In this document: one piece after another, positions 1 through 64,000 of the stretch | Numbering within the stretch: position 1 is the first letter of the stretch | Layout: each line of letters opens with the position of its first letter | Origin: Spirochaetota bacterium | GTDB lineage: Bacteria > Spirochaetota > UBA4802 > UBA5550 | Direction of reading: 5' to 3' | Length of the DNA: 64,000 bases | NCBI GenBank assembly: GCA_050298055.1 | Contig: JBNKTL010000001.1 | Location: 70,979 to 134,978 of the forward strand | Notes under the pieces: model-generated | The model's input: only the letters and a program-made list of their open reading frames with translations | Told to the model about the DNA's origin: nothing | Databases searched by the model: none | Translations under genes and position numbers: made by a program

Positions 1-522
1 GGTGTGGGTAAAGGATCACTCTACAGGTATTTTAAAAGCAAGGAAGATCTTCTCACTGAACTCCTTTCAGAGAAATATGAGGAGATCATCAAGGAGTTCA
101 ATGCCATCTTTTCTAAGGAACCCGACCTGATCAGGCAGATTGAAGAGTTGATACGGTTCTGGGTAACATTCATTGAAGAGAACCATGAGGTATATACGCT
201 TATCCAGAGTGAGGCTATTACACAGAAAACCGGAAACAGGGACATGTTCTATGATTATGTTATCACTCATCTCCCCATGTTTAAGGAGAGAGTGGTTTCA
301 TTTAATATTGAGAAGAAGATCAAGACTACCAGCTTTTACAGCGTGTTCTACGGAATACTCGGATTTATTGACGGTGTGGTCTATAAATGGACACGAAACA
401 ACATGAACTACCCGCTCAGGGATGAAATCCCGATAATCCTGGAGGTCCTTTTCAACGGCTTCATTGGTGAAAACTGGACAAAAAAGAGATACTATCAACC
501 TGCAGAAAAGAGGACAGAGTAA
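1..522 (+). CDS. TetR/AcrR family transcriptional regulator (5'-truncated by window edge)
   Basis: Frame open from base 1; begins inside the TetR HTH (GVGKGSLYRYFKSKEDLL) followed by a helical ligand-binding domain. Confidence 0.9.
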   Translation, partial: GVGKGSLYRYFKSKEDLLTELLSEKYEEIIKEFNAIFSKEPDLIRQIEELIRFWVTFIEENHEVYTLIQSEAITQKTGNRDMFYDYVITHLPMFKERVVSFNIEKKIKTTSFYSVFYGILGFIDGVVYKWTRNNMNYPLRDEIPIILEVLFNGFIGENWTKKRYYQPAEKRTE

Positions 523-595
523 AAACCTCTTCTCAGGCAGAGAGAATATCCACAGATACAAATTAACAACCAGCAATAATAAACAGGAGAACATC

Positions 596-3500
596 ATGAT
601 TAAACGTATTCTAGACTCAAAGCAACCGGTAATTATCTATAATCCCCCAAAAGTATTCAGCATGGATTACTTCAGGGAGTGCTACCGGTCCGGGGCCCTG
701 CCTGTATTCGATTCTGAATTCTTCAGCAACAGTGAGATTATCTCAATACTGGAAAAAGTATCAACTGAGGAGTTTCTCTTTGGTATCAGGCTGAAGGTTG
801 ATAACAGGGAGCTCGTAGATTATCTGAAAAATACGGATATTCTCAATCTCGATGTGGTGATTTTTCACTACAACAACTCCGAGGAGCTGAACACTTTTGA
901 GTTTGATAACCCCAATTATAAACTTGTCCTTGAAGTTATTGATATTGATATTAATGACACACTGGAGAAACTCCTTCCCCACGCCCTTATTCTCAAAGGA
1001 AATGAGGCCCCCGGAAAGGTCTCCAAGTTTACATCCATGATCCTTCTCCAGTACTACCGGGAAAAAACGGAATTTCCCGTTATTATTCACGGAGGCGTAG
1101 GATTCCATACCGCACCCGGAATTTTTGCCGCGGGAGCAAGCGGAATTGTACTTGATAACCAGCTCTACCTCACAGACGAAGCGCCCCTGTCGGACAACTT
1201 CAAAGAGGTCATATCCTCTCTCAAGGAGAGCGACACACAGTTAATAGGGGACTCACTCAATCAGAAGTACAGGTACAGATTTTTCGCGAAGCTTGGAACA
1301 AAGGTGGTGAAAGACCTCAAGGAGGAGGAGAGCCGCCTGAAGGGAAACAGTGCCCAGGCTGACAAGCTCTACACAAAAATATGCGATAAAATTGAATCCA
1401 TGGATAACAGCAGCGCCAATACCCTTCAGAGCCTTTTCTACCTTGGCCAGGATTCTGTCTTCTCAAAGCATTTTGTCAGGGAGACAAAAAAACTTCAGCT
1501 GGTAATAAGAAACCTCTTCCTCTCTATAGGAGAAGCCCTTGAAAGCATCGATGAGTATGATCCCCTTGTAGCCGATTCGGAAATGGCAAAAGAGCATAAC
1601 ACGAAATACCCCATCGTTCAGGGACCCATGGCTAACATCAATGATAATCCCGAGTTTGCCAAAAAGGTCTTTGAAGCCGGCGGACTTCCCTTCTTTGCCA
1701 TGGGGAACCTCCCCGAAGACCTTGCGGACAACATATTAAAAAATGGTTCGGAATTGTTCGGAAATTTCGGAGCAGGGCTTATCGGAACCCCCGATATAAA
1801 CAGGTCATTTGAGGGACACCTGAAAAGTGTAAAAAAATACGGGGTCAAATTTGCCCTTATAGCAGTGGGGATACCCTCGTATGTCAATAAGCTTGAATCC
1901 GAAGGCACAAAGACATATCTTCACACGCCCGCACTCCAGATGCTTGAAAACGCTATGAACAATAACTGTAACAGGTTTATTTTCGAGGGGAAAGAGGCCG
2001 GGGGGCATATCGGGACACTGACCAGTTTCGTTCTCTGGGAGATCGGTATTGAGAAGCTGATCAATGAGCCTGATGAAGTTTTATCCAATAAATCCGTCCT
2101 CTTTGCAGGTGGTATAGCCTCAAAAACCGGATCGCATTTTATATCCGGCATGTCTTCGCCCCTTGCAAAAAGGGGCGTAAAGGTAGGTATACAGGCCGGG
2201 ACCCCCTATCTTCTTACGGAAGAAATTCTTGAGACCGGCGCATTAAAGAAGCTGTACCAGGACCTGCTTATAGAGAGAAATATTACAACCGTTATTGGTA
2301 AAACCGTCGGTCTCTCAACACGGACGGTCGTATCGCCCTTTTCTGAGAAAATGCTTGAGAAAGAATACCAGATGATAATGGAGAAAGTCCCCCTGGGCGA
2401 AAGGAAAGAGTATTTTGAAGGAAGAAATGTGGGGTCACTTCTTATTGCCGCCAAGGCATATATTCCGGATTTTAAGAAGCTCAAAGAAGCGGGAAAACTG
2501 GAATATATTAACTATAATGATGAAGACCACTATGAAAAGGGCAACTTCCATACGGGCGAATCCATAGCCTTCTTCAACAGCCAGATCAAAATAGAGGACA
2601 TTCATAACGCGTACTTTGAGGAAAAGAAAAACCTCTCCTCCAACCTGAACATGCTTGAAATATACTCCGGCGAAAAGAACGAGATCGCCGACGAGATCGC
2701 GGTTGTGGGTATGGCATGTACCTTCCCCGACGCGGACTCCCCGGAGAAATTCTGGGAGAACATAGTCTCAAAGAAATATTCAATAAGGGAAGTCCCCGTG
2801 GAGAGGTTTGACAATTCACTCTACTACAGTGAGGACAGAAATGAAGAAGACAAGTCCTATTCAAAGATAGCGGGAGTTATTGACTATTTTGACTTCGACT
2901 ACAAGAAGTACGGATATAAGAAAACAGAAGCAAAACACCTCTCCCGGTCACAGCAGATGATCCTGGATACTGCCATGAAGGCAGTTGACAACGCGGGATA
3001 CCTTAAAGTGAAGAAACTGCCAAAGGATAAAACATCTGTCATTATCGGGACATGCCTGGGGAATGAGTTCGGCGACGACATGTACCTTCTCATCTACCAT
3101 CCGGAGATAAGGTACCATCTTGAGAAAAACGAAGAGTATAATAAACTCAGTAATAGTGATAAGGAACTCCTCCTTGAAGAACTCAAAAAGGGGATGGCAA
3201 AGGGGTTCAATCCCAAACTTCCCGACGGAGCGGCACTCAATGCCGAAGCATCAAGGATCGCGAAACACCTGGAAATTGAGGGAATCAACTATACCATAGA
3301 CGCGGCCTGCGCAACGTCACTGGCCGCACTTGACAATGCCAAGAGAGAACTCCTCTCAGGCGAATCGGATGCTGTCATCGTCGGCGGTATCCATACCAAC
3401 CTGGGGCCCGAAACATTTGTGGGCTTCGCGAAGATGGGGGCACTGTCAGGGAAGGGGTCCTTCCCTTTTGATGACAGGGCAGGCGGTTTTGTCATCGGTG

Positions 3501-6500
3501 AAGGGGCCGGTGTGCTGGTCCTCAAGAGGATGAAGGATGCCATCAGGGACGGTGATACTATCCACGCCGTTATTAAGGGGATAGGGTCCAGTTCAGACGG
3601 GAAAGGGAAAGCCATTGCGGCGCCGAAACCTGAAGGCCAGGGTTTCGCGGTAACCAGGGCCTTTGAGGACACAAAGTCCGGGATCACCACAGGTGATGTG
3701 GGATTTATTGAAGCCCACGGAACAGCAACTCTTATGGGTGACAGCACAGAGGTCAAGAACCTGATCAATACCTATAAAACCAATTCCCCTATCGGGATCA
3801 GCTCTATCAAATCACAGATAGGGCACCTCCTGGGAGGCGCCGGGGCAGCGGGAATGATAAAGGCCATCCTTGCGCTTAAGAACAAAACTCTTCCGCCAAA
3901 CGGCCAGTTTGAAACACCCTCCACGAAGTTCAACCTGGAGAACACCCCCTTCTTTGTTGTAACCGATGCCACGGAATGGAAGGTGGACGAGGGAAAAACC
4001 AGGATCGCGGGAGTCAGCTCTTTCGGTTTCGGGGGCATTAATTATCATGTCCTCATGGAGGAGTATACGGAAAACTACCGTCCCGTGAAAAGGGAGATAT
4101 TCAGAAATCCCGAATACGATTTCAATGACGACAGGATCGTTATCGCCGGTCTCGGTGTGGTGCTCCCGGGCGCCGATAACATCGATGATTTCTGGAAAAA
4201 TCTTGAAAGCGGAAAAAATGTCATCACAGAAATACCCGACTCGCGCTTTCACAATGAGTACTATGCCCGGGAGAAGGACCCCATTCTCCATATTCCCAAA
4301 ATCAAATCGGGTGTTGTCAATGACTACAAGTTCAACAACCTGAAATACAAGATACCTCCCTCAATCCAGAACTCAATAGACAGGGTCCAGTGCTTTGCCA
4401 TCGACTCAGCCACCCAGGCAATTGAGCAGGCGGGAATTAAAGATACATTTACAAACGGCAATAACACGGGAATTATTATCGGGACCTCAAGCGGAGAGAA
4501 ACATATTGAAAACATCTTCCGCACAAGAATTCCCTTTGTTAAAAAACTCATCAATTCACTGAAGGGTATAGATTCCGCTCAGCTCAAAAAAATATCAGAC
4601 GGCCTTGAAATATCCCTCAAGGAGAGATATGACAGAAATTCCGAAGACACTATTCCCGGTCTCCTCTCAAACATTGTGAGCGGCAGAATTGCCAATTTCT
4701 ACAACGCGAATGGCGCTAACTACACCATTGAGGCGGAATGCGCGTCCTCTGCAGTGGGAATACACCTGGCAATGAAGACCCTTCGTTCTAAAAAGGCCGA
4801 CTATATGATTGCAGGGGGCGCCGATACTAACCTCGCTCCCGCCAATCTCATGGCCTACCAGATGATCAAGGTGCTCTCCCCGGGAGAAAACAAGATCTTT
4901 GACAATACCTCATCAGGTGTCATCATGAGTGAGGGCGCAGCCGTAATGGTTCTCACCACCTATAAAAAAGCCAGGGAAGCAAATATGGATATAATCAGTG
5001 AGCTTTCAGACTTCAGCTGGAGGTCCTACGCCCATGAGAATTTCCTTGCGCCTACAACTGCCGGTTTCACAAAGACCCTTGACAGGTTTTATAAAAAAAG
5101 CCCTTTTTCAAGGAAACAGGTGGACTATATAGATGTTTTCGCATCATCCCATCCCGCGGTTGACGCATGGGAGAGAGACGCAATAGAGAAGTCATTCGTG
5201 AAGGATATCTATTTCGGCAATATTAAACCGGAAACAGGTTATTTCAGGTCAGCGAATCCCGCCGTGGTGTTGACGAAACTTGCCCTCATGGCAAAAAACA
5301 GGAAGATCCTCCCGAACTTCTCCTTCTCTGAAAAGAATACAATCATCCCAAAGGACTCAAAGATCAGGGCGGCTTCATTGTCCACGGACCTGAGCGGCAG
5401 GGACTCCATTAACCTGGCAGCAAACTTTTCCGGTCTCGGGGGAAATCATGCCCACACAATTATCCGGACCCTTCCCTCACGATTTATAAAATCCGCCGCA
5501 CGGACGCTCACTGCAGCGGCAAAGGCTGCTGCTCCGGAAGCACTCCCGGACAGCGCAGCGGCAGGAAAAGAGAAGGTCGCGGCTCTCCTCTCGGGACAGG
5601 GAGCACAGCATGCGGGAATGATGAAAGAGCTCTATGATAAATATCCGGTGATCCGTGAAATCATGGACAGGGGAGAGAAGATATTCAGAGAGGCAAGAGG
5701 ATATTCACTGCTGGAAATGATGTTCGGTGAGAATAAGGCCATAAACAGTACCGAGAACACACAACCCGCAATTTTTCTCTCTTCCGCCGCTCTTTACGAC
5801 TCTCTGAAAAAGAAGGGATTCCAGCCCGACTATATGATCGGCCACAGCGTGGGTGAGTTTACGGCCCTCTATTGCTCCGGCGTCCTCGGCTTTGAGGACG
5901 CCTTCCGGCTTATCCTCAAGCGAAGCGAGATGATGAAGGAGGCATCAGAGACGGTACCGGGCTCGATCATGGTTGCTTTCGCAAGTCCGGGAGATATTGA
6001 AAAACTGATTAAAAAATCGGGCCTGAATAATGTCTATCTTGCCAATAAGAACAGCGAGAACCAGACGGCCGTATCGGGGGGAGTTGAGGAGATCGATAAA
6101 TTCTGCTCATTCCTGAAAGGTGAAAAGGTCCAGTTCAGGAAACTGGACCTCTCCGGGGCATTTCATACCCCTCTCTTTCAGAAAGCCGCTGACGGGCTGA
6201 AGGACTATATCCGGGACCTCACATTTAACACCACGGACTATTCCCGGGTGATTTCCAATGTTACGGCAAAGAGCTATCCGGATGATCCCCGGGCAATAAA
6301 GGAACTCCTGGTGAAACAGCTTATTTCACCTGTGGAGTTTATCCAGTCTGTTGAGAACCTTTCAAAGCTGGGCGTAAAGCACTTTATGGAGATCGGACCC
6401 AACAGGATACTCACAAACCTCCTGAAAAACATCAGGATCAAGAACTACGGATCAATGCCCTCTGTAGACCCGAAAAAGGGACAGCTTGATTCTTTCGAGG

Positions 6501-9500
6501 CTTTCACCGGGTATCTTGAAGAAAATTCCCTCATCACTCCGGAGAAACCTCAAGTGGCGGAACCGGTCCCCGTGGCAGCCGTGCAGACCGGCGCCTTCAG
6601 GGGAGAAATGGCTCTTCCCGCCAGCGGAGATGCCGGTTTTGACAGCTTTCTCAGGGACAACAAAGACCATGTAAACAGCATCCTTTACAAGGAGTACCAG
6701 TATAACAGGGCCCTCCGGATGATGGAGTCACTGGACAGGTTTAACTTCTACACAGGGAGGATTGTGATATCCGGAGTCTCAATAGGGCTCCCCGGAAAAG
6801 GCCGCCACGTTTTCGAGGAGAACAACTTCGACAGGGTCCTCGCTGGAGAGAACTGCATAGACCCCATCTCCCAAAAAGATAAGGAGAACATGATCAAGAA
6901 GAATATTACCAGGATATTCAAGCAGCCTGACGGCAGCGCGCGGTTCCAGGACATCACGTCAACGGAAGATGTCATACACCTTGCGGGACAACTGGGATAC
7001 TTTGATTTAAAAGAGGACTATGGCATCGACTATGACTATGATATCACCTACGGGCTTGCCATAGCCGCGGGTATTGAAGCGCTCAAGGACGCGGGAATAC
7101 CCCTTGTGATGAACTACCAGAAGACCACAACCGGAAGCCTGATCAAAAAGGGGTATTCTCTCCCCAAAGAGATGCAGGAGGGAACAGGTGTTATCTTCTC
7201 TTCCGTTTTCTCCAGCTTCGAGACCCTCATCAACGAGATATACGGATACAATAAGGACCAGTTCTATAAGAACGTCTATAAGGACTTTGAAAGCCTTTAC
7301 TATTTCCTCATGGAGACGGTCCCCGATGCCAGGGTCAAGGAGAAAGTAACGGATTGGTTCTTCAACCTTAAGGAAGAGGTAAAGGGACATGAAGAGTATA
7401 AGTACGACAGAAACCTCCTCATGAACCTTATCCAGATGGGGGCCCCCTTCTTCGCCCAGTATATAAAGGCCAAGGGGCCGAACACGCAGCTCAATGCCGC
7501 GTGCGCCACCACAACACAGGCTGCAGGTGTCGCCGAGGACTGGATCAGGATGGGCAGGTGTGAAAGGGTCATCATCATAGGCGGTGAAGCTCCCACTACA
7601 GAAGTCCAGAACGAATGGATCACCGCCGGTTTCCTCGCGGTAGGCGCCGCGACCGTTAAAAAAACCGTAAAGGAAGCGGCAAAACCCTTTGACAAGAGCA
7701 GAAACGGAATGATCGTGGGAAGCGGCGCCGTAGCCATGATCGTGGAAAGGGAAGACAGCGTCAGGGAGAGGGGTTTTAACGGACAGGCCGAACTCCTGGG
7801 AACATATATTAAGAACAGCGCCTTTCATCCCACACGGCTGGATGTTGATCATATCACTCATGAGATGAAGTATTTCATGGAAAGCATGAAAAGGGCGCAC
7901 GGCCTCGAGGACAACTATGCCGACTCACTCCTCTTCATGTCCCATGAGACCTATACTCCCGCACGGGGAGGGTCCGCCGATGCGGAAATATCGGCCCTCC
8001 AGAACACATTTCCGGACAACTATAAAAATATTCTCATTACCAATACAAAGGGTTACACGGGACACCTTCTCGGCGTTGCCGTGGAAGATGCTATCCTTGT
8101 GAAGGCCCTTCAGAAGGGTATTGCGCCTCCCATAGCAAACCTTACGGATATTCCCGACAATTTCAAGGGACTGAAATTCAGCAGGGGAGAAAAGAACAGT
8201 TACCGGTACGGGGTCCACTTTTCGGCCGGGTTCGGATCACAGTTTGCCCTGATGTTTATCAGGAGAATCGAAGAAAAGAACAAAGAGAACAATCCCGTCT
8301 ACACCGCATGGCTGCAGAGAATTACCGGGATGACAAATCCCCAGCTGAAGATAATAAACAGGACCCTCTGCATAGACAGCGATCCCGCGGCTCCGGCAGT
8401 TAAACCCCGGGAGATACCCGCGACTGCTGTCAAAGAAACAGCTGCTCCCGGTCCTTCCGCTCCTCCTGCGGCAGGTATTGATTCGGCTGCAATTCTCAAG
8501 AAGGTGCAGGATATTATCGCCTCACAGACAGGGTACACCATGGACATGCTGGAAGAGGGGCTGGACCTGGAAGCGGACCTGGGAATCGACACCGTTAAAC
8601 AGGTGGAGATATTCGGCCTCATCTCATCGGAATACGACCTGGAGGTACCCGAGGACCTGAAGCTCTCGGAGCTCAACACAATCAGCAAGATCGTGGGATA
8701 TGTGGGAGGAAAAGTTACCCTTGCCGCTCCCGCCGCTCAAACGGCTGCAGGCGCAGATACTTCCGGAATACTCAACAAGGTGCAGGATATTATCGCCTCA
8801 CAGACAGGATACACCGTGGATATGCTGGAGGAGGGACTTGACCTGGAAGCGGACCTGGGAATCGACACCGTCAAGCAGGTGGAGATATTCGGCCTCATCT
8901 CATCGGAATACGACCTGGAGGTACCGGAAGACCTGAAGCTCTCGGAGCTCAACACAATCACTAAAATCGTTGGATATATTGGCAGGAAGGTTACCGTTGC
9001 CGCTCCTGCTGCTTCAACCGGGAAACCGGGGTCAGAGCAAACCGTTTCCCCGGCTGCCGGACAACAATCCGGTCCGGGAACTATAAGCAGGTTTGCCGTG
9101 GAGGCCGTAAAAACGAAGATGATCAGTGAAGAGAAAAATATCTTCGAGAACAAAACAATACTCGTCTCTCCCGATAAGCAGGGATTTTCCAAAAAGCTTA
9201 TTGCTGAAATTGAGAAGAGAAAGGGAAAGGCAGTTACCATTGGAAAGGGAAAGGACCATGAGATAAAATGTGACTTCAGCAAACTTGATGATGTTGAAAA
9301 CGCCGTGAGAACGGTCATTGAAAAACATCCTGAGATCAGCGGCTTCATACACCTTCTTCCCCTGGACAACTATTTCGGAAAGAGGGCCCTTAATGAGAAT
9401 GAAATAAATACCTCGGTAAAATCCCTCTTCATTATGGTAAAGGGACTCGCGGAGAAACTTAACGGACCCGGTTCAATTATTTCATCCCTCTCCTTTGACT

Positions 9501-11584
9501 CGGTAGTCTTTCCTTATACAGGAATGGATGCGGATATCCATCCCCTCTTTGCCGGAATAGGCGGTATGATGAAGACCATTAACAAGGAGTTTAAGGATAC
9601 GTTTGTGAAAATGGTGGATTTCTCATACAACGATCCGAAGAAAAACTCAGGAAAGATCATCGACCTCTATATGAGAGAACTCCTCTCGGGGGATACACGG
9701 GTAGAGACCGGCTTCCATAAAAAAGAGAAGTATGTAATTTCACTGAAAAAGAAGTCCCCTGAGAAGGGAGAGAGCCTGGTCAGGACCGGGGACACGCTCC
9801 TTGTTACTGGGGGCGCCAGGGGAATTACCTTTGAAATTCTGAAGGAGGTTGTGAAGAAGAACGAAAATCTCAGCCTCATTCTCCTTGGCCGAAGTGATAT
9901 CGAGGCCATTGACAGCGAATACCTGGCCGAAAGCGCCGACGAACAGTTTATCTTTAAATCACTCAAGGAGAAGATGAAGGGGTCAAAACCCCTTGAGATC
10001 AGGAAGGCCACGGAAAAAGCCCTTAATATTAAACAGACCCGGGCGAACCTGGAATTTCTGAGATCCCGGGGCGTAGAGACAATCTACCATTCCGTTGATG
10101 TCTCAAACCGGAAGGCCCTTGCGGATGTTCTCAAGGGACATGAGAAAATCGACGGTATCATTCACGCGGCAGGTGTGGAGATATCCAACTTCATCCCCAA
10201 CAAGGAACTCAGGACCTTCAACCTGGTCTTCGACACAAAGATCACCGGGATGATGAACCTTCTTGAAGTCCTTAAAGAGAGGGACTACAGGTTCCTCATC
10301 GGCTTTTCTTCGGTTGCCGCCAAGTTCGGAAATGAAGGGCAGATAGACTATTCCGGCGGAAATGACATGCTCTGCAAGATGATCATCAGGGAGAGCATCA
10401 GCAACGGCAAGAATGTCAAGATCTTCGACTGGACAGCGTGGAAAGATATCGGAATGGCCACAAACGAGACGGTTAAGAAGGTCCTCATTGAGAACGGGGT
10501 GGAACTCCTTCCCGTGGATGCCGGAGTCAATTTCTTCATGGAAGAACTTAACGACAGCAGCGCCCGGGAGGTGCTTGTTGCCAACACAATGCATGAATTT
10601 GATCCCGACGGGATCTTCCCCGGGGGCAGCGAAAAGGGGGAGAGCTCAAAATTCCCCTTCCTGGGAGAGAAGCTCGAGGAGAGAGACAATTCCGTTGTTT
10701 ACAGCAGAGTGCTTGATATTAAAAACGACAGGTTCCTTCTTCACCATGTCATAGACGAGGTGCCTCTCTTCCTGGGGTCCACGGGAGTTGAAACCATGGC
10801 GGAAGCCGCTGCAACTCTTGCAGGAGAGAGCCGGAAGGTCTTTGAAGTTACGGAATTTGAAATTCCCTACGGAATAAAGATACTGAAGGGAAGACCCAGG
10901 GAGATCCTGGTTGAGGCTGAAAAGGCCCCCGGTGATAAGGAGATGTTCAGGTGTACGATAACCTCTCAGTTCAGGAACACAAAGGGAGAAGTGATGGGCG
11001 ATCCCACATTTCACTACAGGGGGACCTACCGGTTCACGGAAAAGGAAAATGAGGAGATAAAAATTGAGATCCCGAAACTCCCCTCACTGGAATACCAGGG
11101 GGAAGCGGATGATATCATGTACCATCCCCAAAGGCTCTTCATGGATGACCTCTTCAAGACCATCGATGACATGGTTGCCTTTGACGGGAAGACACTTCTC
11201 ACAAAGTTCCATAACAGAAGCAGCAACAAGTACTTTAATCATATCAGTGACCCGGAGCTCCAGACAGATGCCATCCTGGTTGACGGGATGTTCCAGACCG
11301 GGGGACTCCTTGAATTTCTCTCAACAGACGAGGTGGTGCTTCCCTACAGGATCGGAAGCCTGAAGTTCCACAGGGACGTCAATACAAATGATGAATATCT
11401 CTGTATTACGGAAAAATCCTCAAGTGATGAGAAGACCAACAGGTACCAGCTGAAGCTTATAGACAGCCAGGGGAACCTCTTTATCTCCGTTGAAGATTTC
11501 GAGATGATACGTGTGGGGAAACTTCCCGGAGAGTTCCAGATCAGGGACAGGATCAGGATACTGGAAGACGCAAAAGTTAACTGA
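596..11584 (+). CDS. Giant type I PKS / PUFA-synthase-like megasynthase: FabK/nitronate-monooxygenase-like ER x2 - KS - KS(His-less) - AT - KS - ACP - ACP - KR - DH
   Basis: ATG 596 with RBS CAGGAGA. Motifs: PIVQGPM/EAGGH (FabK-like); DAACATS/HGTAT/KSQIGH (KS1); EAECASS (KS2); GQGAQ/GHSVG/GAFH (AT); NAACATT/HETYT/KGYTGH (KS3); LEADLGIDTVK x2 (ACP); GGARGIT/YSGGN (KR); HVIDEVP/DGMFQ (DH). Confidence 0.95.
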   Translation: MIKRILDSKQPVIIYNPPKVFSMDYFRECYRSGALPVFDSEFFSNSEIISILEKVSTEEFLFGIRLKVDNRELVDYLKNTDILNLDVVIFHYNNSEELNTFEFDNPNYKLVLEVIDIDINDTLEKLLPHALILKGNEAPGKVSKFTSMILLQYYREKTEFPVIIHGGVGFHTAPGIFAAGASGIVLDNQLYLTDEAPLSDNFKEVISSLKESDTQLIGDSLNQKYRYRFFAKLGTKVVKDLKEEESRLKGNSAQADKLYTKICDKIESMDNSSANTLQSLFYLGQDSVFSKHFVRETKKLQLVIRNLFLSIGEALESIDEYDPLVADSEMAKEHNTKYPIVQGPMANINDNPEFAKKVFEAGGLPFFAMGNLPEDLADNILKNGSELFGNFGAGLIGTPDINRSFEGHLKSVKKYGVKFALIAVGIPSYVNKLESEGTKTYLHTPALQMLENAMNNNCNRFIFEGKEAGGHIGTLTSFVLWEIGIEKLINEPDEVLSNKSVLFAGGIASKTGSHFISGMSSPLAKRGVKVGIQAGTPYLLTEEILETGALKKLYQDLLIERNITTVIGKTVGLSTRTVVSPFSEKMLEKEYQMIMEKVPLGERKEYFEGRNVGSLLIAAKAYIPDFKKLKEAGKLEYINYNDEDHYEKGNFHTGESIAFFNSQIKIEDIHNAYFEEKKNLSSNLNMLEIYSGEKNEIADEIAVVGMACTFPDADSPEKFWENIVSKKYSIREVPVERFDNSLYYSEDRNEEDKSYSKIAGVIDYFDFDYKKYGYKKTEAKHLSRSQQMILDTAMKAVDNAGYLKVKKLPKDKTSVIIGTCLGNEFGDDMYLLIYHPEIRYHLEKNEEYNKLSNSDKELLLEELKKGMAKGFNPKLPDGAALNAEASRIAKHLEIEGINYTIDAACATSLAALDNAKRELLSGESDAVIVGGIHTNLGPETFVGFAKMGALSGKGSFPFDDRAGGFVIGEGAGVLVLKRMKDAIRDGDTIHAVIKGIGSSSDGKGKAIAAPKPEGQGFAVTRAFEDTKSGITTGDVGFIEAHGTATLMGDSTEVKNLINTYKTNSPIGISSIKSQIGHLLGGAGAAGMIKAILALKNKTLPPNGQFETPSTKFNLENTPFFVVTDATEWKVDEGKTRIAGVSSFGFGGINYHVLMEEYTENYRPVKREIFRNPEYDFNDDRIVIAGLGVVLPGADNIDDFWKNLESGKNVITEIPDSRFHNEYYAREKDPILHIPKIKSGVVNDYKFNNLKYKIPPSIQNSIDRVQCFAIDSATQAIEQAGIKDTFTNGNNTGIIIGTSSGEKHIENIFRTRIPFVKKLINSLKGIDSAQLKKISDGLEISLKERYDRNSEDTIPGLLSNIVSGRIANFYNANGANYTIEAECASSAVGIHLAMKTLRSKKADYMIAGGADTNLAPANLMAYQMIKVLSPGENKIFDNTSSGVIMSEGAAVMVLTTYKKAREANMDIISELSDFSWRSYAHENFLAPTTAGFTKTLDRFYKKSPFSRKQVDYIDVFASSHPAVDAWERDAIEKSFVKDIYFGNIKPETGYFRSANPAVVLTKLALMAKNRKILPNFSFSEKNTIIPKDSKIRAASLSTDLSGRDSINLAANFSGLGGNHAHTIIRTLPSRFIKSAARTLTAAAKAAAPEALPDSAAAGKEKVAALLSGQGAQHAGMMKELYDKYPVIREIMDRGEKIFREARGYSLLEMMFGENKAINSTENTQPAIFLSSAALYDSLKKKGFQPDYMIGHSVGEFTALYCSGVLGFEDAFRLILKRSEMMKEASETVPGSIMVAFASPGDIEKLIKKSGLNNVYLANKNSENQTAVSGGVEEIDKFCSFLKGEKVQFRKLDLSGAFHTPLFQKAADGLKDYIRDLTFNTTDYSRVISNVTAKSYPDDPRAIKELLVKQLISPVEFIQSVENLSKLGVKHFMEIGPNRILTNLLKNIRIKNYGSMPSVDPKKGQLDSFEAFTGYLEENSLITPEKPQVAEPVPVAAVQTGAFRGEMALPASGDAGFDSFLRDNKDHVNSILYKEYQYNRALRMMESLDRFNFYTGRIVISGVSIGLPGKGRHVFEENNFDRVLAGENCIDPISQKDKENMIKKNITRIFKQPDGSARFQDITSTEDVIHLAGQLGYFDLKEDYGIDYDYDITYGLAIAAGIEALKDAGIPLVMNYQKTTTGSLIKKGYSLPKEMQEGTGVIFSSVFSSFETLINEIYGYNKDQFYKNVYKDFESLYYFLMETVPDARVKEKVTDWFFNLKEEVKGHEEYKYDRNLLMNLIQMGAPFFAQYIKAKGPNTQLNAACATTTQAAGVAEDWIRMGRCERVIIIGGEAPTTEVQNEWITAGFLAVGAATVKKTVKEAAKPFDKSRNGMIVGSGAVAMIVEREDSVRERGFNGQAELLGTYIKNSAFHPTRLDVDHITHEMKYFMESMKRAHGLEDNYADSLLFMSHETYTPARGGSADAEISALQNTFPDNYKNILITNTKGYTGHLLGVAVEDAILVKALQKGIAPPIANLTDIPDNFKGLKFSRGEKNSYRYGVHFSAGFGSQFALMFIRRIEEKNKENNPVYTAWLQRITGMTNPQLKIINRTLCIDSDPAAPAVKPREIPATAVKETAAPGPSAPPAAGIDSAAILKKVQDIIASQTGYTMDMLEEGLDLEADLGIDTVKQVEIFGLISSEYDLEVPEDLKLSELNTISKIVGYVGGKVTLAAPAAQTAAGADTSGILNKVQDIIASQTGYTVDMLEEGLDLEADLGIDTVKQVEIFGLISSEYDLEVPEDLKLSELNTITKIVGYIGRKVTVAAPAASTGKPGSEQTVSPAAGQQSGPGTISRFAVEAVKTKMISEEKNIFENKTILVSPDKQGFSKKLIAEIEKRKGKAVTIGKGKDHEIKCDFSKLDDVENAVRTVIEKHPEISGFIHLLPLDNYFGKRALNENEINTSVKSLFIMVKGLAEKLNGPGSIISSLSFDSVVFPYTGMDADIHPLFAGIGGMMKTINKEFKDTFVKMVDFSYNDPKKNSGKIIDLYMRELLSGDTRVETGFHKKEKYVISLKKKSPEKGESLVRTGDTLLVTGGARGITFEILKEVVKKNENLSLILLGRSDIEAIDSEYLAESADEQFIFKSLKEKMKGSKPLEIRKATEKALNIKQTRANLEFLRSRGVETIYHSVDVSNRKALADVLKGHEKIDGIIHAAGVEISNFIPNKELRTFNLVFDTKITGMMNLLEVLKERDYRFLIGFSSVAAKFGNEGQIDYSGGNDMLCKMIIRESISNGKNVKIFDWTAWKDIGMATNETVKKVLIENGVELLPVDAGVNFFMEELNDSSAREVLVANTMHEFDPDGIFPGGSEKGESSKFPFLGEKLEERDNSVVYSRVLDIKNDRFLLHHVIDEVPLFLGSTGVETMAEAAATLAGESRKVFEVTEFEIPYGIKILKGRPREILVEAEKAPGDKEMFRCTITSQFRNTKGEVMGDPTFHYRGTYRFTEKENEEIKIEIPKLPSLEYQGEADDIMYHPQRLFMDDLFKTIDDMVAFDGKTLLTKFHNRSSNKYFNHISDPELQTDAILVDGMFQTGGLLEFLSTDEVVLPYRIGSLKFHRDVNTNDEYLCITEKSSSDEKTNRYQLKLIDSQGNLFISVEDFEMIRVGKLPGEFQIRDRIRILEDAKVN
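8501..8980 (+). repeat. Tandem near-identical ACP-coding repeat, period 276 bp
   Basis: AAGGTGCAGGATATTATCGCCTCACAGACAGG starts at 8501 and again at 8777; differences are mostly synonymous. Confidence 0.95.
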
Positions 11585-11595
11585 GAATTTTTTCT

Positions 11596-11631
11596 GTTAA
11601 GAGGCGAAACGATAACGTTTCGCCTCTTAAC
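11596..11631. terminator. Perfect 16-bp hairpin right after the PKS stop; probable terminator or stabiliser
   Basis: GTTAAGAGGCGAAACG-ataa-CGTTTCGCCTCTTAAC between convergent genes; no classical U-tract. Confidence 0.7.
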
Positions 11632-11827
11632 GATATAAATCGCTCCCGGAGAGAAGAGGGACAAAACGAAAGTAACCGCAGCGGGTAATCTTTAAACCTC
11701 TTTTCCTTTTGATTCCCTTCAGCATTCTTTGTGATCCAATTCCCACGGGGACAACAATAATGCCCCCGAGCTTCAGCTGTTTCTCCCAGCTTTCACGTAT
11801 CTCGTCCGTAGCGCCGGATATCGCTGA
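11627..11827 (-). pseudogene. pcm: C-terminal fragment of a protein-L-isoaspartate O-methyltransferase-like gene
   Basis: Manual translation: SAISGATDEIRESWEKQLKLGGIIVVPVGIGSQRMLKGIKRKRGLKITRCGYFRFVPLL, matching the Pcm C-terminal pattern QLxxGGxxVxPVG...FVPL; in-frame TGA directly upstream and no SAM-binding N-terminus. Confidence 0.7.
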
Positions 11828-11958
11828 TCATTGAATCCATATAAGTCTCAATTCGGGACACCGGGATGAATCCTCAATAATTTTCAACCTGATATTATCA
11901 ACTGTTCTCTTAAACCATACATGATTAACCCGTTTTCGTCAAATATTTCTGAAGGCGA

Positions 11959-12042
11959 AAAACATAACCGATAAGTCCCCCTATCAACCGTAGCGGGGCG
12001 GGGACATCTTTTTGATATTTTGGCATATAGCTGAGTCGTTAC
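11959..12042. repeat. Partial copy of dispersed MITE-like element
   Basis: AAAACATAACCGATAAGTCCCC...GCGGGGACATCTTTTTGATATTTT matches 31131-31188; ends in CTGAGTCGTTAC. Confidence 0.75.
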
Positions 12043-12137
12043 CCATTATCTTTCTTTTTTAAAATTCAGAAAATGATTGATTAACCATGAAAAGTCTGTT
12101 AGTATTTTAAAAATTTTCGTCTCTGGATGGAATTAGA

Positions 12138-13376
12138 ATGAAAGAGAAAACCGTCTTTCCTGACACATCTACTCCGGGAGAAATAAAGGGTACCGGCTGG
12201 CTCATGGCATTCACTGGTTCGGCCATTAATATCATACTTGGATCATGGTATTCCTGGAGCGTAATCGGAAAGGCGGTAAGCAAAGAATGGGGGTGGTCAG
12301 CGGCGCAAAGCGGCCTTCCCTTCGCCCTGCTTACCATGAGTTTCTCAATAACAATGATCTTTGCCGGGCGGCTGCAGGACAGGGCGGGCCCCCGGCTGGT
12401 GGCCATAGCCGGCGGGCTGCTCATGGGGGGCGCCATGTTTCTCTGTTCCTTTTCTCAGGACCCCCTGACCATTGCCTTCACCTACGGAATCCTGGGAGGG
12501 GCCGGTGTGGCAGTGGGCCACTCGGGGACTGTGCCGGCGGCAATAAAATGGGCACCGCCGGAACGGAAAGGTCTTGCAGCGGGGATCGTGGTAGCAGGTG
12601 TAGGCCTGGCCGCTGTTTTCATGACCCCGCTGACTCATCTGTTATTGATAAATTTCGGAATACCGTGGACATTTCGCATACTGGGAATTGTAATCGGCTT
12701 TCTGGTCCCTCTTCTGGGAATCTTATTGCGCAATCCCCCGGAAGGATTTCACCCTGTACAGAAGAAGGAAGCTGCCCTTAGCGGCACAGCCGCGGTCCGC
12801 GATCGGAACTGGCTGGAGGTCCTGAAGACACCTCAGTTTTACGGGACCTGGTTCATGTTTTTACTCTCTGCATCTCCGGCTCTCATGGTCATTGCTAACT
12901 CCGTGCAGATCCTCAGTATTCCAGAAGAACAGGTATTCAATCCTGTTGTGGCGCCGATTATTGTGGTATCATTCAGCGCAGGAGGACGGCTTATTTCTGG
13001 GTATGTATCGGACCGGATCGGACGGAGAATGACCCTCGTGGCAGTTTTTTCCATCCAGGCTCTCAATGTGGCCGGTCTCTCATTTTATGAGTCACAGATA
13101 CCGCTTATGGCGGCCTTTGCGCTGGCCGGTCTCCTCTACGGAGCGTTTTTCCCCCTTCTGCCTACAATAATGTCGGATTTTTACGGTCTGAAACATCTGG
13201 GAGTAAACTACGGGATCATCGGTACGGCTTTTGGCACAGCAGGTGTCCTGGGAACACAGCTGGGAGGCTATATTAAAGAACTCCTTCTGAGCTATGATCC
13301 CGCTTACTGGATTTTTTCCGGAACGCTCTGTGTTGCCGCCCTGCTGGCGTTTATCATACACAAGCCCCGAAATTGA
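12138..13376 (+). CDS. MFS transporter, OFA (oxalate/formate antiporter-like) family
   Basis: About 12 hydrophobic segments; motif A GRLQDRAGPR and GYVSDRIGRR; KWAPPERKGLAAG. Confidence 0.9.
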   Translation: MKEKTVFPDTSTPGEIKGTGWLMAFTGSAINIILGSWYSWSVIGKAVSKEWGWSAAQSGLPFALLTMSFSITMIFAGRLQDRAGPRLVAIAGGLLMGGAMFLCSFSQDPLTIAFTYGILGGAGVAVGHSGTVPAAIKWAPPERKGLAAGIVVAGVGLAAVFMTPLTHLLLINFGIPWTFRILGIVIGFLVPLLGILLRNPPEGFHPVQKKEAALSGTAAVRDRNWLEVLKTPQFYGTWFMFLLSASPALMVIANSVQILSIPEEQVFNPVVAPIIVVSFSAGGRLISGYVSDRIGRRMTLVAVFSIQALNVAGLSFYESQIPLMAAFALAGLLYGAFFPLLPTIMSDFYGLKHLGVNYGIIGTAFGTAGVLGTQLGGYIKELLLSYDPAYWIFSGTLCVAALLAFIIHKPRN

Positions 13377-13519
13377 CCCTGTGGGGGATACAATGCTCAT
13401 TATTATCATAGAGAGGTAAAACCGGTTTCGTCAAGGTTTGAGTTGAGTAAAGAACTGATCTATTGTTTCACCTGTCTCAGGCCTGTTTAAAAATTGTCTT
13501 CCTGGAGTGCAGCAGCCGA

Positions 13520-16471
13520 ATGAAAGAAACCACTATTCAAATTATAAACGAAATCAATAATATCTTTTTAAGCGTACAGGATGACAATATCTACAACCAG
13601 GTTCTGGGACGGGTAAAGGACTTTTTTAAAAGCAGTTTCGGAGTATTCGGATATATCGCTGAAAACGGCGACATTGTTTTTCCCGGCCTCACTGACGAGA
13701 CAGGGGACCGGTGTGAGGTCGCCGACAGGTCAATTGTTTTCCCCGCGAAAACCCGTGGGGACAGCCTCTGGGGAAGGGCCATACGGGAAAAGAGATCATT
13801 TCATTCCACCGGCCCCTTTAAGACCCCCGAAGGACATCTCCGGATTAAAAATTTTCTCACATCACCTATTATTTACAGGGATGCAGTCATCGGGCTGATA
13901 TCGTTGGCAAACCGTGAACCGGGCTATACCGATACCGAAAGGGAACAGCTGGAAAGTATCTGCAGATTTATATCTCCCATCCTGAATGTCAGGCTTCAGA
14001 GGGACCGAATCTCCAGGGAACAGGCGGAAACCGAAAAGACTCTGAGCCTGACTCAGCTCCAGCTAAATACACTGGTTAATAATATTCCCTATCTTATTGC
14101 CCGCTTTGACAGTGGAGTCCGCTACCTCTTCGTAAATGACGCGGTAACCGGGGAGTTCGGGTCCCCCCGGGAAGAATTTTTGGGGAAGTCGGTCCGGGAG
14201 TTTCCCCGTGGGGGACCTTCCCGAATGGGTGAAATCTTTTACCAACAGATAAAACAGGTTTTTGAAACCGGTGAAACTGTCCGGTATGAAGCCGCATGGG
14301 AGGGAGAAAAGGGTGAACGGCAGTATAATGTCCGTCATATACCGGAAATCGACAACAGGGGGAATGTTGCAAGCGTCCTGAGCATTGCCCATAGCATTAC
14401 AGAGAGCAAAATTCTGGAAGAGAAGCTCAGACTCAGGGAACAGGAATACCGGACCCTGGTGGAGAACTTTCCAGACTTTATTGTCCGGTACAACAGGGAG
14501 ATGCGGCGAACCTATGTAAATCCCGCCTGGGAAAGGGAAAGCGGCCTTACGGCAAATGAAGTGGTTAATGTGCCGGTGGAGAGAATTCCCAAAGTCCCCA
14601 ACCCTACAGTTGAGGAATATGTACGGAGACTGAACAAAGTACTGGAGACAGGAAGCACTGAAAAAATGGATTTCCCCTGGATAAACGCCAGAGGGGAGAC
14701 GCTTTTTCTTGAATATACCTTAATACCGGAATATGACCCGCAGGGGAGAATTTCCGGGGCGCTCTCCATCGGACATGACATAACAGAACGGAAAAAGATC
14801 GAAAAGGAACGCCTGGCCAATCTCAGGTTCTTTGAAGGGATGGATGCCATCAACAGGGCCATTCATGGGACCGGCGACCCGGATGAGATGATGAGGGAAG
14901 TCCTGGAAGAAGTTGTCAGGATATTTGAGTGTGACCGGGCATTTCTTCTTCACCCCTGCGATCCCCATGGGGAATTCTGGGGGATACCAATGGTTGTGAC
15001 AGCACCGGGTCTTTCGAAGGACGATTTCAGGGGGGATAATATTCCCCTGGACCCCGATGTTTCCCTTGTGATGCGGACGGTCTTGGAATCAAAAGCTCCC
15101 GTGAGGTTCGATACTGAGTCGAAAATTCAACTGCCGGAAAATTTTTCACAGAGGTTCGGCATAAAATCCTCCCTTGCCATGACCATTCATCCCGTCAATC
15201 ATAAACCGTGGCAGTTGGGACTGCACCACTGCTCAACAGAACGGACCTTGACCCGTGAAGAGGAACGTCTTTTCCGGGAGATCGGAAACCGGCTGTCTGA
15301 CGGTCTCGCAAATTTACTCATATACCGGAACCTGCAGGAAAGCGAAAACCGGTACAGGAGAATTACGGAAGGTCTTACCGATTTCCAGTATACGGCAAAA
15401 ATCAAAGAAGGGGATATTACGGAAACAATTCACAGCCCGGTCTGCGAAACAGTAACGGGCTACACCGCCGAAGAGTATGCTGCCGATCCTTCTCTTCTCT
15501 TCCGGATAATTTTTCCCGATGACCTTGAGATGGTCCGGGAAAATTACCGGCAGTTACTGGCAGGGAATGGGGTCCCTCCCCTGGAGCACCGAATCATCCG
15601 CAAAGACGGGAAAGTGCGCTGGGTCAGCCATGTAAGGCTCCCTTACAGAGATCCCACCGGCAGGCTTCTGGCCTATGACGGGGTCATTAAAGACATCACT
15701 CTCCGAAAACAGGCCGAGGAAGAGGTCCGCCTGCTCAACCGGGAACTGGAGGAGCGTGTGACAAAACGAACTATCCAGTATGAAGAGGCAAACAGGGAAC
15801 TGGAATCATTTGCCTATTCTGTCTCCCATGATCTGCGGGCCCCCCTGCGCCATATCAGCGGATTCCTGGATCTTTTTATGAAAAATGCGGATATGGAAAA
15901 GGAATTTGATCAGAAGAACCGGAATTACCTCACGAACATTTCACAGGCGGCAGTGAAAATGGGCAAGCTTATCGACGACCTCCTCTCCTTTTCCCGGATG
16001 GGCCGTCAGGAAATTATTTTTCAGGAAGCTGACCTGGAGAAAATAACAGAGAGTGTTATCAGGGAAGTGGAACCCGATACCGCCGAAAGAAATATCCGGT
16101 GGCAGATCACCGGCCTCCCCGTTGTCAGAGGGGACATCTCCCTGCTGCGGATTGTCATGGTGAACCTTATCTCCAACGCCCTGAAATTTACCCGCCCCAG
16201 GGAACAGGCAGTCATTGAAGTGGGCTGTGAATCCAGGGGAGATGAGACCGTTGTATTTGTCCGCGACAACGGCGTTGGTTTTGATAAGGAATATACCGAT
16301 AAAATATTCGGTGTTTTTCAGCGACTGCACCGTGAAGATGAATTTGAGGGGAGTGGCGTTGGGCTTTCCATGGTCCAGAGGATCGTCCACCGCCACGGGG
16401 GTAAGATCTGGGCCGACGGTGAAGTTGACAGGGGTGCCGTTTTTTATTTCTCACTGCCGGACTCAACTTAA
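13520..16471 (+). CDS. Cytoplasmic sensor histidine kinase (GAF-PAS-PAS-GAF-PAS-HisKA-HATPase)
   Basis: H-box SHDLRAPLRH, N-box NLISNALKF, DNGVGF, GSGVGL; PAS ends (HDITERK, KDITLRK); start at ATG 13520 inferred. Confidence 0.92.
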   Translation: MKETTIQIINEINNIFLSVQDDNIYNQVLGRVKDFFKSSFGVFGYIAENGDIVFPGLTDETGDRCEVADRSIVFPAKTRGDSLWGRAIREKRSFHSTGPFKTPEGHLRIKNFLTSPIIYRDAVIGLISLANREPGYTDTEREQLESICRFISPILNVRLQRDRISREQAETEKTLSLTQLQLNTLVNNIPYLIARFDSGVRYLFVNDAVTGEFGSPREEFLGKSVREFPRGGPSRMGEIFYQQIKQVFETGETVRYEAAWEGEKGERQYNVRHIPEIDNRGNVASVLSIAHSITESKILEEKLRLREQEYRTLVENFPDFIVRYNREMRRTYVNPAWERESGLTANEVVNVPVERIPKVPNPTVEEYVRRLNKVLETGSTEKMDFPWINARGETLFLEYTLIPEYDPQGRISGALSIGHDITERKKIEKERLANLRFFEGMDAINRAIHGTGDPDEMMREVLEEVVRIFECDRAFLLHPCDPHGEFWGIPMVVTAPGLSKDDFRGDNIPLDPDVSLVMRTVLESKAPVRFDTESKIQLPENFSQRFGIKSSLAMTIHPVNHKPWQLGLHHCSTERTLTREEERLFREIGNRLSDGLANLLIYRNLQESENRYRRITEGLTDFQYTAKIKEGDITETIHSPVCETVTGYTAEEYAADPSLLFRIIFPDDLEMVRENYRQLLAGNGVPPLEHRIIRKDGKVRWVSHVRLPYRDPTGRLLAYDGVIKDITLRKQAEEEVRLLNRELEERVTKRTIQYEEANRELESFAYSVSHDLRAPLRHISGFLDLFMKNADMEKEFDQKNRNYLTNISQAAVKMGKLIDDLLSFSRMGRQEIIFQEADLEKITESVIREVEPDTAERNIRWQITGLPVVRGDISLLRIVMVNLISNALKFTRPREQAVIEVGCESRGDETVVFVRDNGVGFDKEYTDKIFGVFQRLHREDEFEGSGVGLSMVQRIVHRHGGKIWADGEVDRGAVFYFSLPDST

Positions 16472-16726
16472 AAACCGGTAAGCCTGATCACCTCTCCCCT
16501 TTCCCGGTTCGCTATCCACAAGAATTTTACCGCCATGCTTTTCTGCAAATTCCTTACAGAGAGAAAGATTCCCGGAAAATTCTACGGGAATATCAATGGT
16601 AAAGTCAGCCAAATCCCGCTTCGACTCCATGGACGGCAGATAGTCATTGATCACATAGACATATTTTGTATCCGGATGGATCGCCAGGGCCGCTGTCAGT
16701 GTAGCGCGAATATCGAAAGCTTCCAC
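16463..16726 (-). pseudogene. Internally deleted histidine kinase remnant
   Basis: Sensor-like segment (DIRATLTAALAIHPDTKYVYVIND) joined directly to a HATPase tail (LSLCKEFAEKHGGKILVDSEPGKG). Confidence 0.7.
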
Positions 16727-16809
16727 TACATGGGCCTTCTGCTTTCCCAGTTGCTGTATCCAGTATACCCATTTATTAAGTGATCAACGGTCAATTAAAA
16801 GATAAAAAA

Positions 16810-17469
16810 TTACTTCCAGCCTCTCAGCAAAATGCTCATGATCTCCCTGAATGTCTCAATAAAATCAATATCAAGAAATTCCAATCCGGGTGTTTTATAA
16901 ACACGTCTCGCTGTTTCAGAGGGCTCAGCCATGGGATAGAGCCCCGCTGTAAAATAAAAAGCGTAGTTATACAGCTTAATGCCGTCAAAAGGTTTGAAGT
17001 TGGGGATAATCTCATCGAGGAGTTTTCCCGTTGGCAGTGCCCTCTGAAAAACAAATTTCTTATGGGCAAGCAGAACATCAAAGTCAACATTACGGTTAAG
17101 CACTCCTCCCACAATCGAAACAAAACGACTAAATGTATCGTTCCCGCCAAATGATTGTATCATAATTTCCACTAATTCATCCACATTAAAATCATCGGGA
17201 CTGTGAGTCTTTTGATATTCAAGAAGCATGGAGTCAAAACGGTCATGCCACCTGCCTAATTCTTCCTGTGCACAGGAAAGAAAGAGTTCCTCCTTTGTTT
17301 TAAAGTAAAAAAAAACGGTGCCCTTTGCCATACCGGCCTTCCGGGCAACCTCCTGCATGCTGATTTCATGAAAGTCAAAATTTTCAAAAAGCTCCCGCGC
17401 CGACCGGATTATGACGTTTTTTCTTAACGCTTTTTGCTCTTCGCTGTTAGCTTTTGTTTCAAGTGCCAT
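16810..17469 (-). CDS. TetR/AcrR family transcriptional regulator
   Basis: ISMQEVARKAGMAKGTVFFYFKTKEELF HTH; GGAG RBS. Confidence 0.92.
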   Translation of the reverse strand: MALETKANSEEQKALRKNVIIRSARELFENFDFHEISMQEVARKAGMAKGTVFFYFKTKEELFLSCAQEELGRWHDRFDSMLLEYQKTHSPDDFNVDELVEIMIQSFGGNDTFSRFVSIVGGVLNRNVDFDVLLAHKKFVFQRALPTGKLLDEIIPNFKPFDGIKLYNYAFYFTAGLYPMAEPSETARRVYKTPGLEFLDIDFIETFREIMSILLRGWK

Positions 17470-17624
17470 CTATTACTCCATAATTATTCCGGGACAGCGT
17501 AATTGACCATTAGTCATTTATCAACCCTTTTATTAAAAAAATGACTTTTATTCGATAAGTAATTCTCAGCAAAAAAATATTTTTGACAGAACCTCTCCTT
17601 TCTGTCTATCTGTCGTAAAATATC

Positions 17625-19640
17625 ATGAAAAAATTCAAAGTCATATCAGGCTATAAGGTCTCCGAAGACCAGGAACGGGCGGTGAAAAGCCTCTCACAGG
17701 GGATCCGTGACGGAATGAAATACCAGACCCTCCTGGGGGTCACCGGATCGGGAAAGACCTTCTCCATGGCCAAGATCATCGAGGAGGTCCAGAAACCCAC
17801 CCTGGTCCTTACCCACAACAAGACACTTGCGGCACAGCTCTACCGGGAATTCAAAGAGTTTTTCCCCGGAAACTCCGTTGAGTACTTTGTCTCATACTAC
17901 GACTACTACCAACCCGAGGCCTACGTCGCCTCCTCGGACCTCTATATCGAAAAGGACGCCTCCATAAACGACGAGATCGACCGGCTTCGTCTCAAGGCCA
18001 CCACATCCATCCTGGAAAGGAAGGACGTCATCGTGGTGGCCTCCGTGTCCTGCATCTACGGGATCGGGACCCCGGAGGAGTATGAGAAGTCCCATATCAG
18101 GATAAATAAAGGGGACACCCTTGAAAGGGACGCGCTCCTCAGGCAGCTGGTGACCATCTACTACGAGAGAAACGACACCTCCTTTACCCGGGGGACATTC
18201 ACCGTGAGGGGCGACGTTGTGGATATCTACCCCGCCTACCTCCACCACGACGCCTACAGGCTGGAGTTCTTCGGCGACGAGGTGGAGTCCATAACACGGA
18301 TCAACCCGGTGACCCGGAGCAAAATCGAGGACGTGGAGACATGCTATGTCTATCCCGCCAAGCACTTTGTCTCCCCCCCGGAGGAGATGAAACTCACGGT
18401 GCGGATGATCGAGGAGGAGCTTGAGGGACGGCTGGAGGAGTTCCGGAAGCAGGGTAAGCTCCTTGAGGCACAGCGGCTGGAAACACGGACCCGTTACGAC
18501 ATAGAGATGATGATGGAGATGGGATACTGCAACGGGATCGAGAACTACTCCCGGATCATCTCCCGGCGTAAAGAGGGGGAGAGGCCCTACTGCCTCCTGG
18601 ACTTCTTCAAGGGAAATTACCTGATGCTTGTTGACGAGTCCCACATCTCCCTACCCCAGGTGAGGGGGATGTTTAAAGGGGACAGGTCCCGGAAGCAGAG
18701 CCTTGTTGACCACGGGTTCAGGCTTCCCAGCGCCCTGGACAACCGTCCCCTCTTCTTCGGCGAATTTGAGGAGATCATCGACCAGGCCCTCTTTGTCTCC
18801 GCCACTCCCGCCGACTACGAACTGGAGACCAGTGAAAACATTGTGGAACAGGTCATACGCCCTACCGGTCTCCTTGACCCTCCCGTAGAGGTAAGGCCCG
18901 CGGAGAACCAGGTCGACGATCTCATCTCCTCGGTCAACGAACGTGTTGAACGGAACGAGAGGACCCTTGTTACCACACTGACCAAAAAGATGGCAGAGGA
19001 CCTCACCGGCTACCTCCAGGACGCGGGGATACGGACCCGTTACCTCCACTCGGAGATCGACACCCTGGAACGGGTGGAGATCATCCGGGACCTCAGGAAG
19101 GGGGAGTTTGACTGCCTGGTGGGGATCAACCTCCTCCGTGAGGGACTTGATATCCCGGAGGTCTCCCTGGTTGCCATCCTGGACGCGGACAAGGAGGGTT
19201 TCCTCCGCTCCAAGAGGTCGCTTATACAGACATTCGGCCGGGCCGCGCGGAACGTCAACGGGACGGTGATTATGTACGCGGACAGGGTCACCGGCTCCAT
19301 GCGGGAGGCCATAGACGAAACAGAGAGAAGGCGCGCGATCCAGGACGAATACAATAAAAAGCACAATATCTCACCGGAATCCATAAAGAAGGAGATCGTG
19401 GATATCATCGAACGGGAGTACGTCAGCGAAAACAGCTTTGTGGGGATGGTGGCGGATTATACCGCTGAATACAGGAAGGACTCGGTCAGGGACCTCAGGG
19501 CCCTTAAGGAAAGGCTCAAAAGCGACATGCTCAAGGCCGCTGAGGACCTGGAGTTTGAAAAGGCGGCAGTGATCAGGGACCAGATGATGGATATCGAAAA
19601 GAAACTCTCCCTCAGGGAAAAGGTGAAAAAGAGTGAGTGA
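17625..19640 (+). CDS. uvrB: Excinuclease ABC subunit B
   Basis: [43 protein letters not shown]-terminal UVR domain. Confidence 0.99.
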
Positions 19641-20472
19641 GAGATATCTTAAAGCGCTGGAGAGACTCCTGAAGATGGCCATGGAGGAAGATATTGGAAC
19701 AGGCGATGTCACATCTGATGCAATCTTTCCGGAGGGCCACCAATCGGAGGCGGTGATCATCTCCAAGGAAGAAGGGGTTTTCTGCGGGGCAGAGGTCATT
19801 AAACACTGCTATGCCAAGATAGACGGCAGTCTCCGGACAGAAGTCCGGGTCCCCGACGGCAAAAAAATAGAGCCGGGAGACAGGGTGGCGGAGATCCGGG
19901 GAAACACCGGGAACATCCTCAGGGGCGAGAGGATCATCCTCAACTTTATCCAGAGGATGTCGGGGATCGCCACAATGACAGACCGGTTTGTGAGAATCAT
20001 GGAAGGTTCGGGGATCAGGATACTGGATACGCGTAAAACCATTCCCGGGCACAGGCTTCTCGACAAGTACGCGGTAAAGACAGGCGGCGGCCGTAACCAC
20101 AGGATCGGCCTCTATGACATGGTCATGATAAAGGACAACCATATAAAAGCCGCGGGAAGCATAAGCGCCGCAGTGGATACCATCCGAAAAGCATACGGCA
20201 GCCGCTACAGGGTTGAAGTTGAAACAACCGGCAGGGAAGAAGTCAGGGAAGCGGTTTCCGCGGGGGCGGATATTATCATGCTGGACAACATGGACCTTCC
20301 GGCCATGAGGGAATCTATCGAAATCATAAAGGGAAGAGCGGAAATTGAAGTCTCGGGAAATATTACCGGTAAAAGGCTTGCGGAACTCAAAGATCTTGAA
20401 ATTGACTATATCTCCATTGGGGCCCTCACCCATTCGGTCAGGGCCTTTGATCTCTCCATGAAGATTACCTGA
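19633..20472 (+). CDS. nadC: Nicotinate-nucleotide pyrophosphorylase (carboxylating)
   Basis: [45 protein letters not shown] start overlapping the uvrB end. Confidence 0.97.
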
Positions 20473-20521
20473 TCTCATTTTCAATCATGAAAGTCAAAAA
20501 TACTATTCATTATTAAAAATT

Positions 20522-20944
20522 TTAACTGTTTTCCAATGTATTAATGAGATCAATTCCTGAAACGATAAAATCTTTCACATTGAATGTTACGAGAACAAGT
20601 CCATAGTGCAGCGCCTGCGCGGCAATGATACTGTCTATTGCTGATAGAGGGGATCCCGCTTTTTCACATTTCGCTATCAGATCTCCCCAGGAAAGAGAAC
20701 ATTCAAGATCAAAGGGAATAATACGGTCTTTATAGTGTTCAATGATTGACTCAAACCATGTGGTGAGGTCTTTTTTCTTTTTACTCCGTGGAAGCTTTTG
20801 AATGCCCCGGTACAGTTCACCGGCGGTAATTACACTGATATAGAGATTGTCACTGTTTTGACTGTGGATCCATGAAAGTGTATCTTCGTTGGGAGAGGTT
20901 TTTGTCAGCTCTGAAAGGACGCAGGTATCGAGAAGGTATCTCAT
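20522..20944 (-). CDS. vapC: VapC-like PIN-domain toxin
   Basis: YLLDTCVLSE, GEL, IDSIIAAQAL, LVTFNVKDF; 4-bp overlap with the antitoxin. Confidence 0.95.
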   Translation of the reverse strand: MRYLLDTCVLSELTKTSPNEDTLSWIHSQNSDNLYISVITAGELYRGIQKLPRSKKKKDLTTWFESIIEHYKDRIIPFDLECSLSWGDLIAKCEKAGSPLSAIDSIIAAQALHYGLVLVTFNVKDFIVSGIDLINTLENS

Positions 20945-21192
20945 AGGGTAAAATCTCTCACCTTTGAACGGTCTCTTGGAATTTTGAGGCCGTCGCTGCT
21001 TCTAGGGGCTGAAAGAAGAAAATCTTTAAAATCAGGGTATTTTCCCGTGAGACGATGATACTCCTCCATTGATATAATGACCGCGGTTTCTTTCCCATGA
21101 CGGGTAATAAACTGGGGGCCTTTTTTAACCGCGTCCTGAATGAGCTGGCTGAATTTACTTTTTGCGTCCTGAAGTTTCCATAGATATTTCAT
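20941..21192 (-). CDS. Phd/YefM family antitoxin
   Basis: WKLQDAKSKFSQLI...GPQFITRHGKETAVIIS. Confidence 0.95.
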   Translation of the reverse strand: MKYLWKLQDAKSKFSQLIQDAVKKGPQFITRHGKETAVIISMEEYHRLTGKYPDFKDFLLSAPRSSDGLKIPRDRSKVRDFTL

Positions 21193-21206
21193 TATGATCC
21201 CCTTTT

Positions 21207-21223
21207 CTAGTCAGACTAGTCAG
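21207..21223. promoter_or_regulatory. Candidate TA autoregulatory operator
   Basis: Palindrome CTAGTC-a-GACTAG plus direct repeat CTAGTCAG x2, about 15 bp upstream of the antitoxin ATG. Confidence 0.65.
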
Positions 21224-21267
21224 GATAAATTACTTTGTCAATTAATTATTTCCGATTCAGGAACAAT

Positions 21268-21888
21268 CTACCTGAAAAAGGGGTTCATCCTCTTTTCATT
21301 ACCCACGGTTGTTTCCGGTCCGTGTCCCGGGAGCACTCGTATATTCTCGGGAAGTGTGAATATCTTTTCATTGATAGATTTTATCAGCTCGGAATAATTT
21401 CCTCCCGGGAGGTCTGTCCTCCCGATGGACATGCTGAAAAGCGAGTCCCCGGAGAAGAGGGTATTTTCAACCAGGAGTGAAACCGACCCCTTTGAGTGGC
21501 CCGGAGTATGCAGGAGCTTTATCTCCATGCCCGCGATTTTCAGTTCGCCCTGGCAGGGAAGCTGTTTGTCAATTGTGATCTTCCCCGGGTCCTCAACTCC
21601 GAACATTGATGCCTGCACCGATACGGCTTCAACCAGCTCCCTGTCCAGGTCACAGACATAAAAGGGCGCCTTCCGCCGCTCCTTGACCCGGTTTACGCCG
21701 TCAATATGGTCAATATGTCCGTGTGTGGCAATGATACCCTCAAGGGTAATTTTCTCCTTTTCAACAATTTCAAGGAGGCCTTCCGTATCATTCCCCGGAT
21801 CTATTATTATACCGCCGGATGTCTCTTCATTAACCAGAAGAAATGAATTGACCATGAACGGCCCGTTCTGCAGCACAACTATCTTCAT
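21268..21888 (-). CDS. MBL-fold metallo-hydrolase (glyoxalase II-like)
   Basis: THGHIDHIDG, HTPGHS, SGD, PGHG; ATG 21888 with GAGGT RBS. Confidence 0.93.
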   Translation of the reverse strand: MKIVVLQNGPFMVNSFLLVNEETSGGIIIDPGNDTEGLLEIVEKEKITLEGIIATHGHIDHIDGVNRVKERRKAPFYVCDLDRELVEAVSVQASMFGVEDPGKITIDKQLPCQGELKIAGMEIKLLHTPGHSKGSVSLLVENTLFSGDSLFSMSIGRTDLPGGNYSELIKSINEKIFTLPENIRVLPGHGPETTVGNEKRMNPFFR

Positions 21889-21993
21889 CGCGTATACCTC
21901 GTAATTTTTCACTGGGAGATTTGAAACTCATATAAGTGTAACTATCTGTCAAATAAAAATTGACAACTTCTCCCATCATAATAGGAAAGAATA

Positions 21994-22284
21994 ATGGAAA
22001 AAGCAGTCATTGATATAAGTGTTTCTCCGAAATCTTCACGGAGCAGGGTCGCGGTGGATGAGAACAACGGCATTAAGGTCTACCTCAATTCACCCCCGGC
22101 GGACGGAAAGGCCAACGCGGAACTGGTTAAACTACTCTCAAAAAAACTCGGGATTGCTAAATCCGGAATAGAGATCACCAGGGGTCAGAGCAGCAGGAAA
22201 AAGACCCTTTCAATAACGGGTCTTGATAAAAACCAGGTCATTGAAAAACTCAAAGGAGAAAAATCAGCCGGTGGAAAAAAGTGA
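21994..22284 (+). CDS. DUF167/YggU family protein
   Basis: VSPKSS, PPADGKANAEL, GQSSRKK. Confidence 0.9.
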   Translation: MEKAVIDISVSPKSSRSRVAVDENNGIKVYLNSPPADGKANAELVKLLSKKLGIAKSGIEITRGQSSRKKTLSITGLDKNQVIEKLKGEKSAGGKK

Positions 22285-23125
22285 AAGACAACTGGGGGTC
22301 CATCTCTCCATATCCGGGGGACTCGTGAAGTCCTTCCCCCGGGCGAAGGAACTCTCTATAAACACAATGCAGATCTTTCTGAAAAACTCCAACAGGTGGC
22401 AGGCCCCCGGTTATAAACCCGAAGATATTGAGGCCTTCGAGTCCGGATGGAAAGAGATGGCGGGACTCACAATATTCGCCCACAGCGGCTACCTGATAAA
22501 CCTTGCGGGAAACGGAGAGAACCTGGAAAAATCAATAAAAGCCATGGCCGACGAACTCATGAGAGCGGAGACCCTGGGCGTCAGAAGCATCGTTGTCCAT
22601 CCGGGAAGCCACCTGGGAGCGGGAATCGATGAAGGTGTTAAACAGGCCGCCCGTTCAATTGATAAAGCATACGCACTGTCAGGAGATCCCGATATCGAGA
22701 TACTCCTTGAGACCACCGCGGGGCAGGGCTCCTCTGTGGGACACAGCTTTTCCCACCTGGCCGGAATAATCGGCACATCGAAAAACACCCGAAAACTCAA
22801 TGTCTGCCTTGATACCTGCCATATCTTTGCGGCCGGTTACGACATCAATCACAAAGAGGGAGTTAAGAAAACCATAGATGAGTTTGATTCTGTTATCGGG
22901 CTTGAGAGGCTCAAACTCATTCACCTGAACGATTCAAAAAAGGAACTGGAAAGCAGGGTGGACAGGCATGAACATATCGGCAGAGGAAAAATCGGTTTAC
23001 AGGGATTCAGAGAACTCGTCAACCATGAAAAACTGAAAGCGGTCCCCCTCATCCTGGAAACACCCAAATCAGATGAAAATTCCGACAGGGAAAACCTTCG
23101 GAGGGTCAGGCGGATGTTCAGGTAA
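22271..23125 (+). CDS. nfo: Endonuclease IV
   Basis: GVHLSISGG, HSGYLINL, ETTAGQG, DTCHIFAAGYD, HLNDSK, DRHEHIG; GTG start inferred. Confidence 0.96.
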   Translation: MEKSERQLGVHLSISGGLVKSFPRAKELSINTMQIFLKNSNRWQAPGYKPEDIEAFESGWKEMAGLTIFAHSGYLINLAGNGENLEKSIKAMADELMRAETLGVRSIVVHPGSHLGAGIDEGVKQAARSIDKAYALSGDPDIEILLETTAGQGSSVGHSFSHLAGIIGTSKNTRKLNVCLDTCHIFAAGYDINHKEGVKKTIDEFDSVIGLERLKLIHLNDSKKELESRVDRHEHIGRGKIGLQGFRELVNHEKLKAVPLILETPKSDENSDRENLRRVRRMFR

Positions 23126-23225
23126 GCGGGATTTTCCGGGATTTGGCCGATACAGTCTCATCCTGTGAAACCAATACCAGCGCAAAAAGACATCCGATAA
23201 TTGTGATTTTTCCTTTTATTTTCAT
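23118..23225 (-). other. 35-aa signal-peptide-like small ORF (small protein or gene remnant)
   Basis: GGGAG RBS; MKIKGKITIIGCLFALVLVSQDETVSAKSRKIPLT*. Confidence 0.4.
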
Positions 23226-23457
23226 CTTCTTCTCCCAAGTGAATTTATTGTTCATATAACAATGATTATAAAAATTTTATTAAAATCACAAGTCTTTTTT
23301 ATAAAAACCATAAGGAGTATACCCTCTTGGGCATATCACCGTGTCATTATTAAAAATTTTAAATGATATTAAGTCAGGGAGCAGGTTATTTTATGTTGAC
23401 AGAAGGTCCTTCCCCTGCAGTCTGCTTATTACTGAGTAGTTACAATCACAATTTTAA

Positions 23458-24852
23458 ATGGAAATGAATGAAAATAAAAATAATCTCTTAAGTGATTTCA
23501 GTGAAGAGACAGACTACAGGCGGGACCTGGGGCTCCTGGAATCTGTCTCGATTGTCATCGGGAGGATTATCGGTTCCGGGATATTCAGGACACCCGGCCC
23601 CATCATGGCCCTTGTTGCTTCCACGTCCCTTTTCGGCTTTGTCTGGGTCCTCGGGGGTGTTGTTACAATTTTTGGCGCTGTCTGTTATGCGGAACTGGTA
23701 GCAATGATGCCGAAATCGGGAGGCCCCTACGTCTACCTTAAGGTCGCGTATCCCCCTGTCTGGTCTTTTCTCCGGGGATGGGCCATGTTTTTTGTCTCTG
23801 AGACTGGGGCCATTGCCGCCGTTGCCCTGGTCTTTGCGGAGTACCTCAACGCCCTCTGGTTGATCCTGTACGGTGAACCCTTTTCAAACATTTCTGAAGT
23901 CATCATAGCCCTTCTCTGTATCTGGTTCCTCACCGCCATTAATCTCTTCGGGGTGTTCCTGAGCGGAGTTGTCCAGAATGTTCTCAGTGCGATGAAGGTT
24001 CTTGCCATCGGCGCGATTATCGGTATCTCATTTATCTCCGGCGGAAACATATCCAATTTCTCATCACCCTTTTTGCCGGGTGAGTTTTCCTGGTCAACGG
24101 TTCTGGCTGTGGGCGCGGCCCTCAGGTACTCCTTCTTCGCGTACAGCGGCTGGGAGGGAGCAACATATGTGGCCGAAGAAGTCCGAAATCCCCGGAAGAA
24201 CCTTCCCCTCTCGCTCCTTTTCGGGATAGGAGGCGTAATACTCCTCTACGCGGGAGCAAACTCGGCCTACCTCTACCAGCTTCCCGTTGAGACCATCAAA
24301 AACTCCAAGTGGGTTGCCGTGGACGCAATGCAGATGGCCATGGGGAGTACGGGGGGAATACTCATATCCGCAGCTGTGATGATGAACACATTCGGCAATG
24401 TGAGTACACAGATACTCTGCAAGGCGCGGTCCTGGCAGGCCATGGCGCGGGACGGGGTTTTCTTCGAAAAACTTTCAGATATCCATCCCCATTATAGAAC
24501 ACCCAACATATCCCTTATTGCACAGGCATTCTGGGCATCGGTGCTTCTCCTCTTTGCGGCAAATGCCAAAAGTTCCTACGAGACAATTATTGATTTTTTC
24601 TCTGCCACGGGGACTATCTTTAATATCATGACCTTTGCGTCGGTCTTTATTCTCAGGAGAAAATTTCCTGATATAATACGGCCGTATAAGGCATGGTTTT
24701 ACCCCTACAGCCTGGTCATCATCCTGGTTATCTACCTGGTATTTCTGGTTATTACCCTGATAACGGCATTCAAGGCTTCCCTGCTCGGGCTGCTCCTCAC
24801 TTCATCGGGACTTATCTATTACTACGGGAAGAGAAGAACTTTCTCAAAATAA
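23458..24852 (+). CDS. APC family amino acid permease
   Basis: IIGSGIF, YAEL...PKSGGPYVYL, FAYSGWE, AEEVRNP. Confidence 0.95.
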   Translation: MEMNENKNNLLSDFSEETDYRRDLGLLESVSIVIGRIIGSGIFRTPGPIMALVASTSLFGFVWVLGGVVTIFGAVCYAELVAMMPKSGGPYVYLKVAYPPVWSFLRGWAMFFVSETGAIAAVALVFAEYLNALWLILYGEPFSNISEVIIALLCIWFLTAINLFGVFLSGVVQNVLSAMKVLAIGAIIGISFISGGNISNFSSPFLPGEFSWSTVLAVGAALRYSFFAYSGWEGATYVAEEVRNPRKNLPLSLLFGIGGVILLYAGANSAYLYQLPVETIKNSKWVAVDAMQMAMGSTGGILISAAVMMNTFGNVSTQILCKARSWQAMARDGVFFEKLSDIHPHYRTPNISLIAQAFWASVLLLFAANAKSSYETIIDFFSATGTIFNIMTFASVFILRRKFPDIIRPYKAWFYPYSLVIILVIYLVFLVITLITAFKASLLGLLLTSSGLIYYYGKRRTFSK

Positions 24853-25079
24853 CGATTAATATTTACACCATTATATAATAATGGTTGTATATGTTGGTAG
24901 TTAATGATAAGGTAATGGCTCATCTGTGTAGAGAATAAACATTATTGAATAAAAGATAACTGATGTGTCAGGGACGCATTGTTGGGATTTTATTAAATTA
25001 TGTATATTTTAGACATACAGCCGAGACATTATTGATAATGACTCAGCTTTGCGATAAAAATTCTGAGCATGGAGGTTTT

Positions 25080-25934
25080 ATGAAACCCTTTAAATTTGAT
25101 AATACTGCTTATATTCTTTTTCTTTCATTGGCTCTTTGTCTTGGATTTCAGTTTACGGCACATGCCGATGATCCCGGGCATGAGTTCAGTGTTCGTGGCG
25201 GACTGGGGGGCGGCAAGATACTCTGGGGTTATATTGACCATGGAAGTTCAAGCGGTGACCTGGGAACAGGCCCGGGAGTATCGGTCAACCTGAACCTGAT
25301 GTACGCTTATTCACTTCTTGGAGTTGAAGGAAGCTTTACTGCTGTCCCTCTCAGCACACTGGAGTGGGAGGATGAGGACGAATTTAATGTAACCCATAAT
25401 TACAAGTCCACGGGCAGCGGGGTTTTTACAATTCTTGATCTCAAAGTGGGTTTAAGGCTCTTTGCGGAACCTGAAGATATGGGTTATACTTTTATCTTTG
25501 CGGGATACAGGACATGGCAGACAGAGAGAGACCAGGATACGGTTGAGGTTGACGGCTTCAAAATCCCCACGACTGTTAAAAGGGAAGCCAATGGAAGCGG
25601 ATGGATATTTGGATATCGCGATTTCAGTACTATCGGTCCCAATGATGGATTTGCTATCGTGGTACAATCGGGCCTCTGGTTTGGTAAAGCTCCTGTTGAT
25701 GAGATGAAGACAGATGGAGTTAAATCGCCTCTTAAAGAAAAAGACAACTTAAGTATTGGAGCCGAGCTGGGCGGAGGTATTGCCCTGCAGAATATTGGTC
25801 TTTCTGTTGTTGGAGGTATCAGGGGAGAAGTAAATTTAACTGTCTTCGACGATCCATCCGCCCCGGCAGACGAAGAGTCGGTGTTCGGTTTTGGTATGCT
25901 GGAATTTTTTGTTGAGGCAACGAAGAGGTTTTAA
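25080..25934 (+). CDS. Putative outer-membrane beta-barrel protein
   Basis: GGAGGT RBS, signal peptide ending AHA, alternating beta-strand pattern, C-terminal Phe. Confidence 0.7.
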   Translation: MKPFKFDNTAYILFLSLALCLGFQFTAHADDPGHEFSVRGGLGGGKILWGYIDHGSSSGDLGTGPGVSVNLNLMYAYSLLGVEGSFTAVPLSTLEWEDEDEFNVTHNYKSTGSGVFTILDLKVGLRLFAEPEDMGYTFIFAGYRTWQTERDQDTVEVDGFKIPTTVKREANGSGWIFGYRDFSTIGPNDGFAIVVQSGLWFGKAPVDEMKTDGVKSPLKEKDNLSIGAELGGGIALQNIGLSVVGGIRGEVNLTVFDDPSAPADEESVFGFGMLEFFVEATKRF

Positions 25935-26117
25935 TCTTTTTTATCACATTGATGCAGTACTCCACGTACTGTATCAATGTGAGATAAATATCCTGATTTA
26001 CATTTTCGAATATTTTTCTCATAACACAATTTTCTCCTTGAACATTACTTCTTCAGGTGTATTAACTTTTAAGTAATTGAATTTTATTTATAATTAATAT
26101 TTATCCGCGAGGTGACA

Positions 26118-26978
26118 ATGAAAAGTTTTGCTGCTGTTTTAACAGGTGCGATTTTAATAACTGTTTTCCCGGCTGGAGATCTTTTTTCCGGTACAGGAAA
26201 AAAGCCCATCAAATGGATCAGTGCGTCGTCAACGCTTAAAGGGAAGAACAACAGGTACGGCGCCGGGAACCTGCTGGACGGGAGTTCCGGATCGTGGTGC
26301 GAGGGTGTAAAAGGCGACGGTATAGGAGAGAAGATTACCCTTCTGTTCCGAAAGGAGGTAACTCTCACATCACTCTCTCTCATCAACGGTCTGAAGAGCG
26401 GGAAGTACTTTGGCAAAAACAACCGGGTAAAGGGGATGAAGATAAACGGTGAAAGCCATATCCTGCAAGATTCACCCGGACCGCAGAAAATCACACTCCA
26501 TAGACCGGTAAAAACAAAAAAACTTGTCCTGGAGATAGAGTCTGTCTATCCCGGTACAAAGTGGAAGGATACCTGCATTACCGAGCTCGGAATCAACACT
26601 CCCGTAAAAGTTACCGGTGACTACGGAGACGGCCTCATGGGAAGTATTTCAGGCGTTGACTGGCGTACACCGGAAGGTCTCTTTGACAAGTACGGCAGCA
26701 TAATCATTGCCTTCAACAGGGCCCTTCTGTTTTTCGGGGAGAGCGTTCCCTGCGGGGACGAATCATGCCCCATGACATATTCAGGATACTGCCGGAGAGT
26801 ATCAAAGGGAAAGTACAGGTGCACTTACAGGGAAAACTGCTATGGAAGGATGGAGGGACCGAATATGCCGGTCATTCGCGTCTGTAAAGAACATAACAGC
26901 ACATTTATTCTCCGGATTGTGGAGGGAAAACCGGAAATTGAGTTTAAGGGAAAGAGGGAGGTTCTGGTGAAGGATTAG
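26118..26978 (+). CDS. Secreted protein with discoidin/NADase-type glycan-binding-like domain and Cys-rich C-terminus
   Basis: ASSTL...YGAGNLLDG...SWCEG..GDGIGE, NNRVK, DTCITE pattern. Confidence 0.75.
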   Translation: MKSFAAVLTGAILITVFPAGDLFSGTGKKPIKWISASSTLKGKNNRYGAGNLLDGSSGSWCEGVKGDGIGEKITLLFRKEVTLTSLSLINGLKSGKYFGKNNRVKGMKINGESHILQDSPGPQKITLHRPVKTKKLVLEIESVYPGTKWKDTCITELGINTPVKVTGDYGDGLMGSISGVDWRTPEGLFDKYGSIIIAFNRALLFFGESVPCGDESCPMTYSGYCRRVSKGKYRCTYRENCYGRMEGPNMPVIRVCKEHNSTFILRIVEGKPEIEFKGKREVLVKD

Positions 26979-27293
26979 TTCTTATGGGAACATGCCCCCC
27001 TGTTCTTACTGCAGTATTTAAGTTTCCTGTTTGAAGAAATACAAGCAAAGTGTCCCACCACCAAAAGAAGCATGGACATATCAGTTATCTTTTATTCATT
27101 AACAGGTTTATTTTTTTACTCAGCTTGGGTAATAGCAAAAAAATAAAAAAGTCTGTTGCCAACATTTAAATATTTTTGTATGATATTTAATCATTTCCCG
27201 GTGAAAGCTCTCTGAAAGTATTATTCCTTTTTTAACGGGATAAAGAACAGAGTAATAAAATCACCGGAAAAAATAAATTGATTGGAGACGAAT

Positions 27294-27701
27294 ATGGCAT
27301 ATTTTAACTGGACAGATGATTTAAGTGTTCATATACCCTCTATTGATGAACAGCATAAAAAACTGATATCTATGATCAATGACTTCTACGACAGTTTTAA
27401 AAGCGGGCATAACAGGGAGAAACTTGTTGAACTTGTCGCCGGATTGAAAGAGTATACATCATATCATTTTACTACTGAAGAGAACCTGCTTACAAAACAT
27501 GGATATGAAGACTATGACAACCATAAAAAACAGCACGATACCTTTGTAGAGAAGGTCAATGACTTCCAGGAGAGGATCGAATCGGGTAAACTGGTTGTCT
27601 CTGTGGAGGTGACAAACTTTTTAAAAGACTGGCTCATCAACCATATCCAGAAAACAGACCGGGAATATTCTTCTTTCCTTGTTGGAAAAGGTGTTACATA
27701 G
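27294..27701 (+). CDS. Bacteriohemerythrin
   Basis: WTDDLSV, IDEQHKKL, HFTTEE, HKKQH, WLINHIQKTD; GGAG RBS. Confidence 0.97.
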   Translation: MAYFNWTDDLSVHIPSIDEQHKKLISMINDFYDSFKSGHNREKLVELVAGLKEYTSYHFTTEENLLTKHGYEDYDNHKKQHDTFVEKVNDFQERIESGKLVVSVEVTNFLKDWLINHIQKTDREYSSFLVGKGVT

Positions 27702-27720
27702 ATATCTCTCTTTAATGTGA

Positions 27721-27755
27721 TTAAAAAGGGGCCGGTTTTAAGGACCCCTTTTAAT
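27721..27755. terminator. Bidirectional intrinsic terminator
   Basis: AAAAAGGGGCC...GGACCCCTTTT between convergent genes. Confidence 0.75.
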
Positions 27756-27761
27756 TGTATT

Positions 27762-28157
27762 TTACTTGATTTTTTTCAGATAGAGTTTTGCGGGTTTGCC
27801 GTCAAAATCAAGCATTCCGTCAAGGCCCCCCTTCACAGGCTTTACTGTCATCATTCCTCCGAACTTAATCAGGAATGTTCCCTCTTTGAAATCATAGTCA
27901 AGTTTTTCAATTTCTTCCGCTGTTTTATGTTTTACATCGATATTGGAGAGCATGATATCGTATGAACTGCCGGTTCTTTTCAGGACAAGTCCCGTTAAAC
28001 CTTTGGGAAGAACCGAATTGTCCCCTTTCCATACTTCAACAACATAGATTCCCTGGTAACCGTCGGGAACTACCACCTGTTTTTTCTTTGCCGAAGAACA
28101 TCCGGCTATGGCAACTGTTAAAAACAGTACAAAAAGAAAAACGATTTTTCTCTGCAT
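27762..28157 (-). CDS. Hypothetical lipoprotein
   Basis: AGGAG RBS; MQRKIVFLFVLFLTVAIAG-C lipobox. Confidence 0.8.
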   Translation of the reverse strand: MQRKIVFLFVLFLTVAIAGCSSAKKKQVVVPDGYQGIYVVEVWKGDNSVLPKGLTGLVLKRTGSSYDIMLSNIDVKHKTAEEIEKLDYDFKEGTFLIKFGGMMTVKPVKGGLDGMLDFDGKPAKLYLKKIK

Positions 28158-28282
28158 AGAAATGACTCCTTTTTTAATTATTTGCACGGGTTGCACAGAT
28201 CATCTTTTAAAGGCTATTAAAATAAAAGCATCTGTCAATGACTTTTTTAAGTGTGTTTAAAACCCCTGTGACTTTCCATTCT

Positions 28283-29473
28283 CTATTCTCCCGCAAGGAA
28301 CTTATATGCGGCAATTTTTTTTCTCAGGTAGAACGCCGTATACTCATTGGCCCACTCCCTTTTCTTCATGAGAAGGACCCTGTATATCTCCAGGATCGCC
28401 TGAGAGTTCTTCTTGAGGTTAAGACTGTATTTTTCAATAGAGTGGAAATTTGTCACAAAGAGCTTTTTCAGAAGAAGGGAAGTAAACCTGTTGCCGTCGG
28501 GAGAAAACGATATGTCCTCACCTTCAATACCAATATTCAAAAGCCTGTTTTCAGATATCCTGTAGATATGGACCACCTGGTTTTTCAGGACCGCTACAAT
28601 TCCTGCATTGTTTGAGTAGGTGAGGTTGGTGTTCAGGGAATTCGAGATGATTCTTCGTGACCGTCTCCTCACAGTATCATAGAGATTGAGAGAATAAGTG
28701 CCGGGGGAACCCGATCGATAAAAGAAATACCTGTTGTTTATCCATGAAATCTCGGTAGCAGAGGTGAGGTTGCGGATCGTCCCTGTCCACCTCCGGGTTA
28801 TGATCTTTGCCAGATAATATCCGCCGCTGCCGCTGATGATAAGCTTCTTAAGCCTGTTCGGGGAAAAATAGAGCATGTTTACACCGTTCTTCTGCACAAT
28901 ATCCGCATACTTGATCCTTCTGTAGACCAGCCTTTTTATACCGGTTACGGGAAAGTGCTCAAGAAACCCACTGCTGCCCTCGTAAATGATTGAATCACCC
29001 TCTGGAGATTGAGTAAAATCCACAAAGAGATTGGGAGTTTTAAGGATATTAACTTTTTTCCGTTCAATATTGAGGAGTATGGTTTCACCCAGGGGAAAAT
29101 CCCTTTTTTGTGAAAGAAACCTCTTCACAAAGAGGTACCTTTTGTTGTTGCTGATCTGGCAATGGGTCACCACTCCCTCAAACCTGAGGATCTCTTCCTT
29201 CCTGTGATGAATAAGGTTGTACCGGAAGATCACGTTTGACCCGGAGAGTTCCCTGGTATAGATTATCTCTTTACCGGAGATCCAGTTTGCAAAGATCACA
29301 TCCCTGTCAACAAAGAGAGAATGTATGGCCTTATGGGTGTCAATCTTCCGGTCAAGGAGCAGTTTGTAGGACCTGGAGTCCTCTTTTATATAGATTTTAT
29401 CAAGATTAATGTCCTTGCCGGCAGAAGAAACAACCGAAAGGACAAAAACTGCAAATATAAGAATTCTCTTCAA
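28283..29473 (-). CDS. Secreted TolB-like/beta-propeller hypothetical protein
   Basis: Signal peptide; repeated SPEGD/FSPN/FSPDG turns; TTG start with GGAG RBS. Confidence 0.7.
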   Translation of the reverse strand: MKRILIFAVFVLSVVSSAGKDINLDKIYIKEDSRSYKLLLDRKIDTHKAIHSLFVDRDVIFANWISGKEIIYTRELSGSNVIFRYNLIHHRKEEILRFEGVVTHCQISNNKRYLFVKRFLSQKRDFPLGETILLNIERKKVNILKTPNLFVDFTQSPEGDSIIYEGSSGFLEHFPVTGIKRLVYRRIKYADIVQKNGVNMLYFSPNRLKKLIISGSGGYYLAKIITRRWTGTIRNLTSATEISWINNRYFFYRSGSPGTYSLNLYDTVRRRSRRIISNSLNTNLTYSNNAGIVAVLKNQVVHIYRISENRLLNIGIEGEDISFSPDGNRFTSLLLKKLFVTNFHSIEKYSLNLKKNSQAILEIYRVLLMKKREWANEYTAFYLRKKIAAYKFLAGE

Positions 29474-29515
29474 TTCTCCATGGCCTGGTACTGATTGACT
29501 TTTTTTAAACCGGGA

Positions 29516-31051
29516 TCACTCTTTGCCGGGAGTGCCGGTATTGCCCTTCTCTTCCTTCCCGGAACCCGAATTCTCCTCTTTACCTGTTTCGGCGGGTTCC
29601 GGTTTTCCTTTGATATTCTCTCCCTCTGTTTTCTTTTTCCGGATATCCTCTATTGAGGGAATGACAAATTTCTGTCCCGGAAAGATCAGGTCGGGATCCT
29701 TTATCTGGCTTTTGTTTGCCCTGTAGATATGGGGCCAGAGCCGTGCGTTTTTATAGACCCGCAGGGATATTCTCCAGAGACAGTCAGTGTTCCTCTTTCT
29801 CCATTTGACCGTATAGACCACTTTCTCCTTTAGATCACGGCCTACTCCGGTTTCTTTTGCTGATCCCTGTGACTTTTCAATCTCAATAATTGTTGTTTTA
29901 AGAATGAGTTCCGCTTCGCCGGATTTCATGATCGATCCATTATAGTTCTTTTCTTCAAACATCTGTTTGCTGCCTGCCAGAAGCGCGCCGGCTTCATTAA
30001 ACTGGGCATCATATTTGTTTTCGGTATCCCTGGCTTTCGTCTTCTCGAGGAGCTCTGTGACGGATATGATCTTCTCCTTTGCAAGGGCCGTTTCCATTTT
30101 TTGTTTGGCCAGCGCCACCTGTCCTTCCGCTTCCGTGATCTTTCCTGTTGCTTCATCCGGTTTATCGTCTGAAAGAAGTTGATTTGATTCACCGAGGAGA
30201 CCCTCCGCGCTTTTAATCTCTTCCGGGGCAAATTCATCCCCCCTGTTGGCTTTCAGATTTTTAATTTCTTCATCAAGAGCTTTGATCCTCTCCGCTGCTG
30301 TTGCTTTCTTTGATTCACGTTCAGCTGCGGCCTCAATCTTCTCCCGGGCCTTCCTGATATCAGCCTCTGCCTTTGCAAGGGCCCCGTTGATCTCTTTCAG
30401 TTTTTTTGCCTGCAGAATAGCTGCCGCGCTTTCCAGGCTTTCCCCTGCCTGTTTAAGTTCATCCTCGGCTACACTGCTCATTTTTTGCGCAGCCAGGACG
30501 TCCCTGTCCCCTTTCAGGCTCTCAAGTTTCTTTTCAAGTTCCGGTATGGCCGCAAGGGCCTTGTCCCGGGCAGCGGAGGCAGTCCCCATGGCGTCCCGTG
30601 CCTCCAGGTACGCCTCCCAGTATTTTTTCTCTGTGTTGAGTTTATCAGCCTGCTTTATCTCATTATCAGCTGTCTTATACTCTTCGGATGCAGTCTCTGC
30701 CGCGTTCAATTCTCCGGCTTCACTGAATATCTTTTTTGCTTCATCAATTGTGTCTTTTGCCAGAAGGGGAAGCGATGTTTTAATTGCCGCCATTGCCAGG
30801 TTTTTCGACTTTACGGCACTCTTTTTCGCGTCATCGGCTTTCTCCTGTTTGATGAAATCGTGACTTTTATAAAGCTCCTGTATGGCACTATCGAGGTTTT
30901 TCTTATCATATTTTTCTGCTTTAACCTCTTTTGCCCGATCAATGGTCTGCTTCGCATCAATGATCTCCCGTACCGGAACATCCAGTTCGCAGGAGACAAG
31001 TACAAGTACCGAGAGTAAAACTGCGGAAATGAAAACACCTCTGTTTTTCAT
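29516..31051 (-). CDS. LysM-domain coiled-coil lipoprotein (LipL71/LruA-like)
   Basis: Lipobox LVS-C, long Ala/Glu/Lys helices, LysM YTV...DCLWRIS...WPHIYRANKSQIKDPDLIFPGQ. Confidence 0.85.
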   Translation of the reverse strand: MKNRGVFISAVLLSVLVLVSCELDVPVREIIDAKQTIDRAKEVKAEKYDKKNLDSAIQELYKSHDFIKQEKADDAKKSAVKSKNLAMAAIKTSLPLLAKDTIDEAKKIFSEAGELNAAETASEEYKTADNEIKQADKLNTEKKYWEAYLEARDAMGTASAARDKALAAIPELEKKLESLKGDRDVLAAQKMSSVAEDELKQAGESLESAAAILQAKKLKEINGALAKAEADIRKAREKIEAAAERESKKATAAERIKALDEEIKNLKANRGDEFAPEEIKSAEGLLGESNQLLSDDKPDEATGKITEAEGQVALAKQKMETALAKEKIISVTELLEKTKARDTENKYDAQFNEAGALLAGSKQMFEEKNYNGSIMKSGEAELILKTTIIEIEKSQGSAKETGVGRDLKEKVVYTVKWRKRNTDCLWRISLRVYKNARLWPHIYRANKSQIKDPDLIFPGQKFVIPSIEDIRKKKTEGENIKGKPEPAETGKEENSGSGKEEKGNTGTPGKE

Positions 31052-31088
31052 GATTTTACCTCTAAATGTTATAATAACTTTCACAATC

Positions 31089-31230
31089 GTAACTACTCAA
31101 GCTTAGGAGAGAAATAATCACATTCATAAAAAACATTACGGATATGTCCCCGCCGCCGAAGGCGGCGGGGACATATTGTTGATATTTTTTTAAATACATT
31201 TATTACAACCATAGAGCCAAGTAGTTCTAC
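31089..31230. mobile_element. MITE-like dispersed element, best-preserved copy
   Basis: Left end GTAACTACTCAAG, perfect 16-bp hairpin ATATGTCCCCGCCGCC-gaa-GGCGGCGGGGACATAT (31142-31176), degenerate right end GCCAAGTAGTTCTAC. Confidence 0.7.
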
Positions 31231-31340
31231 AAAATCATATTTTTAGATCATTACAAGCTAAATGTCAATAGAAAAAAGAGACAAGGAAGAAAGAGAAGAG
31301 ACTTCACACAGAGCACGCAAAGAAAAATTGTGGAAAACTG

Positions 31341-34103
31341 TCAACCCATCTTATTGATGATTTCCGTGCACCGGGGGCAGAGTTCGCTGTGTTTTTCATC
31401 TGTTCCAAGCTTATCCGTGTAGTTCCAGCACCTGACACACTTTTCTCCCCGGGTCCTGACGGCTTTAATAGAAGACTTTTCATATTGGGTCATACCTTCG
31501 GTTTCGGTATCGGCCAGGGAGATCTTCGCGACCTGGAAAAACCTTCTCAGTTCATCCCCCAGTCCGAGCATCTCTTCCTTAACCGCCTTATCGCAAATGT
31601 AGACCTCAATTTCAGCTTCCAGGGACGCCTTGATGACTTTCTCTTTTCTGAGCTCTTCAAGGGCTTTCAGGGCGTCATTTTTGACATCCACAACCATCTC
31701 AATCTTCTTTTCAATTTCCGGGTTATTGAATTTTTCATTCAGAGAATAGTATTTCTGCATATGGATGGAATCACTGTTACCCATGAACTGCCATATCTCT
31801 TCCGCGGTAAAGGAGAGTATGGGGGCAATAAGTCTCACCAGGGAATTGTAGATCTCGTAGAGAACAGTCTGGTTGCTTCTTCTTATTTTTGAGTCCTTCT
31901 CCTCGATATAGAGTATGTCCTTGGATATATCAAAATAGATGGATGAAAGTTCAACGGCACAGAAGTTCAGGATCTTTCTGTACACAAGGTGAAACTCAAA
32001 CTCCTCGTAATGCCTGATCACCGACCGGGAGAGCCTGGTAAGCTTGTTCAGGATCCACTTATCAATACCGGTGAGGCTTTCGTATTCAACAATATCTTTT
32101 TCGGTAAAGTCCGATATGTTTCCAATGATGAACTTGAAGGTGTTCCTTATTCTCCTGTAGGAATCGGCAATCTGCCTGATCATATCCATCCCGATACGGA
32201 GGTCGTTCCTGTAATCCTCCGAGGAGACCCAGAGTCTCACGATATCGGCGCCGAACTGTTTGATCAGCTTCTCGGGAGGTATAACATTTCCCATGGATTT
32301 GCTCATGGCCTTTCCCTTCTCATCCAGTAAAAATCCATGTGTTAAAACCGTATTATAGGGAGCACGCCCCCTGAGGGCAAGTGCAGGCCAGAGAGATGAC
32401 TGGAACCAGCCCCTGTGCTGATCGCTTCCTTCAAGATAGACATCCGCCGGCCACCTGTGGTCATCCCTGTTATCAAGGACAACGGTATTTGATACCCCGG
32501 AATCAAACCATACGTCCAGAATGTCAAACTCCTTTACCATCTTTTCGCTGCCGCATTCACACTTTGTTCCTTCAGGTATAAGGTCGCCGATATCTTCCGT
32601 ATACCATGCATCGATTCCTTTCTCTGCGGCAACCTCTGAAAATTTCAGTACCGATTCGGCACCCATCAGGTTCCGGCCGCAATCTTCACACCTGAATGAG
32701 GGAATTGGCACCCCCCATGAACGCTGCCGGGAGAGACACCAGTCGGGCCGTGACTCCACCATGCTTCTGAACCGGGACTCTCCCCATGAAGGGACCCACT
32801 GAGTATTATCAACAGAGGCCATTGCCTTCTCTCTCAGGTTGTCGTGGTCAATGACCATGAACCACTGCTCGGTGGCCCTGTATATCAGCGGCTTTTTGCA
32901 TCTCCAGCAGTGCGGATAGGAGTGTTCCACCTCATCCGAATGGATGAGTGTTCCGTTGTTCTTTAACAGATCGACGATCTTATCGTTTGCATCGAAAACC
33001 TTAGTCCCCTCCATCTCGGGAAAGTTGCTGTCAAACCGTCCATGGTCATCAACAGGACAGTAGACATCGAGACCGTTTTCAAGACCGGCAATATAGTCTT
33101 CATATCCGTGTCCCGGGGCAGTGTGCACAATACCAGTACCCTGTTCCAGGGTAACATGTTCTCCGAAGATAACCCGGGACTCCCTTTCGATAAAAGGGTG
33201 GTTGACCTTCAGGGCTTTAATCCGGTCATATGATATATCAATGACTGCATCATGGGTCTTCTCGATCTCTTTTTCAAAACTCTCAATGAGTCCCTTCGCG
33301 AGGATATAATGCTCATCACCAAACCGGTACACCCCGTATTCATACTCGGGGTGAAAGGAGAGAGCCAGGTTTGCCGGCAGGGTCCAGGGGGTTGTGGTCC
33401 ATATAACGGCAAAGAGTTTATTATTATCAACTTCCCCGCCTTTAAAAGATCCGGGGTCAACCTTGAACTTCACGTAAATAGAGGGAGATTTATGGTCATC
33501 ATATTCAACTTCCGCCTCAGCCAGGGCGGTAACGCAAGTAGGGCACCAGTAAATGGGCTTTTTATTTTTCCGGACATAACCCTTCTCAAAAATCTCACCG
33601 AAGACCTTCACAATCGTTGTCTCGTAGTTCCTGGACATTGTCAGGTAGGGATTTTCATAGTCTCCGAATACGCCAAGCCTTTTGAATTCATCCATCTGGA
33701 TATTGACATATTCTCCGGCATATTCCCTGCAGAGCTTCCTGATTTCCACCCTGTCCGTTGTACAGCTTTTTTTCCCCTGCTTTTTTGTTACCTGCAGCTC
33801 AATGGGAAGACCGTGGCAGTCCCAGCCGGGGACATAGGGAGATTTGAATCCCATTGTGGTTTTATGCTTTATAATGATATCCTTGAGTGTTTTGTTTAGA
33901 GCATGACCGAGATGAATATGCCCGTTGGCATAAGGAGGCCCGTCATGGAGTATAAAGAGTTCCGCATCTTTCCTTGACTCCAGGATTTTTTTATAGATAT
34001 TCTCCTCTTTCCATTTTTTCAGGATTTCCGGCTCCCTGTTGGGGAGGTTTGCTTTCATGGGAAAGTCCGTTTTGGGGAGGTTTACTGTTTTTGAATAATC
34101 CAT
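31341..34103 (-). CDS. ileS: Isoleucine--tRNA ligase (type 1)
   Basis: HDGPPYANG/HLGH, WTTTPWT, AMSKS, C-terminal CVRCW...CPRC zinc finger. Confidence 0.99.
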   Translation of the reverse strand: MDYSKTVNLPKTDFPMKANLPNREPEILKKWKEENIYKKILESRKDAELFILHDGPPYANGHIHLGHALNKTLKDIIIKHKTTMGFKSPYVPGWDCHGLPIELQVTKKQGKKSCTTDRVEIRKLCREYAGEYVNIQMDEFKRLGVFGDYENPYLTMSRNYETTIVKVFGEIFEKGYVRKNKKPIYWCPTCVTALAEAEVEYDDHKSPSIYVKFKVDPGSFKGGEVDNNKLFAVIWTTTPWTLPANLALSFHPEYEYGVYRFGDEHYILAKGLIESFEKEIEKTHDAVIDISYDRIKALKVNHPFIERESRVIFGEHVTLEQGTGIVHTAPGHGYEDYIAGLENGLDVYCPVDDHGRFDSNFPEMEGTKVFDANDKIVDLLKNNGTLIHSDEVEHSYPHCWRCKKPLIYRATEQWFMVIDHDNLREKAMASVDNTQWVPSWGESRFRSMVESRPDWCLSRQRSWGVPIPSFRCEDCGRNLMGAESVLKFSEVAAEKGIDAWYTEDIGDLIPEGTKCECGSEKMVKEFDILDVWFDSGVSNTVVLDNRDDHRWPADVYLEGSDQHRGWFQSSLWPALALRGRAPYNTVLTHGFLLDEKGKAMSKSMGNVIPPEKLIKQFGADIVRLWVSSEDYRNDLRIGMDMIRQIADSYRRIRNTFKFIIGNISDFTEKDIVEYESLTGIDKWILNKLTRLSRSVIRHYEEFEFHLVYRKILNFCAVELSSIYFDISKDILYIEEKDSKIRRSNQTVLYEIYNSLVRLIAPILSFTAEEIWQFMGNSDSIHMQKYYSLNEKFNNPEIEKKIEMVVDVKNDALKALEELRKEKVIKASLEAEIEVYICDKAVKEEMLGLGDELRRFFQVAKISLADTETEGMTQYEKSSIKAVRTRGEKCVRCWNYTDKLGTDEKHSELCPRCTEIINKMG

Positions 34104-34293
34104 CTGGTGCCTCGCTGGTTTTCTCTTCTCTCAGGTTTGATAAGGCTTGCTATTTGTCAATTTTTTTTTGTGGTGAAACCCCTTCTGCGCCAGATGAGCT
34201 TGACTTTCCCGTTGATGAAGAATAAAAAGTCCTCATTCCCGTTATCATGACAATTATTACGTGTCGTCAGCAGATAATAGTATTATCTTATGA

Positions 34294-35004
34294 GTGAAGA
34301 AAATGAATGAAAAGATATTAATCGCAATCCCTTTTTTTGAGAACAGCGGTAACATTACGCCGCTTCTGGAATCCCTTTCCCGCAGTGAATACAGGAACAT
34401 CCTTCTGGTTGATGACGGCACCACAATGGGGATGAAAGATATTCCTGATCAATTCAGCCATGTTAAATATATTGGCCACGAAAAAAGTCTCGGATACGGC
34501 GCGGCATTCCTTACCGCATACAAGTATTCAAAAGATTTCGGTTATGATATCCTTATCACTGTTGATAAGAGCAGTACCGACATCCCCGGAGAGATCATCC
34601 AGATACTCGGCAACATGGAATACGGCTACGACATAGTCAGCTGCAGCAGGATACTGGAAAACTACGACCATAAAAAAATCGATCCCGGCTCTCTTGAGAT
34701 AACAACAATGATAAGTGAAAAGCTCTACAAGGAAATTCACCTTGACCTCACGGACCCCTTTTCCGGAATAAAAGGCTACAGGTTACATTCGCTGGAGAAT
34801 ATGGAACTCACCGAGTTTACTCACAACCTCTTATTGCAGATATGGATACAGGCGGTATATTTTTCACTGGAAATTATTGAGATCCCCTCTGTATCACCCT
34901 CAGGTTTTGGCAGTGAGCTGGACCTCTATGACAAGCTCCCCGACTATTTTATTGATTTTATCGATACTGAAAAATATCTCTATAAGAAGGGAACAATTAA
35001 CTGA
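34294..35004 (+). CDS. Glycosyltransferase family 2-like protein (divergent)
   Basis: IAIPFFE, LVDDG, HEKSLGYGAA, LTDPFSG; expected DxD appears as DKS. Confidence 0.75.
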   Translation: MKKMNEKILIAIPFFENSGNITPLLESLSRSEYRNILLVDDGTTMGMKDIPDQFSHVKYIGHEKSLGYGAAFLTAYKYSKDFGYDILITVDKSSTDIPGEIIQILGNMEYGYDIVSCSRILENYDHKKIDPGSLEITTMISEKLYKEIHLDLTDPFSGIKGYRLHSLENMELTEFTHNLLLQIWIQAVYFSLEIIEIPSVSPSGFGSELDLYDKLPDYFIDFIDTEKYLYKKGTIN

Positions 35005-35134
35005 ACAGGATGGGTCGCAGGTAACATTTATCCTGTCTCGTGTACTAAAGTGTCAATTAACAATTGACAAATCAAAATGACTTACAATAAAAAGAACTTT
35101 TAACTTCTTCAATCTACAGGGTAATATCATCACT

Positions 35135-36829
35135 ATGTCAAAACCGGTCATCGTTCAAAGCGATAATACAATTCTTCTTGAAGTCAATAATCCGGACTTT
35201 GAGACTGCCCGTGATTCAATATCCAAATTCTCGGAACTTGAGAAGAGTCCCGAACATATCCATACCTACCGGATAACACCTCTTTCCCTCTGGAACGCCG
35301 CATCTTCCGGGCTTGGGTACAGGGATATTCTGGAATTCCTGAAGGAACATTCACGGTATGAAATTCCGGACCTGGTACTTGTTACCATTGAAGAGCAGAT
35401 GAAGAGATACGGGCTTCTTAAACTGGTCAGGGAAGATGATCGTTATCTTCTCATGTCCGAAGATCCCGTTCTCTTTTCCGAGATACTGAATCACAGAAAA
35501 GTCATGGATTTCATCGATAAAAGACTTGATGACACAAAGGCCATCCTCAAGCCTGATTCCCGGGGCCATCTGAAACAGGCCCTTATCAAGATCGGTTTCC
35601 CCGTTGAAGACCTTGCGGGATACGAGGAGGGAGACAGCTGCTCCCTGTCACTGAGGTCCACAAGCTCCCGGGGAGTTGAGTTCAGTATCAGGGACTACCA
35701 GGAAAGCGCCATCAACTCCTTCTACCGGGGCGGCGGCCCCGAGGGCGGAAGCGGGGTTGTGGTCCTTCCCTGCGGCGCGGGCAAGACAATTATCGGAATA
35801 GGCGTTATGTCACTCATGGAGAGAGAGACCCTCATTCTGGTAACAAATACCGTTGCCATTCGGCAGTGGAAAGAGGAGCTTCTGGATAAAACCGATCTCG
35901 GTCCCGAAAACATCGGAGAATATTCCGGAGAAAAAAAGGAGATAAAACCGGTAACCATTGCCACCTACAATATCCTGACTTACAGAAAAAAGAAAAACGA
36001 CCCCTTTCTTCACTTCCGGGTATTTAACTCAAAAAACTGGGGCCTCATTATCTATGACGAGGTACACCTCCTGCCCGCCCCGGTTTTCAGAATGACTTCC
36101 GAGATACAGTCAAAGAGGAGGCTGGGACTTACAGCCACCCTGATTCGGGAAGATGGCCTTGAAACAGATGTTTTCAGCCTTATCGGTCCGAAGAAGTTTG
36201 ATATGCCGTGGAAGATCCTCGAGAAGACAAAATGGATTGCAACTGCCACATGTACCGAAATAAGGGTTGAGCTTCCGGAAGAGATAAGGATAAAATATTC
36301 TGTTTCCCGGGACAGGGACAAGTTCCGCCTTGCATCAGAGAACATCAGAAAGTTTCCTGTTACGGAAACACTTCTCGAAAAGCACAGGGGAGCAAATATA
36401 CTGATCATCGGCCAGTATATTTCACAGCTCAAAGAATTCGCGGAGAAGCTGAAGGTTCCTCTTATCACCGGAAGCACTCCCGTTTCCGAAAGGGAGAACC
36501 TCTACAGCCGGTTCAGGAAGGGTGAGATAAAGACACTCCTTGTTTCCAAGGTCGCCAACTTTTCCATTGACCTTCCCGATGCAAATGTTGCCATACAGAT
36601 TTCAGGTACATTCGGTTCCCGGCAGGAAGAGGCCCAGAGGCTTGGAAGAATACTCAGGCCGAAAAAAGGTGACAACAGCGCTTATTTCTATACGATTATT
36701 ACATCCAACTCCGTCGAGGAAAAGTTTGCCCATAACAGGCAGCTTTTCCTCACGGAACAGGGTTATACGTATATCATCAACAATGAAGAGATGTTTGAAC
36801 AGAGCTGTAAGGGAACCTCTATATATTGA
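35135..36829 (+). CDS. XPB/Ssl2-like DNA repair helicase
   Basis: SPEHIHTYRITPLSLWNA, LPCGAGKT, DEVH, TAT, QRLGRILR. Confidence 0.96.
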   Translation: MSKPVIVQSDNTILLEVNNPDFETARDSISKFSELEKSPEHIHTYRITPLSLWNAASSGLGYRDILEFLKEHSRYEIPDLVLVTIEEQMKRYGLLKLVREDDRYLLMSEDPVLFSEILNHRKVMDFIDKRLDDTKAILKPDSRGHLKQALIKIGFPVEDLAGYEEGDSCSLSLRSTSSRGVEFSIRDYQESAINSFYRGGGPEGGSGVVVLPCGAGKTIIGIGVMSLMERETLILVTNTVAIRQWKEELLDKTDLGPENIGEYSGEKKEIKPVTIATYNILTYRKKKNDPFLHFRVFNSKNWGLIIYDEVHLLPAPVFRMTSEIQSKRRLGLTATLIREDGLETDVFSLIGPKKFDMPWKILEKTKWIATATCTEIRVELPEEIRIKYSVSRDRDKFRLASENIRKFPVTETLLEKHRGANILIIGQYISQLKEFAEKLKVPLITGSTPVSERENLYSRFRKGEIKTLLVSKVANFSIDLPDANVAIQISGTFGSRQEEAQRLGRILRPKKGDNSAYFYTIITSNSVEEKFAHNRQLFLTEQGYTYIINNEEMFEQSCKGTSIY

Positions 36830-37448
36830 GCTTTACTCCCACTCTCGCAATAAATCCGGACATGTTAAATTCAACCCCATCCTTACTGGGATAGATTCCT
36901 CTATAGCCGCCATCAAATGTAAACTGCACATTAGACGCCTGGCTTGGCTGCAGGGAGAATGAGATAAGAACCTGCCAGGCAAAGCCGGAATAGAAGTTCG
37001 TCTGGTCTTTGGATGAATGTGTGCCGGATCCATCGGTATATTCCGGTATTGAATCATCCAGCATCATAAAGGAGTACCCGAGACCGGCAATAAGTGAAGG
37101 TTCCACTGTAATAAATTCTTTGAGGTTTGGAAGCTTCACCTGCGCGTTAAAAAAGAAAGGAAAGACGAATACATTGGTTTCGGCTTTCACATCGGCTGAT
37201 GTCATTCCTATATCCTCTTCACCAAGCTTCCTGTCCCACTGCAGCCAGAAAAAATCCCCCTCAAGCCCTACACCAAAAAAAGGGTCCAGGTTGAAAAAGT
37301 AGTTAAGGCTTATATCGAGCCCGAATTTCTCAGCATCACTGGCATATGATGTCCCGATCTTCCCATTGAATTCATTACCATAGGAGAGGCTCTTACCGGT
37401 TTGAAGGATAACAAGAAAGACTGCCAGAGTTAAAAATAACTTTTTCAT
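36819..37448 (-). CDS. Putative outer-membrane beta-barrel protein
   Basis: Signal peptide, amphipathic strands, ends GFIARVGVKLNI. Confidence 0.7.
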   Translation of the reverse strand: MKKLFLTLAVFLVILQTGKSLSYGNEFNGKIGTSYASDAEKFGLDISLNYFFNLDPFFGVGLEGDFFWLQWDRKLGEEDIGMTSADVKAETNVFVFPFFFNAQVKLPNLKEFITVEPSLIAGLGYSFMMLDDSIPEYTDGSGTHSSKDQTNFYSGFAWQVLISFSLQPSQASNVQFTFDGGYRGIYPSKDGVEFNMSGFIARVGVKLNI

Positions 37449-37471
37449 TTATTTCTCCAGTAAAAAAATAA

Positions 37472-37612
37472 GTAACTACTCAGCCACATATGAATAAAAT
37501 TTCATATTTACTAATAATATCAACAAGATGTCCCTGCCGCCTTTAGTGGCGGACATTATTCTATAAGAAATCAGACATAATACTATTCTGTCAAGCAAAA
37601 GTGTTAAATTAC
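37472..37612. mobile_element. MITE-like dispersed element, inverted relative to the 31089 copy
   Basis: GTAACTACTCAGCC...AATATCAACAAGATGTCCCTGCCGCCTTTAGTGGCGGACAT aligns with the reverse complement of 31141-31230. Confidence 0.7.
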
Positions 37613-37699
37613 AGGGTAAATTATATCAGAGACTTAATTAAATAACTAATCAGAAATAGATATTCACAAAATATTAAATAATTATAAACGATATCTTTA

Positions 37700-38045
37700 G
37701 CATTATCAACAGAAAATTCCTGTTATCAACAGTTTATCCTCATGTTATTAAAAATACAAATTTTTTTTATTAATTTTTGCCTAAAGGGAATTAATTAGTT
37801 GCAAAATTTTCTCAGGAAATTAATCAATTAAGTGTTTTTCCGCGGGCAATTTTGGTAATTATACAGTCTTTCAACAGAGTAACATGCATATGAGAACATT
37901 AATTGTAGCATTTAAGCAGTAATAGCAATGTTTTTATATTCCTATATGACATAATACATAAGTGTCAAAGAACGATTATAAAATTATTAATACTGAACAT
38001 TAATATACTTATAAACAAAGTTATCAACAAATGTGGATAAATTTA
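37700..38045. promoter_or_regulatory. oriC part 1 / dnaA promoter region with DnaA boxes
   Basis: TTATCAACA 37703, 37723, 38021; TTATCCTCA 37734; perfect TGTGGATAA 38032; very AT-rich. Confidence 0.85.
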
Positions 38046-38063
38046 TGGTAAAGGTGTCTTGAA

Positions 38064-39407
38064 ATGATAGATAAGAGCTTAATCTGGGGCAAAGTTCTGG
38101 ATTCCATGCAGACCAATATCAATAAGCAGTCTTTTGATATGTGGTTAAAGGATACAAAGCCGCTGGAGTTCAGCGGTGACACAATGAAAGTTCGGGTTGC
38201 AGACGATGTAGCAAAACGTCATATTTCTGATCAGTATTCAAATCAGATAGAGAACATCCTTGAATCAGTGGCCGGTAAAAGAATGTCGTGTGAATTCGTC
38301 ATCAATAATGGATTCTCCACTGAAGCAGATGAAAATCCCTCGATAAAAATAAAAGAACGATTTTTCACCGGTGAAAATCAGAGATCTGTACACCTTAATC
38401 CAAAATATACCTTTGAGAACTTTATTATCGGTCCCAATAACCAGTTGGCCCATGCAGCTGCCAGTGCCGTAGCCCATGCCCCTGCAACACAGTTTAATCC
38501 GCTCTTTATCTATGGTGCCACAGGACTGGGTAAAACCCACCTCATGCATGCCGTAGGGCATCACATTATCTCTGAGAAGCCCTTTCTCAAGGTCCTTTAT
38601 GTCCCCACCGAACAGTTTATAAATGAATTTATCAATTCCATTATGTCTAACACCCAATCCAGTTTCAAGATTAAGTACAGGGACGTTGATATCCTGTTGA
38701 TAGATGATATCCAGTTTATCGAGAAAAAAGAGGAGACCCAGAATGAATTTTTTCATACCTTCAACAACCTCTATGAAAATAAGAAGCAGATTGTCATAAC
38801 CAGTGACAGACCTCCCAAGCAGCTTTCAACACTGACTGACAGGTTGAGATCGAGATTTGAATGGGGAATGATAACCGATATTCAATCACCTAATCTTGAA
38901 ACACGGGAAGCAATACTGAGGCACAATGCCGAAAGGGAGAACCTCAATATATCCGATGAAGCAATCAACTATATTGCCAGAAGAATAAAATCCACCATCA
39001 GGGCCCTGGAAGCGGCTATCAGCAGGCTCAAACTGGTTTCTTCACATTTTGAAGAACAGATCAATCCCAACCATGCCAAACTTCACCTGAAGGATCTCTT
39101 TGATGACAGTTCAAACAAAAAAGTCACCGTAACGGATATAATGATTAAAATTTCAGAGATTGACGGCATATCAGTCGAAGAGCTTAAATCCAAGAGCCGT
39201 CACAGCAGACTTATCCAGCCCCGGTTTAAAGCAATGTATCTTGTCAGAAAGCTCACGGACATGACCCAGTCAGATATCGGCAAGGAATTCGGAGACAGGG
39301 ACCATTCAACGGTTGTCAATGCAATAAATAAGATTGAAGATGATATGAGGACAAGCTCTGAATTTAAGGAACACATTGAAGATCTCATCGTGGAATTGAG
39401 GAGTTAA
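38064..39407 (+). CDS. dnaA: Chromosomal replication initiator
   Basis: LNPKYTFENF, GATGLGKTHL, LLIDDIQF, RLRSRF, RDHSTV. Confidence 0.99.
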   Translation: MIDKSLIWGKVLDSMQTNINKQSFDMWLKDTKPLEFSGDTMKVRVADDVAKRHISDQYSNQIENILESVAGKRMSCEFVINNGFSTEADENPSIKIKERFFTGENQRSVHLNPKYTFENFIIGPNNQLAHAAASAVAHAPATQFNPLFIYGATGLGKTHLMHAVGHHIISEKPFLKVLYVPTEQFINEFINSIMSNTQSSFKIKYRDVDILLIDDIQFIEKKEETQNEFFHTFNNLYENKKQIVITSDRPPKQLSTLTDRLRSRFEWGMITDIQSPNLETREAILRHNAERENLNISDEAINYIARRIKSTIRALEAAISRLKLVSSHFEEQINPNHAKLHLKDLFDDSSNKKVTVTDIMIKISEIDGISVEELKSKSRHSRLIQPRFKAMYLVRKLTDMTQSDIGKEFGDRDHSTVVNAINKIEDDMRTSSEFKEHIEDLIVELRS

Positions 39408-39650
39408 TTATCTGTTGATAAGTCATTTATTTGATGTTAATTATTCTCATATTTTATGAATAACTTTTTTATTTGACAATTAACTCAAATTAGGATTATG
39501 TCATATTTAATTTATAACAGATTATCCACTTCAATGTTATCCCGTAAATCCTGAACTGTTCAGCGTTTAGTGACTTTATTAACATATCAGGATAGACTAC
39601 TACAATTACTATTAATTAATAATTAATTAATAATATTAATAGCAGGAAAG
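39408..39650. promoter_or_regulatory. oriC part 2 with DnaA boxes, DnaA-trio-like run and AT-rich unwinding element
   Basis: TGTTGATAA 39413, TTATCCACT 39522, CTACTACAATTACTATTA 39597-39614, then an almost pure A/T tract to ~39641. Confidence 0.8.
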
Positions 39651-39655
39651 GCAAT

Positions 39656-40774
39656 ATGAGGATTATAACAGCAAAGGAAATACTTTTAAAAGCAATAAAC
39701 ATTGCAGAATCAATTATTTCATCCAAGAGTATTAATACTATACTTTCAAATTGCCTTTTGAATGTGAGAAAGGAATATACGGACGTTATTTCAACAGATA
39801 ATGAAGTGGCAACCGTAAGCAGGATCAAAGCCTCTTCAGATTCGGAAGCATCCTTTACAGTGAACGGTAAAAAACTTTCTAATTTGTTAAAGGAACTTCC
39901 CGATGATGATGTTTTTATTGACGTTAATGAATCACTGGGCATTGATATAAAATCGGCTTCAAAGGATGTAAAAGGCCACTATACCCTTATCGGCGGTTCA
40001 GCAGAGGAGTATCCTGAAGTTAACCGGATAAATAAGGATGAGTCAATCGAGATAGAACAATCTGTTCTCAAAAGTATGATTAAAAAGGTATCATATGCAG
40101 CATCCAATGATACAATTAAACCTGTTTTTAACGGGATATACATGATATCGGAACCTGTGGGGTCCCTGACAGCTGTGGCTACTGATTCACGGCGTCTCTC
40201 ACTTGTTACCCGGGAGATAGACAATGATATAGATATAAGTGAGGGGATCATTGTCCCTCTGAAAACAATTAACGAGGTCCAGAGGCTGCTTGAGTCTTCC
40301 GGCAGATGTCTCTTTTCATACAGCGATAAGAAGTGTTTCTTCAAAATAGGGGAAACAGAGGTTATCTCCCGAATCGTTGACGGTCAGTTTCCAAACTATA
40401 AACAGGTTATCCCCAAAGAACAGAGTATGCAGGCAGTTATAAATACCCGGAAACTGAGTGAATCGGTTAAAAGAGCAATGGTATTTACCCGGGAACCGGC
40501 AAATAAAATTATTCTCACTTTTGGAAAAAAGAAACTTCAGATAGACGCAAGTACACCTGAACTTGGAGAAGCAAACGAGGAGCTGCAGATTGAGTGTAAT
40601 GTAAAAGAAGAGATGTCAATTGGTATTAATGCAATGTTTCTCCTTGATACCCTGAAGGAGATAGATGATGAATTTGTTGTCTGCGGAATAACAGGACAGA
40701 TGAGCCCGGTAACAATTACCTCCGAAAAAGACAAAAATCATGTGTCCGTAATAATGCCCATACAGTTGAAATAA
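39656..40774 (+). CDS. dnaN: DNA polymerase III beta clamp
   Basis: ATDSRRL, SRIVDGQFPNYKQVIP, C-terminal VIMPI; follows dnaA. Confidence 0.97.
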   Translation: MRIITAKEILLKAINIAESIISSKSINTILSNCLLNVRKEYTDVISTDNEVATVSRIKASSDSEASFTVNGKKLSNLLKELPDDDVFIDVNESLGIDIKSASKDVKGHYTLIGGSAEEYPEVNRINKDESIEIEQSVLKSMIKKVSYAASNDTIKPVFNGIYMISEPVGSLTAVATDSRRLSLVTREIDNDIDISEGIIVPLKTINEVQRLLESSGRCLFSYSDKKCFFKIGETEVISRIVDGQFPNYKQVIPKEQSMQAVINTRKLSESVKRAMVFTREPANKIILTFGKKKLQIDASTPELGEANEELQIECNVKEEMSIGINAMFLLDTLKEIDDEFVVCGITGQMSPVTITSEKDKNHVSVIMPIQLK

Positions 40775-40820
40775 TAGTTTTCTTGATAGGCCCTTCTTTT
40801 TATTACCGGTATATCCCTCT

Positions 40821-41927
40821 ATGTATATCAAAAATTTAAGTGTTAAAAACTTCAGAAATTACAGGGAACTTGACCTGGAGTTTTCACCGGAAGTAAACTT
40901 TATTACCGGGGATAACGGAATCGGAAAAACAAATATCCTTGAAGCAATTACCATAACATCAAATATTAAATCGTTCAGAAATACACCTGACAGTGAGATT
41001 ATTCTCTGGGGTGAAGAATCCTACTACTGTTCATCTGTCATTGAAAAGAACGATTACAGAAAATTTGAAGTTGGCTGTACCCACATCTCGGACAGGACCA
41101 AAAAGAAAATAAAAATTGAAAGCAGAGAAATAATGAGGGGAACGGATTATTTTGGAAAATGCCTCTCTGTTATTTTTACACCAATGGATATTAACCTGAT
41201 CAACGGGTCTCCCGAGGTCAGGAGAAAGTTCTTCGATTCTGTTCTCTCCAAAATAGATAATGAATATATGGTTAACTTAAGCGAGATGAAAAAAATACTC
41301 CGTTCGAGGAACAGGATTCTCAAGATGATAAGAGAGAAAAGAACGAGCGGAACAGGACAGCTGGATGTCTGGGACAAAATGTTTTCTGAAAAGGTATCGT
41401 TCATTGTAAAGAAGAGAAGAGAATTTATCAAACAATTTGCCGGTCTTTTTTCCGATTCTTACAAAAGTATTGCAGGTGATGATCCCGGCACGGGTATTGA
41501 GTATATATCCTCTACAGCTTCAGATGAGAAAGGGGAAATAATGCAGGAGCTGGGAATAAACAGGAACAGGGATATTGCAATGGGAACAACCGGAACGGGG
41601 CCCCAGAGGGACGACTACATTCTGGTCAGGGACGGCAGGATCTTTACCCATTACGCGTCACAGGGACAGAGGAGAACAGCGGCAATATCCCTTAAGATGT
41701 CCGAGTGTGAGATCATCGAAGAAAAATCGGGAAAGAAATCGATTATCCTGGTAGATGATATTTTTTCAGAACTTGACGGCAGAAGACGGGAAAGAATGGT
41801 GGAAATACTCAACAGGGGAAACCAGGTTATCTTTACCATGGTCGATCCCGGTTCCATTCCGGAAAGAATATATAACGAGAGCATGAAGTACAGGGTGAAA
41901 CCCGGGGGACGAGTGGAAAAATACTAG
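40821..41927 (+). CDS. recF: DNA replication/repair protein RecF
   Basis: NFRNY, GDNGIGKTNILEA, GPQRDD, SQGQRR, DDIFSELD. Confidence 0.97.
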   Translation: MYIKNLSVKNFRNYRELDLEFSPEVNFITGDNGIGKTNILEAITITSNIKSFRNTPDSEIILWGEESYYCSSVIEKNDYRKFEVGCTHISDRTKKKIKIESREIMRGTDYFGKCLSVIFTPMDINLINGSPEVRRKFFDSVLSKIDNEYMVNLSEMKKILRSRNRILKMIREKRTSGTGQLDVWDKMFSEKVSFIVKKRREFIKQFAGLFSDSYKSIAGDDPGTGIEYISSTASDEKGEIMQELGINRNRDIAMGTTGTGPQRDDYILVRDGRIFTHYASQGQRRTAAISLKMSECEIIEEKSGKKSIILVDDIFSELDGRRRERMVEILNRGNQVIFTMVDPGSIPERIYNESMKYRVKPGGRVEKY

Positions 41928-42163
41928 TGCTGAGCAGCAGTTAAAAGCAGTCGAAATACTGAAGTTTCACAACACGATTTTATATTTTTCAGATATACAA
42001 TTTCTTGACTAAAAGAGGCTCAATATTATCATGGATATAAATTTCCGGTGATAAATTCAGCGAACTATGCTTTCCCTTTACCGGGTAAGGAGTAAAAATA
42101 ATTTTTAATCGTAATAACCGGAAACGTTTTGATCCTGTAATTACCAGATAGTCTATTCATAAA

Positions 42164-42508
42164 ATGAAATTCAGGTTTAGGAACTTCAGGTCAGGTAAAA
42201 CAGTGGAATTCCATGAAGTCCTGCCTGATATTATTAAGGAGCTGGATGTTGATGATTCGTTTGTAATTATTCAGCTAAAGCAGAACTGGGAAAAAATAGC
42301 CGGTAATATTATATCTGCCCACAGCACTCCTGAGAAAATTTACGGAAAAAAACTCTTTGTATCAGTGGATCATCCGGTTTATGCCAATGAAATATCGCTG
42401 ATGAAGAACAGCCTGTTGGACAAGATTAACAGGGTCCTCTCATCCGAGATGGTTAATGATATTAAAGCCGATGTAAAAAAATCCAGGTGGAGAAAGAAGG
42501 AACAGTAA
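42164..42508 (+). CDS. dciA: DUF721/DciA family protein
   Basis: WEKIAG..I.AHS.P...LFVSVDHPVYANE pattern; syntenic position after recF. Confidence 0.8.
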   Translation: MKFRFRNFRSGKTVEFHEVLPDIIKELDVDDSFVIIQLKQNWEKIAGNIISAHSTPEKIYGKKLFVSVDHPVYANEISLMKNSLLDKINRVLSSEMVNDIKADVKKSRWRKKEQ

Positions 42509-42511
42509 ACG

Positions 42512-44649
<2,138 letters not shown>

Positions 44650-44713
44650 GGACTGGATTGAATTGTAAAATCAGAAAATACAAGAATAGAGAGCAGGAAG
44701 CAGGGATAGAAAG

Positions 44714-47158
44714 GTGCCAACGAAAAAGAATACATCAACGGATAAAATAGTCAATGTTGAAATTGAAGACCAGATGATGAACTCGTACCTCGATTACGCC
44801 ATGAGTGTAATCGTGGGCCGGGCTCTTCCTGATGTCAGGGACGGGTTGAAGCCCGTTCATAGAAGGATTCTCCATGCCATGAACGAGAGGGCCTGGAGAA
44901 GCGACAGGGCTTATGTGAAGTCAGCAAAGATTGTGGGTGAAGTTATCGGTAACTATCATCCCCATGGCGATTCTGCTGTCTATGACACCATGGTGAGGAT
45001 GGCCCAGGACTTTTCCCTGAGAAATCCCATCATTGACGGACAGGGCAACTTCGGTTCCGTGGACGGGGACCCCCCTGCTGCTTACAGGTATACTGAGGCC
45101 AGGCTGAACAAGCTGGCCGAGGAGATGCTCAGGGATATCGACAAGGAGACTGTTGATTTTAACCCGAACTTTGATGAAACACGACAGGAGCCCCGTGTAC
45201 TTCCCGCGGCGTTTCCCAACCTTCTGGTTAACGGTTCCGAGGGAATTGCCGTGGGTATGGCCACAAAGATCCCTCCCCACAACCTGGTGGAGGTCATTGA
45301 AGGTACCATTGCGCTCATAGATAACCCTGCTCTTACCGTCAGGCAGTTAATGAAATATATCAAAGGACCTGATTTTCCCACTGCGGCGTCAATTGTCGGG
45401 TCGGAAGGGATCGTAAAGGCATATACAACCGGAAGGGGCAGCATCACCATCAGGGGCAAGTATGAAGTTGAGTCCGGCAAGAAGGGACGGGACAGCATCA
45501 TCATAAGCGAGATCCCCTACCAGGTCAACAAGGCTTCGCTTATTGCGCGGATTGCCGACCTGGTGAACAACAAGACCATTGAGGGAGTCTCCGCCCTGAG
45601 AGATGAGTCGGACAGAAGAGGCATGCGGATTGTCATAGAACTCAAGAAGGATGCCAACACAAATGTCATTATAAACCAGATATTTAAACACACACAGTTC
45701 CAGAATTCTTTCGGTATTATCTTTCTCGCGCTTGTTGACAATGTGCCCAAGGTCCTGGACCTCAAGGGCCTTCTGAGCAACTACATCCAGCACAGGAAGA
45801 TCGTCATAACCAGGCGTACCCGGTATGAGCTCCGGAAAGCCGAGGAGAGGGCCCACATTCTTGAAGGACTGAAGATAGCCCTTGATAATATCGACGAGGT
45901 TATCAGCATTATCCGCTCATCCAAGACCCCTGATGAAGCGGGAACCCGGCTTATAAAAAAATTCAGGCTTTCAGAAATCCAGGCAAAAGCCATCCTTGAC
46001 ATGAGGCTTCAGAGACTGACATCCCTTGAAGTGAAAAAAATCGAAGATGAACTGAAGGAACTCAAGAAACTTATTAAGGAGCTCAAGGAGATCCTCAAGA
46101 GCGAAACGAAGATCCTGAATATTGTAAAAAATGAACTCAACATCATTAAGGATAAATACGGAGACAAAAGGCGGACAGAGATTGTCATGGGTGAGGCCAC
46201 TACCGATTTTAACGTGGAAGACCTCATCGCCGAAGAGGACATGGTCATATCCATCTCCAATGACGGCTTTATCAGGAGGATCCCCATCGATACCTTTAAG
46301 AAACAGAGACGGGGAGGTAAAGGCGTTATCGGCATGTCTTCCAAGCGTGAAGACTTTATTGCCATGATGACAATTGCCACCACGCATGATATTGTCATGT
46401 TTTTCTCGAACAAAGGGAAAATCTTTGCCATGAAGGCCTACGAGATCCCTCTTGCAGGAAAAAGCAGCAGGGGGAGAAATATCAAGGGGATACTCAACCT
46501 CTCATCCGGTGAAGGCATCACCGCTGTCTGTGCCGTGGGTGATTTTGAAGGGGATGACTATCTCTGTATGGTTACAAGGGAGGGTATCCTGAAAAAGTCC
46601 GATATCGGTAACTTCATAAATGCCAAAAAGGGAGGGATCATTGCCATCAACCTCAAAAAGAATGATGAACTGGTTGATGTAAAAGTCGTGGAGAAGGGAG
46701 ATGATATCGTCATTGCCACAAAAAGCGGAAACCTTTTAAGAACAAACCTCCTGAAGATGAGGGCAATGGGAAGGACAGCGGCAGGAATTATCGGTATGAG
46801 GCTTACAAAAGACGATATGATCATAGGACTGGATGTTGTTAAACAGAACTCCTCTCTCTTTGTCATAAGCCAGAAGGGTTTTGGAAAAAGGATCAACTAC
46901 CAGAACTTTACCGCAAAAGGGAGAGGCGGCAAGGGGATGACATATCTCAAGGTTTCTGATAAAAACGGTCCTTCCATCGGAATCAGGTCTGTTTATATGG
47001 AAGATGAAATTATTATTATCTCCAAGAATGGAATGACAATAAGACTGCAGGCAAAGGACGTGTCCACACAGGGAAGGGCAACGGTGGGAGTCAAGCTTCT
47101 TGATGTGGGAAACGATGATATGGTTTCAGATTTTGCCGTCATATCAGAAGAGAAATAG
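44714..47158 (+). CDS. gyrA: DNA gyrase subunit A
   Basis: RALPDVRDGLKPV, YHPHGD, YRYTEA, GyrA-box QRRGGKG. Confidence 0.99.
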   Translation: MPTKKNTSTDKIVNVEIEDQMMNSYLDYAMSVIVGRALPDVRDGLKPVHRRILHAMNERAWRSDRAYVKSAKIVGEVIGNYHPHGDSAVYDTMVRMAQDFSLRNPIIDGQGNFGSVDGDPPAAYRYTEARLNKLAEEMLRDIDKETVDFNPNFDETRQEPRVLPAAFPNLLVNGSEGIAVGMATKIPPHNLVEVIEGTIALIDNPALTVRQLMKYIKGPDFPTAASIVGSEGIVKAYTTGRGSITIRGKYEVESGKKGRDSIIISEIPYQVNKASLIARIADLVNNKTIEGVSALRDESDRRGMRIVIELKKDANTNVIINQIFKHTQFQNSFGIIFLALVDNVPKVLDLKGLLSNYIQHRKIVITRRTRYELRKAEERAHILEGLKIALDNIDEVISIIRSSKTPDEAGTRLIKKFRLSEIQAKAILDMRLQRLTSLEVKKIEDELKELKKLIKELKEILKSETKILNIVKNELNIIKDKYGDKRRTEIVMGEATTDFNVEDLIAEEDMVISISNDGFIRRIPIDTFKKQRRGGKGVIGMSSKREDFIAMMTIATTHDIVMFFSNKGKIFAMKAYEIPLAGKSSRGRNIKGILNLSSGEGITAVCAVGDFEGDDYLCMVTREGILKKSDIGNFINAKKGGIIAINLKKNDELVDVKVVEKGDDIVIATKSGNLLRTNLLKMRAMGRTAAGIIGMRLTKDDMIIGLDVVKQNSSLFVISQKGFGKRINYQNFTAKGRGGKGMTYLKVSDKNGPSIGIRSVYMEDEIIIISKNGMTIRLQAKDVSTQGRATVGVKLLDVGNDDMVSDFAVISEEK

Positions 47159-47171
47159 AGGAGAATGAAAC

Positions 47172-47279
47172 ATGGGGAGAGTTGTGATATTTATAAAACT
47201 TGCAGTCATTGTGACACTTCTGACTTTTTTTCTCAACCCGGTTGTTGAGAGAGTCCTGTTCATGATCGACAATATCTAA
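47172..47279 (+). CDS. Putative 35-aa single-pass membrane protein
   Basis: GAGGAG about 8 nt upstream; MGRVVIFIKLAVIVTLLTFFLNPVVERVLFMIDNI*. Confidence 0.45.
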   Translation: MGRVVIFIKLAVIVTLLTFFLNPVVERVLFMIDNI

Positions 47280-47296
47280 ATATCCAGCCGAAGGAA

Positions 47297-48172
47297 TTAC
47301 ATTTTCCAGTAGCTTATTCTGCGCACAATCATCCAGGAGTCCCTGGATGGCGGCCCTCCCCCCCATTTGGGATTACCCGTCCATGTATTAAGATGAATAT
47401 TCCCTGTCCCGGATTTCACAGGTGATCCTTCACGTGAAGAGAACCCGGTTATGATTTTTCCGTCTATGGTAAAATCTATTCTCTTCTTTGTCCAGATGAA
47501 CCCGTAGGTATGAAAATCATCTGCAGGGTTGAAGTTGAGCCGGGCAATTCTGTGGTATTTTGGCGGGAGAAGGTTGTTCCGTGGATGTACAACGAAGTGG
47601 ACCTTGCCCCTGTGCCTGTTGAATTCATCAGTAAGAAATTCAATATCGATCTCCTCACCTTTCTTTTCCGGGTTCATGATAAAGAACGCATTAACAGCCC
47701 CCGGAGCAGATGATGGTTTCATCCTGATCTCATATATTCCGAAGTGAAAGTCTTTTTTTACCGAAACCAGTTCTCCTCCCTCATTTTTCCCGGCAGGAAT
47801 ACCCAGCCTGAGATATCCCCCGTCTTCACCGGAATGGAAAGGCACAGTGTCAACGTTTACCGGTTTCAGCGGACATCTTCCGGGACCTGACCTTTTCGAC
47901 CTCTTCCATATCCCGTCACTGCTTCTGTTGCGTCTGAACCGGATACCCTTAAATTCGTAGTTAAAATCAGGCTGTCCCTCCCTCCCGTGGACTTTCCTGA
48001 GGGACTCTGACCCTGCATAAACGGTCATCTCTCTCATGAATGTTTTATCATATAAGGGGCCGGTATTTAATATTTGAAGAAAAAGGTTCTTTCCGCCTCC
48101 TGCCAGGGAATGGGACGTGAACAGGAATGGCAGCAGAAGTATTGGCAGAATGGTTTTTAATATTTTTTTCAT
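47297..48172 (-). CDS. Glycoside hydrolase family 16 (beta-glucanase-like), secreted
   Basis: Catalytic EEIDIEF, DDFHTYGFIW, signal peptide. Confidence 0.9.
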   Translation of the reverse strand: MKKILKTILPILLLPFLFTSHSLAGGGKNLFLQILNTGPLYDKTFMREMTVYAGSESLRKVHGREGQPDFNYEFKGIRFRRNRSSDGIWKRSKRSGPGRCPLKPVNVDTVPFHSGEDGGYLRLGIPAGKNEGGELVSVKKDFHFGIYEIRMKPSSAPGAVNAFFIMNPEKKGEEIDIEFLTDEFNRHRGKVHFVVHPRNNLLPPKYHRIARLNFNPADDFHTYGFIWTKKRIDFTIDGKIITGFSSREGSPVKSGTGNIHLNTWTGNPKWGGGPPSRDSWMIVRRISYWKM

Positions 48173-48346
48173 AAAAAGTAACGGTTTCCTGTAATATACT
48201 CATTTACAGGTATTATTTCAACCAGGTTAGTACTCAGCCATCAATAAGAATAACAACTGGTATAGTTAAAATATTATCAAGAAAAACTTATTGAATTCTG
48301 CAGTATCCCTGATAATAATCCATTAAAAATCCCCGGGGTAAAGGCT

Positions 48347-49024
48347 ATGAAAAAATTATCATTATTTCTCATTCTCACTTTTATACCGCAGGTTCTCTTA
48401 CCAAACTGGCAGATCTCGGAATACCGCACAAAAACATATGAGAACTTCAGGTCCTATCACGGTTTCAACCGAGTCATTGATGAAAAAAACGTTGATTATC
48501 CCCTCCTGAACGCCGCGGTTTTCTATGTTACAAACGAGGTCCGGGTCAGGCAGGGGAGAAAACCTCTTGAATATGCACCGGAGCTTGAAAAATCCGCATG
48601 GCTCCATTCAAAGGAGATGGTGGAGAAGAACTTTTTCTCGCACAAAAACCCCTTTGTACCCCGAAAGAGAACCCCAGAGCAGAGAGGAGGTCTTGCAGGG
48701 ATAAAAAATCCGAAGATTGCCGAGAACATTGCAACAGGCTTCGGCATCGTATACACTGCAGGAAGACCGGTTTATAACCGGGGAAGCGGCAGGTTCAGCT
48801 ATACTCCCACCGGTAAAATACTTCCCAACCACACGTATCTTTCACTGGCAGAGGCCCTGGTGCGGCAGTGGATGAATTCCCCCGGTCACAGGAGGAACAT
48901 CCTTTCGAAGAACGGGATCCAGCTTGGTTGCGGAGTCTACTTTTACAGGGACAGGAGATTTAATAATATGCTCAAATGTAAAGCCACCCAGAATTTTCAG
49001 TGGTTTATCAGGATCGAGAAATGA
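48347..49024 (+). CDS. CAP/SCP domain protein, secreted
   Basis: TNEVR, HSKEM...FFSH, AENI, WMNSPGHRRNIL. Confidence 0.92.
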   Translation: MKKLSLFLILTFIPQVLLPNWQISEYRTKTYENFRSYHGFNRVIDEKNVDYPLLNAAVFYVTNEVRVRQGRKPLEYAPELEKSAWLHSKEMVEKNFFSHKNPFVPRKRTPEQRGGLAGIKNPKIAENIATGFGIVYTAGRPVYNRGSGRFSYTPTGKILPNHTYLSLAEALVRQWMNSPGHRRNILSKNGIQLGCGVYFYRDRRFNNMLKCKATQNFQWFIRIEK

Positions 49025-49551
49025 CAGAAGAGAAGAGGAGTCACTATGTCTGGACAGGGGATGAAAGACCCCGGATGGGAAAAGGTGTCTTTATGGCAGA
49101 GACGGCAACAGTTACCGGCGATGTAAGACTGGGGGACCATTCAAGTGTCTTTTTTGGTTCGGTTCTCAGGGGTGATATAAACTTTATTTCAGTGGGAGAG
49201 AGGAGCAATATCCAGGACCTCTGTTGTCTTCATGTTGCAGATGAACATCCCTGTATTGTGGGAAATGATGTCGTGGTGGGTCACAATGTGGTTCTTCACG
49301 GGTGCACGGTTGAGGATGCGGTACTCGTAGGGATAGGCGCGATTTTGCTCAATGGAGTAAAGGTCGGATACGGAAGTATTATCGGTGCCGGAACTCTCCT
49401 TACCCCGGGTACTGAGATTCCCCCCTATTCTCTTGTCTTCGGTTCTCCCGGGAAAGTCGTTCGGTCCCTTACGGAAAATAATGTGAAGGAAACAATTTTC
49501 ATGGCAGAAAAATATCTTCGGGTTAAGGATAACTATTTGAAAAAAAAATAA
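49021..49551 (+). CDS. Gamma carbonic anhydrase family protein
   Basis: LRGD, SNIQD..LH, GHNVVLHGC, hexapeptide repeats; ATGA overlap with the CAP gene. Confidence 0.93.
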   Translation: MTEEKRSHYVWTGDERPRMGKGVFMAETATVTGDVRLGDHSSVFFGSVLRGDINFISVGERSNIQDLCCLHVADEHPCIVGNDVVVGHNVVLHGCTVEDAVLVGIGAILLNGVKVGYGSIIGAGTLLTPGTEIPPYSLVFGSPGKVVRSLTENNVKETIFMAEKYLRVKDNYLKKK

Positions 49552-49568
49552 GGCGGGTAAATTATTTA

Positions 49569-50489
49569 ATGATGACAATAAACAGGCTCGATATCTCTCA
49601 CAGGGAACTGGTTAACGGTTACTTTAAAAGATATCCGCCGGAAATATCCGAACACACCTTTACAAATCTCTTTGTGTGGAGAAAGTTCCGCCCTGTCTAT
49701 TTCATTGAAAAAGACGATTCACTCATTTTTTTTATTAAAAGAGAGAACCCCGGGGAACAGGAGATCATCCTCTTTGGTCCGCCGGCGGGAGAGATCTCAA
49801 TTGATGATATTCTGGAGAATAAAGATTTCAGGATTACAGGTGCAACCCGTCTCACAGAAAGTACCATTGGGGCTTTCATGAAAAAGCGGATAAACCTGGA
49901 GGATGACAGAGACAACTCCGATTATCTCTACCGTGTCGATGACCTAGCCACTTTTTCGGGACGAAAGTTTTCAAGGAAACGAAACCACATTAAAAGATGC
50001 CTTGAGGCCCATGATTGCGTTTATGAAGAAATAAATGATGAGTCCATGGGAGAGGTCAGGGAGATGCATGAGCGGTGGTGCAGGTCAAGAGGCTGTTTTG
50101 ATGATCCTGACCTGGTCAAGGAATATGAAGCGGTAAGGGAGGCCCTGGAACATTTTTCCCTGTTCAGGCTTACCGGAGGAATTATAAGGATCAACGGACA
50201 GGTTGAGGCATTTGCCGTGGGGGAGAAACTCAACCCGGAAACGGCTGTCTGGCATTTTGAAAAGGCAATGAGAGAGTTCCACGGGCTTAACCAGCTGATT
50301 ACACACTGGTTTGCAAAATACAGTCTGGGTGATTTTCAATATGTAAACAGGGAGCAGGACCTGGGAATTCCCGGACTGAGAAAGGCGAAGCAGAGCTACT
50401 TTCCCCATTCACTTTTGAAAAAGTATAATGCGGTTTTTACGGGCTGTAAGCCCATACCCAGGTGCATGGTTCACTTTTGTGAGGATTGA
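49569..50489 (+). CDS. DUF2156 / aminoacyl-phosphatidylglycerol synthase C-terminal-like protein
   Basis: SEHTFTNLFVW, DYLY, KRNH, HFEKA, NREQDLGIPGLRKAKQSY. Confidence 0.9.
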   Translation: MMTINRLDISHRELVNGYFKRYPPEISEHTFTNLFVWRKFRPVYFIEKDDSLIFFIKRENPGEQEIILFGPPAGEISIDDILENKDFRITGATRLTESTIGAFMKKRINLEDDRDNSDYLYRVDDLATFSGRKFSRKRNHIKRCLEAHDCVYEEINDESMGEVREMHERWCRSRGCFDDPDLVKEYEAVREALEHFSLFRLTGGIIRINGQVEAFAVGEKLNPETAVWHFEKAMREFHGLNQLITHWFAKYSLGDFQYVNREQDLGIPGLRKAKQSYFPHSLLKKYNAVFTGCKPIPRCMVHFCED

Positions 50490-50518
50490 TTTATTGACAT
50501 ATCTAAAAACCGGTAGTA

Positions 50519-51445
50519 TTATTTCAGGGTTTGAAAAAATTCCCTGAAATCCGGAGGAAATGGAGTTCTCAGGAGCATATCCTGTCCCTTGCCCGGATGA
50601 AAAAAACGAATGCTGTATGAGTGGAGTGCGGATCGGTGAAAACCGGTTTTTTCAATGAGTTCCTCACTGTTCCCCTTCTCAATAAACTCAAGGTAATGTT
50701 TTTCATCAAGGCCGTAGAGCTTATCACCCAGGATAGGGAAACCCGAATGTTCGCAGTGAACACGGATCTGGTGTGTCCGTCCGGTGACGGGGACCGCCTT
50801 GAGAAGAGAGAAACTTCCCCTGGAGTAGAGCAGAGAAAAAACTGTTTCCGCATGTTCATCTGCTCCCTCATAGGCCTTTCTCTTTTTTCTCACTTCTGAA
50901 ACGGGATTATTTCCAATGGGGGTCTTATCGGTAAATCTCCTCTCTGCCGGAATACCCTGAACGATTGCAAGGTATGACTTTTTTACCCTGTGAAAATTTC
51001 CCTGAAGGGCGGAAGCGGTATCCCGGTCCTTCGCAAAGAGTATGATCCCCGATGTCTCCCTGTCGAGCCTGTGTACCGGGTAGAGTGCCGTTTTGTAATC
51101 ATCTTCAAGAATTGTCAGCAGTGTGTTTTTGAGGAAAACTCCCGATGGATGGACTGGGAGGTTCCCTGGTTTGTCCACTGCGAGGATCTGACTGTCCCGG
51201 TAAACCTCTCTGTAGTTACGGAGGACTTCCGGTTCAGGTTCATCCCTGCCACTGTATGACAGGATATCACCGGTCCTGACCCGCTTGTGGTGGTTGCCGA
51301 GTTTTTTCCCGTTGAGAAGAAGCCTTCCTTCTGATATCTCGTTTTGCCACCGGGACCTGCTGAAGTAGGTGAATCTCTCAGCAAGGTACCTGTCCACACG
51401 GCAGTTGCTGAATTTTTCCGGTACCTGTGAACTGTTTATGATCAT
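50519..51445 (-). CDS. RluA/RluD family pseudouridine synthase with S4 domain
   Basis: RVDRYL, KPGNLPVHP, HRLDRETSG, TGRTHQIRVH. Confidence 0.95.
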   Translation of the reverse strand: MIINSSQVPEKFSNCRVDRYLAERFTYFSRSRWQNEISEGRLLLNGKKLGNHHKRVRTGDILSYSGRDEPEPEVLRNYREVYRDSQILAVDKPGNLPVHPSGVFLKNTLLTILEDDYKTALYPVHRLDRETSGIILFAKDRDTASALQGNFHRVKKSYLAIVQGIPAERRFTDKTPIGNNPVSEVRKKRKAYEGADEHAETVFSLLYSRGSFSLLKAVPVTGRTHQIRVHCEHSGFPILGDKLYGLDEKHYLEFIEKGNSEELIEKTGFHRSALHSYSIRFFHPGKGQDMLLRTPFPPDFREFFQTLK

Positions 51446-51448
51446 CTG

Positions 51449-51621
51449 AAAATCCCCCGCCCTTCGGGCACCCCCTTTAATAAAGGGGGTTAAGATTGTA
51501 AGGAAAGTTCTTCATACAGGCTCTACTTTATTAAAGGTCGGCTTTCTCACGCCTTCCTGTCGCTATGCCGACAGGGTTACTTCCTGTAACCTCGGGAACT
51601 GCCGGAGGTTGAGGAGATTTT
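51449..51621. repeat. REP-doublet (REPIN-like) unit 1, carrying an ~55 bp insertion
   Basis: AAATCCCCCGCCCTTCGGGCACCCCCTTTAATAAAGGGGGT...TGCCGGAGGTTGAGGAGATTT; direct repeat of 52106-52219. Confidence 0.9.
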
Positions 51622-52016
51622 AAAATAATATTTTCTATAGACTCAATTTCATTGCATACTTCATCAAAATTATTAAAAATTTGATAATTAGTAAAACGTA
51701 TTACTTTTAGTCCATAGCCTTCAAGTATTTGAGTTCTGTATTTATCATATTCAATTTCTTCTTTAGTGGAATGTGTGTCTCCATCAATTTCAATTACCAG
51801 TTTTAAACCGGTGCAATAAAAATCAACAATATAGTTATCTATCGGTTTTTGCCTTAAAAACCTGTGCTTAAAACCTCTCAAAAAAGCATACCATATCTTT
51901 TTCTCCGCCTCTGTCATATTTTTTCGCAGTTCACGTGCTCTGTTTTTCAATTTCGGGTTATAGGGAATGTGAAATCCGGTTGTTATTGTGTTTCTTTCCC
52001 TGTTAATTTTCTTCAT
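51531..52016 (-). CDS. DUF559 (Vsr-like) endonuclease domain protein
   Basis: ARELRKNMTEAEKKIW, FLRQKPI..YIVDFYC, IEIDGDTH, D..R...L...G.KVIRF.N; AT-rich; C-terminus reads into the repeat. Confidence 0.93.
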   Translation of the reverse strand: MKKINRERNTITTGFHIPYNPKLKNRARELRKNMTEAEKKIWYAFLRGFKHRFLRQKPIDNYIVDFYCTGLKLVIEIDGDTHSTKEEIEYDKYRTQILEGYGLKVIRFTNYQIFNNFDEVCNEIESIENIILKSPQPPAVPEVTGSNPVGIATGRREKADL

Positions 52017-52105
52017 AGCAAGTTTCTATTTTCTTCTCATTCAATGAGATTATAGCTTTTTATGAGCACATATTTATTGTATCGGGAAGTTTTTGTAAAG
52101 AAGAT

Positions 52106-52219
52106 AAATCCCCCGCCCTTTGGGCACCCCCTTTAAAGGGGGTGAAGATTGTATAAGGAAAGTTTTTCTTACTGGCTCCCCTTTAATAAAGGGGAGCTGC
52201 CGGAGGCTGAGGGGATTTT
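52106..52219. repeat. REP-doublet (REPIN-like) unit 2
   Basis: Ends AAATCCCC / GGGGATTT; internal palindromes CCCCCTTTAAAGGGGG and GCTCCCCTTTAATAAAGGGGAGC. Confidence 0.9.
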
Positions 52220-52317
52220 CCCAATTTCCTTGACAGGGCGGGAAGTCATATAATAATCTGACCTCCTGTCCATGACATTCCGGCTGGATAACAATTCATT
52301 TATAAAAAGGAACTATC

Positions 52318-52947
52318 ATGAAATTAATAATAAAGCAGATCATTCTGATAATAATTATGTCTCTTATAATGAGCAACCCGGTTTCTGCTGATATGGATAA
52401 AGACAAACTGGACTATAAAGTATCCGAGAATACCTTTGTCAATCCCGGGATAAAGAACATGAACATCAACACCTATCTTGTCTTTCCCGCCATAATTCAT
52501 GCTGCATGGTTAAATAAAAAAAATGAAGAAGTAACGAGGAAAAGTTTTGAACAGAGAAATGCCGATAAGCTCGAACTGATGCTGCTCAGACTGGGATATA
52601 ACTGTGTTGACAGGTCGAAACTGGAGAAAATCCTTACGGAACAGAAGCTTTCACTTTCAGGAGTAACAGTGGAAAACGCAAAAAATATAGGAAAGCTTCT
52701 GGCTGCCGACGCGGTGGTCATTGTGACAATACCGGACACAGGATGGTTCAGCGAACAAAACATGTCGTTTACGAATATCAGTGTCAAGGCCGTATCGGTC
52801 AGAACGGGAAGTATTGTCTGGAAGTCCATACTGAAAGGGACTGTGGCCCATGACTACAAAAAAATCCATGACAGGATTGTGGTGGATCATATTGAGTCGA
52901 AGCTTTACAGGCTGCTGGAAGAGAAATTGAGGAAGCACCTGGAGTAA
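52318..52947 (+). CDS. Secreted CsgG/HfaB-like protein
   Basis: VDRSKLEKILTEQKLSLSG...AKNIGKLLAADAV...VRTGSIVW. Confidence 0.8.
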   Translation: MKLIIKQIILIIIMSLIMSNPVSADMDKDKLDYKVSENTFVNPGIKNMNINTYLVFPAIIHAAWLNKKNEEVTRKSFEQRNADKLELMLLRLGYNCVDRSKLEKILTEQKLSLSGVTVENAKNIGKLLAADAVVIVTIPDTGWFSEQNMSFTNISVKAVSVRTGSIVWKSILKGTVAHDYKKIHDRIVVDHIESKLYRLLEEKLRKHLE

Positions 52948-52974
52948 GAAAAGAGATTTTTTTCGGGAGGAGTT

Positions 52975-54219
52975 ATGAAATATCTGGTTGTTGGATCGGG
53001 GGGAAGAGAACATGCCCTTGCCTGGAGGCTCATGTCTGATGGCAGCGCCAGCGAGGTTTATGTGGCGCCGGGTAACGGGGGTATTGAAGACAGCTACAGG
53101 GCGGATATCAGCGGAGATGACTTTGACGGTATTCTTAGGCTTGCCCGGGACAAAAAGATCGACCTGGTGGTTGTGGGTCCCGAAGCTCCCCTGGCCGCAG
53201 GGCTTGTTGACTACCTTGAAGAGAACGGGATCAGGACTTTCGGTCCATCAAAAAAGGCCGCACAGCTTGAAGGGAGCAAGCTCTTCGCGAAGTATATCAT
53301 GGAAAAGTACAATGTTCCCACCTGCAGGCACTGGGACTTTACCGGTAAAAAGGAACTGATTGAACATATAAACGGGGTTACCGATTTTCCCCTTGTCATC
53401 AAGCTTGACGGCCTTGCGGCGGGAAAGGGTGTGGGGATCCCTGAAAACCGTGACGAGGCAATGGATTTTATCAACAGGATGGTTGAGGATGACTCAAAAT
53501 CATTTGTGGAGGAGTATCTTTCCGGTGAAGAAGCATCCATACTGGGGATATCGGACGGTGAAACCATAAAGTCCATGGTGTCGGCCCAGGACCACAAAAG
53601 GATATATGACGGTGACAGGGGCCCGAATACCGGTGGAATGGGCGCCTATGCTCCCGCGCCGGTCATGACGCCGGAGAGACTGAAGAAGGTCCATGAAACA
53701 ATATTGCGTCCCACAATTGAGGGAATGAAAAAGGAGGGCATCCCCTTCAAAGGGGTTCTCTACGCGGGGCTCATGATCTCGGGGAACGATATCAATGTGC
53801 TTGAGTTCAATGTACGTTTCGGCGATCCGGAGATACAGGCGGTGCTTCCTCTCCTGAACGGAAGGCTCGGGGACGTCCTGATAGCGGCAGTGGAAGGGAA
53901 CCTCCACAACGTGGACCTCAGCTTCAGGGAAAAACACGCGATAACCGTGGTGATCTCGTCCGGAGGATATCCCCTTGATTATGAAAAAGGAATGGAGATA
54001 AGGGGACTGGATACGGTAAGTAAAGACCTCATTGTCTTTCACGCGGGGACAAAAAGGGAAAACGGGAAGATCTATACCAATGGCGGCAGGGTACTCAATG
54101 TAACCGGTACAGGAGAAAGTATTAGTGCCGCCAGGGATTTCGTCTATGGAGAGATCGATAAAATCAGCTTTGACGGGGCCTTTTACCGGAAGGATATTGC
54201 TTACAGGGCACTTACATAA
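52975..54219 (+). CDS. purD: Phosphoribosylamine--glycine ligase
   Basis: GSGGREHAL, GPEAPL, DGLAAGKGV, QDHKR, GPNTGGMGAY, EFNVRFGDPE. Confidence 0.99.
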   Translation: MKYLVVGSGGREHALAWRLMSDGSASEVYVAPGNGGIEDSYRADISGDDFDGILRLARDKKIDLVVVGPEAPLAAGLVDYLEENGIRTFGPSKKAAQLEGSKLFAKYIMEKYNVPTCRHWDFTGKKELIEHINGVTDFPLVIKLDGLAAGKGVGIPENRDEAMDFINRMVEDDSKSFVEEYLSGEEASILGISDGETIKSMVSAQDHKRIYDGDRGPNTGGMGAYAPAPVMTPERLKKVHETILRPTIEGMKKEGIPFKGVLYAGLMISGNDINVLEFNVRFGDPEIQAVLPLLNGRLGDVLIAAVEGNLHNVDLSFREKHAITVVISSGGYPLDYEKGMEIRGLDTVSKDLIVFHAGTKRENGKIYTNGGRVLNVTGTGESISAARDFVYGEIDKISFDGAFYRKDIAYRALT

Positions 54220-54243
54220 AGAGATAAGAGAGTTTAAACACGT

Positions 54244-54972
54244 ATGAAATATTTAAACAGGATAAATTTTTTTCTGGCAGTTCTTATTTTCATCACCGCG
54301 GCCGGTACTCTCCATGGATACGAACTTGATTTTTCATTTATCGGTGCGGAACTTGTTAAAAAGGAAGCGGCACGTGAAGTTTATCGAAAAAAAAGCGGTT
54401 CCCTGATCTACAAATATAAAGACAGGGAGGAGGCGCATCTCAGTGACGGTACGCGGATAATCAGGTTCGGCAACGGGAAGAGGGAGGTCTATCCCCCCGA
54501 TGGAGTGAAGATCTATATCAATTATGACGGGTCGGTAAAGTACGTCTATCCTGACGGAAAAGAGAAATTAATATCCATGGATGGAGTCACACCCTTTGGC
54601 GTAAAGATCATGCGTGAAAACAGGACCATCCGCAGGAATAAAATACAGGTCCATATTATATACTCCGCAGAGATGTCCGATGACATTATGAGCAAGTATG
54701 TGAAGAATTTCTATGACGAACTGGCCAAACATGCCCATCTCATTGTCTACAAGAAAAAGGTCAGGGGCAGGGAGATTAAAATTGTTCTCTCAAACTGCAG
54801 GTTTGGAAGAACGGGTTACTGCCGGAGAAACAACAGGAAGGGGCTGGATATTATCGGGTACCGGGACGGGAAGAAAGAGAAGGTTATTTCCGTTAAGGAG
54901 AGTGATATCTATGATAAGAAAAAATATCAGAAAGCAGCAAGGAGCATTGTTGAGACGATGCTTTTGAAGTAG
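54244..54972 (+). CDS. Secreted hypothetical protein with short beta-hairpin (xDG/xNG) repeats
   Basis: Signal peptide; SDGT..GNGK..PDGV..YDGS..PDGK spaced 9 aa apart. Confidence 0.7.
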   Translation: MKYLNRINFFLAVLIFITAAGTLHGYELDFSFIGAELVKKEAAREVYRKKSGSLIYKYKDREEAHLSDGTRIIRFGNGKREVYPPDGVKIYINYDGSVKYVYPDGKEKLISMDGVTPFGVKIMRENRTIRRNKIQVHIIYSAEMSDDIMSKYVKNFYDELAKHAHLIVYKKKVRGREIKIVLSNCRFGRTGYCRRNNRKGLDIIGYRDGKKEKVISVKESDIYDKKKYQKAARSIVETMLLK

Positions 54973-55279
54973 AGTTCGATTTCATCCCCTGACTCACATT
55001 TCCCTGCCAACCTGAGTTCTTCCCCCATTTAGCACTTAATGGTGCGTTCGGAGTCTTTCCTCAATTCTTTTTTCTATTTTAAGAATAAAGACGAAAAACA
55101 GGGATTTGTGAAAGGGCCAGATATCTCTGTTGAATCTGAATTATTAGCAAGCACAACGCCTTCATATGGCGCAGCGAGGCCAATAAAGACTTGAAAGAGT
55201 AAAGCTTTTTAAGAAATTGGTAACAGAACGAAAAAGTTTAAACCAAAACACTATATTGCTATTGATAAAAAGAGGACAT

Positions 55280-56131
55280 ATGGATCATTTTAACGGAACC
55301 GTCGATTACGTCATCTCCCCCCAGCTCAGGGACAGTGTTAATGTCTCAATTTCCCTGGGAAGACCTCTCCTGGTAAAGGGAGAGCCGGGTACCGGGAAGA
55401 CACTTCTGGCCCATTCAATCGCCAGGGGCCTGGGTAAAAAACTCTATATATGGAATGTTAAATCCACAACCAAGGCAAAGGAAGGTCTCTACGTATACGA
55501 TACTGTGCAGAGGCTCAATGACGCCCGTTTCGGTGACGGGGATATATCGGATATCAGGAACTATATCAAGCTGGGAAAGCTGGGGGAGGCCTTTCATTCC
55601 GAAGAGCAGGTGGTCCTTCTCATAGACGAGATCGACAAGGCCGAGCTTGAATTTCCCAACGACCTGCTCAACGAGATCGATGAAATGAGCTTCTCTGTCC
55701 ATGAAACCGGCGATGAGATCCGGGCAAAGCAGAGACCCATCGTCATCATAACCTCCAACAGTGAAAAAGAGCTTCCGGACCCTTTTCTGAGAAGGTGCAT
55801 CTTTCACTATATCGACTTTCCCGGGGAAGCGCTCATGGAGGAGATCGTCCGTGTCCACTATCCGGATATAGAAAAAAAGATCCTCACGGAAGCCCTTAAG
55901 AAGTTTTACATGATAAGGGAGTATGATATGTTGAGAAAAAAGCCCTCCACAAGTGAGCTCATCGACTGGGTCCAGGCGCTCATTGCCGGCGGGATTTCCC
56001 CAAAAAAAATAAAGGACGATATGCCGTTTCTGGGAACACTTCTGAAAAAGCAGGAAGATTTTGCTGTCATAGAGAACTCCGGTTCTCATCACTCTTACAA
56101 GACAAGCGGCAGGTCCCGCAGTGTTTATTGA
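55280..56131 (+). CDS. MoxR family AAA+ ATPase
   Basis: GEPGTGKT, LLIDEIDKA, ITSNSEKELPDPFLRRC; AGAGG RBS before ATG 55280. Confidence 0.95.
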   Translation: MDHFNGTVDYVISPQLRDSVNVSISLGRPLLVKGEPGTGKTLLAHSIARGLGKKLYIWNVKSTTKAKEGLYVYDTVQRLNDARFGDGDISDIRNYIKLGKLGEAFHSEEQVVLLIDEIDKAELEFPNDLLNEIDEMSFSVHETGDEIRAKQRPIVIITSNSEKELPDPFLRRCIFHYIDFPGEALMEEIVRVHYPDIEKKILTEALKKFYMIREYDMLRKKPSTSELIDWVQALIAGGISPKKIKDDMPFLGTLLKKQEDFAVIENSGSHHSYKTSGRSRSVY

Positions 56132-57314
56132 TTTCTTTTTTAACCTGAAGGCCGGGGGAGTTCCGGTCTCCCTCCATGAATGGCTCACTCTGCACCACGC
56201 CCTCTCCCTGAATCTCAACAGGTGCAGCCTCACACACTTCTACTATATTGCCCGGTCGGTCCTTGTGAAAAACGAGGTCTACTACGACAGGTTTGACATT
56301 GCTTTTCTTGATACATTTAAAGAGATAGAAACAACGGATGAGGTCCTGGAAAAGATACTCGAGGGGTTAAAGAAGGTCAAAGAACTGAAACTCTCCGAGG
56401 AAGAGAAGAAGGAGATGGAAGCCCTTGATTTTGATGAGATCCTCAAAAAGTTCGAGGAGCAGCTGGAAGGGGGCCATTATAAAAGTCATGTGGGCGGCAA
56501 CAAGCGTATCGGAACAGGGGGCAGGTCAACACAGGGCGCATGGGGATATAATCCCGCGGGAATAAGGATAGGACAGGGTGAGTCAAGGCACCGGAGGGCG
56601 GTTCAGGTTGCAGAGAAGAGGTCGTTCAGGAATTATTCAAGTTCCAGGACCCTGGATGTGAGACAGATGAGAGTGGCCCTTTCACACCTCAGGTCAATGC
56701 TTCCCGTAGGGGAAGGTGAGAACCTTGACCTTGATGAAACAATTGATGCCACATGTAAAAACGCCGGTGAGATTGAACTCAGGTGGGAAAAGTATGAAAA
56801 AAAAACATCAAAGGTCATACTCCTGATGGATACGGGGGGCTCCATGACGCCCTATGCAGAGCTTGTGGAAAGGCTCTTTTCAGCCGCTTCGTCCCAGATC
56901 TACAGGTTCAAGCACTTCTACTTTCACAACTGTCCTTACCAGCTCCTCTGGAAGGACATGGAGAGAAATGAATCTGTTTCCACTGCGGACTTTATCAGAA
57001 ATGAAGATGCTGACTATAAACTTATTCTTGTGGGTGACGCGTCTATGTCTCCTTTTGAACTTACCTGGACAAACGGTGCGGTGGAGTACTGGTATAATAA
57101 CGATATTCCCGGTGAGGTCTGGCTCCGGAAGATCAGGGAGCGGTTTCCCGATTCAATCTGGTTAAACCCCATCCCGGGAAGGGCCTGGAGCTATAACCAA
57201 ACGATCAGGATGATCGGAGACATCTTTCCCATGTTTGAGTTGACCCTTGACGGGATTGACGAGGGAGTAAAACAGTTACTTTCCGGAAAGGGGAGGCTGA
57301 AGCATGCATTATAG
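56121..57314 (+). CDS. VWA domain protein (CoxE-like), MoxR partner
   Basis: MIDAS-like DTGGSM, YFHNC, VGDASM, WLNP; overlaps the MoxR stop. Confidence 0.9.
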   Translation: MFIDFFFNLKAGGVPVSLHEWLTLHHALSLNLNRCSLTHFYYIARSVLVKNEVYYDRFDIAFLDTFKEIETTDEVLEKILEGLKKVKELKLSEEEKKEMEALDFDEILKKFEEQLEGGHYKSHVGGNKRIGTGGRSTQGAWGYNPAGIRIGQGESRHRRAVQVAEKRSFRNYSSSRTLDVRQMRVALSHLRSMLPVGEGENLDLDETIDATCKNAGEIELRWEKYEKKTSKVILLMDTGGSMTPYAELVERLFSAASSQIYRFKHFYFHNCPYQLLWKDMERNESVSTADFIRNEDADYKLILVGDASMSPFELTWTNGAVEYWYNNDIPGEVWLRKIRERFPDSIWLNPIPGRAWSYNQTIRMIGDIFPMFELTLDGIDEGVKQLLSGKGRLKHAL

Positions 57315-58817
57315 TTCTTCCTCCCTGGTCTGTTCCTCATGTTTTTGCTGTACTATTTCATGAAGACGAGTAAACTTTTCAAAATCAGTAATACTGTATC
57401 TCTGAAGAACATCCTCTTCAATATATTCAAATGAGTACTTTTTGTTCTCGATTCCGCAGAGCTGGTTCGCAAGATAAACAATATAGATTATGTCAGTATA
57501 TTCTCCTCCTTCAGCATTAAGGGGGGCGTGGTGGTATTTAATGGAATCCACAATATAATTCGGGAGGTTCCACTTGCCCGCGATCATCTCACCGATTGTT
57601 GAGTGACTGATACCGATTGAAACCTCTTCAATGACAGTCGATGTCCTGAGCTCCCTTGATTTGGTAACTTCCGATATCCATTCGGAAAGACTGGAGTTTG
57701 TGGAGAGAAGAACGATCTTTCCCAGGTCGTGAAGAAGACCGGCCAGAAATACATTATCAATGATTTTTCCCTGTTTAAAAATGACAGCCAGTATTCTTGA
57801 GTATGAAGCGGTCCGTGTGCAGTGGTTCCATATCTGTTTAAAACTTGCATACCTTTCCTCCATTATTTTTCTGGCACTTGACGCGATAAGGAGAGAATTG
57901 AGGTGCTTCATACCGATAATCTTGATGGCATCATCAAGTTTTTCTGTCCTGTTCCGGTGAATGAACCCTGCCGAGTTAGCAAGCCTGAGTACCGATGCGG
58001 AAAGAGAGGGGTCCGCCTGTATCCTTACGGCAATCTTTTTTATGGTTATCTCCGGATCCCGGCACATCTTCTGAAGTTTTTCGATATTTTCGGGAAAAGT
58101 TGGCAGCTCTTCAACTTCATCCATTATCTGTTTCTGGATTTTTGTTGTTATTTCACCGGGATGAAGTTCAAAAGGGACTTTCAGGGCGGAGATGGTACGG
58201 GTCTTGTCTGAATTATATGTTAGAGAATTCTCCCCGATACCGGAGTTTCTCAGAAAAAGGATTGTGAGAAGGATTCCAAGGCCCTCTCCTTCTGAATCAT
58301 CAACAACCTCACCATAGACCTCCGAGAAATCATTATACTGTTTCGCTTTATTGATCCTTTCTCTGATCTTTTCAAGCTCATCAGGATGCATGGGTACGTT
58401 GTTTGATACGAATATATTTAAACCGTTTTTTTCATGCTTTATTTCAAGTGTAACCTTGTAACTGCTCTTTTTCAGGTCCTCTTCACACTGTCTCTGGTTC
58501 TTAGTGATGTATTCTTTAAAATTTATCATCCCTTGTGAATAGTCAATTTCATTGTTAATATCGAGGCTTTTGCTCATAAAATAGGTCCTCTTTGAATTGG
58601 CCTTCACGGCATTGACAATAAGTTCTCTGAGTACGGTGATGATTGTACTCTGGAGAAATACGATGTTGTTCCGGGAGAGGATCTTGGTAAAGAGTGAACT
58701 GATAAAGTGAATAATATCCTTGTTGTAGTAGTGAAAAGAAAGCCTGATGTTTTTTCCCTCATTCAATCTTGAAGACAACTGGGATGTTTGGGATGCTATT
58801 TTCTCAAATTTATTCAT
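57309..58817 (-). CDS. HDOD domain protein with N-terminal HATPase-like region
   Basis: ELIVNAVKAN...GEGLGI, then LPTFP, DPSLSASVLRLANS, GLLHDLGK, W.LP....I..HH. Confidence 0.9.
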   Translation of the reverse strand: MNKFEKIASQTSQLSSRLNEGKNIRLSFHYYNKDIIHFISSLFTKILSRNNIVFLQSTIITVLRELIVNAVKANSKRTYFMSKSLDINNEIDYSQGMINFKEYITKNQRQCEEDLKKSSYKVTLEIKHEKNGLNIFVSNNVPMHPDELEKIRERINKAKQYNDFSEVYGEVVDDSEGEGLGILLTILFLRNSGIGENSLTYNSDKTRTISALKVPFELHPGEITTKIQKQIMDEVEELPTFPENIEKLQKMCRDPEITIKKIAVRIQADPSLSASVLRLANSAGFIHRNRTEKLDDAIKIIGMKHLNSLLIASSARKIMEERYASFKQIWNHCTRTASYSRILAVIFKQGKIIDNVFLAGLLHDLGKIVLLSTNSSLSEWISEVTKSRELRTSTVIEEVSIGISHSTIGEMIAGKWNLPNYIVDSIKYHHAPLNAEGGEYTDIIYIVYLANQLCGIENKKYSFEYIEEDVLQRYSITDFEKFTRLHEIVQQKHEEQTREEEL

Positions 58818-59096
58818 CGGGCTATGAAACAGGCAGTTCCTTTTTCAGTTTAAAATCGCAGTAAGAATCAATATAAAATCATATGAAAATAAAAGTTAAA
58901 AAAACTCAATTATACTTCATAATGAAAAATAATTCTATCACGATGTTTTCGGCGGCGAAAACAAATCAGTTCATTATGTGAATTTTATCATTTATCTGTG
59001 ATTTTGTCAATAGAATGTGTAATGAGTGTTTCATAAATGATATTTATTATTATTGACAATTAACTCAATGAAAACTATTCATTATAAATATTTTTA

Positions 59097-59179
59097 TCAA
59101 TTACTCAGCTATTTGGTTAAATATAAATATTCAATAAAATATCAATAATATCCCTTCCGGCGAAGACGGCGGGGATATA
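59097..59179. repeat. Degenerate copy of the MITE-like element
   Basis: TCAATTACTCAGCT...AATATCAATAATATCCCTTCCGGCGAAGACGGCGGGGATATA. Confidence 0.65.
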
Positions 59180-59202
59180 CAAAAATCCAAAGTTGCAATA
59201 AA

Positions 59203-60300
59203 ATGCCAGGAATAGTAACCCACAATCATATATTCAAACATTCAGTGAAACTTCTGAGCAGCAGAAAAAAGAGGTCATATATACTTAATTCCCTCAGAGC
59301 ACTTTTCAAAACAAGTGAGTTTTACAATGCAGCTCTCTTTGGTTCCCTGGGACCAAATATTTTTGATTATATTCCAAAAAGGAATGAAAAAAGTTATTTT
59401 GGTCACAATGCATCATTCTTTCTTCATGACGGCGGATTATACAGGTTTCTGCTTGATATGGTAAACAGGATATACCTGTATAAGGACAAAAACAATGAAT
59501 GGGCGGCAATGCAGAGGGCGTATCTCTATGGACTGATATCTCATACAATAGCAGATACTCTCTATCACCCTTTTATGTTTTACTGGTCCGGTTTTCCCGA
59601 TTCATATAACAGGAAGGAGATTAATTATTTCAGGGAGCAGAATCTTCTTTTTACCTACAACCTGGACAATTATTACAGTACATGTGATGACAGGGTTGAG
59701 TTTAAACTTGAAGAGATGCTTCCTGTAAAGATGTTCGGTAAAAAAATGAGACTCAAAGAGCCGTTAAAACAGTTGATTCTTGAAACTCTCAGCGATGTCT
59801 ATCCGGAGATATTTAAAGACCTGATACTGAAAAGGCAGCCCGGAATAAAGAAGGAGAGTACTGATTTGATAACAATTAGGTGTTACCTGGATTATCTTCC
59901 CTTTCTGATCAAGAAAACATATTGGTTAAAGCATACGGAGAACAAGAAGGTTATCTCAATACTGAAAATGGCAAAAAAAAGAGACTTCTTTAATATCGAT
60001 TTTACAACCAGGTATCCTCAGAAAAGGTATATCAATAACCATATTCTGAATTTACACAGGGAAGCATGGAAGTATCCATCGGGAAAACCGGGCAACCATT
60101 ATGAGTCTGTAGACCACCTGATGAAGACTTCATGTGAACAAACAGTGGAGATATGGGAAAGGATCGAGGAGAGTCTCTGGGGAAATAATGATACCGGGGT
60201 TTTGGAAAAATTTAAAGCTAATATGTATACGGGTGAAGAGGGTATCAGTTATTATGATATGAAAGAGAAGAATCCGGTGAAGCTGGTATTAAGGTTTTAG
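59203..60300 (+). CDS. Zinc-dependent phospholipase C family protein
   Basis: MPGIVTH, GSLGPN, HTIADTLYHP. Confidence 0.75.
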   Translation: MPGIVTHNHIFKHSVKLLSSRKKRSYILNSLRALFKTSEFYNAALFGSLGPNIFDYIPKRNEKSYFGHNASFFLHDGGLYRFLLDMVNRIYLYKDKNNEWAAMQRAYLYGLISHTIADTLYHPFMFYWSGFPDSYNRKEINYFREQNLLFTYNLDNYYSTCDDRVEFKLEEMLPVKMFGKKMRLKEPLKQLILETLSDVYPEIFKDLILKRQPGIKKESTDLITIRCYLDYLPFLIKKTYWLKHTENKKVISILKMAKKRDFFNIDFTTRYPQKRYINNHILNLHREAWKYPSGKPGNHYESVDHLMKTSCEQTVEIWERIEESLWGNNDTGVLEKFKANMYTGEEGISYYDMKEKNPVKLVLRF

Positions 60301-60314
60301 GAAAGAGTCCCTCA

Positions 60315-61409
60315 TTATTTCAGGTTGTGAAGTATTTTAAAAAAATGTTTTTTTGATACCTTCTTTAACCAATCTTCATTCAAGTATTTGATTTTTCCCG
60401 GATTATCAACGATATCCGCATTGCCGGAACTCTCAGAAATATATTTCACAAAATTCATGGCGGCAATTCTGTGTGGATTTATTGAATTGTAATTCAGGTA
60501 GCTGTACATTACGGAAATGCCAAGATAGGGATTTGAAAAGATTGTACTTGCCAGGGAGAGCTCTTCCCCTTTTACCTGGTCATAGTAGTTATACCTGTTG
60601 TTCAGGTACTTATGGGTCAGTTCATGGACAACAAACATCTCCCATATCTTCTGCTTTATTGTTGATTTGTTCCTGAATGCCTTTGAGAGACAGTATTTAA
60701 TGTCATCGGTGATCCGTGATCCTACAAAGAACAGAGAGTTTACATCGGCGTTTTCCAGGATCTTTTTTGCAATAAGATAATCATTGAGGACCTCTTCAGA
60801 GTTGATGTATATCATGTCAAAGTAAAAAGTTGAATTGCTTGTTGAAAATTCGTCATAGTATATATAGGGCTGGATGTTGTAGATCTTACCTTTAACCTTC
60901 AGGAGCGGATGCTTGATCTTGATGAGGTATTTTTTCCCATATATGCAGTAGTCAAGAACGACCCTCCTGTTACCCTGGTTCTTATCCCGGGAAAACTTCA
61001 GGATAATATTTCTGTTTAACAGTGATCTTTCAAGGGATGTAAGTTTATCATCATTATAACTTCCCGGTTCAAGATATACTTTGAGCAGGATCTCTGCAAG
61101 GGTTTTCAGGTTTTTTTTCCTGATTGTTTTCATGTAGTTCTTATATTCCTTAATATTGAAACCCTCATTACCAATGATCTTCATGGGAATGCTGTCTTTC
61201 TGTATCAGGTTAACAAAATGAGGGTTTTCGTTAAAGAGGAGAACCACATAGGCATAGAACATACCATTGGTGTTCTTAATACTCAGTTTTTCATAGGGGA
61301 TTACATCGGGAATATTACTATGAGGAAGGGAGGCATATAATCCCGAAACGTCCGCAACGAATGAAAGCATCAGAGCTGTTATGAAAGATTTTAAAAGATA
61401 TTTTTTCAT
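60315..61409 (-). CDS. Secreted hypothetical protein with HExxH zinc-metallopeptidase motif
   Basis: Signal peptide; VVHELTHK followed by GEELS. Confidence 0.65.
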   Translation of the reverse strand: MKKYLLKSFITALMLSFVADVSGLYASLPHSNIPDVIPYEKLSIKNTNGMFYAYVVLLFNENPHFVNLIQKDSIPMKIIGNEGFNIKEYKNYMKTIRKKNLKTLAEILLKVYLEPGSYNDDKLTSLERSLLNRNIILKFSRDKNQGNRRVVLDYCIYGKKYLIKIKHPLLKVKGKIYNIQPYIYYDEFSTSNSTFYFDMIYINSEEVLNDYLIAKKILENADVNSLFFVGSRITDDIKYCLSKAFRNKSTIKQKIWEMFVVHELTHKYLNNRYNYYDQVKGEELSLASTIFSNPYLGISVMYSYLNYNSINPHRIAAMNFVKYISESSGNADIVDNPGKIKYLNEDWLKKVSKKHFFKILHNLK

Positions 61410-61676
61410 GATTAAAATTATCAGGATATAATATACACACTGAGCGAAAGAAATCTATAAAACTTTTATTTTTTTTGAAAAAAGTAGAAAAGATATCCTG
61501 CTCGTACTTCAACTGCGTTATTTTTAACTAATCACGATTGGTTAACTGCTGGAATCTCTAACATTTAAGAGAATCTTATTGATGCAAAATCACGCGGTCT
61601 CAGCACGAGTATAGAGTGTAAACTATTTATTTTAGCAGGGATTTATCTGCGAGGTTTTGATGACAGGGGGATATCA

Positions 61677-62324
61677 TTACCTTCTATAACCTTTTAACGC
61701 GTAGAGCTGTCTGAATGCCGGCTTTCCTTCGCTGTCAAAGACCAGGACAGCCACCTCATTAAAAAAGAAGTAGTTATTCCTGTAACGGCTCAGGTGAGTT
61801 GAACGTATTATCATGTTATCTTTAAGGTGATAAGGTTTCCCTGTTTCAGGATTTGTTCCCGCTTTGGGGTTTTTGGGAAACTTGACAAGTTTTACCACGT
61901 CTCTGCCTTTTTTGTCTTTTTTGATATTGCCTTTTCGGTCAAAATCCGGGTATTCGAAGTTCTTTAAATCAAAGGGATAAGGAACAAAGGACCTGACCCT
62001 CTCCTTTTTGGGAATCGGTGTCTGAAAGCTTGTTCTTCCTCTCCATTTAACTTCATAAGTGGCTATGATAAAGATATAGAGATCCTGCGGTTCATCGACC
62101 AGGTTGTTAATCATGAATTCCACTTCAAGAACATCTCCCTTTCCCCCCCAGTCAATCCTCTTATTAAAGTAAACATTTTTAATTTTGAAGTTGTTACTGT
62201 ATTGTGACTGAACGGGAATGGCAGACTTGATAAACCCTGCATCCGACTTCTTTTCCTTTTTTGGCTGAGAATAGATTACAAGGGGTGTTGCTGTAATGAT
62301 AATTAATAATAGCTTTCTGACCAT
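61677..62324 (-). CDS. Secreted hypothetical protein
   Basis: 215-aa ORF with N-terminal hydrophobic signal and purine-rich RBS. Confidence 0.75.
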   Translation of the reverse strand: MVRKLLLIIITATPLVIYSQPKKEKKSDAGFIKSAIPVQSQYSNNFKIKNVYFNKRIDWGGKGDVLEVEFMINNLVDEPQDLYIFIIATYEVKWRGRTSFQTPIPKKERVRSFVPYPFDLKNFEYPDFDRKGNIKKDKKGRDVVKLVKFPKNPKAGTNPETGKPYHLKDNMIIRSTHLSRYRNNYFFFNEVAVLVFDSEGKPAFRQLYALKGYRR

Positions 62325-62471
62325 ATCTCTTCCCCGGGTTTATAATACTATATTTATCATCGGAAACACTATTCATTACCTGAATAATAAATTTACCCCG
62401 GACCTCATCAGGAGAATCCCTGATATTTTAAAATAATTTTATTCCTGAAAAACGGAATAAGAAATAAGAAA

Positions 62472-62981
62472 CTATTCTTTCACATGGCAGGAGAGGACTT
62501 CACCTATGTACATCCTGTGATAATCATTGTTTGGGTAGTTTTTATCAATATCCGGATCAAGGAAAAGCTCCGGTTTAATGTCCTGGGCATAGATCTTTCT
62601 GCACTCGACTATCAGCCGGGCCTCTTTAAAGGAGACCGAACCGGCAGAAGATTCAACAGGAGAGAGTCCTGCTTCGGAGACCTTGTCGGTGTCCCTTCCC
62701 GACCGGGAGCCGCATATTTTCAGGATGTTCCTTTGAGTTTCGGGAAAAAATGAGAGTGTGAAGAGACCGGTCTTTTCAATAAATTCATAGGTATAGCGTG
62801 TGGGCCTGATGTATATCGTGCAGACATTCTTGTGCCAGAGAACGCCGACTCCACCCCATGATGCTGTCATGGTGTTGAAAGAATTCATTTTTCCTGCTGT
62901 TATGAGCATCCAGTCTTTTCCGATAAGCCTGAATGGATTTTCGTTAAGGTCCTCAGGTTTTATCTCAGTATAACCTGTCAT
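62472..62981 (-). CDS. Flavin reductase family (flavoredoxin-like) protein
   Basis: WMLITAG..FNTMTASWG, RPTRYT, GSRSGRD, HRMYIGE. Confidence 0.92.
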   Translation of the reverse strand: MTGYTEIKPEDLNENPFRLIGKDWMLITAGKMNSFNTMTASWGGVGVLWHKNVCTIYIRPTRYTYEFIEKTGLFTLSFFPETQRNILKICGSRSGRDTDKVSEAGLSPVESSAGSVSFKEARLIVECRKIYAQDIKPELFLDPDIDKNYPNNDYHRMYIGEVLSCHVKE

Positions 62982-62993
62982 TTTTCCTCCTTT

Positions 62994-63740
62994 TTATCCC
63001 TGCTTTTCAAGGATCTCCTTTGTGAGGTTCATGTAATCGGTTGCCCCGTTGCTGTCAGGTTTATACTCAAATATGGTTTTACCCCAGCTCGGCGCCTCCT
63101 GGAGGGCCACATTGTCACGAATGAGAGTTTTAAAGAGTTTTCCCGGAAGCCTTTTCTTTGTTTCATCGATGACTTCCTGGTTGATGGTTTTCTTAGCGTT
63201 GTACATTGTTCCGATGATTCCTGAGATTTCAATATGCTTATTCAGCCGTTTCTTTACCATCTGTACGCCCTCAAAGAGGTTGTACATCCCGTGAAAGGGA
63301 AGAAACTGTACCTGCAGGGGAACAAAAATCTCATTGGAAAAGGTCAGCGCATTGAGTGTCAGCACGCCAAGAGAGGGAGGACAATCAACCAGAACATAGT
63401 CGAAGCTGTTCATTTTCTCCAGGGCGTCTTTCAGAAGAAACTCCTTTGCCGGAATGGGAAGAAACTCAAGTCCCTTGAGATCGGAGTTTGCGGGAATAAT
63501 TGATATACCGTTCCTGTTTATCAGGGCATCTTCATAGTGGACATCACCTTTAAGGACATCAAACACCGATTTCTTTATTTTGTTGGGGTTGTAGCCGAAG
63601 TGATAGGTTGACTGGGCCTGGTGGTCCATATCTACAACCAGGACCTTTTTCTCCATAAGGTGGAGCCCTGCCGCAAGATTTACCGTGGTGGTTGTTTTCC
63701 CAACACCACCTTTGTTGTTAGAAATTGCAATTTTTCTCAT
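62994..63740 (-). CDS. parA: ParA/Soj family ATPase
   Basis: NKGGVGKTTT, VDMDHQ, DCPPSLG, EAPSWG. Confidence 0.92.
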   Translation of the reverse strand: MRKIAISNNKGGVGKTTTTVNLAAGLHLMEKKVLVVDMDHQAQSTYHFGYNPNKIKKSVFDVLKGDVHYEDALINRNGISIIPANSDLKGLEFLPIPAKEFLLKDALEKMNSFDYVLVDCPPSLGVLTLNALTFSNEIFVPLQVQFLPFHGMYNLFEGVQMVKKRLNKHIEISGIIGTMYNAKKTINQEVIDETKKRLPGKLFKTLIRDNVALQEAPSWGKTIFEYKPDSNGATDYMNLTKEILEKQG

Positions 63741-63822
63741 AGAAGATATCCAGAATGGCTTATATTGAAATCACTGCTCTTTTATGTCAACGAGAAAAGC
63801 AGGAGCGGTTTTATCAATGTTT

Positions 63823-64000
63823 TTACTTACCTATGCAGAACCTGCTGAAAATGGAGTTGAGAACATCATCCGGTGTAATCTCACCTGTAATCTCTGACAT
63901 CGTGTCCAGGAGGGCCTGAAGTTCAAATGCCACAATCTCTATAGTCTCGTTTTTCTCAATAAGATCTACTACCCTGTACGCATCCTCAATCCCCTTTTCG
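63823..64000 (-). CDS. mnmE: tRNA modification GTPase MnmE/TrmE, 3' end (truncated by window edge)
   Basis: Manual translation ends ...[23 protein letters not shown], the MnmE signature. Confidence 0.93.

Follow-up and report, generated by a model that had tools for sequence, protein, structure and literature searches.

The gene at positions 596..11584 (+ strand) of the window, the whole 64,000-nucleotide stretch of DNA that was analysed, encodes a Type S megasynthase of 3,662 aa as assembled. Judged by its sequence and its relatives, it is probably a single-chain iterative enzyme that acts as the main fatty-acid synthase of the cell, replacing FabF, FabD, and FabZ and carrying its acyl chains on phosphopantetheinyl-threonine. 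A preliminary description of this DNA had proposed a self-contained iterative lipid synthase, uncharacterised and related to the Pfa systems, in a probable spirochaete, and both points are supported, the closest named loci being in Spirochaetia/Spirochaetes metagenome-assembled genomes. It had also proposed a new architecture and an unknown long-chain lipid as product. The architecture was already catalogued in 2011, from one genome, that of Desulforapulum autotrophicum HRM2, as Type S, and hundreds of relatives were found here, mainly in Desulfobacterales; based on the gap in FAS II genes and the lipid-type gene neighbours, ordinary membrane fatty acids are the likelier product.

The synthase gene and its domains

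The open reading frame is preceded by a ribosome-binding site, AGGAG (585..589, +), 6 nt upstream of the ATG at position 596, and homologues share the same start methionine, which confirms the reading frame and rules out a start at TTG 464. It is a single gene: the domain order is shared by 119 of the 120 best homologues, the other being a shorter form that stops after KS3, and the contigs flanking the ACP array have matched depths in run X1 (11.5 and 11.7), ruling out a chimeric assembly. The GC3 of the gene (0.59, 73rd percentile) shows no sign of recent transfer, and no terminator-like site was found downstream of the synthase.

The two ACPs described earlier are present in the window, although this is probably an under-count, as is the length of 3,662 aa. 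An orphan contig (C146, 606 bp) carries a further two ACP repeats that are nearly identical and have the same linker, probably at least two further copies from this synthase; in run X1 the contig depth over the array is approximately two to three times that of the flanks, and none of the contigs listed spans it. It is therefore likely that the array has collapsed in the assembly and that the protein is longer.

Pfam and homologue alignment support the order ER*-ER-KS-KS*-AT-KS-ACPn-KR-DH in one chain, as had been described. Pfam calls two NMO/FabK-like stretches, three KS, one AT, two PP-binding domains, a KR, and a PKS-DH, with no thioesterase match in the protein, again as noted before. Residue conservation was counted over the 120 best homologues (119 for KR and DH), and all domains lie on the + strand. 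ER1* (596..1570) is a FabK-like barrel without the catalytic histidine and the predicted structural partner (pTM 0.93 for the pair) of ER2 (1571..2665), a FabK-like FMN enoyl reductase with His471 of its EAGGH motif in 120/120. The three KS domains are present, one of them degenerate: KS1 (2678..4075) is a PfaA-type ketosynthase with C905/H1041/H1077 in all 120, and KS2* (4127..5485), its non-condensing CLF-like partner, has lost both histidines and kept Cys1382, a cysteine retained in 115 of the 120 homologues and lost in G010 and G026. The KS1-KS2* pair is predicted with pTM 0.95, and the predicted model matches the PfaC KS-CLF structure (6RIW) with a TM of 0.80. The AT (5567..6520) is a FabD-like malonyl transacylase (239.7 bits for FabD vs 151.6 for PfaA), with GHSxG, Arg, and AFH in 120/120. 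KS3 (6743..8275) is FabF-like with an intact triad, C2303/H2450/H2490 (conserved in 120, 120, and 117 of 120, respectively), and bears the motif HET(Y)TPARGGS; this KS is shared with Type R synthases. An atlas search with KS3 also gave matches to archaeal and diatom clusters, which are leads only. The tandem ACPs (8483..8995; 276-bp repeat, motif DLGID-T-VKQV) are followed by a PfaA-like KR (9143..10600; TGGARG, K3215, S3239, Y3252, and N3256 in 119/119) and a PKS-type dehydratase (10643..11560; H3384, D3563, and Q3567 in 119/119). The domains of a full elongation cycle, with their catalytic residues intact, are thus on one chain.

Threonine at the carrier-protein attachment site

The preliminary description did not mention that threonine stands in place of the phosphopantetheine serine. 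In the window ACPs these residues are Thr2666 (8591..8593) and Thr2758 (8867..8869), which align with the serine of the DS motif in AcpP and PigH; the serine canonical at the start of helix II is not found in these ACPs. Threonine occupies the site in 380 of 382 ACP motifs across 120 proteins and in all 201 motifs of 80 loci, with all four threonine codons in use, and within the family the ACPs are repeated up to eight times. The Ser36Thr mutant of E. coli ACP is not known to become modified. The residue accepted as the site of attachment is serine (PMC7949117), and a limited literature search found no paper on phosphopantetheine attached to threonine.

That these ACPs cannot be phosphopantetheinylated, the protein being a relic or using free ACP in trans, would agree with the serine rule and the E. 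coli mutant, with the in-frame stop interrupting the copy in G019, with the near-absence of the synthase from one proteome (strain DBB, below), and with a review that calls the HRM2 genes possibly a 'remnant' (PMC4882568). It is nevertheless highly improbable: catalytic residues are invariant at approximately 50 % identity, threonine is kept under all four codons although serine is one base away, the repeated ACPs are accompanied by PPTases beside the gene, and in the host genome no free AcpP could be found except in an NRPS/PKS cluster. If phosphopantetheine is carried on threonine, the serine-only rule would be widened and ACPs with threonine could not safely be scored as dead. Because the ACPs carry threonine, a generic PPTase may fail in an expression test.

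Fatty-acid genes, neighbours, and the proposed role

In the host genome (G000; 98.3 % complete), KS and AT queries match only within multidomain synthases. No stand-alone FabF or FabD was found and no FabA/Z, with no PF07977 match in the genome; no FabH scored over the cut-off, the weak match being a thiolase-like ORF; and rpmF and rnc adjoin with no fab gene between them. A D. limicola query found no acyl-ACP thioesterase. PlsX was not found either, but little can be drawn from its absence: none of the 131 Desulfobacteria searched showed it, whether or not they have FAS II. The same applies to the absence of AccA, for which the count is also 0/131. In a single-contig relative (G010), the synthase is the only KS/AT match, acpP lies directly before rnc with no fabF, and neither FabH nor a second synthase was found. 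In the search for stand-alone KS, AT, and FabA/Z, no FAS II elongation genes were found in either genome. Two observations in the host argue against a core role: it has at least five strong FadD-like ligases, and no biotin carboxylase was found in it or in G002. A Na+-pumping carboxyltransferase of the methylmalonyl-CoA-decarboxylase type is a candidate source of malonyl-CoA in the host.

Across the order of the host, the synthase is present in 6 of 41 genomes and both FabF and FabZ score over the cut-off in only two, while 20 have no KS or AT match among the at most eight candidates scored for each. With FAS II nearly lacking and 20 genomes without a KS or AT match, these cells can apparently live by scavenging, which also argues against the core role.

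Among 131 Desulfobacteria, 42 carry the synthase and 89 do not. At curated cut-offs, FabF and FabZ are both absent from 32 of the 42 carriers vs 8 of the 89 non-carriers; a further 13 non-carriers lack FabF, and 10 carriers keep both, which argues against the core reading. FabH is kept in 41 of the 42 carriers, so general incompleteness does not account for the FabF/FabZ gap. A clade of 37 rows in the gene tree holds 28 of the 32 losses, and the 10 carriers with FAS II all fall outside it; 26 of the losses are one clade, so only about three to four independent events are represented. The Fisher P of 1e-14 for co-occurrence was set aside, since kin are not independent.

The genus Desulfoluna, in which D. 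butyratoxydans carries the synthase, links the gene to fatty-acid profiles. In three lactate-grown strains the only fatty acids are saturated and monounsaturated ones of C12-C18 and 3-OH-C12/C14, with no PUFA or unusual fatty acid in the table (PMC7031245 Table S2), although ether lipids or hydrocarbons could escape detection by acid hydrolysis and GC. In the complete D. limicola genome there is no FabF over the cut-off, no second Pfa-like synthase was found, and the sole stand-alone KS sits in a bioF-bioB cluster; in D. spongiiphila strain DBB the order of the locus tags is rpmF-fabG-acpP-rpiB-glyA, fabF being absent. The DBB proteome argues against the core reading: the inferred synthase (DBB_24570, 4,175 aa) is represented by only two peptides, although the samples, excised from a 12 % gel shortly after entry, may have lost a 448-kDa protein, and FabH (480 PSMs), ACP, FabG, and FabD are well detected, with LpxA and LpxD also expressed.

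This expression and the retention of FabH would suit a synthase that is only part of primary synthesis, extending FabH-made or scavenged primers or supplying only the saturated (or unsaturated) chains, with a second Pfa-like synthase or FabH, FabG, and AcpP doing the rest. A second Pfa-like system that includes a FabA-type dehydratase and could provide acyl chains is present in G041, G043, G044, and G045; the host itself has a second synthase, a Type R-like (Pfa-like) gene split over contigs C38 and C53, and both count against the core role. Together with the second synthase in G009 they would fit a partial role, as would the lack of a FabA-type dehydratase in the synthase and the cross-feeding of FAS II by Pfa synthases in Photobacterium (PMC8174602). 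Such a partial role is quite improbable, however, as G010 was found to have neither FabH nor a second synthase, and the congeners of D. limicola make both saturated and monounsaturated acids.

Gene neighbours were taken from 80 named loci, kept from 460 matches to a KS2* alignment (a scan using KS3 alone found no loci), and neighbour cluster counts cover all 80. In the window, the 3′ part of a TetR-family regulator gene (1..522, +; approximately 340 aa, beginning before the window) ends 73 bp upstream of the synthase, as the preliminary description had placed it, and the two are likely to be co-transcribed. The same gene is directly upstream in G009, G019, and G026; the copies in relatives score best, though below the cut-off, against FadR of Bacillus and FasR of mycobacteria. 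A palindrome, GAC(T/G)GAC-NN-GTCAGTC, a putative operator, precedes the genes in 6/6 spirochaete loci; in the host it is the only perfect site and lies just before the TetR gene, outside the window. Elsewhere a sigma-54 activator is present (60 of 80 loci), and 13 of 69 have a sigma-54 motif upstream where 0.29 would be expected.

It was correctly noted that no PPTase lies beside the gene in the window, but this does not extend to the genome or the family: the single PPTase of the host adjoins the second synthase on C53, another adjoins the synthase in G002, in G010 one is approximately 11 kb upstream, and 13 of the 80 loci have one. A YihG-family acyltransferase over the cut-off is found in 43 of the 80. 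In G010 the synthase is followed by BirA, a 1,941-aa BC-BCCP-CT carboxylase, and BioY, and the same carboxylase is 3′ of the synthase in three of five related loci (G009, G010, and G026); in another of the five, G019, the contig ends inside the synthase gene. A search of the 131 Desulfobacteria at E 1e-150, with three candidates per genome and no positive control, did not recover this single-chain carboxylase. The earlier statement that tailoring genes are lacking holds for the family, in which none recur near the synthase; the recurring genes are the carboxylase, BirA, PPTase, and phospholipid acyltransferase.

Dedicated regulation of this kind would also be expected if the product were a specialised lipid (long-chain alkyl, hydroxy-alkyl, ether, or a hydrocarbon precursor) and membranes came from scavenging or from an unrecognised route, either FabH-centred or by reversed beta-oxidation. 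The carriers that keep FAS II, the patchy presence in the order, and a DBB synthase that is nearly undetected beside abundant FabH point the same way, and the products of the characterised Pfa-like types are PUFAs or the chains of heterocyst glycolipids or of phenolic lipids (PMC3098273). This explanation is unlikely, given the recurring neighbours, the ordinary Desulfoluna acids, the need of lactate-grown cells for a de novo route, and a gap that is specific to FabF and FabZ.

As the main fatty-acid synthase, the enzyme would have its threonine ACPs loaded by a cognate PPTase and malonyl loaded by the AT. Condensation would fall to KS3 and the KS1/KS2* pair, which probably share it according to chain length or as priming vs elongation, with KS2* setting chain length as a CLF; KR, DH, and ER2 would finish each round, and ER1* may take the place of the other subunit in a FabK dimer. 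The predicted products are saturated, and probably also monounsaturated, acyl chains of even length (C14-C18), which, with no thioesterase domain and no PlsX, may pass to PlsB/PlsC/YihG-type acyltransferases directly or via CoA. If so, the role would explain the membranes of Desulfobacter, Desulfobacula, Desulfoluna, and their kin without FabF/FabZ, with consequences for lipid biomarkers in marine sediments and for metabolic models in which this step is left as a gap. Bacteria would then also have a single-chain fatty-acid synthase that arose separately and could be used as a one-gene module.

Comparison with known systems

The closest known system is Type S. Shulse & Allen (2011) list YP_002604438 of HRM2 as ER-KS-CLF-AT-KS-ACP3-KR with product unknown and a PPTase next door, report no fabA/fabZ in HRM2, and suggest a core fatty-acid synthase role (PMC3098273). 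The window synthase has the same order (ER-KS-CLF-AT-KS-ACPn-KR in one chain), with 48 % identity to the HRM2 protein (P0087) over the best segment and nine domain queries matching in order; its host likewise lacks fabA/fabZ. No PPTase is adjacent in the host, and an adjacent PPTase is a variable feature of the family. The window gene differs in belonging to a spirochaete clade and in having TetR and the operator instead of a sigma-54 activator, and the accessible account of HRM2 does not describe the tandem ER, the terminal DH, the active FabF-like KS3, or the threonine ACPs (PMC3098273). No functional study of the family was found in the literature searched, and nothing on a Type T synthase in PMC5223564.

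Type R synthases (KS-MAT-'CLF'-ACPn-KR; Acidobacteria, Chloroflexi, and Elusimicrobia) share the back half and the DLGIDT ACPs, with 39-41 % identity in KS1 and 44-45 % in KS3, but lack the ER pair and KS2*, and their 'CLF' bears the HETYT motif of KS3. The PfaA-E systems (Types A and B) share the PfaA-type KS1, KR, and tandem ACPs, as well as a KS-CLF pseudo-dimer, the predicted KS1-KS2* model folding like that of PfaC. In PUFA synthases, two active KS domains split the work by chain length (PMC11962503). The window synthase differs from PfaA-E in being one chain and in lacking a PfaB-type second AT, and its score against the PfaA model TIGR02813 is below the cut-off (919.4 vs 1010.1 bits). 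The hosts of Types A and B keep full FAS II (PMC3098273). The synthase is not, as had been proposed, a reshuffled PfaA/C/D: its ER is FabK-like (FabK ranks first in structure comparison, E 1e-19 to 1e-14, and PfaD 30th), its AT scores as FabD, KS3 is FabF-like, and there is no FabA-like dehydratase/isomerase, with no PF07977 match in the protein. Yeast FAS is a weak fold match to the ER.

The type I FAS of fungi and Corynebacteriales is one large chain with an FMN-dependent barrel ER, no thioesterase, and a dedicated PPTase; it has one KS and one ACP per chain, a serine-linked arm, and a different domain order and ancestry. In mycobacteria, FasR, a protein of the TetR family, controls fas. The window synthase is likewise one chain without a thioesterase, differing in domain order and ancestry. 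There is about an even chance that Type S is a third, independently assembled type I FAS, with FabK, FabD, and FabF-like parts on a PfaA chassis, which replaces FAS II elongation in dominant marine sulfate reducers and a spirochaete lineage and works on phosphopantetheinyl-threonine carriers loaded by its own PPTases.

The gene, its assembly and its family

The synthase ORF (596-11584, + strand; 3,662 aa as assembled), with AGGAG six bases before its ATG, follows a TetR-family gene ending at 522. Pfam and motif inspection bear out the preliminary description in its ORF, domain set, upstream TetR, and lack of a thioesterase domain: two NMO/FabK-like stretches, three KS, one AT, two PP-binding domains, a KR, and a PKS-type DH were matched. 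Cys-His-His triads are present in KS1 and KS3, the Cys alone is kept in KS2, the catalytic His is present in ER2 and missing from ER1, and the motifs of AT, KR, and DH are intact. The two ACPs described earlier are present in the assembled ORF, but are probably an under-count. An orphan contig (C146, 606 bp) encodes two further ACP repeats with the same linker, and two runs from one study show a contig depth across the array approximately 2-3 times that of its flanks, with no spanning contig among those listed; the true ACP number is probably four or more. Contigs either side of the array have equal depth (11.5 and 11.7, run X1), which argues against the chimeric assembly that had been raised as a possibility. 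The synthase lies approximately 27 kb from a probable replication origin (dnaA-dnaN-recF-gyrB-gyrA, 38064-47158, called from sequence motifs).

A whole-length search gave 800 matches among 2,313 candidates scored. Identity is mostly 47-52 % among the best 120 of these, and 119 have the same domain order, with 1-8 ACPs each by BLAST count, the remaining one stopping after KS3. Named members include Desulforapulum autotrophicum HRM2, Desulfobacula toluolica, Desulfospira joergensenii, and Desulfoluna butyratoxydans. Of the 80 matches kept from a KS2 scan of species genomes (at least 460 matches), spirochaete MAGs supply the top two and Desulfobacterales almost all others. In the available text of Shulse & Allen (2011), HRM2 protein YP_002604438 is listed as ER-KS-CLF-AT-KS-ACP3-KR plus PPTase and named Type S, product unknown (PMC3098273). 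The architecture was therefore already catalogued; the claim of an uncharacterised system holds for function, no later functional study of Type S synthases having been found in literature searches. The synthase is a new member of this catalogued, uncharacterised family and is not a PUFA synthase.

Fatty-acid synthesis in carriers of the synthase

In 131 Desulfobacteria, scored for KS2 (E below 1e-80) and by curated cut-offs for FabF and FabZ, KS2 and KS3 mark the identical 42 genomes. Of these carriers, 10 have both FabF and FabZ and 32 have neither; among the 89 non-carriers, 66 have both, 13 FabZ only, two FabF only, and eight neither (G086 and G102 have matches near or below cut-off). In a quick gene tree (67 rows, long-branch warnings), a single clade accounts for 26 of the 32 losses, and a slightly larger one takes in 28 without including any genome that keeps FAS II; the remaining losses make up two other groups and Desulfoluna. 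The six spirochaete proteins group by themselves (support 98, again with long-branch warnings). The tree suggests about three to four independent events, a pattern to be expected if arrival of the synthase preceded the loss of FAS II elongation. It is likely that the synthase is a single-chain core fatty-acid synthase replacing FAS II elongation, a role proposed as possible for Type S in 2011, when fabA and fabZ were reported absent from HRM2 (PMC3098273, available text). Pfa domains are described as able to cover FAS II defects (PMC8174602), and PUFA synthases offer a precedent for a split of chain lengths between two active KS domains (PMC11962503). A partial role in fatty-acid synthesis, to which the presence of FabH in 41 of 42 carriers might point, is decidedly unlikely.

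Cultured relatives bear on the product. Three lactate-grown Desulfoluna strains have mainly 14:0, 16:0, 16:1w7c, 18:1w9, 18:1w7, and 3-OH-14:0, with no PUFA in the profiles available (PMC7031245). The FAS II search used the completely sequenced D. limicola, a fourth strain, which has FabD and no FabF over cut-off. A weak FabA/Z match and the one KS of this genome that stands alone both sit inside a bioF-KS-ACP-reductase-dehydratase-bioB cluster (L117:9794-15749), probably a private pimeloyl-ACP route to biotin in a cell without FabF. The proteome of Desulfoluna spongiiphila strain DBB, in the part available, counts against the core-synthase reading: DBB_24570, which length and neighbours suggest is the synthase, gave 2 peptides vs 480 PSMs for FabH. 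Elsewhere in strain DBB, locus tags give the order rpmF-fabG-acpP-rpiB-glyA. Samples were excised as proteins entered a 12 % gel, which may lose a 448-kDa protein. A specialised lipid product would accord with so few peptides and is rather unlikely given the loss pattern and these ordinary acids. A second Pfa-like system is present in four further Desulfobacterales genomes. Such genes have been described as possibly remnant (PMC4882568, in part), yet with the catalytic motifs intact an inert carrier is highly improbable. The favoured core role is testable in cultured sulfate reducers, and this, with the threonine carriers, is its interest.

In the host genome (98.3 % complete), KS and AT queries match multidomain synthases only. 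FabF, FabA/Z, FabH, PlsX, and free AcpP were not found in this genome, the family searches matching 8-11 of the 14 control genomes; the 230 bp between rpmF and rnc hold no fab gene. A second, Type R-like synthase, broken at contig ends (C38:45899-49196 and C53:27796-32633), has five or more Thr-ACPs and is followed by the only PPTase of the genome, then by an acyl-CoA-dehydrogenase-like ORF. Ten PF01553 acyltransferases include a YihG homologue and an 854-aa frame, apparently PlsB-sized. No biotin carboxylase was found in this genome, nor AccA in any of the 131 Desulfobacteria. The host carboxyltransferase, named from motifs, is in what we take to be a Na+-pumping decarboxylase operon with methylmalonyl-CoA mutase and succinyl-CoA synthetase (C29:46750-57541), a possible malonyl-CoA source. 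Contig C37 (1-8399) carries an NRPS/PKS cluster with an AsnB-like gene and a free Ser-type ACP.

Among 41 genomes of the host's order, FabF and FabZ occur in only two and Type S in six. No KS or AT match was obtained in 20, including G011 (one contig, 97 % complete); these apparently free-living spirochaetes are probably auxotrophic for fatty acids. In this order the synthase would return scavenging cells to prototrophy. Co-occurrence within this order proves nothing on a core role.

Neighbours and regulation

In three of five related loci the synthase continues into a 1,770-1,940-aa BC-BCCP-CT carboxylase (L029:10009-15831, L032:3281-8581, L036:2613-8276), joined in the G010 locus by BirA and BioY. 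This protein, absent from the host genome, has the domain order of eukaryotic ACC, a long unannotated middle, and 155 relatives, the named ones mostly spirochaetes. A PPTase is beside or near the synthase in two of the five loci, and the same TetR is upstream in three (L034:10739-11740, L033:534-1634, L035:9655-10704). The TetR best matches FadR and FasR models, below cut-off, and has a conserved N-terminal extension of approximately 130 aa without a Pfam match. The palindrome GAC(T/G)GAC-NN-GTCAGTC is upstream of the synthase in all six loci, including two without TetR. The host genome contains a single perfect site plus two with 2 mismatches, against 11-16 2-mismatch sites and none better in three shuffles; three further matches are inside genes of one G010 stretch. 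Of the 80 named loci, which come from closely related genomes, 60 contain a sigma-54 activator, 43 a YihG acyltransferase, and 13 a PPTase. In D. limicola the synthase is followed by a Na+-pump/carboxyltransferase/OadA-like operon, then a thioesterase-like ORF. A single in-frame TAG interrupts the G019 synthase (L034:11805-19997) close to where KS2 ends, through either a split gene or an assembly error.

Threonine carriers and domain ancestry

The Ser36Thr variant of E. coli ACP is not known to be modified. Both assembled ACPs read DLGID-T-VKQV, in which the Thr falls at the position of the serine in the DS motif of AcpP and PigH. Thr occupies the attachment site in 380 of 382 motifs of the best 120 homologues and in all 201 motifs of the 80 loci, which overlap that set (codons: ACG 119, ACC 48, ACA 24, ACT 10). 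Any Thr codon is one base change from Ser, thus the Thr appears selected. The likeliest reading of these sequences is that a cognate PPTase would modify the Thr. The accepted phosphopantetheine site is serine (PMC7949117, in part); the words serine and threonine are both absent from the available main text of Shulse & Allen (2011), and a limited literature search found nothing on Thr as attachment residue.

By sequence scores, the chain is a mosaic. PfaA is the best match for KS1 and KR, AT scores higher to FabD (239.7 bits) than to the PfaA model (151.6), KS3 scores to type II models only, FabF first, and both ERs score best to FabK. Look-alikes of KS3 (6743-8275) in a protein atlas include one archaeal and two diatom-rich clusters, a lead only. 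ER1-ER2 is confidently predicted as a single unit (pTM 0.93), with FabK structures ranked first and PfaD far lower, and the two barrels may pack like a FabK dimer. The KS1-KS2 model (pTM 0.95) matches the PfaC KS-CLF over its whole length (TM 0.80); KS2 of G010 and G026 is without even its Cys, which may fit a structural CLF role. Type R synthases have KS3 and the back half in common with Type S, and their copies likewise carry Thr (4/4, 3/3, and 5/5).

Follow-up and report, generated by a model that had tools for sequence, protein, structure and literature searches.

Threonine in Place of Serine at the Phosphopantetheine Site of Acyl Carrier Domains in Type S and Type R Lipid Synthases

The Synthase Gene and Its Domains

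The stretch of DNA analyzed (64 kb, referred to as the window) carries a long gene for a single-chain type I synthase with the domain order ER-KS-CLF-AT-KS-ACP2-KR-DH, as recognized with Pfam and NCBIfam profiles. Read from a TTG codon, the frame covers 464..11584 on the + strand (3706 aa). The likelier start is the ATG at 596, because the gene directly upstream ends at 522. That gene (4..522, +) encodes a TetR-family regulator (PF00440) whose top NCBIfam match is FadR (NF053878), far under cut-off; from its position it is a possible regulator of the synthase.

All domains of the synthase are on the + strand. A FabK/PfaD-type enoyl reductase (1598..2389, aa 379-642) was detected with PF03060 and with TIGR03151 (E 4.6e-24, under the cut-off of that model). 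It is followed by the first ketosynthase, KS1 (2690..4090; PF00109/PF02801/PF16197 and motifs), with a complete Cys949/His1085/His1121 set. KS2 (4112..5476) retains Cys1426, but a motif check found neither His motif there, and for this reason it is regarded as CLF-like. The acyl/malonyl transferase (5588..6430; PF00698, TIGR00128) has the GHSxG motif as GHSVG, with Ser1795. A further ketosynthase, KS3 (6731..8323; profiles and motifs), lies after the AT and has Cys2347, His2494 and His2534. This post-AT KS3 is a marker of the Type R/S family and is found together with Thr-containing ACPs. ACP1 (8501..8704) is supported by PF00550, an AlphaFold2 model and a structure match, and ACP2 (8777..8980) by PF00550. 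The catalytic half of a ketoreductase (9794..10447; PF08659) contains both TGGxxGI and YxxxN. The PKS-type dehydratase (10655..11524) is represented by weak PF21089 and PF14765 matches and an HxxxxxP motif with its His motif at aa 3428. No thioesterase domain was detected in the synthase with Pfam. The KS1, KS3, AT, KR and DH motifs had been described as intact in a first-pass annotation, and catalytic motifs are indeed found in all five.

Threonine at the Attachment Site

Acyl carrier proteins normally need a Ser to attach the carrier arm. In both ACPs of the synthase, as the first-pass annotation had noticed, the motif reads LEADLGID-T-VKQVEI. Thr2710 (codon ACC, 8591..8593, +) is the phosphopantetheine site of ACP1 by alignment to E. 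coli ACP, and Thr2802 (ACC, 8867..8869, +) is that of ACP2 by motif. In a phmmer alignment the Thr occupies the position of E. coli Ser36, the Ser of DLGADSLD. The AlphaFold2 model (pLDDT 92.9) has helix II beginning at this Thr. The modeled domain matches solved ACPs (TM 0.92 to 6lvu) and its best structural matches are all ACPs, so that the predicted structure has the helical fold of PF00550; the Ser of GxDS expected at the start of helix II is a Thr in both copies. That annotation had also seen no Ser-ACP elsewhere in the protein. Pfam gives two PP-binding stretches and an ACP profile gives no third. A shifted attachment site was considered and rejected. Across 829 aligned rows, Ser is not conserved in any other column of the ACP, and the other conserved Thr residues (TGY and one in a late helix) are away from helix II.

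The two ACP copies are identical at 210 of 237 nt, with 14 synonymous and 8 non-synonymous codon differences. A 606-bp contig of the same assembly, C146, contains two more whole Thr-ACP copies with about 90% nucleotide identity to those of the window, and its first 70 nt are identical to the window from 8674. C146 may be a collapsed repeat or a strain variant of the array. The assembly has collapsed or misjoined the array, which, from these sequences, probably has more than two copies. Read depth over the ACPs is raised, but it sums other organisms and therefore gives no copy number. The earlier caution that the two copies are duplicates and so not independent evidence fits their similarity; the array is probably longer than that caution supposed, and relatives supply abundant independent evidence.

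The genome also contains a Type R-like Thr-ACP paralogue split over two contig ends (C38:45779-49195, +, and C53:28563-32633, -). The C38 edge holds KS, AT and the start of KS3, and C53 holds the end of the paralogue with five Thr-ACPs, 37-39% identical to the window ACPs. The two pieces are probably one gene, the join being deduced from their content. A six-frame scan found nine ACP motifs in the genome (two in the window, two on C146, five on C53), and all have Thr. A sequencing or assembly error was rejected as the origin of the Thr, with these nine sites in the genome and hundreds elsewhere. The first Thr codon is also covered by two contigs of a public run, with zero differences, although that run may be the source sample.

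Threonine as a Family Trait

Searches seeded with ACPs are biased, so relatives were picked by KS3 instead. The best 120 proteins near the window synthase have 334 Thr, 2 Ser and 2 gaps at the attachment site: 115 proteins are all-Thr, two have one extra Ser copy, two have Thr plus a truncated match and one is without an ACP match. The best 120 near a Chloroflexota Type R enzyme have 401 Thr, no Ser and 2 gaps. Together these 240 proteins have 735 Thr and 2 Ser. A private mutation would have been indicated by homologues that mostly carry Ser, and nearly all carry Thr. Across 829 distinct ACP rows, drawn from 238 proteins with a KS3, the site is Thr in 816, Ser in 11, Ala in one and Gly in one; the Ala comes from a match off the ACP array and the Gly from a degenerate copy. 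One more Ala copy, the last of seven, occurs in the fragment P0139. Judged from these alignments, Thr is a family trait and not a private lesion.

Two further tallies are biased to Thr by their seed words and do not serve as the main test. In 78 GTDB loci (from the best 80 of 529 confirmed matches), 241 of 244 sites are Thr, with codons ACG (123), ACC (73), ACA (25) and ACT (20). In the other, of 121 proteins, the ACP arrays have 2-8 copies. Reassignment of ACN to Ser was rejected by inference, because unrelated bacteria and archaea use all four Thr codons. The best named matches of the window synthase are labeled Spirochaetes/Spirochaetota and Desulfobacterales. Holders of the family are labeled Spirochaetota, Desulfobacterales, Chloroflexota, Myxococcota, Actinomycetota, Calditrichaeota, Bacteroidales, Bdellovibrionota, Thermoplasmatota and Heimdallarchaeota.

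The best 150 matches of a word-free HMMER search included 94 all-Thr and 45 all-Ser proteins, and only one of 66 Ser-majority proteins, P0185, has KS3 above 200 bits. Several Ser fragments with DSVKQ are without the KS3 region or domain and hence unplaced. The residues that flank the site change with the attachment residue (T-V-K-Q at 1012 sites, S-I-K-R at 281), which suggests that the sequence around the ACP site could be as important as the PPTase. In a quick, midpoint-rooted KS1 tree (a random subsample, 113 of 258 candidates), 38 PfaA-like Ser proteins group in a single clade with support 99; six rows on long branches, probably KS domains picked in error, were left uninterpreted. All-Ser P0185 has a fused PPTase and six matches with Ser at the site, four of them typical ACPs; in the same tree it groups with two Thr proteins (SH-aLRT 99). 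Given this position amid Thr proteins, Ser and Thr look interchangeable in the family, and the P0185 Ser is read, on that quick midpoint-rooted tree, as a Thr-to-Ser reversion. The Type S proteins P0028, P0070 and L070 have one divergent Ser-ACP after the Thr array, possibly with a separate function.

Phosphopantetheinyl Transferases

The sole PPTase of the genome, as detected with Pfam and a purpose-built profile, is on C53 behind the Type R-like paralogue, and an acyl-CoA dehydrogenase-like gene is found there as well. The PPTase has the His, GxDxE and (F/W)xxKExxxK motifs, which we take to be the catalytic motifs of Sfp-type enzymes. No PPTase was found anywhere in the 64-kb window.

PPTases are common partners of the family. 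In the 78 loci (best 80 of 529), a PPTase is fused to the synthase in 10 and is the next gene in 22. A further 8 have it farther off in the locus, 24 have room for one but none, and 14 are undecidable. Among 20 PPTase-fused proteins, 19 are mostly-Thr. The linked enzymes are of the PF01648/TIGR00556 type. Their His, Asp, Lys-Glu and Lys columns do not vary over all 60, and the second acidic residue is Glu in 57/60, in a set selected at E<1e-15 by profile score, a selection that would drop dead copies.

Is the PPTase specialized for Thr? The linked enzymes lie apart from nine of ten Sfp-type enzymes used for comparison, a small set with long branches. In a tree of the 60 linked and 10 other PPTases, there are two label changes, and one of the others as well as the PPTase of P0185 fall inside the linked group. 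No residues exclusive to the PPTases of Thr partners were found in this comparison. The motif K(R/K)xxEWxxGRxxxK was tried as a Thr-specific signature and rejected, since it also occurs in all-Ser P0185, whose PPTase is of the same type as those of Thr partners, and in part in L063 and in solved EntD/AcpS sequences. From these sequences, specialization for Thr is an even call.

Other Carriers and Fatty Acid Synthesis Genes

The assembly is 98.3% complete. At that completeness, searches of it gave no AcpP over cut-off, no FabA/Z (0 matches to PF07977), no PlsX and no standalone FabF/B; of eight FabF/B matches, five are in megasynthases and three are weak and partial. No biotin carboxylase was matched in it, nor in 10 of 28 holders. 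The genome has two carboxyl transferases and ten PF01553 acyltransferases. Its only Ser carriers are a PCP and an 83-aa carrier, both in an NRPS/PKS cluster (C37:1-8402) that includes an asparagine-synthetase-like gene. The standalone 83-aa carrier (C37:2888-3136) is best matched by the models for cispentacin AmcB and DltC, under cut-off. If the C37 cluster is functional, the single PPTase would have to serve Ser carriers too.

The loss of FabF and FabZ was rejected as proof of replacement by the synthase. Of 61 genomes of the order, this one (G000) included, 51 have AcpP, 2 have FabF over cut-off and 20 have FabA/Z, and the scarcity of FabF and FabA/Z holds whatever the synthase; because FAS II genes are so scarce across the order, their absence here does not show replacement. 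Over the 61 related genomes, which as kin are not independent, AcpP over cut-off is absent from 7 of 8 relatives with an ER-bearing synthase and from 3 of 53 without. Two of the seven AcpP-less holders, G010 and G038, have weaker standalone ACPs under the cut-off, and the ER-bearing G002 keeps AcpP.

Of 29 holder genomes scanned, 11 are archaeal, and five of these, chosen for low match counts, were examined closely. All 21 PF00550 matches in the five (completeness not given) are inside a Thr synthase, and four of these genomes have only one PPTase, fused to that synthase. Among the remaining six, one has many NRPS-like carriers. Synthases with a C-terminal fused PPTase are found in archaea-labeled L108, L112, L113, L116, L118, L133, L135 and L136, and likewise in P0087, P0105 and P0118. 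The labels are Thermoplasmatota and Heimdallarchaeota; a binning error is possible. P0105, labeled Thermoplasmatota, has the order ER-KS-AT-KS-ACP6-KR-DH-PPTase, with an N-terminal ER match.

Recurrent neighbors of the synthases include biotin carboxylase (10 loci), biotin carrier (9), PfaD-like ER (9) and acyl-CoA dehydrogenase (11). These genes, which comprise parts of acetyl-CoA carboxylase, fit malonyl-based fatty acyl synthesis. Biotin carboxylase frames of 1771-1949 aa (G009:C103:13117, G010:C1:1471103, G038:C57:28644, G055:C127:3984) lie directly downstream of a Type S gene or its ACP-bearing piece; from their biotin carboxylase domain, they are possibly single-chain acetyl-CoA carboxylases.

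Comparison with Known Systems

On domain order and phylogeny, the window synthase belongs to the Type S secondary lipid synthases. The text of Shulse & Allen 2011 (PMC3098273) describes YP_002604438 of Desulfobacterium (Desulforapulum) autotrophicum HRM2 as Type S, with ER-KS-CLF-AT-KS-ACP3-KR and a PPTase, and proposes a core FAS role for it. The window synthase has the same domain order, likewise on one polypeptide, and is 59% identical to the HRM2 enzyme (P0283) over KS3. The two (the window synthase as P0001) fall in one 25-row KS1 clade with SH-aLRT 100, and all three HRM2 ACPs carry Thr as well. They differ in two respects. The Type S entry in that text lists one organism and no DH, whereas the window synthase has one. 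The HRM2 PPTase, YP_002604439, is the next accession, whereas that of the window genome is on another contig; a PPTase gene in direct proximity is given there as the case 'most often' for secondary lipid synthases. The words 'threonine' and 'serine' have 0 occurrences in the main text of that paper, figures and alignments aside.

Type R is given in the same text as KS-MAT-KS-ACPn-KR with a downstream PPTase, in Solibacter, Koribacter, Elusimicrobium and Roseiflexus. This layout is that of the C38/C53 paralogue. As in the window synthase, Thr-ACPs are present in Roseiflexus-labeled matches and other Chloroflexota. Type R lacks the ER and the CLF-like KS2, both of which the window synthase has. 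The post-AT domain of Type R is called a CLF in the text of PMC3098273, but Cys-His-His is kept in the proteins checked.

The best NCBIfam match of the window synthase is PfaA (TIGR02813), at 919 bits under a cut-off of 1010. PfaA shares with it the tandem ACPs and a near-identical LEADLG(I/V)D core. In contrast to the window synthase, PfaA has ACPs that read D-S-I-K-R and no KS3, and it forms a separate KS clade. With the sub-threshold score, the Thr-ACPs and no FabA-type DH in the genome, the enzyme is not a PfaA-type PUFA synthase. E. coli AcpP has the same fold and site position as the window ACPs, but its residue is Ser.

That comparison supplies the main obstacle, by analogy, to Thr-phosphopantetheinylation. 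According to PMC3340395, E. coli ACP(S36T) does not function and cannot receive 4'-PP; PMC13343975 describes it as not acylated, and in both papers it is a standard non-modifiable control. GXDS is called 'common to all ACPs' in the text of PMC6619796. A natural Thr-ACP was not found in the open-access literature (subscription journals, figures and bioRxiv supplements being outside this scope). In the accessible portions of PMC3908369, PMC13291983, PMC4882568, PMC6619796 and bioRxiv 2025.01.28.635281 the word 'threonine' is absent, and 'polyketide', 'fatty acid synth' and 'acyl carrier' are all absent from PMC10087280. Both the Type S family and its suggested core-FAS role are thus already on record; the open-access searches gave no report of the Thr site, of how widely it occurs or of PPTase fusions in archaea.

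Proposed Function and Alternatives

Three options had been offered in the first-pass annotation: Thr-phosphopantetheinylation by a specialized PPTase, a trans-acting ACP, or a non-carrier role. Of these, Thr-phosphopantetheinylation is favored here, while a PPTase specialized for it is an even call. Thr-phosphopantetheinylation is considered likely; the same good likelihood is given to the fuller proposal, in which the modified Thr serves an iterative synthase of fatty acyl chains. Thr is suggested as the attachment residue because the site otherwise takes almost only Ser and an active-looking PPTase stays linked, also in genomes with no other carrier match. Ala, Ile and Met are each one base from Thr, yet the site tolerates almost only Ser.

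The ACPs of the synthase would be working carriers with Thr in place of Ser. An Sfp-type PPTase would move 4'-phosphopantetheine from CoA onto the hydroxyl of the Thr that opens helix II; in this genome that enzyme would be the single one on C53. Judging from the motifs, the AT would load malonyl, KS1 with the CLF-like KS2 would condense, and KR, DH and the FabK-type ER would carry out full reduction. With no thioesterase, KS3 is suggested, speculatively, to prime or off-load the chain. The product would probably be a saturated acyl chain, passed on as acyl-CoA to membrane lipids, a route proposed because AcpP and PlsX were not found. Several findings count against this scheme: no biotin carboxylase was found in the genome, which leaves the source of malonyl-CoA unaccounted for, no PPTase is beside the window synthase, 24 of the 78 loci likewise have none despite room for it, and all 15 bacterial holders tested outside the order keep an AcpP.

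A trans-acting ACP is an improbable alternative. Here the Thr domains would stay apo as docking or scaffold units and a separate Ser-ACP would carry the chain in trans. The unmodified E. coli S36T (PMC3340395) agrees with this, as do the AcpP present in 15 of 15 bacterial holders outside the order, the AcpP of G002, the sub-cut-off standalone ACPs of G010 and G038 and the 83-aa Ser carrier of this genome. However, that carrier sits in an NRPS/PKS cluster with AmcB and DltC as its best models, and a scaffold needs neither a hydroxyl at the site nor a fused PPTase. Because the five selected archaeal genomes have no other carrier match, a trans-acting ACP fails as a general explanation; it is possible in the 15 bacteria that keep AcpP.

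It is quite improbable that the enzyme uses no phosphopantetheine at all and acts on acyl-CoA directly, its Thr-ACPs being non-carriers. The S36T precedent (PMC3340395), the missing thioesterase domain and the biotin carboxylase not found in the genome are in keeping with such an enzyme. However, PPTases with invariant catalytic columns are fused or adjacent, the AT Ser is intact and the ACPs come in arrays. The non-carrier role offered earlier is also a poor fit with Ser as nearly the sole swap and with the fused PPTases.

Use of the Thr hydroxyl for another linkage, for example an acyl group esterified directly to it or some other arm derived from CoA, is very improbable. A constraint to hydroxyl residues suits any O-linked chemistry, but the linked enzyme is a PF01648/TIGR00556 PPTase and no other transferase was seen among 13 recurrent-neighbor representatives, five of which are without a Pfam match. 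A private inactivating mutation, remnant gene or assembly error is hardly credible: the assembly of the array is faulty here, and the available text of PMC4882568 suggests that D. autotrophicum pfa-like genes 'might be remnant genes', but Thr is encoded, by all four codons, in hundreds of long open frames from bacterial and archaeal genomes, all nine motifs in this genome are Thr in two paralogues of low ACP identity, and the KS3-picked homologues (334:2 and 401:0 Thr:Ser) contradict it.

Returning to Thr-phosphopantetheinylation, a wider reading of the same sequences is moderately favored: O-threonyl phosphopantetheine would be normal in a widespread family, AcpP would be displaced in this lineage and some archaeal chains would be self-activating. 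This reading would cover both bacterial and archaeal lipid synthases, and a natural orthogonal Thr-ACP/PPTase pair would follow. A fused-PPTase chain such as P0105 would be the only ACP-based system of some archaea.

To our knowledge, the phosphopantetheine Ser is treated as invariant. If the proposal holds for a Thr family that spans many phyla in both bacteria and archaea, a secondary alcohol would be an acceptable substrate for some PPTases. Annotation rules under which a carrier domain lacking Ser counts as inactive would then be wrong about such clusters, Type R/S synthases expressed in another host could fail unless their own PPTase is supplied, and there might be an orthogonal pair for labeling. 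The proposal also bears on how acyl chains are made in sulfate reducers with incomplete FAS II and in some archaea. Cultured holders of the family include D. autotrophicum HRM2, Desulfobacter and Roseiflexus.

Other Features of the Window

A plasmid comparison gave no match, and no holder of the family is listed among the RNA records. The ORFs at 24963-25934, 28283-29473, 36819-37448, 60315-61409 and 61677-62324 (209-396 aa) have no Pfam match, and the first two have no NCBIfam match either. A PIN-domain gene is at 20522-20944 (-), and the gene at 26112-26978 (+) encodes a protein matching the NAD glycohydrolase translocation F5/8-type domain. A parA-like gene occupies 62994-63740. The genes dnaA-dnaN-recF-dciA-gyrB-gyrA are at 38064-47158, and the GC skew turns, with low GC, near 36-40 kb; the region near dnaA-gyrA is likely the replication origin.
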